Positions 1 to 33,093 are shown, counted from the stretch's first letter. The stretch is 33,093 nt of DNA from an uncultured Syntrophorhabdus sp. (GCA_964638215.1 CAZXBI010000004.1:1-33093), one strand, 5' to 3'. Notes: generated by a model from the sequence alone, not told the origin. Numbers and translations are program-made.

Positions 1-319
1 GCGTCCGTCCGCTATCGACGATATCTTCGATGATGAGCACATCCTTTCCCTCAATCGGGGTCTCGATATCTTTGGTGATCTCGATCCTGCCGGAACTTTT
101 CATGTTGGTTCCATAACTTGCCAGACGCACAAAATCGACCTGAACCGAAATCCTGAGATGGCGGATCAGATCAGCAAGAAACATAAAAGCCCCTTTCAGA
201 ATACAGACCAACACTAATTCTTTTCCGCTATAATCCTTCGAGATTTGATCCGCCAAACCTTGGACGATGGAGGCGATCTGGTCCTGGGAGAGCAATGGAT
301 TGAGGCGGTATCCTTCCAT
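1..319 (-). CDS. hpt: Hypoxanthine phosphoribosyltransferase (partial, 3' end runs off the window)
   Basis: Not in the ORF track. Manual minus-strand translation from ATG at 319: MEGYRLNPLLSQDQIASIVQGLADQISKDYSGKELVLVCILKGAFMFLADLIRHLRISVQVDFVRLASYGTNMKSSGRIEITKDIETPIEGKDVLIIEDIVDSGRT. It has the ILKG, SY and PRPP-binding VLIIEDIVDSG motifs. Confidence 0.95.
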   Translation of the reverse strand, partial: MEGYRLNPLLSQDQIASIVQGLADQISKDYSGKELVLVCILKGAFMFLADLIRHLRISVQVDFVRLASYGTNMKSSGRIEITKDIETPIEGKDVLIIEDIVDSGRT

Positions 320-330
320 AGATTTTAACT

Positions 331-420
331 TTAATATCATTCAACTAACTGAAGTGTCAAGGAAAAATTATTTTATAAAAAAATACTTGACAAAATTATA
401 ATATTATAATAATAGGAGAA
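331..420. promoter_or_regulatory. Divergent sigma70-type promoter region for hpt and gntR, with a 16-bp palindrome
   Basis: TTGACA on minus (360-355) is followed 18 nt later by TATTAA with an upstream TG. TTGACA on plus at 387-392. Perfect palindrome ATTATAATATTATAAT at 395-410. SD AGGAGA at 414-419. Confidence 0.6.
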
Positions 421-424
421 TATC

Positions 425-1204
425 ATGAATACTTTAAGGTCTGAGAAACCCAATATACCTTTATACTTCCAGTTAGAACAGATTATTAAATCAAAAATTA
501 TAACTGGAGAATATATGCCCGGTGAACAAATTCCCACGGAGAAAGAAATCTGTGAGACTTACAGGGTGAGCAGCATTACTGCACGACAAGCCATTTTAAA
601 TCTGGTAAACCAAGGACTCCTTATAAGAATGCAAGGGAAGGGAACATTTGTCACAGAGGAGATAGAAAATATAAATACACTCCAACTAAGTGGAAGTATC
701 AATGATTTGATTGCTGATGGACTAAAGACACAAGAAGTAAAAGTGTTGGGCATCTATAGAGTAAAACCTCCTAAAAAGGTTTCTAAATTTTTGAGGATAA
801 AAGAAGATACGGATGTCATACAGGTAAAGAGGACGCGAAATGCTAATAACTCACCTGTCTCTTATATCATTAATTATCTTCCCTTAGAAACAGGAGTAAA
901 GATTAAAGAAGAGGATCTGCAGAAATATCCAATGCTCAAGATATTGAGGGATCAAGTTGGAATACCATTGAGTGGGGCCATGCAATATATAGAAGCTATT
1001 GTTGCAGATTATGATATTGCCTCTGCCCTTTCTGTAAGTATCACCTCACCAATTCTTTATATAGAGACCTTAGTATTTGAAAAGCGAAAGAAACCGGTTG
1101 AATTCGTACAGACCTTCATCAGGCCTGACCGGTATAAATACTCTGTCAAATTAAGCGTGAAAAGGGGACCCCAAAATGAGGTTCTGATGACAAGGAGGGA
1201 GTAA
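425..1204 (+). CDS. GntR family (HutC subfamily) transcriptional regulator with UTRA domain
   Basis: N-terminal wHTH PLYFQL...PGEQIPTE...YRVSSITARQA...QGKGTFV, C-terminal UTRA-like domain (R.R..N..PVSY...YLP), 259 aa. Confidence 0.93.
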   Translation: MNTLRSEKPNIPLYFQLEQIIKSKIITGEYMPGEQIPTEKEICETYRVSSITARQAILNLVNQGLLIRMQGKGTFVTEEIENINTLQLSGSINDLIADGLKTQEVKVLGIYRVKPPKKVSKFLRIKEDTDVIQVKRTRNANNSPVSYIINYLPLETGVKIKEEDLQKYPMLKILRDQVGIPLSGAMQYIEAIVADYDIASALSVSITSPILYIETLVFEKRKKPVEFVQTFIRPDRYKYSVKLSVKRGPQNEVLMTRRE

Positions 1205-1207
1205 AAA

Positions 1208-2044
1208 ATGGAAGAGAGGAAAAAAGGCTGGTGGGACACAGAAATTATTGATGTTAAACCGAATCAGATAATCATTAGTGGTTATCATATCCAAGATCTC
1301 ATGGGCCGTGTGAGTTATGGTGAAATGCTTTATCTTATGATTATGGGAAGACTCCCTCAGGAAACAGCTGGAAAATTAATTGACGCTGTTCTGGTTGCGG
1401 TCTGTGATCAAGGTGTAATTTCACCTGCAATTACAACAAGTTGCATGGCGGCCACCTGCGGGGTCACCTTCAATAGTGCCATTGCCTCAGGAATGAATCT
1501 ATTAGGAAAGATTCATGGTGGTGCAATCGAAGAGGCAATGGAAGTTTTCTATGAAGTAGTGGGCCGTTCAGAGAAAGAAGGGAAAAGTATAAAAGAGATA
1601 GCTCTTGATGTGGCCAAAAGATATAAAGAGTCTAAACAATTTATGCCAGGCTATGGTCATCCTGTGCATAAAGAGGATCCTCGGACCACCCGACTTTGGA
1701 AAATGTCTGAAGTCGCGGTGAAGAAGGGAGAAATCAGTGGTAAGTATGTAGAAGCAGCAAAGTCTATTTATGAAGCCATGAAGGAAATATTTGGAAAGCA
1801 TCTCACCATTAATATAGATGCTTCTGCCGCTGCTATCCTCTGTGAACTTGGAATCCCTTCCAAGACAGCCCCTGGATTTATCTGTTTGTCCCGGGGCTTG
1901 GGATTATTAGCCCATGCTTATGAGGAAATCAAATTCGGAAAGAGAATGAAGGCACCCATGCCCCCTGATCTTTTAAATGAACATATGACTTACTCCGGCC
2001 CTCCCTCGAGAGAATTACCGGCTGAAAGGAAAGATTTACCGTAA
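1208..2044 (+). CDS. Citryl-CoA lyase-like protein (short citrate synthase fold)
   Basis: 278 aa. W.TEI...I.ISGY...DL, HGGAIE, PGYGHPVH..DPR, INID...A, SR..GL.AH motifs of the Ccl / ATP-citrate lyase C-terminal module. Confidence 0.85.
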   Translation: MEERKKGWWDTEIIDVKPNQIIISGYHIQDLMGRVSYGEMLYLMIMGRLPQETAGKLIDAVLVAVCDQGVISPAITTSCMAATCGVTFNSAIASGMNLLGKIHGGAIEEAMEVFYEVVGRSEKEGKSIKEIALDVAKRYKESKQFMPGYGHPVHKEDPRTTRLWKMSEVAVKKGEISGKYVEAAKSIYEAMKEIFGKHLTINIDASAAAILCELGIPSKTAPGFICLSRGLGLLAHAYEEIKFGKRMKAPMPPDLLNEHMTYSGPPSRELPAERKDLP

Positions 2045-2068
2045 ACTTAATTTAAAAGGAGGGATCAA

Positions 2069-3340
2069 ATGGCGAGGCTTTTAGAGTATCAAGGGAAAGA
2101 TATTTTTAAGAAGAATGGTATTGCCATTCCAAAAGGCAAATTAGCCAAGTCTCCTCAAGAGGCGAGACAAATAGCTGAGGAGTTTCGAGCCTCTGTTGTC
2201 ATTAAAGCACAGGTATTGATAGGCAAAAGGGGAAAGAGCGGAGGAATCAAATTTGCAAAAACCCCTGACGAAGCAGAGCAAGCTACTCGTGAAATCTTAA
2301 CATTAAAAATCGAAAATATGCCAGTACAAAGTGTTTTAGTAGAAGAGATGCTGGATATTAAGAAAGAGCTCTATATGGGAGTGACGACCAGTGATGCTAC
2401 ACGGGCTCCTATTGCAATATTTAGTATGAGCGGGGGGATGGATATTGAAGAAGTCGGAAAGAAGAATCCTGAGAAGATCGTTACTAAAGATATTTCAATT
2501 GGTCGGGGTTTTTATGAATTCGATGCCCGTAATATGTTACGAAAAGTCGAAGGGCTTTCAGGCAGTGAAATTAATAATTATGCACAAACACTCGCTAATC
2601 TTTATAAGGTCTACAGAAAGAATGATTGCAAACTTGCAGAAATCAACCCTTTGGCTGTAACAACGAAAGGAGTATTCGCTGCAGATGCGCGAATAGATAT
2701 CGATGACGATGCCATTTGGCGACACCCGGAATTGGGTATAGAGGTTTCGGAAGAAGCAGGGGCGAGGGAACCTACACCTCTTGAGATTGCTGCTGGACAG
2801 ATTGATAAGAATGATCATCGGGGGAGCGCGCATTTTGTTCAGATAGACCCTAATGGATCTTATGCACAGAAAATTAATAAAATCTCTATTGGGTACGATT
2901 GTGTAGGGACGGGGTGTGCAATTACCCTGTTCGATGAGATATACCCTTTAGGCTATTATCCCATCGATTTTTGTGATACATCAGGGAATCCTACTTCTTT
3001 GAAGATGTATGCCGCCACAAAAATCGTATTTTCTCAACCACAGATTCGTGGTTATCTCATGGTCACAGGCATGGCAGCGCAACAGCTCGATAACACAGCT
3101 CGAGGAATAATAAAGGCTTTAAAAGAGCTTTATCCAAAAACAGGAGGTAAACCTAATATTCCTTGTGTTTTATGCTTTCGGGGGAGGTCTGATGAGGTAG
3201 CTGTTCAACTATTCAAGGATCATGGGATAAGCGATAGCCCATACTTTAAGGTATTAGGACGCTATAACACCGAGAAGAGTGCGGCAGAAGAGTTCGATAA
3301 TCTATATAAGAAATGGGAAAAGGAAACAGGAGGGATATAA
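2069..3340 (+). CDS. ADP-forming acyl-CoA synthetase beta subunit (SucC/CcsA-like, ATP-grasp)
   Basis: LLEYQGK, VIKAQV..GKRGKSGGIK, GGMDIEEV, AEINPL, ADAR..IDDDA motifs. The C-terminal acid-binding domain is divergent from SucC. Confidence 0.85.
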   Translation: MARLLEYQGKDIFKKNGIAIPKGKLAKSPQEARQIAEEFRASVVIKAQVLIGKRGKSGGIKFAKTPDEAEQATREILTLKIENMPVQSVLVEEMLDIKKELYMGVTTSDATRAPIAIFSMSGGMDIEEVGKKNPEKIVTKDISIGRGFYEFDARNMLRKVEGLSGSEINNYAQTLANLYKVYRKNDCKLAEINPLAVTTKGVFAADARIDIDDDAIWRHPELGIEVSEEAGAREPTPLEIAAGQIDKNDHRGSAHFVQIDPNGSYAQKINKISIGYDCVGTGCAITLFDEIYPLGYYPIDFCDTSGNPTSLKMYAATKIVFSQPQIRGYLMVTGMAAQQLDNTARGIIKALKELYPKTGGKPNIPCVLCFRGRSDEVAVQLFKDHGISDSPYFKVLGRYNTEKSAAEEFDNLYKKWEKETGGI

Positions 3341-3341
3341 G

Positions 3342-3674
3342 ATGGGAGAAGATAGTTTAGAGTTTGAAACAATGGCAGGCGCTATCGTTCGATTCGATTT
3401 AAAGAAGTGTGATGAGTGTAAAACAAAGGCATGTATTGAGGCAGACCACCTTCCTTTTCTTGGGCCGGTTTTAGAATTGAAGGATGGAAGACCTGCTCCT
3501 ATGTGGAACAAGGACGAGATCAAAAAAAGGAAATGTACGGATTGCGTAGCATGTGAGTTGGAATGTCAATTACGCGGTAATGGAGGAGTTACAATAACCT
3601 ATGTCATGCCAAAACTGGATGAGTATTTAGCAGATTTAGAAAAAAAAGGGATTAAACCTGTATATAAAAGATAG
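3342..3674 (+). CDS. Small ferredoxin-like Fe-S protein
   Basis: ATG at 3342 follows GGAGGG. 110 aa with CDECKTKACIEAD and CTDCVACELEC (CxxCxxCxxxC) motifs. Confidence 0.75.
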   Translation: MGEDSLEFETMAGAIVRFDLKKCDECKTKACIEADHLPFLGPVLELKDGRPAPMWNKDEIKKRKCTDCVACELECQLRGNGGVTITYVMPKLDEYLADLEKKGIKPVYKR

Positions 3675-3684
3675 GAGAGCAAAG

Positions 3685-4593
3685 ATGGCTATTTTAGTTG
3701 ACCAAAACACAGAGGTATTAATTCAGGGAATCACTGGAAGAGAGGCAACAATTCGAACTGGGGTGATGAAGGGGTATGGAACCAAAGTTGTTTGTGGGGT
3801 CACACCTGGACGTGGAGGAACAGAAGTCAATGGAATTCCGGTCTATAACACAGTTGAAGAAGCAAAGGAAAAACATCCGAATGTGAGTGTCACGACTATT
3901 TTTGTTGCTGCAAGAATGGCCAAGGAGGCAGCTTTAGAGGCACTCGATGCGGGTATTAAGGTAGTAGTCTTGATTCCTGAAAGACTTCCCCACCAAGATA
4001 TGCTCGAAATCATTGAAAAGGCCCGGGCCATGAAAGCCATTGTATTGGGGCCAAATTGTATTGGAGTTGTTAGCCCGGGAAAAGCCATTGTTGGCATGAT
4101 TGGCGGAACCCCTGAACTTGCAAGGACCATTTTCAAAGAAGGTTATTGTGGGGTCCTTTCCAGAAGTGGTGGGCATACAACCACAGTCAGTTTTTATTTG
4201 ACTCAGGCAGGTGTAGGGCAGAGCACAAGTATCGCCATTGGTGGCGATGCGTTTGTTGGTTCGACATTTATAGATTTATTACCATTATTTGAAAAAGACG
4301 AACAGACGAAAGCGGTGGCAGCCTTTGGAGAGATTGGTACGACGGTCGAAGAAGATGCAGCGAGATTCATTAAGGAGGGAAAATTTACAAAGCCTTTTGT
4401 CATCTATCTGGCTGGAAAATTTACAAGGCCCGATACAAGATTTGGTCATGCTGGTGCTATCATCTCCCGGGGAAGAGGGACCATCGCGGAAAAGGAAAAA
4501 GTGTTGAGAGATGCGGGTGCCTATATTGTGGACCATTTAGGTGATATTGGTGAAGTTGTAAAGAAAGCAATTACTGAGCGTGGGATAAAGTAA
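3685..4593 (+). CDS. sucD: ADP-forming acyl-CoA synthetase alpha subunit (SucD/CcsB-like)
   Basis: MAILVD...VLIQGITG, GVTPGRGG, GPNCIG, SRSGG, IGGD, GEIG and phospho-His FGHAGAI motifs. The symbol is family-level only. Confidence 0.9.
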   Translation: MAILVDQNTEVLIQGITGREATIRTGVMKGYGTKVVCGVTPGRGGTEVNGIPVYNTVEEAKEKHPNVSVTTIFVAARMAKEAALEALDAGIKVVVLIPERLPHQDMLEIIEKARAMKAIVLGPNCIGVVSPGKAIVGMIGGTPELARTIFKEGYCGVLSRSGGHTTTVSFYLTQAGVGQSTSIAIGGDAFVGSTFIDLLPLFEKDEQTKAVAAFGEIGTTVEEDAARFIKEGKFTKPFVIYLAGKFTRPDTRFGHAGAIISRGRGTIAEKEKVLRDAGAYIVDHLGDIGEVVKKAITERGIK

Positions 4594-4606
4594 GGAGGTT
4601 GGGTGG

Positions 4607-5866
4607 ATGGGCGCTACATTTGCTGAAAAAATATTGGCCATGAAATCAGGAAAAAGCAAGGTCTCTCCTGGAGAATTTGTCATTGCTAAAGTGGACAGCT
4701 CCTTGGCAAATGATGTCACGGCTCCTCTCTTAATTCGGAGGTTCGAAGAGATGGGTTTGGAGAAACTTTATAAACTCCCTGGTGGGTTTGAAATATATAT
4801 CGATCACTATGTCCCTGCCCCTACCATTCGGGCAGCGATGGAACATAAAAAGATCCGTGATTTCTGCAAAAAATTCAATATCTATTTCTCAGAGACTGGA
4901 AATGGAGGACATCTAAGGCTGCCCATTGAAAGAGGCCACTGTAGACCTGGAATGCTTTTTGTTGGAGCAGATTCTCACACCGTCCTTCTCGGAGCAGTAG
5001 GGGCATTTGCTGCTGGAGTGGGCTCCTCAGAACAGGCCTATGTCCTTTACAAAGGAGAGCTCTGGTTTAAAGTTCCCGAGTCGATCAAGATCATTGTTGA
5101 TGGAAAGCTCCCAGAATACGCCATGGGAAAGGATATCGTCCTGAAGATCTTGGGAGACCTTGGTGAGACAGGAGGGCTTTACAAGGCGGTGGAGTTTACG
5201 GGTCCAGCAATAAGTGATCTCAGTATTGATGGGAGGATCGCCATTTGCGGTCTAACCCTGGAAATGGGAGGAAAGATTGGAGTTATTGAGGCAGATGAGA
5301 AGGTTGTGGACTATATGAAAAAGAGAACAAAGGATCCCTTTGAAGTAGTTAGGGCAGATAAGGATGCAATATACGAAAAGACCCACCGTTACAATGTCTC
5401 GGGGTTGGAACCCCAGATTGCCACTCCTCCAAGAATGGATATGGTTAAAGATGTGAAAGAGGTGGAGGGGATCAAAATAGACCAAGTCTATATAGGGTCC
5501 TGTGTGAATGGAGGATTGGAGGATATGGCTATGACTGCCAAGATTTTAAAAGGAAGAAAAGTCAACCCAGAGATAAGATGCATTGTCATTCCTCAGACTA
5601 AAGAAATCTATCAAAATGCCTTAAGAGAGGGTTATATACAAGCAATTTATGAAGCTGGAGCTCTCTTAGCCCCATCTGGATGTGGCCCCTGTGTCGGTGG
5701 CCATATGGGTGTGATGGCTCCAGGGGAAAGGGTTGTTTCCACCGGGTGCAGGAATTTCCCTGGAAGAATGGGAAGTCCTGAGGCTGAGATCTATGTTGCC
5801 TCTCCAGCCACGGCAGCGGCGTCTGCCATTGAAGGCAAAATTACTGATCCAAAGAAATATTTTTAG
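4607..5866 (+). CDS. Aconitase family dehydratase large subunit (LeuC/DmdA/HacA type)
   Basis: TFAEKIL, DHYVPA, GADSHT, IGSC and CGPC (4Fe-4S ligands), [24 protein letters not shown]. Confidence 0.92.
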
Positions 5867-5876
5867 GAGGTACTCG

Positions 5877-6383
5877 ATGGATATCGTAAAGGGAAGAGTG
5901 GTCTACAAACTTAGGGACGATATTGGTACAGATATGATCCTGGCCGGTAGATATTTAATGTTAACCGGAGACGAAGAGTTGGCAGAGCACTGTTTCGAGG
6001 GTCATATTAAAGATTGGAAGGAGAAGGTCAAAATAGGAGATATTTTGGTAGCCGGTGAAAACTTCGGATGTGAAAGTTCGAGAGAGCATGCTCCTGTTGC
6101 TCTAAAAGGTTCTGGCATCGCAGCCGTTATTGCTGAAAGTTTTGGAAGGATCTTCTATAGGAACTCTGTCGCCGTAGGGCTGCCAGTGATCCTTGCTCCC
6201 GGCATATCAAAAAAAGTGGAAGAAGGAGATACTCTGGAAATCGATGTCGATCGTGGGAAGGTGATAAATACGAGAACGAAAGAAGTGATTCGTTTTGATC
6301 CTTTCCCGGATTTTATTCAGGCTTATCTAAATGAAGGCGGGCTTACCAAATATGTAAGAAACAGGCTCGTTAAAAAAGGTTGA
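5877..6383 (+). CDS. Aconitase family dehydratase small subunit (LeuD/DmdB/HacB type)
   Basis: ATG at 5877 after [40 protein letters not shown]...GLP, GGL motifs. Confidence 0.92.
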
Positions 6384-6388
6384 GGGAA

Positions 6389-7252
6389 ATGATGAGGACC
6401 CAGGTAGTTCTTACCCCTACGGAATCGAAAAAGTTAATAGCAAAGGCTGTTGCCGAGATGGATTCTGTAAAGAGAGCACTTAAGGATGGAATCGTCACTA
6501 TCCATCCAAGCAGCTCTACTTTTTTCCTCTTAGAATATATTGCTGGTAAGAGACCAGAAGGAATATGGCTTGTGGGGATGATCGCCCCCAGAGGAGCTTG
6601 TGTTGAAGAGATGACTCAAAAAGCCTTCGAGGAAGACCGATATCAAGAACTCACTAAACCAGCAAACTTTCCTTTCTCTTGGGTTTTTAGGAAGGGGAGG
6701 TTTGAGGAGGGATTGAAGCTTGCAGATATATTAAATGAAATGGGAGAAGGGGATATTTATATTAAAGGTGTTAATGCCATCGATTCTTATGGTTATGTAG
6801 GTGTGCTCCTGGCGAATCTTGCAGGAGGGACAATCGGAAAAGCCTTGGCCATGCAAAAGGAGAAGAAATTCGAAATCCTCTATTTGGCGGGTCTGGAGAA
6901 ATTCATTCCTTCCTCTATTAAAGAAGTGGCCAAAGAGACAGGAAGGGCAAATACAAAAGATGCGCTCGGAATTCCTTGCGGGCTTCTCCCGATAAAAACA
7001 AATTCTATCACAGAAATTGAGGCACTGAAGATGTTGACAGGTGTCGATGCGATCCCAATTGCTGGCGGAGGCGTTGGAGGTGCAGAAGGTTCTTTCATGT
7101 TTGTGATCAAAGGAGAAGAGAAGGAAGTAGAAGAGACCATGAAACTGGTGAAGGGGATAAAAGGTGTAAAATTGCCAAATGTCGGAATGCCGAATTGTCA
7201 AACCTGTCATTTTCCAGGATGTTTTTTTGCGGGTAAAAAGGTGGAAGAATGA
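6389..7252 (+). CDS. Conserved-looking hypothetical protein with C-terminal CxxCxxxxC
   Basis: Long ORF coupled to both neighbours. Motifs LTPTESKKLIAK, KGVNAID, GGTIG, GLEKFIP, GGGVGGAEG, CQTCHFPGC. Start uncertain (6380/6389/6392). Confidence 0.75.
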   Translation: MMRTQVVLTPTESKKLIAKAVAEMDSVKRALKDGIVTIHPSSSTFFLLEYIAGKRPEGIWLVGMIAPRGACVEEMTQKAFEEDRYQELTKPANFPFSWVFRKGRFEEGLKLADILNEMGEGDIYIKGVNAIDSYGYVGVLLANLAGGTIGKALAMQKEKKFEILYLAGLEKFIPSSIKEVAKETGRANTKDALGIPCGLLPIKTNSITEIEALKMLTGVDAIPIAGGGVGGAEGSFMFVIKGEEKEVEETMKLVKGIKGVKLPNVGMPNCQTCHFPGCFFAGKKVEE

Positions 7253-7671
7253 AGATATTTAAAGCTGAGGATTATATAGAAATCGAGAATCCAAACCCAG
7301 GCAAACCGTATAAGTTTCGAATGAAAGATTATATAATAATGAGCAATCCGAATCATGATTCCCCTTATAGGTTTGTCATTCTGTCGCATAAACACAAAGC
7401 TGAGAATTTAGGAGGAATATTCGGCCTTCTTATTCCTGACAGTCAAGTACCTTATCATTATCACAAGAAGCGTGAATCTCTCATTATAGTGTTAAGTGGG
7501 GAAGGGACAGAAATTATTGAAGGGGAAGAGATCCCAATAAAAGCTGGGGATATCTTATATGTACCTGCAGGCGAAAAACACACGATGTTAAATAGATCCA
7601 ACCAAGATTTTCGTTACCTTGAATTCTTTACCTGTCCTCCTCTTACGGCTGACTTTGTTGAGGTGAAATAG
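7249..7671 (+). CDS. Cupin domain protein 1
   Basis: YHYHKKRE...LSGEG...GD.LYVPAGEKH cupin motifs. ATGA overlap with the upstream stop. Confidence 0.88.
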   Translation: MKIFKAEDYIEIENPNPGKPYKFRMKDYIIMSNPNHDSPYRFVILSHKHKAENLGGIFGLLIPDSQVPYHYHKKRESLIIVLSGEGTEIIEGEEIPIKAGDILYVPAGEKHTMLNRSNQDFRYLEFFTCPPLTADFVEVK

Positions 7672-7715
7672 AATATAAAGCGAATCTATAACCATGTGAA
7701 GACAGGAGTATCTCA

Positions 7716-9119
7716 ATGGAGATGGGAAGAAAGATAAGCGAACAACTGGCAGATCTGACAGCACATCTTCGCTATGATGATTTACCTGGAAATGTACGTT
7801 ACCATGCAACTACATTAATTTTAGATCTCTTGGGATCGATCATTGGTTCAAAGAAGATTGAGTCCAGCCAGATGGCAGCAGAATTGGCTTTGGAGTTAGG
7901 TGGACCAGAAGAAAGCAATATCATAGGGTATCATCATAAGGTATCAACGCCTAATGCAGCATTTGCCAATGCAATCCAGGGATATGCTTTTGATTATACG
8001 GATGATCATAACGAGTCAAATTGTCATCCGAGTGTTGCAACGATTCCAGCGAGTTTAGCTCTTGGTCAAAAACTACACTCCAGCGGAAAGGAAATAGTAG
8101 AGGCAATTGCTCTGGGGAATGAAGTGGTTTGCCGGTTAGGAGCGGCATTTCTTGGAAAAACCTATTATCAAGGATTTCATCCAACAAGCACCTGCGGTGT
8201 ATTTGGTGCGGCGATCTCGGCTGCGAAACTTCTGAAACTAGATTTTAAAAGAACAGTCTGGGCTTTAGGAATTGCTGGTAGCCAAGCCGCAGGTTTACTT
8301 GAATGGAATGCTGAGGGATCCTACACCAAGAGGCTTCAAGCAGGCCATCCAGCCATGTGTGGACTCCTCTCAGCCATGTTGGCCGAAAAAGGGTTTAATG
8401 GACCAAGCACGATTTTTGAAGGCGTAACCGGGTTTTTAAATGCTTACTCACTTAACCGAGAATATGACGTTTCCTATATTACAAAGGATTTAGGGAAAGT
8501 TTGGAATTTTTCCACATCGAGCATTAAATTCTATCCGTGTTGCAGGTATTCTGCAGGACATTTGGATGCGTGTCTGGAAATCTATGAAAAGTATCATCCC
8601 GATCCTCAAAAGATCAGAAAAATTTTAATACGTTCTTCAAATTTTGCCATTAAAATTCTGACCACTCCTCTTGAAAGAAAATTAAAACCTCAAACAACAG
8701 TAGATGCCCAATTTAGTATGCCCTATCAAGCGGCTATTGCCCTCATTCGAGGGAAGGTTGATGTCAATGCATTCACGGAGAGTAGTTTTAAAGATCCAAA
8801 GGTTCTCAGTTTGGTTCCGAAGGTGGAATGGACGATTGATGAAGAATTTGAACGCCGTTACCCCAGTTCTTATTCTTGTGCGGTTACAGTGGCCATGGAT
8901 AATGGGGAGACATTTACTTCGGGCGTCGATAACCCCAAAGGGGATTATCGGAATCCTCTAACTCAGGGGGAGATTGAGAATAAATTTATCGGTTTGGCCA
9001 ATATCGAAATAGCGGATGGGAATAAAATAGGGGACATTATCGCTTTCGTTCGAGATATTGAAAAAGCCGTTGATATTAATAGACTGTTCTCTTTAATTGA
9101 GAGCTCATCCACCTCTTAA
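7716..9119 (+). CDS. MmgE/PrpD family protein 1
   Basis: DYTDDH...HPS, GFHPT, K.LQAG, FEG..GF, KFYPCCR, AQFSMPY, PKG...NPL motifs, 467 aa. Confidence 0.93.
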   Translation: MEMGRKISEQLADLTAHLRYDDLPGNVRYHATTLILDLLGSIIGSKKIESSQMAAELALELGGPEESNIIGYHHKVSTPNAAFANAIQGYAFDYTDDHNESNCHPSVATIPASLALGQKLHSSGKEIVEAIALGNEVVCRLGAAFLGKTYYQGFHPTSTCGVFGAAISAAKLLKLDFKRTVWALGIAGSQAAGLLEWNAEGSYTKRLQAGHPAMCGLLSAMLAEKGFNGPSTIFEGVTGFLNAYSLNREYDVSYITKDLGKVWNFSTSSIKFYPCCRYSAGHLDACLEIYEKYHPDPQKIRKILIRSSNFAIKILTTPLERKLKPQTTVDAQFSMPYQAAIALIRGKVDVNAFTESSFKDPKVLSLVPKVEWTIDEEFERRYPSSYSCAVTVAMDNGETFTSGVDNPKGDYRNPLTQGEIENKFIGLANIEIADGNKIGDIIAFVRDIEKAVDINRLFSLIESSSTS

Positions 9120-9147
9120 TAATTCCTTGTTCCGAGAGATCGACTCG

Positions 9148-9948
9148 ATGATTTATGATGAACCGATTTTTCTAATTGGTGGTGATTCATTTGTAACCAT
9201 TGAATTGGGTGATGATGGTAGCCTATTCTTAAATCTATATATTCTTACCTTTGAGAAGATGATATTGGAGTCGAAAATTCCCGGATTGATCGACACAACT
9301 TCCCTTCGGACCACCATAATGGTTCATTATGATCCATTTGTTATCCAGGCTCAACAGCTCATTGAACATTTGCGGACTCTGATATCTTGTGGAATCAATA
9401 TTCCACCTAGAATCCCTTCAAGGCTAATCTATCTGCCTGTTTTTTATAATGACCCCTGGACCCGGGAATGCGCAAGGGAATTTGGATTGCTTCCCAACCT
9501 TGAGATTATTGCAAAAGAAAATAATATTTCCGTAGAAGAGGTGATAGAAATTCACTCTCAGCCGATCTATTTCGTCAGCTACACATCCTTTATGTTTGGA
9601 AGTTTTGGAGCCTTTCCTATTGACCAAAAAACCGTTTTGAAAAATTCGAAATACAAGAAACCACGAAAATGGACACCAAGAGGAACTCTGGGGATAGGTG
9701 GAACAACAACTAATATTTACCCAGTTTCATCTCCTGGCGGAATCATGATGTTAGGAAATATTCCTGTAAAAACTTTCGATACAGAAGGCAGAAATATTTT
9801 TTTTAAAGAAGATCCTCTACTCATTCATCCGGGAGACCGACTTAAATTTTTCTCAATTGAAAAAAGTGAATATGAATATATGAAAAAGTACGTTGATGAT
9901 TATTCTTATAAAATAGAGGAAGGTTATATTGAACCAAAAAAAATATGA
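9148..9948 (+). CDS. pxpB: PxpB/KipI-like carboxyltransferase C-D domain protein (allophanate hydrolase subunit 1 family)
   Basis: GGDS...IELG, PG.ID......VHYDP, LPVFY, PR.WTP.G.LGIGG...IYP..SPGG...LG..P, PGDR.KF. Likely start ATG 9148. Confidence 0.8.
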   Translation: MIYDEPIFLIGGDSFVTIELGDDGSLFLNLYILTFEKMILESKIPGLIDTTSLRTTIMVHYDPFVIQAQQLIEHLRTLISCGINIPPRIPSRLIYLPVFYNDPWTRECAREFGLLPNLEIIAKENNISVEEVIEIHSQPIYFVSYTSFMFGSFGAFPIDQKTVLKNSKYKKPRKWTPRGTLGIGGTTTNIYPVSSPGGIMMLGNIPVKTFDTEGRNIFFKEDPLLIHPGDRLKFFSIEKSEYEYMKKYVDDYSYKIEEGYIEPKKI

Positions 9949-10928
9949 GAGCATGTCAAGTCATTCAGCCTGGCATTTTTAGCGTGATTCAAGATCTCGG
10001 CCGGAAAGGCCATTCTTCAGAAGGAATTCCAAACAGTGGAGCCTTCGACCCTGTTGCTTTTCGATTGGGAAATCTTCTCCTTCAAAATCACCCACAAGCT
10101 GCAGGGATTGAGATTCTTTTGAGAGGACTTTGCTTAGAGTTCTTAGAGAAGACTTGGATTGCGATTACCGGAGGAGATTTGGGAGCAAAGATTGATGGGC
10201 ACCCTGTACCGATGTGGCAGACATTTCCAGTCACTTCAGGGCAAAAACTTTTCTTTTCTGGCCGCATAAAAGGATTAAGGGCTTATTTGTTATTTGCCGG
10301 AGGTTTAGATGTACCTGACTTTTTAGGAAGTCGTTCGACCCATCTTTTTATTAAAAAGGGTGGGGTCGAAGGACGGAATCTTGCAAAGGGGGATGTGTTA
10401 GAAACGTTTTCTCATTCTGCAGAGATTCTGACTCGTCGTGTTCCAACCCAATTGCAACCTCTCTATGGCCCCCCATGGAGACTTCGTATGATCTACGGAC
10501 TCCAATATAAAGTTTTTACTGAATTAAGTTTGGAATCTTTTGAATCATTTACCTGGACAGTTACCCCAGAGGCAGATCGGATGGGTATTCGTTTAAAAGG
10601 TTTTACTTTCGAATTTAAAAAATCTTTTGATCCCGAGCTTAAAAAGTTAGGCGGAAGAGATCCATCTAACATTATAACTGAAGGAAATCCCTTGGGATCA
10701 ATTCAATATCCAGGAGAAGGCCAAGTCATTATTATTGGTCCCGATGGGCCTTGCGTGGGAGGCTATGTCAAATTGGGAACAGTGATCGGTGCTGATTTTT
10801 TCCTATTAGGCCAAGTGATGCCAGGAGATAAGGTAATATTTAAACCCGTCACGCTTGAGGAAGCCTATAAAGAACTTTACCAACAAAAGTCAATTTGTGA
10901 AGATTACGCAGCCTTAGAAGGATGCTGA
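9945..10928 (+). CDS. pxpC: PxpC/KipA-like carboxyltransferase A-B domain protein
   Basis: PG....QDLGR.G....G.P.SGAFD, N.LL.N, G.RAYL...GG, LGSRST, DRMGIRL.G, GGY, Q..PGD.V.F motifs. Confidence 0.85.
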   Translation: MRACQVIQPGIFSVIQDLGRKGHSSEGIPNSGAFDPVAFRLGNLLLQNHPQAAGIEILLRGLCLEFLEKTWIAITGGDLGAKIDGHPVPMWQTFPVTSGQKLFFSGRIKGLRAYLLFAGGLDVPDFLGSRSTHLFIKKGGVEGRNLAKGDVLETFSHSAEILTRRVPTQLQPLYGPPWRLRMIYGLQYKVFTELSLESFESFTWTVTPEADRMGIRLKGFTFEFKKSFDPELKKLGGRDPSNIITEGNPLGSIQYPGEGQVIIIGPDGPCVGGYVKLGTVIGADFFLLGQVMPGDKVIFKPVTLEEAYKELYQQKSICEDYAALEGC

Positions 10929-10961
10929 TAAAGAGGGAGGTTTTTAAGAAGGAGGAGAGCG

Positions 10962-11723
10962 ATGTTTAGAGTTGATTTAAATTCAGATGTTGGCGAAAGT
11001 TTTGGGAATTATAGGTATGGAAACGATGAAGAGAATATGAATTATTTGACATCCGTAAATGTTGCCTGTGGATTACATGCAGGTGACCCTATGGTGATGA
11101 ATGACACTGTTGAATTGGCAAACCAAAAAGGATTAGCCATTGGAGCTCACCCTGGTTTACCAGATCTTCAGGGATTTGGACGTCGAAAAATGGACTTATC
11201 TCCTGAAGAATCTAGAGACTTAGTTCTATATCAAATTGGGGCCCTTAGCGCTTTTGCCAAATTACAAAAATGTAAATTAACCCATGTCACACTTCATGGG
11301 GCACTTTCCGGAATGGGGAAACATAATGAACCATTAGCTCGAAAAATTGTTGAAGGGATTAAAGCATATGATCCGGCCCTGATTTTTACTGGCGTTCCTG
11401 GATTGGCATCTTATGAGGTAGCTAAAGCATTAGGGCTTCGAGTCGCCGCGCTCATTCCAATCGATTTAGATTTTCATAAAGATGGAACTTCGATCATTGA
11501 GAGAAAGAAAAAGAGCCGAGACCCTAAAGAAATCTTACGAAAGGCATTGAAACTTGTGACTAAAGGAAAACTTGAAACAGTTGATGGAGTGGATAAAGAG
11601 TTAAAAGTTGATATTCTATTAGTCCACGGAGATGGCCCGAATGCTATAGACATATTAAAAGAGCTTAGAACCGGCCTAATAAACGCAGGAGTTAAAATTG
11701 AATCCTTTCCCAATTTTATATGA
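10962..11723 (+). CDS. pxpA: PxpA/LamB/YcsF family protein (5-oxoprolinase subunit A-like)
   Basis: DLNSDVGESFG, NVACGLHAGDP, GAHPGLPDLQGFGRR, YQIGAL, HGAL, VHGD motifs. Confidence 0.9.
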   Translation: MFRVDLNSDVGESFGNYRYGNDEENMNYLTSVNVACGLHAGDPMVMNDTVELANQKGLAIGAHPGLPDLQGFGRRKMDLSPEESRDLVLYQIGALSAFAKLQKCKLTHVTLHGALSGMGKHNEPLARKIVEGIKAYDPALIFTGVPGLASYEVAKALGLRVAALIPIDLDFHKDGTSIIERKKKSRDPKEILRKALKLVTKGKLETVDGVDKELKVDILLVHGDGPNAIDILKELRTGLINAGVKIESFPNFI

Positions 11724-11768
11724 AATAATAAAGACCGAGAATCTCATAGACATTTTTGTATTAGAGGT

Positions 11769-11879
11769 GAAAAGCAGGGATTAAAGAAGGGGGGTGGTCT
11801 ATAAATTAATTGAATTAGAAAAGCAGGGATTAAAGAAGGGAGGTGGTCTATAAATTAATTGAATTAGAAAAGTAGGGAT
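11769..11879. repeat. 49-bp direct tandem repeat, about 2.3 copies
   Basis: GAAAAGCAGGGATTAAAGAAGGG(G/A)GGTGGTCTATAAATTAATTGAATTA at 11769-11817 and 11818-11866 (one mismatch), with a partial third copy GAAAAGTAGGGAT at 11867-11879. Confidence 0.95.
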
Positions 11880-11930
11880 GGTCAAAAATAAATCAGTTAA
11901 ATGCAAGAGTTTAAATGAAGGAGGTCAGGT

Positions 11931-13190
11931 ATGAAAAAGAAGATACAAAAGCTCGGATGTATAGTGTTAGTATTGACGTTCTTGTTAGGTGGTTTAATGT
12001 ATAAGTGTGACGAAGCTATTGCGCAGGCTAAACCTAAGGAAATTAAAATTGCTTTGATTTATTCTTTATCTGGTGCTCTGGCTCGTAACGGAAACCTGAC
12101 GGCACAGAGCGCAAAGGCTGCAATGAATTGGGTCAATGATCGAGGGGGTATTAAATCCTTGGGGGGAGCAAAATTGGTACCTGTCGTTGGGGATGGGGGA
12201 AGTACTGTAGAAGGAATAGCAAGTGCGACGGAGCGTGTCTGTAGAGACCCAGAAATCGTCATGGCTGTTGGATCTTGGGCGAGTTCGTTCACGATGGCCT
12301 CCACTGAAGTGACTGAGAGGTTAGGGATCCCTCAATTCAGCATTAGCTTTTCTGATGGGCTTACTGCACGCGGCTTCAAATGGGGTTTCTACGTATGTCC
12401 ACCTAGTTCTGCTCAAGGGGAGTTGGGTATTTCTGAAGTGATTAACTTAGCTAAAGGCGCTGGGCAAGTGGTGAAGACGGCTATGCTTATTGGTGACAAT
12501 CAGGCTGCTTCCAAGGGCTTCTATGATGCTTGCAGAAAGCATTTTCCCGAGATGGGTATTAAGATTATCGCAGAAGAAATTTGGGCAATGGGAACACTTA
12601 CAGATGCCACGCCTGTTATACAAAAAGTGAAAACCTTAAAGCCCGATATCGTTGTATTCATGGCCACAGCCATTGCAGAAGCCCAGATATGCTTGATGAA
12701 AAAGAAAGAGTTGGGGGTGACAATACCATTTATTGCCAATGGAGGTTGGGCAGCAGACCCCTCTTTTAGACAAGTTGGTGCAACAACCTTGGAAGGGTTG
12801 ATAATAATTGCCCCCACTTTTCCTAATAAGAATTTTCCAAAGGAGTGGACTAAATACTCATTGGAGCAGTGTAAAAAAGAATACTCAGATGAACCTTGGG
12901 TGGGGCAAGAACTCGGATATGCCTGGCCAACGGTTCCAGTCATGGCAGAGATATTGGAACGGGCTGGTACAACGGACAGAAATAAGATTCGTGAAGTTGC
13001 CAGTAAAATAGATATCAGTAATGTTATCTCAACAAAGGCACACCCCAAAGACGGTATCGCTTTCGATGAAACAGGGCGGATTGCCAAGAAATATCAAAGT
13101 ATCACATTGATTCAATGGCAAAAGGGGGTTCCTCGTACGGTTTATCCTCCTAATCTTGCTCTGTCTAAACCGATTTGGGTAGTCAAGTAG
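11931..13190 (+). CDS. ABC transporter substrate-binding protein, branched-chain amino acid (LivK/PBP1) family
   Basis: Signal peptide MKKKIQK-hydrophobic-AIA. EIKIA....LSG.LA..G, VN..GGIKSLGGAKL, G.W.S..T, I.FDETG, QWQ.G motifs. SD AAGGAGG. Confidence 0.92.
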   Translation: MKKKIQKLGCIVLVLTFLLGGLMYKCDEAIAQAKPKEIKIALIYSLSGALARNGNLTAQSAKAAMNWVNDRGGIKSLGGAKLVPVVGDGGSTVEGIASATERVCRDPEIVMAVGSWASSFTMASTEVTERLGIPQFSISFSDGLTARGFKWGFYVCPPSSAQGELGISEVINLAKGAGQVVKTAMLIGDNQAASKGFYDACRKHFPEMGIKIIAEEIWAMGTLTDATPVIQKVKTLKPDIVVFMATAIAEAQICLMKKKELGVTIPFIANGGWAADPSFRQVGATTLEGLIIIAPTFPNKNFPKEWTKYSLEQCKKEYSDEPWVGQELGYAWPTVPVMAEILERAGTTDRNKIREVASKIDISNVISTKAHPKDGIAFDETGRIAKKYQSITLIQWQKGVPRTVYPPNLALSKPIWVVK

Positions 13191-13206
13191 AAATAGGAAG
13201 CTTCAA

Positions 13207-13250
13207 TTTACAATCCAGGCAGGGGCAAATTCCTCTGTCTGGATTGTAAA
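13207..13250 (+). terminator. Stem-loop after the binding-protein gene (mRNA stabiliser or partial terminator)
   Basis: TTTACAATCCAGGCAGGGG-CAAATT-CCTCTGTCTGGATTGTAAA forms a 19-bp stem with two G-U pairs. No U-tract follows. Confidence 0.65.
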
Positions 13251-13292
13251 GACACCAATGGTTATCTTAAAGAGTCACAAGTTGGGGGAAGT

Positions 13293-14174
13293 ATGGAAGT
13301 TTTCATTCAGTTGATCGTATCAGGGATATTGGTAGGAGTATCCTATGGTGTTTTGGCAGCGGGTTTGGCATTGATTTTTGGTGTAATGAAGATTATCAAT
13401 TTTGCTCATGCTACCTTTGCTGTCCTGGCCATGTATTTTCCAACTTTTTGGTTTCTCCAGTGGTGGGGAATTGATCCCTTTATCTCTGTCCTCATTTCGA
13501 TCCCTTTATTTTTCATTATGGGGTACATCGTGCAAAGAGTCTTAATCGAACGTGTCATCGGTACCCCTGATGCAGAGAGTTCGACGCTAATTATGACTCT
13601 TGGATTTTCATTGCTCATCGAGAATATGATTCTCATAGGATGGTCCGGAACTCCTCGTATCATCAATCAGCCCTATACAATGGGGACCTGGGATATAGAA
13701 GGTGTCCTCATCAACCAAGCTCAATCGTATAGCCTTATCATCTCGATCATATTAATCTTCGGATTATTCTTTCTCCTAAACAAGACGAGGATAGGAAGAG
13801 CTATAAGAGCTGCTGCTGATGATCCTGATGGCTGTGCTTATATGGGGATAAATCTAAAGGTTGTATATGGAATTGCTTTCGGTCTTGGGATTGCCATCAC
13901 AGCAGCAGGAGGGTGTATGATGGCAACCTACCGACCTTTCGAGCCATTTTTTGGGGAAACAATTGTTGTCATCCTCTTTGCGAGCGTTGTATTAGGAGGG
14001 ATGATGAGCATAGCAGGTGCCCTAATAGGGGGTGTCTTAATTGGACTTATTCAGCAGCTGAGCACACTGGTTGTTCCAATAGCTCTCCAGAATGTGGCTG
14101 TATTTGCTATTTTTGTGCTTTGTTTATATCTATTGCCTCAAGGAATTCTTGGTAAGAAAGGGCGTGTGGTATGA
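13293..14174 (+). CDS. livH: Branched-chain amino acid ABC transporter permease (LivH type)
   Basis: G...G..Y...A.GL.LIFGVMKIINFAH, TRIGRAIRA......A..MGIN, VVLGG motifs, hydrophobic. Confidence 0.93.
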   Translation: MEVFIQLIVSGILVGVSYGVLAAGLALIFGVMKIINFAHATFAVLAMYFPTFWFLQWWGIDPFISVLISIPLFFIMGYIVQRVLIERVIGTPDAESSTLIMTLGFSLLIENMILIGWSGTPRIINQPYTMGTWDIEGVLINQAQSYSLIISIILIFGLFFLLNKTRIGRAIRAAADDPDGCAYMGINLKVVYGIAFGLGIAITAAGGCMMATYRPFEPFFGETIVVILFASVVLGGMMSIAGALIGGVLIGLIQQLSTLVVPIALQNVAVFAIFVLCLYLLPQGILGKKGRVV

Positions 14175-16006
14175 ATCCCAAAGGAAAACAGGGAGTTTCG
14201 TTTCTTTGGCGTAATTATCTTCCTATCATTATTATCTGTTTGATGGGCTTATTGATTTCCTTTCTAATTGGTAACAACCGATATATGCAACGAATCCTCC
14301 TGCTTGTCATTCTCTGGGCTTGTGCTTCTTCGTCGTTTAATATCATCTCTGGTTATGGTGGGCAAGTGGTCTTTGGTTATATGATGTTTGTAGGTACAGG
14401 AGCCTATACGACCGTACTACTTTTTAAGATTTTGGGAGTTTCCCCTTGGTTGGGGATGTGGGTAGGGGCGATGATTTCTGTCCTCATCGCCTTCTTCATT
14501 GGATTACCAACACTTCGTTTACGAGGTGCCTATTTCGTTGTTGCCACAATAGCCTTTCCATTAATGACAGTCCCTATTGTGAATCACCTTGGATTTGAGG
14601 AGGTAAGCATCCCTTTTGCCAAACATGGCGTTGGATCCATGCAGTTCACGGATATACGATATTATATTTTAATAGCAGTGGTTTTACTCGCAGTCATCCT
14701 CATTATAATTCGGATGATGGAACGTTCACGCTTTGGTTATAAATTAAAGGCCCTTAAGCAGAATGAGACAGCAGCTGAGGGAATGGGAATCAATACTCAT
14801 TGGACTAAACTTCTGGCATTCATGCTCAGTTCTGGCCTGGGGGCAATCATGGGCGCTGTATACGCCTTTAGCATTTTATATCTTTTAAGCACACGCTCTG
14901 CGTTCGGACTCTTTATCATTGTTAGAGTCCTTAGCATCTCGATTGTGGGAGGGTTGAGTACTCTTTGGGGACCCGTCATCGGTTCTGCTCTATTGGTTCC
15001 ATTAGGGGAAATCCTCAGTTCTCAAGTTGGAGACCGCTATCCAGGGGTTCAGGATATTATTTACGGAGCAGCTCTTGTTGCTACGATCATCTATATGCCT
15101 CAAGGGATTTGGGGAAGAATTAGTGAAACGTTAACCAAGCGTGCTAAAAAAGTGGTATCTCCTGCGGTACCGGTCCCTGAAGAAACGTTTAAACCTAACA
15201 ATGAAGTTACCTCGGAGAAATCAGGTCCACTTAAGCTCGAATCTTCCAGAATAGTACATAGCAAGAATGACTCCATCCTTAGGCTAGAAAATATATATAA
15301 ATCATTTGGTGGAGTCATGCCTCTTAGGGATGTGAGTGTTGAAGTGCCTACAGGCAAAATTCTGGGCATTATTGGCCCGAATGGAGCCGGCAAGACAACC
15401 CTATTCAACGTAATAAATGGTTATTTAAAACCAGATAAAGGTAGGATTTTTTTTGAGGGAAAGGAGGTTACCAATCTAAGTCCTCACCAATTATGCGATA
15501 TGGGAATCGGCCGAACTTTTCAGACCGCTCAAATCTTTAGCAATATGAGTATTCTAGAAAATATCATGATTGGAGCATTTATTAGGGAAGGAAGCGTAGC
15601 CAGAGCCTATTCCGTTGCAGAAAATTTAGCTCATCAGATGGGACTCTCAAGGAGAGTGAAAGACCAAGCAGTAGGCCTGAGCATTTTGGAAACAAAAACT
15701 CTTGAATTTTCAAGGGCTTTGGCAACAAAGCCGAAACTGCTTCTCATTGACGAACCCATGGCAGGCTTAAACCCAGAGGAAACAAACAGAATAGGGCAGA
15801 TCATGAAGGCTATCGCAGAGAGCGGTATCACAGTTATCGTCATTGAACATGTTGTTCAGAGCCTAGTGAAGATTGCCGATTGGATGGTTGGTTTAGACGG
15901 GGGCCGTAAGGTGGCTGATGGGACTCCTGAAGAGGTGACCTCAGATCCTCACATCATCGAAGCTTATCTTGGTGCAAAGTGGAGAGAACGTTATGCTAAA
16001 CGTTAA
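14171..16006 (+). CDS. Fused LivM-type permease and LivG-type ATPase
   Basis: N-half: NII.GYGGQ..FG, LRLRG.YF..AT, SRFG..L.A..QNE.AA..MGIN. C-half: Walker A GPNGAGKTT, GIGRTFQ, LLLIDEP.AGL, IEH, EAYLG. Confidence 0.92.
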   Translation: MNPKGKQGVSFLWRNYLPIIIICLMGLLISFLIGNNRYMQRILLLVILWACASSSFNIISGYGGQVVFGYMMFVGTGAYTTVLLFKILGVSPWLGMWVGAMISVLIAFFIGLPTLRLRGAYFVVATIAFPLMTVPIVNHLGFEEVSIPFAKHGVGSMQFTDIRYYILIAVVLLAVILIIIRMMERSRFGYKLKALKQNETAAEGMGINTHWTKLLAFMLSSGLGAIMGAVYAFSILYLLSTRSAFGLFIIVRVLSISIVGGLSTLWGPVIGSALLVPLGEILSSQVGDRYPGVQDIIYGAALVATIIYMPQGIWGRISETLTKRAKKVVSPAVPVPEETFKPNNEVTSEKSGPLKLESSRIVHSKNDSILRLENIYKSFGGVMPLRDVSVEVPTGKILGIIGPNGAGKTTLFNVINGYLKPDKGRIFFEGKEVTNLSPHQLCDMGIGRTFQTAQIFSNMSILENIMIGAFIREGSVARAYSVAENLAHQMGLSRRVKDQAVGLSILETKTLEFSRALATKPKLLLIDEPMAGLNPEETNRIGQIMKAIAESGITVIVIEHVVQSLVKIADWMVGLDGGRKVADGTPEEVTSDPHIIEAYLGAKWRERYAKR

Positions 16007-16703
16007 AAAGATCACAACTGCCTATAGTGGAATGGAGGCCCTTCACAAAGTTTCCATTGATTTAGAGGGGGGTGAGTTCGTTTCTATCATTGGTCCTAAT
16101 GGTGCTGGTAAGAGTACTCTCCTAAAAGCCGTCTCTGGCACCGTTAAGTGTATTTCTGGGGAGATATTTTTCAAAAATGTAAATATTACTCGAAAGGATG
16201 CCCATAAACGTACCCAAATGGGTATCATCCACATTCCAGAGGGTCGCCGAATTTTTCCCAATTTGAGAGTTATTGAAAATCTTGACTTGGGTGCGTTTCG
16301 GTCTGAAGCTCATAGCTCCGCGCAAGAAAACCTTGCGATTGTATTAGAGCTTTTTCCTATCTTAAAAGAACGACGTTATCAACTCGGAGGCACACTCAGC
16401 GGTGGAGAGCAACAGATGTTAGCCATTGGCCGAGGTTTAATGTCTAAACCCCACCTCTTGATGTTGGATGAGCCTTCTTTGGGACTTTCTCCTTTGTTAG
16501 CCGATTCCATTTTTAATGTGATAAAAGATATAAGGAAGAAGCTAAAGCTCCCAATTCTTTTAGTGGAACAGAGGGCAGTAGAGGCACTGGAGCTCTGTGA
16601 CCGTGGCTATATCTTGGAGTCTGGAAGAATCACAATGGGGGGTGACAGGGAAATGCTGATGGGTAATCCTATAGTACAAAGAGCATATTTGGGTTCTGGT
16701 TAA
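15993..16703 (+). CDS. livF: Branched-chain amino acid ABC transporter ATPase (LivF type)
   Basis: GPNGAGKST, PEGRRIF, LSGGEQQMLAIGR, LDEPSLGL, LVEQ, AYLG. ATG at 15993. Confidence 0.95.
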   Translation: MLNVKKITTAYSGMEALHKVSIDLEGGEFVSIIGPNGAGKSTLLKAVSGTVKCISGEIFFKNVNITRKDAHKRTQMGIIHIPEGRRIFPNLRVIENLDLGAFRSEAHSSAQENLAIVLELFPILKERRYQLGGTLSGGEQQMLAIGRGLMSKPHLLMLDEPSLGLSPLLADSIFNVIKDIRKKLKLPILLVEQRAVEALELCDRGYILESGRITMGGDREMLMGNPIVQRAYLGSG

Positions 16704-16804
16704 AGTGAATTCAATGGAAGGTCTTCAGTAATTCTTGGGAAGGCCGAGGGGATACGAATAATAGAAAGATTAAAACTTGAAATTATGGGAGGGAGGACAA
16801 ACCA

Positions 16805-18781
16805 ATGGTGAATGGTTGTTTCCAAAATCTTTTCCAACCCATCCAAATCGGAAGGATGAAACTTAAGAATAGGATAGTCATGCCTCCTATGTCTACTAAT
16901 TTTGCAGACCCTAAATCTCCTGGTTTTGTTTCAGAAAGGCATAAGTCTTATTATGGAGAAAGGGCGAGAGGGGGGGTAGGTCTCATTATTATCGAATCAA
17001 CCAATGTCAATCCATCAAAAGGTTTTAGGAGATTTGGGCTAGCTTTACACACGGATCAGTTCATTCCCGGCTTCAAAGAATTGGCTGAATCCATTCAAAA
17101 ATGGGGAGCAAAATGTGCTGTTCAACTTAACCACGGAGGGCGCATAGGATTCTTACAAGTTGATTCTGAAGGGACTCTTGGTCAAAATTCTTTAAAACCA
17201 GATCAGTATTTTGCAGCCTCGCCCTTGCCTCATCCGATGACAGGCACCATAGCCAAAGAATTGGCTGAAGATCAACTACAGGAGATCGCTGGATACTTTG
17301 CTGATGCCGCGAAAAGAGCAAGAAAGTCAGGGTTGGATGCTATCGAGCTTCATGGGGGCCATGGATATTTGTTAAACGAATTTTTATCTCCCTATACGAA
17401 CAAACGAAAGGACCGGTTTGGAGGTGACATTGAAGGAAGATCGAGGTTTCCTTTATTCGTGGTCAATCGGGTTAAAGAAGCTGTGGGCGATGATATCACC
17501 CTCATCTATAGGATGAGCGCGATCGAATTTGTAAAGGACGGATTGGAAATTAATGATTCCATTTATTTTGCAAAGGAGCTGGAGGAGGCAGGTGTTCAAA
17601 TCATTCATGTATCGGCTGGTTTGAATGAGACCCCATCAGCGATGAACCGGGTGATCCCACCGATGTCTTATCCAAGGGGGAGGTTAGTCCCATATGCGGA
17701 AGAGATCAAAAAAGAAGTGAAGGTACCAGTGATCGTGGTCCAGAGGATTAACACCCCTGAGCTCGCTGACGATATTATCCGAAGAGGAAAAGCTGACTTG
17801 GTTGCAACCGGTCGGGCCTTGATTGCAGATCCTCATTGGCCTTTGAAAGCTCAAGAAGGAAGACTGGATGAGATCAGGAGATGTATCGCGTGTAATCAGG
17901 GTTGCATGGAGAAGATTGTCATGGAAGAGACCCTCACTTGTCTTCATAACCCGGAGGTAGGTTATGAAAATATATATCGATTTGAGAAAAAAGAGAGAAA
18001 GGGAAGGAGGGTGTTGGTCATTGGTGGGGGGCTGGCGGGAATGGAAGCAAGTTATGTTCTTGCAAAGAGGGGCTGTGATGTCACGTTGATTGAGAATGAA
18101 GATCAGTTGGGGGGAACCGCTAGGGTAGCCTCCGTGATTAATGAGAAGAAAGAATTTAGTGGTGTTTTAGAGTACTTAGAAAATCAATTAAAGAAAATGA
18201 ACGTTGAAATCAAATTGAAAGAACCATTGGACATTCAACGGGTGGAAGAAGGCCATTTTGATGAGATCATCGTAGCTACGGGCTCAACGCCGATCGTCCC
18301 GAAGATGAACCTTCGCAAGAAGAATGTGGTTCGATTCGCGAAGGATGTCCTAAAGAATCCAGAAGGGATCGGAGAAAATATCATTATTCTCGGCGGAGGA
18401 TCCGTAGGGATTGAAGTCGCAGAGTATCTTCATCATTTGGGGAAGGATGTCACCGTTATTGAAATGTTAGATAAGATCTGTTCAGATCTTGGACCTCTCA
18501 ACAGGGTCAATGTATTGGAAAGGATAAACAGTTCATCCATTAAGATTATGTTGAAGACGAAAGTGGTTGAGATAAATGATGAAGGGATAATTATTTTGAA
18601 GGAGGGAAGAGAAGAAAAACTGAGACTCCCTGATAATGTGGTCATTGCCATGGGCACTAGACCGAACCCTCTATCCCTTAAGGATATCGACATTCCTATT
18701 CATTATGTAGGTGATTGTCAAAAAGTGGGGAATGCGATGGATGCAATTCATGGAGCTTTTCACATCGCTGTCAAAATTTAA
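16805..18781 (+). CDS. NADH:flavin oxidoreductase 1 (OYE TIM barrel + 4Fe-4S + FAD/NAD domains, FadH/BaiCD/BaiH-like ene-reductase)
   Basis: LF.PI.IG...LKNRIVMPPM, RARGGVGLII, ELHGGHGYLL..FLSP..N.R.D..GG, CIACNQGC-x11-C, GGGLAGMEA, GGGSVG.E, VGDC motifs. Confidence 0.93.
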   Translation: MVNGCFQNLFQPIQIGRMKLKNRIVMPPMSTNFADPKSPGFVSERHKSYYGERARGGVGLIIIESTNVNPSKGFRRFGLALHTDQFIPGFKELAESIQKWGAKCAVQLNHGGRIGFLQVDSEGTLGQNSLKPDQYFAASPLPHPMTGTIAKELAEDQLQEIAGYFADAAKRARKSGLDAIELHGGHGYLLNEFLSPYTNKRKDRFGGDIEGRSRFPLFVVNRVKEAVGDDITLIYRMSAIEFVKDGLEINDSIYFAKELEEAGVQIIHVSAGLNETPSAMNRVIPPMSYPRGRLVPYAEEIKKEVKVPVIVVQRINTPELADDIIRRGKADLVATGRALIADPHWPLKAQEGRLDEIRRCIACNQGCMEKIVMEETLTCLHNPEVGYENIYRFEKKERKGRRVLVIGGGLAGMEASYVLAKRGCDVTLIENEDQLGGTARVASVINEKKEFSGVLEYLENQLKKMNVEIKLKEPLDIQRVEEGHFDEIIVATGSTPIVPKMNLRKKNVVRFAKDVLKNPEGIGENIIILGGGSVGIEVAEYLHHLGKDVTVIEMLDKICSDLGPLNRVNVLERINSSSIKIMLKTKVVEINDEGIIILKEGREEKLRLPDNVVIAMGTRPNPLSLKDIDIPIHYVGDCQKVGNAMDAIHGAFHIAVKI

Positions 18782-18822
18782 TCCCATTTATAAGATCTTA
18801 TTATAAAAGGAGAAACAGAGAG

Positions 18823-19542
18823 ATGGCATCACTCAAAATTCGTCCCCTTCATGTCGGCACCATTACACGGCAGGCGATGACCTTTTGCTATTGGTTGGAT
18901 CCAGGCAAACTGGTCGACGTTCCATTGATCTCCTGGTATATCGAAGGATCTGACAAGAAAATTCTTGTCGATACTGGTGGAGGAGACCCTTCTCAAGCCC
19001 TTCCACGTTGGAAACCGTATATTAGAACGGAAGATCAGTCCCTTGAAAATGCTCTTAAAAAGGTTGAAGTGAGGTGTGAGGATATCGATATCGTCATTGT
19101 GACACATCTTCACTGGGACCATTCTGCTGGCAATGGGCTATTTCCAAAGGCTAACATTATTGTCCAAAAAGAAGAATTATTTGTTGCCCGCTCACCCTTC
19201 CCCATTATGACTCACGCCTTCATTAAGAGTATCGTGGAAGATATTAACTATACTGTTGTTTCAGGAGATCAGGAGATTTCAAAGGGGATAAAAGTATTTC
19301 TTATACCAGGACATACGTATGGCATGCAGGGGGTCTTGGTAGATGCGGAAACAAAAAGATATTTTATTGCGAGCGATACATTTGGTTTTTTCAAGAATCT
19401 TGAAACGGATCCGCCTACAATCAGTGGGATCTATGTCGATTTAAAAAAGTACTATGAGAGTTTAGAAAAAATATCTCAATTATCAGCTTTCATTCTACCG
19501 GGTCATGATTTTAAAGTCTTTGATAGAGAGGTTTATTTTTAA
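18823..19542 (+). CDS. Metallo-beta-lactamase fold hydrolase, N-acyl-homoserine lactonase/AiiA-like family
   Basis: ILVDTG, THLHWDH, PGHT.G, ASD, PGHD dinuclear metal motifs. ATG 18823 after AGGAGA. Confidence 0.88.
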   Translation: MASLKIRPLHVGTITRQAMTFCYWLDPGKLVDVPLISWYIEGSDKKILVDTGGGDPSQALPRWKPYIRTEDQSLENALKKVEVRCEDIDIVIVTHLHWDHSAGNGLFPKANIIVQKEELFVARSPFPIMTHAFIKSIVEDINYTVVSGDQEISKGIKVFLIPGHTYGMQGVLVDAETKRYFIASDTFGFFKNLETDPPTISGIYVDLKKYYESLEKISQLSAFILPGHDFKVFDREVYF

Positions 19543-19602
19543 TATGGACCTCCCTGGGATAGGGAGAGTGTAAAGAATTTATAACTTTATCAAGGGCAGG
19601 AG

Positions 19603-20841
19603 ATGGATATGAAGCTATCTGATTACGAAAAATCTATTTTGGCAGGGGACTTCGGAGAAGAGGCGAAGAAAATACTGGAAGTGATGACGAAGATCTATGA
19701 GATCAATAATGCCGACGACTTTATTCAGGTCAAAGAGGTGATGCTGGCAAGCACTCAAAATATGTCGATCGGTGGAGAGATGGGGATGGAATTTTTGACC
19801 CGCCTTGCAGAATCCGGAATACAATTCAAAGCAAAGACCATTACAGATCCTGTTTCCATCGATCTTGAAGGATGGAAGCGTATAGGAATTCCAGAGAAAT
19901 ATGCCCGCAAGCAGAAAAAATCTGTGGATGCATTAATGAAGATGGGCGCTGTTCCCACCTGGACCTGCACTCCTTACCTGACTGGATCAATCCATCGATA
20001 TGGAGATCATCTCGCCTATGTCGAAACCTCCTGTGTCATCTTCGCCAATTCCTATTTCGGAGCGAGGACAAACAGGGAGATGGATATATCGGCCTTGGCA
20101 AGTGCTATTACAGGAAATACTCCAAATTACGGATACCATTTATCAGATCATAGGGAAGGACAGATTCTGATCAATATCGAAACAGAATTAAAAACGACCT
20201 CTGATTATGACGCCCTGGGAAACTATGTTGGAAAGATAGTTGGGACAAAAATTCCAGTGTTTAAAAATATGGATAACAATGTATCAACTCAGGCGATGAT
20301 GCAATTGGGGGCAGCCCTCGCCACCACTGGAGCTGTTGCACTTTTCCATGTATTAGGAATCACACCGGACATTATTTTAGATCCTTATAAATATGGAGAA
20401 AAAAGTATTACCAAGAAGGTTACGATTACAGATACTGATATGAAAAAGGCCTACCAAGAATTAAATACAACACGTAGCACAGAAATCGATTTTGTTTCCA
20501 TTGGGTGCCCTCATTATACCATTGATAAGATTAGGGAGATTGCTTCTTTCTTAGAGGGGAAAAAGGTAAAAAGGGGTGTCGAAGTGTGGGTCTGTACTTC
20601 AAAGACAATTCGAAATATGGGTCTGCTGAGTGGTGAGATACAGACGATAGAGAAATCAGGAGCGAAAGTAGTAGTGGATACGTGCATGGTTTTAGCTCCG
20701 GTGAAACAAATAGGATTTCATAATATGGCCACTGATTCAGCAAAGGCTCAATTCTATTGTTCTGGTTTTGGACTGGGTGTGAGGTTTGGGAATACAGAGA
20801 AATGCCTACAGGCTGCTATCACAGGCAAATGGGAGGATTAA
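19603..20841 (+). CDS. Aconitase X catalytic (large) subunit, DUF521
   Basis: M.L...E..IL.G..GE, T.TCTPY, FANS..GARTNRE, A.TG.TP.YG.H, GAALATTG.V.LFH..G.TP, GCPH, DTCMV..P, TDSAKA motifs. Confidence 0.9.
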   Translation: MDMKLSDYEKSILAGDFGEEAKKILEVMTKIYEINNADDFIQVKEVMLASTQNMSIGGEMGMEFLTRLAESGIQFKAKTITDPVSIDLEGWKRIGIPEKYARKQKKSVDALMKMGAVPTWTCTPYLTGSIHRYGDHLAYVETSCVIFANSYFGARTNREMDISALASAITGNTPNYGYHLSDHREGQILINIETELKTTSDYDALGNYVGKIVGTKIPVFKNMDNNVSTQAMMQLGAALATTGAVALFHVLGITPDIILDPYKYGEKSITKKVTITDTDMKKAYQELNTTRSTEIDFVSIGCPHYTIDKIREIASFLEGKKVKRGVEVWVCTSKTIRNMGLLSGEIQTIEKSGAKVVVDTCMVLAPVKQIGFHNMATDSAKAQFYCSGFGLGVRFGNTEKCLQAAITGKWED

Positions 20842-20842
20842 A

Positions 20843-21256
20843 ATGTCACTCGCTTATCAGGGAAGAAGCATATGCAACGGTTTGGCCGAGGGCGAAGCCC
20901 TCGTAACAAAACAAGGAATCTCTTTTTTGGGAGGAGTCGATCCAGAGACAGGTGTCATTACCGAAGTGGATCACGAACTCCATGGGGAAAGATTGGGGGG
21001 GAAGATACTTGTCCTTCCTTCCCTTAAAGGATCTGCTGGTGGGATGTGGATCCTCATCCGATTAGCAGCCAGCCAAAAAGGTCCCAAAGCGGTCATTGTT
21101 GCTCAAGCGGATACCATTTTAGTTGGGGCAGTAATCATAGGAGAGATCCCGACTGTTGATTCGTTGCCTACGGATGCTTTCCAAATGTTTAAAAGTGGCG
21201 ATTTATTAAAGGTAGATGGAACCAAGGGGACGGTAGCACTCATTAAAAAAAGGTAA
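20843..21256 (+). CDS. Aconitase X swivel (small) subunit, DUF126
   Basis: GR.I..G.AEGEALV....ISFLGGVDPETG.I....H.L.G....GKILV.P..KGS, IP.VD, VDG..G.V. ATG at 20843. Confidence 0.9.
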   Translation: MSLAYQGRSICNGLAEGEALVTKQGISFLGGVDPETGVITEVDHELHGERLGGKILVLPSLKGSAGGMWILIRLAASQKGPKAVIVAQADTILVGAVIIGEIPTVDSLPTDAFQMFKSGDLLKVDGTKGTVALIKKR

Positions 21257-21331
21257 GGCCCATCCATTGTGGTTGAGCGAGAAGTTTTTGTGATCTCATA
21301 AATATAATTCAATTGGAAGGAGGAGGATTTT

Positions 21332-22723
21332 ATGAAGGGCAAACAGGACAAAAAGATTGCAGAGGTGGTGGCGGAGTTTGTCGTGAAGACGAAGTATAAA
21401 GATTTGCCGAAAGAGACAGTGGACCAGGTGAAGCATTATATTGTTGACTGTGTGGGTTGTATGGTAGGGGCTGGGAAGGAGCCTCAAGCGCAAGCTTTGT
21501 TGAAGGTGATGAAAGAAGAGGGTGGGAGTCCTCATAGTTCTGTATTTGGGCAGGGTTTTAAGACTTCAGCGATGAATGCGGCGTTGTTGAATGGAACATT
21601 GGGACATATTTTTGATTTTGATGATGATCATCGTGAGGGGACGATGCATCCGTCGGTGGCGGTATTTCCTGCGGTCTTTGCATTGGGGGAAAAGTTGAAG
21701 GTGAGCGGGGAGGAGTTATTGCGGGCCTTTATCTTGGGTTTAGAGGTGATGATACGGGTAGGGGAGGCCTATCTCGGGAAGTCTTATTATCAGGGTTTTC
21801 ATCCCACAGGCACGTGCGGGATCTTTGGGGCTTCGGCGGGGAGTGCATTGATCTTGGGATCGAATGTGAAGCAGATGACGTATGCGTTGGGTTTGGCGGG
21901 TAGTTTTGCAGCAGGGACTTTGGAATGGCGAACTGAAGGTTCATGGCAAAAGCCGTTGCAGGCGGGTCATCCTGCGATGTGTGGGGTGTTGGCAGGGTCG
22001 TTAGCAAAGCAGGACTTTATTGGGGCTCGCACGATCTTTGAGGGTCCAGATGGAGTAATTCGGGCTTTTTCATTTAAGGATACTTATGATTATGATCGGA
22101 TTACAGGGACGTTAGGGAAGAAGTGGGAGATGAAGGATACGAGCATCAAGGTGCATGCATGTTGTCGTTTTGCAGCCCCAGTGGCTGATTGTGCTGTTGA
22201 TTTATATCGTCAGGGAGTGCGGGCAAAAGATGTTAAGAAAATTGTGGCAAAAGTGGGTGACTTTACCATTAGAGTTCTATGTACACCTCCTGAAACAAAG
22301 TATCGTCCGGTGACGCATGTGGATGCCCAGTTTAGCCTTCCCTATACAGCAGCCGTTGCTATTTGCAAAAATCGGACGGGACTGGAGGAATTCAAAGAAA
22401 AAGCGTTGAAGGACCCTGAGGTCTTGAAGCTTGCGTCTAAGGTGACCTGGGAGCTTGATCCGGGGGCGGAGGCTCTCTATCCGAAGGCTTATCCGGCTAC
22501 ATTAGTAGCTACATTGAATAATGGTAGGGTATTTGAGTCCCATGTGGATTATCCAAAAGGTGATCCTGAAGACCCAGCTTCTTTTGAAGAAATCGTTGAT
22601 AAGTTTAATATGCTCACAGAAAAGTTTTTCAGCAAACAGAGGAGAGAAAAGATTGTTGAAGAAATTAAAAAGATAGAAAAAATGGAGAATGTCGCTAAAT
22701 TAGGTGAACTGCTTAGAGGATAG
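21332..22723 (+). CDS. MmgE/PrpD family protein 2
   Basis: DFDDDH...HPS, GFHPTGTCG, K.LQAG, FEG, KVHACCR, AQFSLPY, PKGDP..P motifs. Confidence 0.93.
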   Translation: MKGKQDKKIAEVVAEFVVKTKYKDLPKETVDQVKHYIVDCVGCMVGAGKEPQAQALLKVMKEEGGSPHSSVFGQGFKTSAMNAALLNGTLGHIFDFDDDHREGTMHPSVAVFPAVFALGEKLKVSGEELLRAFILGLEVMIRVGEAYLGKSYYQGFHPTGTCGIFGASAGSALILGSNVKQMTYALGLAGSFAAGTLEWRTEGSWQKPLQAGHPAMCGVLAGSLAKQDFIGARTIFEGPDGVIRAFSFKDTYDYDRITGTLGKKWEMKDTSIKVHACCRFAAPVADCAVDLYRQGVRAKDVKKIVAKVGDFTIRVLCTPPETKYRPVTHVDAQFSLPYTAAVAICKNRTGLEEFKEKALKDPEVLKLASKVTWELDPGAEALYPKAYPATLVATLNNGRVFESHVDYPKGDPEDPASFEEIVDKFNMLTEKFFSKQRREKIVEEIKKIEKMENVAKLGELLRG

Positions 22724-22827
22724 AAAGAGGAATTCCTCATTGAGGAAAGGGGTTTCCAAAGAGGATTAAAATACTTTGGGACCTCTTCAGTGAGAAAGAA
22801 AAAACCGAGAAAAAGGGGGTTTTTTCA

Positions 22828-23991
22828 ATGACTGAATTTAGGAAAATACCTGTGATTATCCAACGCGGAGGTACGAGTAAGGGAATCTATATCCATGAAA
22901 AAGATTTACCTAAAGATACAAAATTGAGAGATAAAGTCATACTGGCAATTTTTGGGAGTCCTGATAGGAGACAAATTGATGGATTAGGGGGGGCAGATCC
23001 TTTAACCAGCAAAGTGGCCATTATCTCACGATCTGAGAGAAATGATGTTGATGTGAATTATACCTTTGGAGCAGTCGATATCAATGAACCTATCGTAGAT
23101 TATAAGGCAAACTGTGGAAATATTTCTTCTGGCGTTGGGCCCTTTGCCATTGACGAGGGTTTAGTTAAAGCCAAAGGTTCTGAGACGATTGTTCGAATCT
23201 ATAATACAAATACAAAAAAGAGTTTTAAAGCTTACGTTCCCACGTATCGAGAAAAGACAAAATATTTAGGGGATTATGCCATCGATGGAGTTCCTGGAAC
23301 CGGTGCTAAGATTCTTCTCGATTATTCAGAGACAGCAGGCGCTATCACTGGAAAACTTCTACCTACTGGCAATCCCACGGATGCTGTTTCCATTCCGTCT
23401 ATTGGAACAATTGAAATGTCGATTGTGGATGCAGGGAACCCTCTATGTTTTATTAAACCCGAAGTTTTGAATTTTTCCGGGATTGAGGGACCATTGGATC
23501 AAAAGGTCATTGATTCACTCGGTAAGATCGAACTGATCAGAGGAACCGCCGCCAAAATGATTGGACTGGTGGACGATTCAACGCAAGCTCGGATTAAGAC
23601 GCCTGCAATTCCAATGTTGGTTTTTGTCAGTAAACCTGCACCCTACACAAGTTTTACGGATGGTCATCGAATTGAGTCTGGAGAAATAGATTTCGTTGCA
23701 AGACTTTTTTATATGCAAGAAATGCATAAGACCTATGCTGGAACAGGAACGGTTTGTACGGGTGCAGCAGCAATGATCGAGGGGACATTAGTAAATCAGG
23801 TGACTTCTCCTAAGGCGAAAGAGACAGGAATGGTTCGTATTGGCCATCCAGATGGAGTGATACCTATTGACGTAGAAGTCGAAAAAACAGCTGAGGGTTT
23901 TCAGTTAAAAAAAGCAGCTTTTGGCCGAACATCGAGAAGAATTATGGAAGGTTTTGTTTATGTTCCTGAAAGCCTTTTTAAGGCCAAGTGA
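22828..23991 (+). CDS. prpF: PrpF/Mii/LigU family isomerase (DAP-epimerase fold)
   Basis: RGGTSKG, GSPD.RQIDGLGGA..LTSKVAI, NCGNISSGVG.FA, IDGVPGTG, LLPTG, D.GNP, HK.YA.TG, HP.G, RT.RRIMEG.V motifs. The symbol is family-level only. Confidence 0.92.
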   Translation: MTEFRKIPVIIQRGGTSKGIYIHEKDLPKDTKLRDKVILAIFGSPDRRQIDGLGGADPLTSKVAIISRSERNDVDVNYTFGAVDINEPIVDYKANCGNISSGVGPFAIDEGLVKAKGSETIVRIYNTNTKKSFKAYVPTYREKTKYLGDYAIDGVPGTGAKILLDYSETAGAITGKLLPTGNPTDAVSIPSIGTIEMSIVDAGNPLCFIKPEVLNFSGIEGPLDQKVIDSLGKIELIRGTAAKMIGLVDDSTQARIKTPAIPMLVFVSKPAPYTSFTDGHRIESGEIDFVARLFYMQEMHKTYAGTGTVCTGAAAMIEGTLVNQVTSPKAKETGMVRIGHPDGVIPIDVEVEKTAEGFQLKKAAFGRTSRRIMEGFVYVPESLFKAK

Positions 23992-24024
23992 TGATTTTAA
24001 AATTGACGGGAGGATAAAAAGAAG

Positions 24025-25995
24025 ATGAACAATTTTCCGCATCTTTTTCAACCAATTCAAATAAAGGGGCTTTTAATTAGTAATAGGATTGTCATGGCAG
24101 CGATGAATACTGATTATGCTGGCCCCGATGGTGAAGTAACTTCCCAATTGATAGATTACTTCGTCGAGAGGGCGAAGGGGGGAGTGGGTTTAATCATTAC
24201 TTCAGCGGTAGCAGTAGATCTGAACGCTAAGAAACGTGTTGGGGAGTTGTGCGGATATTCGGACGACTTTATTCCAGGGTTGAGGCGTCTGGTAGACAAA
24301 GTGCATAATGCAGGGTCCAAGATTTTTATGCAGATTGTTCATGTGGGACGGGAGCTTGTTTCGAGCACAAGTTTGAAGTTCGCTGGGAAAGCTGTAGGCC
24401 CGTCATCTTTACCCCATCCCCTCACAGGCGAACCCTGCCGGGAATTAACCATTGAGGCAATCGAAGAAATTCGAGAAAAATTTATTAGTGCAGCAGGAAG
24501 AGGTAAAGAAGCAGGTTTTGATGGTGTGGAGATTCACGGTGCTCACGGCTATTTATTAAGTCAGTTTATAAGTCCTTATTCCAATAGGCGGTTGGATGCG
24601 TACGGTGGAGGATTTGAAGGCAGGATTAAATTTCCATTAGAAGTGGTCAAAGGAATACGAAAAACAGTAGGAGAAGATTTTATCATTAGTTATCGGATGA
24701 ACGGAAACGTGTTTACCGAACGAGATACCCCTTCAGAGTATGATGAGAGCGTTTTATTTGCCAAAAGAATCTCTCCCTTCGTAGATTTAATTCATGTATC
24801 TGCAGGGAGTGGCCAGACCCCTCGGGCGACTAGAATAATGATTCCACTCATGTCAAGTCCTCGGGGTTGTTATGCACACTTAGCCAGGGCTGTTAAAAAA
24901 GAAGTTACCCTTCCTGTCATCACCGTGGGCAGAATTAATACCCCTGAAATTGCAGAGGCTATCCTCGCTAGGGGAGATGCAGATATGGTGGCCATTGGAA
25001 GGGGAATGATTGCCGATCCATATTGGGGCAATAAGGCAAAAGAAGGAGAAGTGGATGAGATCAGACGCTGCATTGCTTGCAATCAAGGGTGTATGGAATA
25101 TTTAATCCATGAGGAAAAAATCACCTGTATTCACAATCCCGCTGTAGGTAAAGAACATGAATTAGCTATAACACCAGCTAAGAAGAAGAAAAAGATACTT
25201 ATTATTGGTGGTGGAGTGGGTGGGATGGAGGCAGCAAGGGTAGCTGCCTTGCGTGGGCATAAAGTTGAACTGTGGGAAAAGACAAATTCTTTAGGAGGAA
25301 ATGCCAATCTGGCTTCCAAGACACCTTGGAAAGTGGAATTTAAGGGAGTCGTGGATTATCTTGTAAATCAAATGAAAAGGCTGGACATTTCCTCAAAACT
25401 AATGACCGAAGGAACGGTTGCAAAAATAAAAGAAAATCAGCCAGATGAATTGATATTAGCAACGGGAGCAAAGCCTAGGGTCATCGATATATCTGGTATG
25501 AAAAGGGATAGGTTCTTTTTGGCTGAGGATATCCTCTCGGGGAGACTGGCGGAATTGGTTAGTCCTGTTTGTGTCATTGGGGGAGGTATGGTGGGACTCG
25601 AGACGGCTGCGCTCTTAAAAATAAATGGGCATGAAGTTGTTGTAATAGAAATGCTTCCAGAGGTCGGGATCGATATGAGAGCCATTAATAGGGCTTTTTG
25701 GTTTGATAAGATTGCAGAGCTGGAGATTTCTATTCGTACTGAGTGTCAAGTGATTGATATTGTGGACAGTAAGTTAAGGGTGAAATTGAAAGGAGAAGAG
25801 AACCTAAAAGTATTAGACTCTTTTCCCTCGTATATTGTGGCGGTCGGCTATCAATCAAATAATCTTTTAAAAGAGGAGTTAGAAAAAGAGAAAGAGAAAC
25901 TTCCTTTTAAATTTTATGCTATTGGAGATTGCGTCTCACCTCGCAAAGCATTGGATGCCATCAGCGAAGGATATCTGGTTGCCCATTCATTGTGA
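24025..25995 (+). CDS. NADH:flavin oxidoreductase 2 (OYE + 4Fe-4S + FAD/NAD domains)
   Basis: LFQPI.I......NRIVM, RAKGGVGLI, EIHGAHGYLL.QF.SP..N.R.D.YGG, CIACNQGC-x11-C, GGGVGGMEAA, GGGMVG.E, IGDC..PR motifs. Confidence 0.93.
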   Translation: MNNFPHLFQPIQIKGLLISNRIVMAAMNTDYAGPDGEVTSQLIDYFVERAKGGVGLIITSAVAVDLNAKKRVGELCGYSDDFIPGLRRLVDKVHNAGSKIFMQIVHVGRELVSSTSLKFAGKAVGPSSLPHPLTGEPCRELTIEAIEEIREKFISAAGRGKEAGFDGVEIHGAHGYLLSQFISPYSNRRLDAYGGGFEGRIKFPLEVVKGIRKTVGEDFIISYRMNGNVFTERDTPSEYDESVLFAKRISPFVDLIHVSAGSGQTPRATRIMIPLMSSPRGCYAHLARAVKKEVTLPVITVGRINTPEIAEAILARGDADMVAIGRGMIADPYWGNKAKEGEVDEIRRCIACNQGCMEYLIHEEKITCIHNPAVGKEHELAITPAKKKKKILIIGGGVGGMEAARVAALRGHKVELWEKTNSLGGNANLASKTPWKVEFKGVVDYLVNQMKRLDISSKLMTEGTVAKIKENQPDELILATGAKPRVIDISGMKRDRFFLAEDILSGRLAELVSPVCVIGGGMVGLETAALLKINGHEVVVIEMLPEVGIDMRAINRAFWFDKIAELEISIRTECQVIDIVDSKLRVKLKGEENLKVLDSFPSYIVAVGYQSNNLLKEELEKEKEKLPFKFYAIGDCVSPRKALDAISEGYLVAHSL

Positions 25996-26019
25996 ACTTA
26001 CTAATGGAGAAGGGAGAAA

Positions 26020-26355
26020 ATGGAAATTAAAGTCAAAAAGATATCAGAACTTCCAGAAAAGCAGGAAATTGGTCACGAAGGATTTGTTGCCCGTTCGCTT
26101 GTCACCTTATTAGAAAAGGGGATTGCAGTAAGACTAATTAACGTTGCGCCTGGGGGAATAGGTCCAGTTACACCCCATAGCCATCCAGACATTCATTTCT
26201 TTTTAGTACTCGAAGGTACATTAGAGTTGGAGATTGATGGTCAACTCTATACGGTCCCAGGTGGGTCGTGTGTTGAAGTACCTCCAGGAAAAACACATCA
26301 ATTGCGCTGTCGTGGCCCAAAAGAGATGAAAGTGCTCGCCATCAAATGGACCTGA
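26020..26355 (+). CDS. Cupin domain protein 2
   Basis: PGG.....HSHPDIH...VLEG......DG......G....VPPG..H motifs. Confidence 0.85.
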   Translation: MEIKVKKISELPEKQEIGHEGFVARSLVTLLEKGIAVRLINVAPGGIGPVTPHSHPDIHFFLVLEGTLELEIDGQLYTVPGGSCVEVPPGKTHQLRCRGPKEMKVLAIKWT

Positions 26356-26460
26356 TATTTTTTAAGAAGTCTCCATTTTGTACTCGAATATAATCTACCA
26401 ACATTTATGGTTTGGGACCAACATATCTACATGTCCAGTATAAAGTAAGGAGAATAAAAC

Positions 26461-26871
26461 GTGGCGAAAACAAGAGAGGGCTGGAGTATTGGTAAAGAAA
26501 GTAGAATTATTTCAGGGGATATAAAAAATGAGACGTTTAAGATGTTGAAAGATGAAAATTGGGAATCCCATCCTTTGGTGAAGGAAGTTCTTTTAAATTT
26601 CATCATCACCAAAAAGGATAACGAAGCTGGTGTGACTTGTCTCTTTGTAAAAATTCCCAAGGAAAGAGAAATACCAGAACATTTACATGAATTATCAAAT
26701 GACATCATTGTCCCTTTAGAGGGGAAGGCCAAAATATGGATTCAAGGAATTGGTGAATTTGAAATGCGCAGAGGAGTTGTAATTAATATACCGAAAGGCG
26801 TGAAGCATAAAATATTCGATGTGACTGAAGACGTTTTAGCCTTCGATGTTTTTAACCCGGGAATTGCATAA
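26461..26871 (+). CDS. Cupin domain protein 3
   Basis: GTG start after AAGGAG. IPEHLH...D...LEG...G...IPKGVKH...DVF.P motifs. Confidence 0.85.
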   Translation: MAKTREGWSIGKESRIISGDIKNETFKMLKDENWESHPLVKEVLLNFIITKKDNEAGVTCLFVKIPKEREIPEHLHELSNDIIVPLEGKAKIWIQGIGEFEMRRGVVINIPKGVKHKIFDVTEDVLAFDVFNPGIA

Positions 26872-26945
26872 AGAGAGATGAGCATGAGTCCATTTGGCGA
26901 TGGAAACCATGAGGAAAGACAACATTTTAAACAGGAGGTATCAGA

Positions 26946-28313
26946 ATGACTTACGCTGCTAAGTTAGCCGAGAGATATTCGAATTTAGATTACGGAGAGA
27001 TCACCCCTCAGGCGATTCAAAAAGCAAAGGAATGCCTGATGGATTATCTCAGTTGCACTTATGCAAGCTTATCATTCAATTCGAGCCAAATTGTGCGTGA
27101 GTTTGCTTTCGAGAATTATTCCAGAGGTAAGTGTACAGTCATTGGTAGCAAAAGAAAGTTAGTCTCTGCTGGGGCTTGTTTGATCAACAGCACAACAGGA
27201 CATGGTCCTGAATTGGATGATACGAGCAATGACGCCGTAATACATGTTGGGGTGATTATTATTCCAGTCGCCTTGGCAATAGCTGAACAATTAGATTTAG
27301 GAGGTAAAGATGTCCTAAGAGCCATGGTCATCGGTTATGATACGAATATCAAAGTAGGTAAAGCGGCAAATCCAGCGACTCTTTTAGCTCGTGGGTTTCA
27401 TCCAACTGCCATCTGTGGTATGTTTGGCGCGGCCATGACGGCAGCACGCTTAATGAATCTAAATATCGAACAGACTGTTAATGCATTAGGAGTTGTTGGA
27501 AGTTTTATTTCAGGAAATTTAGAGTGTTATAGTGATGGAACTCTCACAAAAAGATTAAACCCTGGTATTGCTTCATCTTCTGGGGTTATTGCAGCGGGGT
27601 TAGCTCTCAAAGGATATACTGGGCCGAAGAGCATCTTTGAAGGACCAAGGGGCTTTTTCCATAGTTATTGTGAGAATTCCAAACCAGAAGAACTGGATAA
27701 ATTGAATGGCTTTGAAATAGAGAATATTAGTTTTAAGCCCCATGCCTGCTGCCGATTTAACCAAGCACCTATTGATGCTGCACTGGCGATACGTACCGAG
27801 AACAAAGTCGATTATAAGAACATCAAGACCGTTTTAATAGAGTTGCCGAAAACAGGATATGATATCGTCGGGCAGCCTGCAGAAGTAAAGTTTAACCCAA
27901 AAAATGTGGTGGACGGTCAATTTAGTGCCCCTTATAGCGTCGCGATAGCCTGTATGGAGGGGAAAGCTTTCTTAGATGAATATACTGAAGAGTCCATTCG
28001 GAGACCCGATGTCCATGCATTTTTAAAGAAAATTACCGTGAAGCATGCCCCTGATTTAGAAAAATACTTGCCCAATCCATTTACGGCAAGGATTACTGTA
28101 ACGATGGAGGATGGAAATATCTATTCAAAAGAGGTGATCTATGCCAAAGGAGATCCACAAAATCCTCTTTCGTGGGAAGAGATTTTAGAAAAGTTTAATA
28201 TGCTTGTATCGCCCTCCCTTGTTAGTAGGGCCAAGAAAAAGAAAATGATTGAGACCATTCAACATTTGGAAGAATTAGATGGTATTAAGGAGTTTACAAA
28301 ACTATTGACTTAA
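26946..28313 (+). CDS. MmgE/PrpD family protein 3
   Basis: ELDD......H.G, RGFHPT, KRLNPG, FEG.RGF, FKPHACCR, QFS.PY, KGDP.NPL motifs. Confidence 0.93.
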   Translation: MTYAAKLAERYSNLDYGEITPQAIQKAKECLMDYLSCTYASLSFNSSQIVREFAFENYSRGKCTVIGSKRKLVSAGACLINSTTGHGPELDDTSNDAVIHVGVIIIPVALAIAEQLDLGGKDVLRAMVIGYDTNIKVGKAANPATLLARGFHPTAICGMFGAAMTAARLMNLNIEQTVNALGVVGSFISGNLECYSDGTLTKRLNPGIASSSGVIAAGLALKGYTGPKSIFEGPRGFFHSYCENSKPEELDKLNGFEIENISFKPHACCRFNQAPIDAALAIRTENKVDYKNIKTVLIELPKTGYDIVGQPAEVKFNPKNVVDGQFSAPYSVAIACMEGKAFLDEYTEESIRRPDVHAFLKKITVKHAPDLEKYLPNPFTARITVTMEDGNIYSKEVIYAKGDPQNPLSWEEILEKFNMLVSPSLVSRAKKKKMIETIQHLEELDGIKEFTKLLT

Positions 28314-28403
28314 ATTGAGCGAGACCTCTATCAGATAGAATATTTTATTTTTAGATAATGAGTAGGGGCCATGTTCAAACTGAAAACGGAATTGGAGGGA
28401 AAA

Positions 28404-29267
28404 ATGTTGATGACCACAAAGTTAAGAGGATTGCTCCAAAGAAAAAAGATATTGGTGGTACCAGGTGCTTTTGACGCCATGAGTGCAAAGTTAATCGAGG
28501 GGGCTGGATTTGAGGCAGTCTATATGACTGGCTTCGGCACAGCAGCATCTATTCTGGGACTTCCAGATATTGGATTGATTACCATGACAGAGATGATTGA
28601 GAACGCAAAGAGGATATCCGATGCCGTCAATATACCCGTTATAGCTGATGCCGATACAGGATACGGTAACCATCTAAATGCGATAAGAACGATTCGAGAG
28701 TATGAGAAGGCAGGCGTTGCAGCCATTCATATTGAAGATCAAATCTTCCCTAAGAAATGTGGGCATATGGAAGGAAGCAAACTCATTCCTTTGGAAGAAA
28801 TGGCGGCAAAAGTAAGAGCTGCGGCTGCTTCTAGAAAAGATAAGGATTTTGTTTTGATTGTCAGGACGGACGCCATTTCTTCAGAAGGTTTTGAAGCGGC
28901 CATTCGGAGAGGAAATGCATATGTCGAAGAAGGAGCGGATGTCATTTTTATCGAAGCACCCAAGACGATGGATCAATTGGAAAAAATTCCTAAACTCATC
29001 AAGGCGCCAGTCTTAATCAATATGGCACCCAAAACACCTAATTTACCTTTTAAGAGATTTGAAGAGATGGGATATGCCATCGTCATTTATCCGTCTTTAT
29101 CATTAACAGCCTCTTTTTTAGCCATAAAGGAAAGACTATTGGAACTAAAAGAGAATGGGATTGTTAGGCAATGGGCTGAATTAGGTGTCCCTTTTGAAGA
29201 GATGATAGGTTTCTTAGGAGTGAAAGAATATGAGCAAATGGAAGAAAAATTCTTGAGGAAAACCTAA
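28404..29267 (+). CDS. Isocitrate lyase/PEP mutase family C-C lyase (PrpB/2,3-dimethylmalate lyase-like)
   Basis: PGAFDAMSA, YMTG, G.PD.G, ADADTGYG, IEDQ..PKKCGH, RTDA, GAD.IF.EA motifs. Start 28404 (after GGAGG) is preferred over 28371. Confidence 0.92.
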   Translation: MLMTTKLRGLLQRKKILVVPGAFDAMSAKLIEGAGFEAVYMTGFGTAASILGLPDIGLITMTEMIENAKRISDAVNIPVIADADTGYGNHLNAIRTIREYEKAGVAAIHIEDQIFPKKCGHMEGSKLIPLEEMAAKVRAAAASRKDKDFVLIVRTDAISSEGFEAAIRRGNAYVEEGADVIFIEAPKTMDQLEKIPKLIKAPVLINMAPKTPNLPFKRFEEMGYAIVIYPSLSLTASFLAIKERLLELKENGIVRQWAELGVPFEEMIGFLGVKEYEQMEEKFLRKT

Positions 29268-29281
29268 CATTGCTGAAGCAT

Positions 29282-30220
29282 ATGGATTATGTAAATCTCG
29301 GTAAATCAGGGGTGAAGGTGAGCAAGATCGCCCTTGGATGTATGAGTTTTGGAAGGGAAGCAGATGAAAAAGAATCAAATCATATGGTAAATATAGCTTT
29401 CGATAATGGAATAAACTTTTTCGACACAGCCAATTCTTATTCCAATGGCAGGTCAGAAGAAATTTTAGGGGGAGCCTTAAAGAGAAAAAGAAATCAGGTA
29501 GTGATCGCAACAAAAGTATCCAATCCGATTGGAGAAGGCCCTAATGACAGGGGATGCTCCCGTTATCATATAATAAGAGCTGTAGAGGAAAGTCTCCGTC
29601 GTCTTAAAACAGATAGGATAGACCTTTACCAGCTCCATCGATTTGATCCTGATACGCCTCTCGAAGAAACTCTTAAAACCTTAGATGATCTGGTGAGGTG
29701 GGGTAAGATCGTCTACATTGGTTGCAGCAACTTCACTTTCCAACAACTTATGAAAGCTCTTGGAATTAGCAAAAGCTCAGGACTTCAATCTTTTATTTCT
29801 ATTCAACCCATGTATAACATTTTGAAGAGGGAAGCTGAAGACGACTTACTCCCTTTTTGTTTAAAAGAGGGAATAGGCGTTATTCCCTATAATCCATTGG
29901 CTGGAGGATTTCTCACTGGAAAATATAAGCCCAACACAACTCCATCCATCGGGACTCGATTAGGGGACCAAAACGTCTATCAAGAACGTTACCTTTCAGA
30001 TGAAAACTTTCAGAGGACGACACGTTTTCTTGAGATCGCAAAGAGACGAGGATTACACCCTATTGCACTTGCTCTTGCTTGGGTGGCTTCACATCCTGCC
30101 GTAACATCTCCAATTATTGGAGCTCGAAACGGAAAACAGTTGAGTGAAACCCTAAATTTGGTTGATGTCAAAATATCAATCCAAGAAAGAGACCAGATAA
30201 ACCGAGAGGTGTGGACTTAG
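29282..30220 (+). CDS. Aldo/keto reductase
   Basis: LG.SG.KVS...LG.M.FG, DTAN.Y, IATK, DLYQLH (catalytic D-Y-K-H), GCSNF, Q..YN, Y.PL.GG.LTGKY, I.GA motifs. Confidence 0.95.
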   Translation: MDYVNLGKSGVKVSKIALGCMSFGREADEKESNHMVNIAFDNGINFFDTANSYSNGRSEEILGGALKRKRNQVVIATKVSNPIGEGPNDRGCSRYHIIRAVEESLRRLKTDRIDLYQLHRFDPDTPLEETLKTLDDLVRWGKIVYIGCSNFTFQQLMKALGISKSSGLQSFISIQPMYNILKREAEDDLLPFCLKEGIGVIPYNPLAGGFLTGKYKPNTTPSIGTRLGDQNVYQERYLSDENFQRTTRFLEIAKRRGLHPIALALAWVASHPAVTSPIIGARNGKQLSETLNLVDVKISIQERDQINREVWT

Positions 30221-30260
30221 ACGAGAAGTTGCAAAGTGTTTCAATAAGAGGGGAAGGGTA

Positions 30261-30830
30261 ATGGAAGAAAAGAAATATATCGAAGAGCTATTTCCAAGGA
30301 TAAAAGATATTAAGGATAATGACTTAAGGGACAAAGTCATCAGTGTTTGGCTCAAGGCTTGGAAGATGAGTGATTATAAAAGAATCGAAGATCATAGCTC
30401 ATGGCCTCCAGCAAGCGAGAAAATTCAACTCTCTAATGTAGAACACACAAATCAGGTCGTAGAGTGTGCTATCGCTGTGGCTGATGTGATAGAGCGAACT
30501 CAAAAGATAAAAATAAATTTAGACACCCTTGTCGCCGCAGCGATCCTCCACGACGTAGATAAGATTATCCTGTTTCATGAATCAACTGGCAAATTAACTC
30601 CATTCGGAAGACTATTAACCCATACCCATCTCGCTAATTTTTTAGCTTTAGAAGAAAAGCTCCCATTCGAAGTCGTCCATGCGATGAGTGCTCATTCTCC
30701 AACTTTTTCGAAAGAATCCCCTAACACGCCGGAGGCACTGATCATTTCCAAACTCGATCCCCTGATGATGTTTAATTGGATTATGTCTAAAAAAGTAGAG
30801 GTTTCTTTTACAATCGATAAGGATGAATAA
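30261..30830 (+). CDS. HD domain protein
   Basis: EH...V, A.ILHDVDK, H, H....H, TPEA.I....D pattern of HD-superfamily metal-dependent hydrolases. Confidence 0.85.
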   Translation: MEEKKYIEELFPRIKDIKDNDLRDKVISVWLKAWKMSDYKRIEDHSSWPPASEKIQLSNVEHTNQVVECAIAVADVIERTQKIKINLDTLVAAAILHDVDKIILFHESTGKLTPFGRLLTHTHLANFLALEEKLPFEVVHAMSAHSPTFSKESPNTPEALIISKLDPLMMFNWIMSKKVEVSFTIDKDE

Positions 30831-30840
30831 TTGAAAAGGA

Positions 30841-30895
30841 GGGGGCTATGGGGTCCAGACTGCTGAAATCATGGGAATTCAGCTGAGAAGCCCCC
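30841..30895. terminator. Possible hairpin between convergent genes
   Basis: GGGGGCT (30841-47) pairs with AGCCCCC (30889-95) and encloses GCTGAA/TTCAGC. No U-tract, imperfect. Confidence 0.3.
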
Positions 30896-30920
30896 AGGAT
30901 CATCTCCATCTCTGTTTGGA

Positions 30921-31574
30921 TCAAAGAGCATACTTAAGGGTTATCACTTCTGTTTTAAGAGGAAGTTTAGTCGCCTCTAATTCCAATTCACTAGATGTCA
31001 TTCTTTTTATATCTTTCCAACTTTTAAGAAATTCTTCAACACCCACGATAGGGAAATTACATTTTTCAGTCTTGTAATGCATTGGAATAATCACCTTGGG
31101 GTTTATATCTTGGCATACTTTTACAGCATCCGCTGGTTCAAGGGTGTAGAAACCTCCAATGGGGATTAATAATAGATCCACCTTTCCCACCTTATTCAAT
31201 TCATCTTTACTTAAACGATGTCCCAAGTCTCCACAATGGCATACTCGGATTCCATCAAGCGTGAATAAGAAAAGAAGGTTTTTCCCTCTTTCCTTCCCTT
31301 TAGAGGTATCGTGGTATGTAAAGATTCCTAAGAACTCGATCCCTTTGATGGTTTTCTTCCCTTCACTATTAAGGATATGAGGCTTACCTTTAAGGCGGGT
31401 GGTATAATGATCAGCATGATCATGGCTTACTGTAACAATATCAGCTTCTTCAGGAATCTCCCCATATGATAAGGATCCTCCGAAAGCCCCTGATTCATAA
31501 GGATCTGTGATTACCTTCACGCCATCTTGAGAGGTCAACAAAAATGATGAGTGTCCATACCATTTGATCTTCAT
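30921..31574 (-). CDS. MBL-fold metallo-hydrolase (UlaG/Lactamase_B_3-like)
   Basis: MKIKWYGHSSF, TDPY, VSHDHADH, HD...G.ERG.N, H.GDLGH, IPIGG, IPMHY motifs. Confidence 0.92.
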   Translation of the reverse strand: MKIKWYGHSSFLLTSQDGVKVITDPYESGAFGGSLSYGEIPEEADIVTVSHDHADHYTTRLKGKPHILNSEGKKTIKGIEFLGIFTYHDTSKGKERGKNLLFLFTLDGIRVCHCGDLGHRLSKDELNKVGKVDLLLIPIGGFYTLEPADAVKVCQDINPKVIIPMHYKTEKCNFPIVGVEEFLKSWKDIKRMTSSELELEATKLPLKTEVITLKYAL

Positions 31575-31618
31575 AAAAACCTCCCCTTCTGTGAACTATA
31601 AACGATGAACAATAAACT

Positions 31619-31927
31619 CTATTTTTTCTTTAATTTGACTTCAACCGCTTTTTTCTTTCCCTCCATCGTTCCTTTCTTATCCCGCCGGTCGTCAATCCTG
31701 ATGGTGGTCAGAACCCGCTGGGCCTTCTTCTTGAACGGAGCCTCATGCATTTTCATCACCACGCGCATCAGGTCCTTGAGATCACCTTCAAGATTGGATC
31801 CCATCGAAGTGAGTTCGTGTTTGATCTTTTTTTCTTTCTGCAAAATCCGCACGCATTCCGCTACATAAGGGCTGAGACTCGTGCCCGATGTCCCGATGGG
31901 AACCACGCTGACATCTAAAATGGCCAT
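31619..31927 (-). CDS. MTH1187/YqgV family thiamine-binding protein
   Basis: MAILDVSVVPIGT...SLS.YVA, LT.MG..LEG, HE, RV.T.I.IDDR.DK motifs. ATG 31927 after AGGAGG. Confidence 0.92.
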   Translation of the reverse strand: MAILDVSVVPIGTSGTSLSPYVAECVRILQKEKKIKHELTSMGSNLEGDLKDLMRVVMKMHEAPFKKKAQRVLTTIRIDDRRDKKGTMEGKKKAVEVKLKKK

Positions 31928-31959
31928 AACTAACCTCCTGAATGATTTTAGATTCTTAA

Positions 31960-32040
31960 TATTTACCATTGCGTCCCTAAGTTGTCAACGAATTTGACAG
32001 AAAGTAGTATCTTTTTCTTTCCAATTATTGTATAAAAATA
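31960..32040. promoter_or_regulatory. Divergent promoter region with TGTCAA-N5-TTGACA palindrome
   Basis: TGTCAA at 31983-88 (TTGACA on minus, 17 nt before TAAATA) and TTGACA at 31994-99 on plus. Confidence 0.45.
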
Positions 32041-32050
32041 TTGATTCTTT

Positions 32051-32779
32051 ATGAACCCCCAACAGGATGTTTCAACTCTTATAGCTTTTATGGCAGGACT
32101 CCTCTCCTTCGTCTCGCCCTGTGTTCTTCCGCTCGTCCCTTCCTATATTACTTACATCACCGGAGTTTCCTTCCAAGATCTGACCGATGAAAAAGCCAAA
32201 TCAAGAGTCCGTTGGGCGACCATTCTGCATTCCATTCTCTTCATCGCTGGATTTTCAACCATCTTCATCCTGATGGGCGCATCCGCCTCTTATCTGGGGC
32301 AGGTATTGGTCGAATATCAATCCTGGATTATGAAGGTGGGAGGGGTACTCATCATCGTTCTGGGGATTCATTTCACCGGGATCATCAATATCCCCTTCTT
32401 GCAGATGGAGAAACGATTTGAATTGCGAAAAAAGCCCCTGGGCTATCTGGGCTCTTTCCTCGTAGGAATTGTCTTTGCGGCAGGATGGACTCCCTGTATC
32501 GGTCCCATCCTCTCTACCATTTTGATCTATGCAAGCACTTCAAAAAATTATATGACCGGCGTCTATCTTTTAACGGTCTATTCTTTGGGGCTTGGCATTC
32601 CTTTCTTTCTTTCCTCCCTGGCCTTCAACGCCTTTCTCTCAGCCTTCGATAAAATTAAACGGTATATGAGATGGGTCACCCTCATCAGCGGGATTTTCCT
32701 GATTATTATTGGGATCCTTTTTTTGACCGATACCTTCCGAGAGATCAACATCTTTTTCAACCTGTTCGCCAATCCCTGA
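32051..32779 (+). CDS. ccdA: Cytochrome c biogenesis protein CcdA (DsbD transmembrane domain)
   Basis: AF.AGLLSF.SPCVLPLVP.Y and GWTPCIGPIL motifs with two redox Cys, YSLGLGIPF, hydrophobic. Confidence 0.95.
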   Translation: MNPQQDVSTLIAFMAGLLSFVSPCVLPLVPSYITYITGVSFQDLTDEKAKSRVRWATILHSILFIAGFSTIFILMGASASYLGQVLVEYQSWIMKVGGVLIIVLGIHFTGIINIPFLQMEKRFELRKKPLGYLGSFLVGIVFAAGWTPCIGPILSTILIYASTSKNYMTGVYLLTVYSLGLGIPFFLSSLAFNAFLSAFDKIKRYMRWVTLISGIFLIIIGILFLTDTFREINIFFNLFANP

Positions 32780-32892
32780 TCCTTCCTCAAAGAGCATAGA
32801 ACAACAGGCATAACGTTTAAAATTCAAAATCCCAGATAAATGTTTCGTATCAATTTAGCTTTTTGAAAGCTACAACAAAAAATAAAACGGGT

Positions 32893-33080
32893 TTGTCATT
32901 CCTGCCCCGTAACAAAGTACGGGATAAACTCCAGCAGGAATCCAGGGTTTCCTGTGAAAACAGGAATCCAGTTTTATATGTCTCTGGTTCCCTGCTCCCC
33001 GCCTTCGCGGGGACAAGTTTACCCCTGCGGAAGCAGGGGCAGGGACGACGTCTGGATTCCCGTTTTCACGGGAATGACAA
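32893..33080. repeat. Composite palindromic repeat (REP/RPE/dRS3-like miniature element)
   Basis: Terminal inverted repeats TTGTCATTCC (32893-902) and GGAATGACAA (33071-80). Internal GGAATCCAG twice and CTGGATTCC once. ATTCCC-N8-GGGAAT at 33056-75. Several GC-rich hairpins. Confidence 0.8.
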
Positions 33081-33093
33081 CTTGGGTAATACA

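Follow-up and report, generated by a model that had tools for sequence, protein, structure and literature searches.

A candidate three-subunit acid-CoA ligase encoded with a citryl-CoA-lyase-type enzyme in a catabolic setting of an uncultured Syntrophorhabdus sp.

Gene content and setting of the locus

In the 33,093-nt stretch of Syntrophorhabdus DNA that we analysed (hereafter the window), a + strand gene for a GntR/UTRA (HutC-type) transcriptional regulator (425..1204; Pfam GntR 1.4e-18, UTRA 4.8e-30) ends 3 bases ahead of a gene for a citryl-CoA-lyase-type acyl-CoA lyase with a short citrate-synthase fold (Ccl, 1208..2044; NCBIfam NF004864). On the same strand there follow the ATP-grasp (beta) subunit of an ADP-forming acid-CoA ligase of what we call the DTSGNP clade (2069..3340; assigned by ATP-grasp_2 and by tree), a 110-aa cysteine-rich, ferredoxin-like protein predicted from synteny, fusions and a complex model to be a third subunit (3342..3674), and the CoA-binding, phospho-histidine (alpha) subunit (3685..4593; CoA_binding, Ligase_CoA). 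Next come the large subunit of an Fe-S dehydratase of the IPMI/homoaconitase family (4607..5866; NF001614) and its IPMI-like small subunit (5877..6383), with the specificity loop YLML and 3vba as its best solved relative. Gaps of 1-24 bases separate these genes, from the regulator through the dehydratase. The initial annotation had the lyase gene directly followed by those for beta and alpha; the three reading frames are indeed where it placed them, but beta and alpha are not adjacent, since the 110-aa frame lies between them.

The last gene of the conserved core, unk290 (6380..7252, + strand), encodes a conserved 290-aa protein of unknown family that has no Pfam or NCBIfam match and whose Atlas matches are all 'hypothetical protein' clusters. 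Its AF2 model (pLDDT 33.7) was unusable.

Elsewhere in the window, all on the + strand, are three MmgE/PrpD genes, a PrpF-like gene and a PrpB-like gene, the last of these 24 kb from the Ccl-ligase module, together with two BaiCD-like flavoenzymes and a Liv-type ABC transporter. Neither the MmgE/PrpD genes nor the PrpB-like gene comes near the PrpD and PrpB equivalog cut-offs. Taken together, the regulator, the dehydratase, the MmgE/PrpD, PrpF-like and PrpB-like genes, the flavoenzymes and the transporter bear out the catabolic context proposed for this locus, and a GntR/UTRA regulator lies upstream of Ccl in the related locus L001 too. A promoter scan returned 27 hits against 25.5 in shuffled sequence and a terminator scan 10 against 10.3, an excess in neither case.

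Two metatranscriptome runs from one study contain short contigs that match the locus with 0-1 differences at 2249-2492, 3150-3298, 5751-6007, 6092-6255, 6779-6981 and 7058-7299, the remaining stretch being without cover. As contigs from an RNA library may be DNA, these offer at most a weak hint that the locus is expressed.

The ligase and its small subunit

An ATP-grasp domain, a CoA-binding domain and a phospho-histidine loop place the ligase in the ADP-forming acyl-CoA synthetase superfamily. In beta, Pfam ATP-grasp_2 covers residues 4-196 (1.2e-55), and a Pfam search of the C-terminal half at E up to 0.01 returned no domain, neither Ligase_CoA nor Citrate_bind (PF16114). The whole subunit scores 251 bits against the SucC equivalog NF001913, under its cut-off of 370, and 168.2 bits against the MtkA model NF010647, under its cut-off of 604; the best solved match is a succinyl-CoA synthetase (SCS) chain, 3ufx_B (2.7e-63). 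Alpha matches CoA_binding (4.9e-24) and Ligase_CoA (4.5e-14), falls below both SucD models (TIGR01019, 296.7 against a cut-off of 353.2; NF004230, 291.9 against 336) and is closest among solved structures to the SCS chain 2yv2_A (7.8e-85), but carries 6 inserted residues that solved SCS alpha chains lack.

The sequence strings first used to set this ligase apart are all present in the translations: VGTGCAIT, DFCDTSGNP and MVTGMAAQQLD in beta, and SRSGGHT and FGHAGA in alpha, which keeps the phospho-histidine. The canonical SucC that this genome encodes on contig C629 has NGAGLAM, NFLDVGGG and NIFGGI, as the initial contrast had it, and solved SCS alpha chains read SRSGTLT at the SRSGGHT position; because these proteins carry the canonical strings, the contrast is real and beyond chance. 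A 28-row clade alignment showed D249, R251, G252, G280, G282, S305, G306, P308 and Q338 of beta to be invariant, with DTSGNP and SQQLDN as hallmark motifs, and SRSGG and His255 (in RFGHAGA) are invariant in all 15 alphas aligned.

We placed beta in an unrooted 99-row tree (quick search, SH-aLRT support only) built without named MtkA or AclB sequences and with CcsA represented only by P0286, which scores 483 bits to the solved CcsA 6hxq_B, and its clade. The window's beta lies inside the DTSGNP clade (48 of the 99 rows), and does not group with bona fide SucC, which forms a separate clade of 22 rows that includes the SucC of the same genome. The CcsA clade, P0286 among its 13 rows, is likewise separate; SH-aLRT support is 99 for each of the three. 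All six sampled CcsA-clade members (P0286, P0252, P0207, P0241, P0239 and P0198) match Citrate_bind.

The system with the nearest logic is CcsAB plus Ccl of Hydrogenobacter thermophilus (6hxq, 6hxp), in which an ADP-forming ligase likewise precedes a separate lyase with the short citrate-synthase fold. The C-terminal domain of the window's beta is nearer to CcsA than to SucC, and shares with CcsA an insertion (IDxxDHRG) and the SGNP motif. In contrast, its glycine-rich loops are changed (GTG for GGG, DTSGNP for DIGGNP, TGMAAQ for GGTA(S/N)N), it belongs to another clade and lacks Pfam Citrate_bind, and the ligase has an extra cysteine-rich subunit. The setting differs too: here it is a regulated, catabolic one, whereas CcsAB has its role in the reductive tricarboxylic acid (rTCA) cycle.

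That extra subunit begins one base past the beta stop codon, with a putative ribosome-binding site (AGGAGGG) ahead of its ATG. Its cysteines follow the pattern CxxCxxxxC ... CxxCxxCxxxC, with Asp at the fourth ligand place of the first motif; a bacterial-type 2x[4Fe-4S] ferredoxin would have two CxxCxxCxxxC(P) motifs. The small reading frame follows beta in all 16 DTSGNP-clade loci. The two form a single fused protein in 11 of 15 representatives of at least 450 aa and likewise in loci L064 and L068. Its AF2 model has a pLDDT of 89.7, and in complex models it docked on the C-terminal domain of beta with a score of 0.83 in each of three runs, which agreed in at least 98% of contacts with partner pLDDT of at least 85; the best of 3 controls reached 0.07. 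In calibration, 116 of 157 solved complexes and 2 of 215 mismatched pairs scored at least 0.83, figures to be read with the provisos that our docking job differed from the calibration in having its own alignments and three chains and that the score is a model confidence, not a measurement. A beta/small-subunit interface is thus predicted. Part of the 'remodelled acid-binding domain' proposed at the outset is a predicted docking surface for the small subunit. The two-subunit, CcsAB-type identity does not hold, with beta outside the CcsA clade and a cysteine-rich third subunit conserved.

Against Pfam Fer4_10 the small subunit reaches 17.7 bits, short of the 25.5 cut-off, and a Foldseek search with the AF2 model gave no match at E up to 0.001; the weak matches are to ferredoxin-type domains, among them 2vkr, the ABCE1 N-domain and RNA polymerase subunit D. 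C71 is the sole invariant cysteine in 30 rows of the domain, and the first cysteine motif is absent in P0191, P0197 and P0214; because some relatives have lost part of these cysteines, it is not certain that the domain carries an Fe-S cluster. We also considered, and rejected, that the protein might be a free electron carrier for the neighbouring Fe-S dehydratase, since it is fused to beta in relatives and is retained without such a dehydratase in L006, L009, L063 and L066. Selenocysteine was considered and rejected; six small-subunit matches in other genomes were flagged '1 TGA', and in the two of them that read in frame, L071 and L074, this TGA is simply the stop codon of the gene, past which the profile match extends.

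Two other ligases bear comparison. SucCD shares the superfamily, subunit sizes, ATP-grasp fold and phospho-histidine, but both SucCD equivalog cut-offs are missed here, the beta C-terminal motifs and alpha SRSGTLT are replaced, the clade is separate and there is a third subunit. ATP-citrate lyase (ACL; AclAB of Chlorobium, 6hxj, and human ACLY) has the same ATP-grasp beta, CoA-binding/phospho-His alpha and CCL modules, though the resemblance is much lower (1.4e-19 for beta with 6hxj_A, 1.9e-43 for alpha with 6hxj_B), and we know of no ferredoxin-like part described for it. A 'type II ACL' of tubeworm symbionts has also been described (PMC3522073); our own comparison covered the 6hxj chains. 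A literature search of papers available without subscription found nothing on a three-subunit or ferredoxin-bearing SCS- or ACL-like ligase, nor on the biochemistry of any clade member. Judged by sequence, the ligase is neither SucCD nor CcsAB and represents a branch of the succinyl-CoA-synthetase family that had not been described before.

Gene neighbourhoods of relatives

The order Ccl, beta, small reading frame, alpha, dehydratase large subunit, dehydratase small subunit, unk290 recurs in L001, whose beta is 91% identical, and in L003 (76%), where PrpF and MmgE genes flank the module; in L002 (83%) the conserved order begins at beta and again has the dehydratase large subunit after alpha. 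A second phylum is represented by the Chloroflexota locus L068, which carries a beta-ferredoxin-like fusion, alpha, Ccl, HD and IPMI-like genes, the IPMI set being a paralogous one. Among the matches listed, 120 of 120 longer homologues of alpha carry Citrate_synt, an AclA-like alpha-Ccl fusion of two proteins that are separate in the window, and all 120 have SRSGG (about 47-53% identity to alpha, 31-37% to Ccl). That the ligase and lyase act as one unit, as first proposed, is therefore borne out by gene order and by these fusions.

Other clade members have lyases of other folds. An HpcH/HpaI lyase follows the ligase in L005 (copy 1), L006, L009, L063, L065 and L066, and an HMGL-like lyase in L005 (copy 2); acyl-CoA C-C lyases are thus the habitual partners of this ligase family. 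A parallel is malate thiokinase MtkAB with malyl-CoA lyase in the serine cycle, where the hydroxyacyl-CoA made by a superfamily ligase is likewise cleaved by a partner lyase, and sister-clade ligases here adjoin genes of the HpcH/HpaI (malyl/citramalyl-CoA-lyase) family; the window's lyase, in contrast to malyl-CoA lyase, has the citrate-synthase and not the HpcH fold.

The ligase of L004 has no adjoining lyase and faces a methylmalonyl-CoA mutase and an epimerase-like gene. This neighbourhood, the SCS chains as top solved matches of both subunits and the JGI name of relatives, 'succinyl-CoA synthetase', would suit an ordinary succinyl-CoA synthetase paralogue with coincidental neighbours. For the window's ligase we regard this as hardly credible, given the missed SucC and SucD cut-offs, the three replaced C-terminal SucC motifs, the separate clade, the presence of a canonical SucC in the same genome, and the conserved synteny and fusions with lyases. 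Some clade members may be plain succinyl-CoA synthetases, since no canonical SucC was found in the Chloroflexota genomes G003 and G004 (completeness not given).

Elsewhere the genome of the window encodes a canonical SucC and a citrate synthase that scores 427 bits, and an orthologue of at least 76% identity was found in just one of 30 relatives and in none of 12 same-genus genomes, which together indicate that the module is not housekeeping. The related genome G001 encodes five such ligase paralogues, a canonical SucC and another gene resembling SucC; a module of the window's type, a further Ccl-ligase module and an ordinary citrate synthase coexist there. In G380 (99% complete) and G424 (100%) the sole Citrate_synt-family match is a Ccl beside a fused sister-clade ligase.

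Lyase, dehydratase and the proposed route

Ccl scores 299.8 bits against the NCBIfam citryl-CoA lyase model NF004864 (cut-off 261), and its closest solved structure is the Hydrogenobacter Ccl, 6hxp (3.4e-43). Its H103, H151, D204, R159, R229 and R268 are invariant with the citrate synthase of the same genome; with the short fold and the catalytic His/His/Asp it has the features of a citryl-CoA lyase, and its predicted catalytic residues are intact. The arginines kept are those that we take to bind oxaloacetate in citrate synthase. One difference is that it reads CDQG where relatives read DHG, so that in the window and in L003 a Gln stands at the His of the DHG/EHS motif of relatives and citrate synthase.

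The dehydratase large subunit scores 517.5 bits against NF001614, above its cut-off of 385, and the small subunit matches the isopropylmalate/citramalate isomerase small subunit 3vba at 2.5e-49. Its loop reads YLML; 3vba has YLVY at this place, and homoaconitase (2pkp) has YLRT. A literature search found no paper on the YLRT/YLVR loop. We take this position to determine substrate specificity, with a binder of the gamma-carboxylate presumably expected in citrate-type enzymes. The hydrophobic loop points to a putative alkyl-type substituent on the substrate, in conflict with the oxaloacetate-type arginines kept in Ccl.

With confidence about evenly balanced, we propose that the three-subunit ADP-forming ligase and Ccl activate and then cleave a citrate-type 2-substituted malate supplied by the dehydratase. 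An unsaturated or isomeric acid would be imported and hydrated or isomerised by the IPMI-type dehydratase to a citrate-type tertiary hydroxy acid (the 2-substituted malate), the ligase would convert the CH2-COOH arm of this acid to a CoA thioester at the expense of ATP, and Ccl would cleave the thioester in a retro-Claisen reaction to acetyl-CoA (or a short acyl-CoA) and a 2-oxo acid, most simply oxaloacetate. We infer this chemistry, its direction and the substrate from the gene order, clade identity, fusions and intact catalytic residues, together with the predicted interface. A citrate analogue is weakly favoured as substrate over citrate itself.

If citrate were the substrate, the module would be a divergent three-subunit citryl-CoA synthetase with its lyase, yielding acetyl-CoA and oxaloacetate from citrate; the IPMI-like enzyme would be an aconitate hydratase feeding it in aconitate/citrate catabolism, or the module would replace ATP-citrate lyase. 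The Ccl score with its retained His/His/Asp and three Arg, the CcsA insertion and SGNP in beta, and the lone Ccl of G380 and G424 all speak for this. Nevertheless we judge it unlikely: beta lies outside the CcsA clade and has no Citrate_bind match, unlike the sampled members of that clade; the dehydratase has a hydrophobic loop at the place where one would expect binding of a gamma-carboxylate; the two Ccl-ligase modules of G001 beside a citrate synthase fit paralogues with different substrates; and Gln replaces His in the DHG/EHS motif.

The direction might also be reversed, with Ccl condensing acetyl- or propionyl-CoA with oxaloacetate and the ligase freeing the acid while making ATP, an energy-saving entry to a (methyl)citrate-type cycle through the PrpF-, MmgE/PrpD- and PrpB-like genes. 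The ligase reaction type is reversible, as is established for SCS and ACL, and PMC12137691 cites a 1987 study by Moller and colleagues on the use of ATP-citrate lyase for ATP synthesis in Desulfobacter postgatei, a precedent. The PrpF-like, three MmgE/PrpD and PrpB-like genes of the window, and the PrpF and MmgE genes of L003, would fit as well. This direction seems to us quite improbable, since the adjoining GntR/UTRA regulator and uptake ABC transporter suit an imported substrate, the MmgE/PrpD and PrpB-like genes miss the PrpD and PrpB cut-offs by far, and the PrpB-like gene is distant here and absent around the L001 core in the DNA examined.

Beyond this locus we suggest, more tentatively than the proposed cleavage of a 2-substituted malate, that the DTSGNP clade comprises unrecognised, widespread three-component thiokinases of anaerobes, in which the ferredoxin-like part would be obligatory and possibly an Fe-S redox switch or structural cluster (compare ABCE1 and archaeal RNA polymerase subunit D). 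The core would have been combined repeatedly with three unrelated lyase folds (Ccl, HpcH/CitE-type and HMGL-type) and three hydratase types (IPMI, class-I fumarase and MmgE/PrpD) into a modular 'free-acid' breakdown route for substituted C4-C6 di- and tricarboxylates, the window's member acting on a citrate analogue new as a thiokinase substrate.

In genome annotation these proteins are named 'succinyl-CoA synthetase' or 'ATP-grasp domain-containing protein', and surveys of carbon fixation count Ccl and Ccs-like genes as markers of the rTCA cycle. Both readings would have to change if subsurface anaerobes have a distinct, lyase-coupled clade in regulated catabolic operons. If our proposal is true, the small protein would be the first ferredoxin-like subunit in the ADP-forming acyl-CoA synthetase superfamily, which raises the testable question of what job an Fe-S-type domain does on a thiokinase, and the clade would hold natural ligase-lyase pairs for citramalate, methylcitrate and hydroxymethylglutarate-type acids, useful in pathway engineering.

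Gene organization of the module

The genes between positions 425 and 7252 are all carried on the plus strand with next to no spacers: a GntR/UTRA regulator gene (425–1204), a Ccl-type lyase gene (1208–2044), an ATP-grasp β gene (2069–3340), a cysteine-rich ORF of 110 codons (3342–3674) that starts one base past the β stop codon and has AGGAGGG upstream, the α gene (3685–4593), the large (4607–5866) and small (5877–6383) subunits of an isopropylmalate isomerase (IPMI)-family dehydratase, and a 290-codon gene, unk290 (6380–7252), with no match in Pfam or NCBIfam. The initial annotation had described a Ccl–β–α module, and these three genes are indeed present, but the ORF between β and α was overlooked. 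Every motif string it quoted is found in translations of the window, and its comparison strings are right: NGAGLAM, NFLDVGGG and NIFGGI all stand in the genome's own canonical SucC, and SRSGTLT is found in solved SCS α chains. That observation is confirmed and extended here, and the interpretation attached to it, a ligase and lyase acting on a citrate analogue, is partly supported.

A distinct ligase type and its predicted small subunit

Both β and α score below the NCBI cut-offs for SucC, SucD and MtkA, and Pfam recognises only the ATP-grasp half of β. In the source MAG (89% complete, 677 contigs), contig C629 encodes a canonical SucC and contig C387 a citrate synthase (427 bits), and the genes in the window are therefore extra copies. 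An exhaustive search with β across 1.84 billion representatives returned 7722 matches at E ≤ 0.001, and a motif table of 142 rows resolved into three groups: SucC-type, CcsA/ACL-type (CcsA being the citryl-CoA synthetase β of Hydrogenobacter) and a third type. The CcsA/ACL-type rows possess an insertion, IDxxDHRGvAG, along with the motifs ANYTEYSGNP and ANFTRID. The third type, that of the window, shares this insertion but has DTSGNP and either SQQLDN or SQEQWH.

We placed 99 rows and 405 columns in an unrooted tree (IQ-TREE quick search, SH-aLRT support only), having set aside representatives shorter than 360 aa, P0196, P0222, P0313, P0243 and three quarters of the SucC-motif rows. The third type forms a single clade (48 rows, support 99), separate both from the SucC clade (22 rows, 99), which holds the genome's own SucC, and from the CcsA clade (13 rows, 99), which is anchored by Pfam Citrate_bind matches and by P0286, whose score against solved CcsA (6hxq_B) is 483 bits. 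Since β falls outside the SucC clade in this 99-row tree, the grouping with bona fide SucCD that the initial annotation had named as its refutation fails. β also lies outside the CcsA clade, so the module is no CcsAB orthologue.

In this clade, a homologue of the small ORF follows β at all 16 of 16 loci (the window, L001–L004, L005 twice, L006–L009, L063–L066 and L068, all with downstream DNA present; L010, which ends inside β, was not counted) and at neither of two ligase loci outside it (L062 and L067). The small domain is fused to the β C-terminus in 11 of the 15 representatives of at least 450 aa, as well as in the L064 and L068 genes. Across nine small-subunit sequences C23, C26, C31, C71 and C75 are invariant; once fusions are included (30 rows) only C71 is, and the first motif is absent from three fusions. 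Because of this partial cysteine conservation, an Fe–S cluster seems likely in the window's small subunit yet would not be universal among its relatives. The AF2 model of the small subunit is confident (pLDDT 89.7); a Foldseek search with it gave no match at E ≤ 0.001, and the weak neighbours were all ferredoxin-type domains.

A model of the β, α and small-subunit complex scored 0.83 in three runs, and the highest-scoring of three controls 0.07. In the calibration, 116 of 157 solved pairs attained that mark, as did 2 of 215 mismatched ones; our job differs from the calibration in using its own alignments and three chains. Contact agreement among the runs was at least 98% and partner pLDDT at least 85. 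In the predicted interface the small subunit (residues 66–77 and 85–110) would contact β only, at residues 237–251, which are the clade insertion, 309–328 and 339–364. As these predicted segments flank the motifs flagged in the initial annotation, part of what it called a remodelled acid-binding domain is predicted to be a docking surface for the small subunit.

Coupling to lyases and hydratases

The order Ccl, β, small ORF, α, IPMI large subunit, IPMI small subunit, unk290 is kept in L001 (β 91% identical) and L003 (76%); L002 (83%) starts at β. A Chloroflexota contig (L068) carries fused β, α, Ccl, HD and IPMI-like genes, and the second module of relative G001 (L064) comprises genes for a flavoprotein, an Fe–S protein, class-I fumarase subunits, fused β, α and Ccl. 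A search for α homologues recovered 886 proteins at E ≤ 0.001 out of 6669 candidates, and all 120 of the 120 longer homologues among the matches listed are α–Ccl fusions with the clade's SRSGG. In a lyase scan of the clade loci other than L007 and L008, an HpcH/HpaI lyase gene follows the ligase in L005 (first copy), L006, L009, L063, L065 and L066, an HMGL-like lyase gene follows it in L005 (second copy), and no lyase was found among the neighbouring genes of the L004 ligase. The recurring pattern is hydratase, ligase, lyase, sometimes preceded by a dehydrogenase.

The 6.5-Mb genome G001 (loci L062–L066 and L001) has seven ATP-grasp_2 ligase genes: one canonical SucC, one SucC-like in the tree (L062) and five in the window's clade. 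Each of these five is accompanied by a separate regulator, a hydratase of the IPMI, fumarase or MmgE/PrpD type and a lyase that is either Ccl or HpcH. Downstream of the HpcH-linked sister modules, L006, L065 and L009 have a formyltransferase-like gene; L006 and L065 also have GlcD/GlcF-like FAD/CCG oxidase genes (L009 stops short of that region), and a LarA-like racemase gene lies nearby in L006. These neighbours hint at a malate/glyoxylate/glycolate route for the sister modules.

Regarding the substrate of the window's module, Ccl retains the His/His/Asp and three Arg residues common to the genome's citrate synthase, whose roles we presume to be those in the pig enzyme, and has CDQG at the place where relatives have DHG. 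The nearest solved relative of the IPMI small subunit is an isopropylmalate/citramalate isomerase subunit. Its loop, which we take to set specificity, reads YLML in the window, YLVY in isopropylmalate/citramalate isomerase and YLRT in homoaconitase, and is also hydrophobic in L001, L003 and L068. Because the two sets of hints conflict, citrate, 2-methylcitrate, citramalate and alkylmalates all stay candidates. G380 and G424 are near-complete genomes from the same class, and the sole Citrate_synt-family match in each (contigs C8 and C103, respectively) is a Ccl adjoining a fused β–ferredoxin ligase; a PF00285 search, the scope of which does not extend to Re-type citrate synthase, found no canonical citrate synthase in either.

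Genomic setting and distribution

Between unk290 and an ABC transporter, positions 7249–11723 hold cupin, MmgE/PrpD and 5-oxoprolinase-type PxpB/PxpC/PxpA genes. In L001 the transporter directly follows unk290, which suggests that the block was either inserted or lost. A second run of acid-catabolism genes spans 16805–29267, every one scoring under its equivalog cut-off: two BaiCD/2,4-dienoyl-CoA-reductase-like Fe–S flavoenzymes (16805–18781 and 24025–25995), an MBL-fold lactonase-like gene, a split AcnX (19603–20841 and 20786–21256), two further MmgE/PrpD genes, a PrpF/4-oxalomesaconate-tautomerase-like gene (22828–23991) and a PrpB-like lyase (28371–29267).

Sampling across the phylum gave matches to the small-subunit profile in 27 of 401 genomes (G000 included) and in 21 of 339 good-quality genomes, and the matches cluster in a few families. 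One of 30 relatives carries an orthologue of the window's β (83% identity); none was detected in 12 same-genus genomes, where the best matches are 41–43% identical. The module is absent from all 12 of the 12 same-genus genomes searched, yet is 83–91% identical in more distant MAGs (L001 and L002). The whole contig could be an island acquired by transfer, or else a binning guest; contamination of the MAG is 2.64%. The stretch was detected in rock and groundwater metagenomes, and contigs from RNA libraries give a weak hint of expression.

Taken together, the module represents a distinct ligase clade of the Ccs/ACL kind whose third subunit is ferredoxin-like. In function the ligase is tied to a lyase of the Ccl type and a dehydratase of the IPMI type, and the operon that holds them is regulated, catabolic and patchily distributed.
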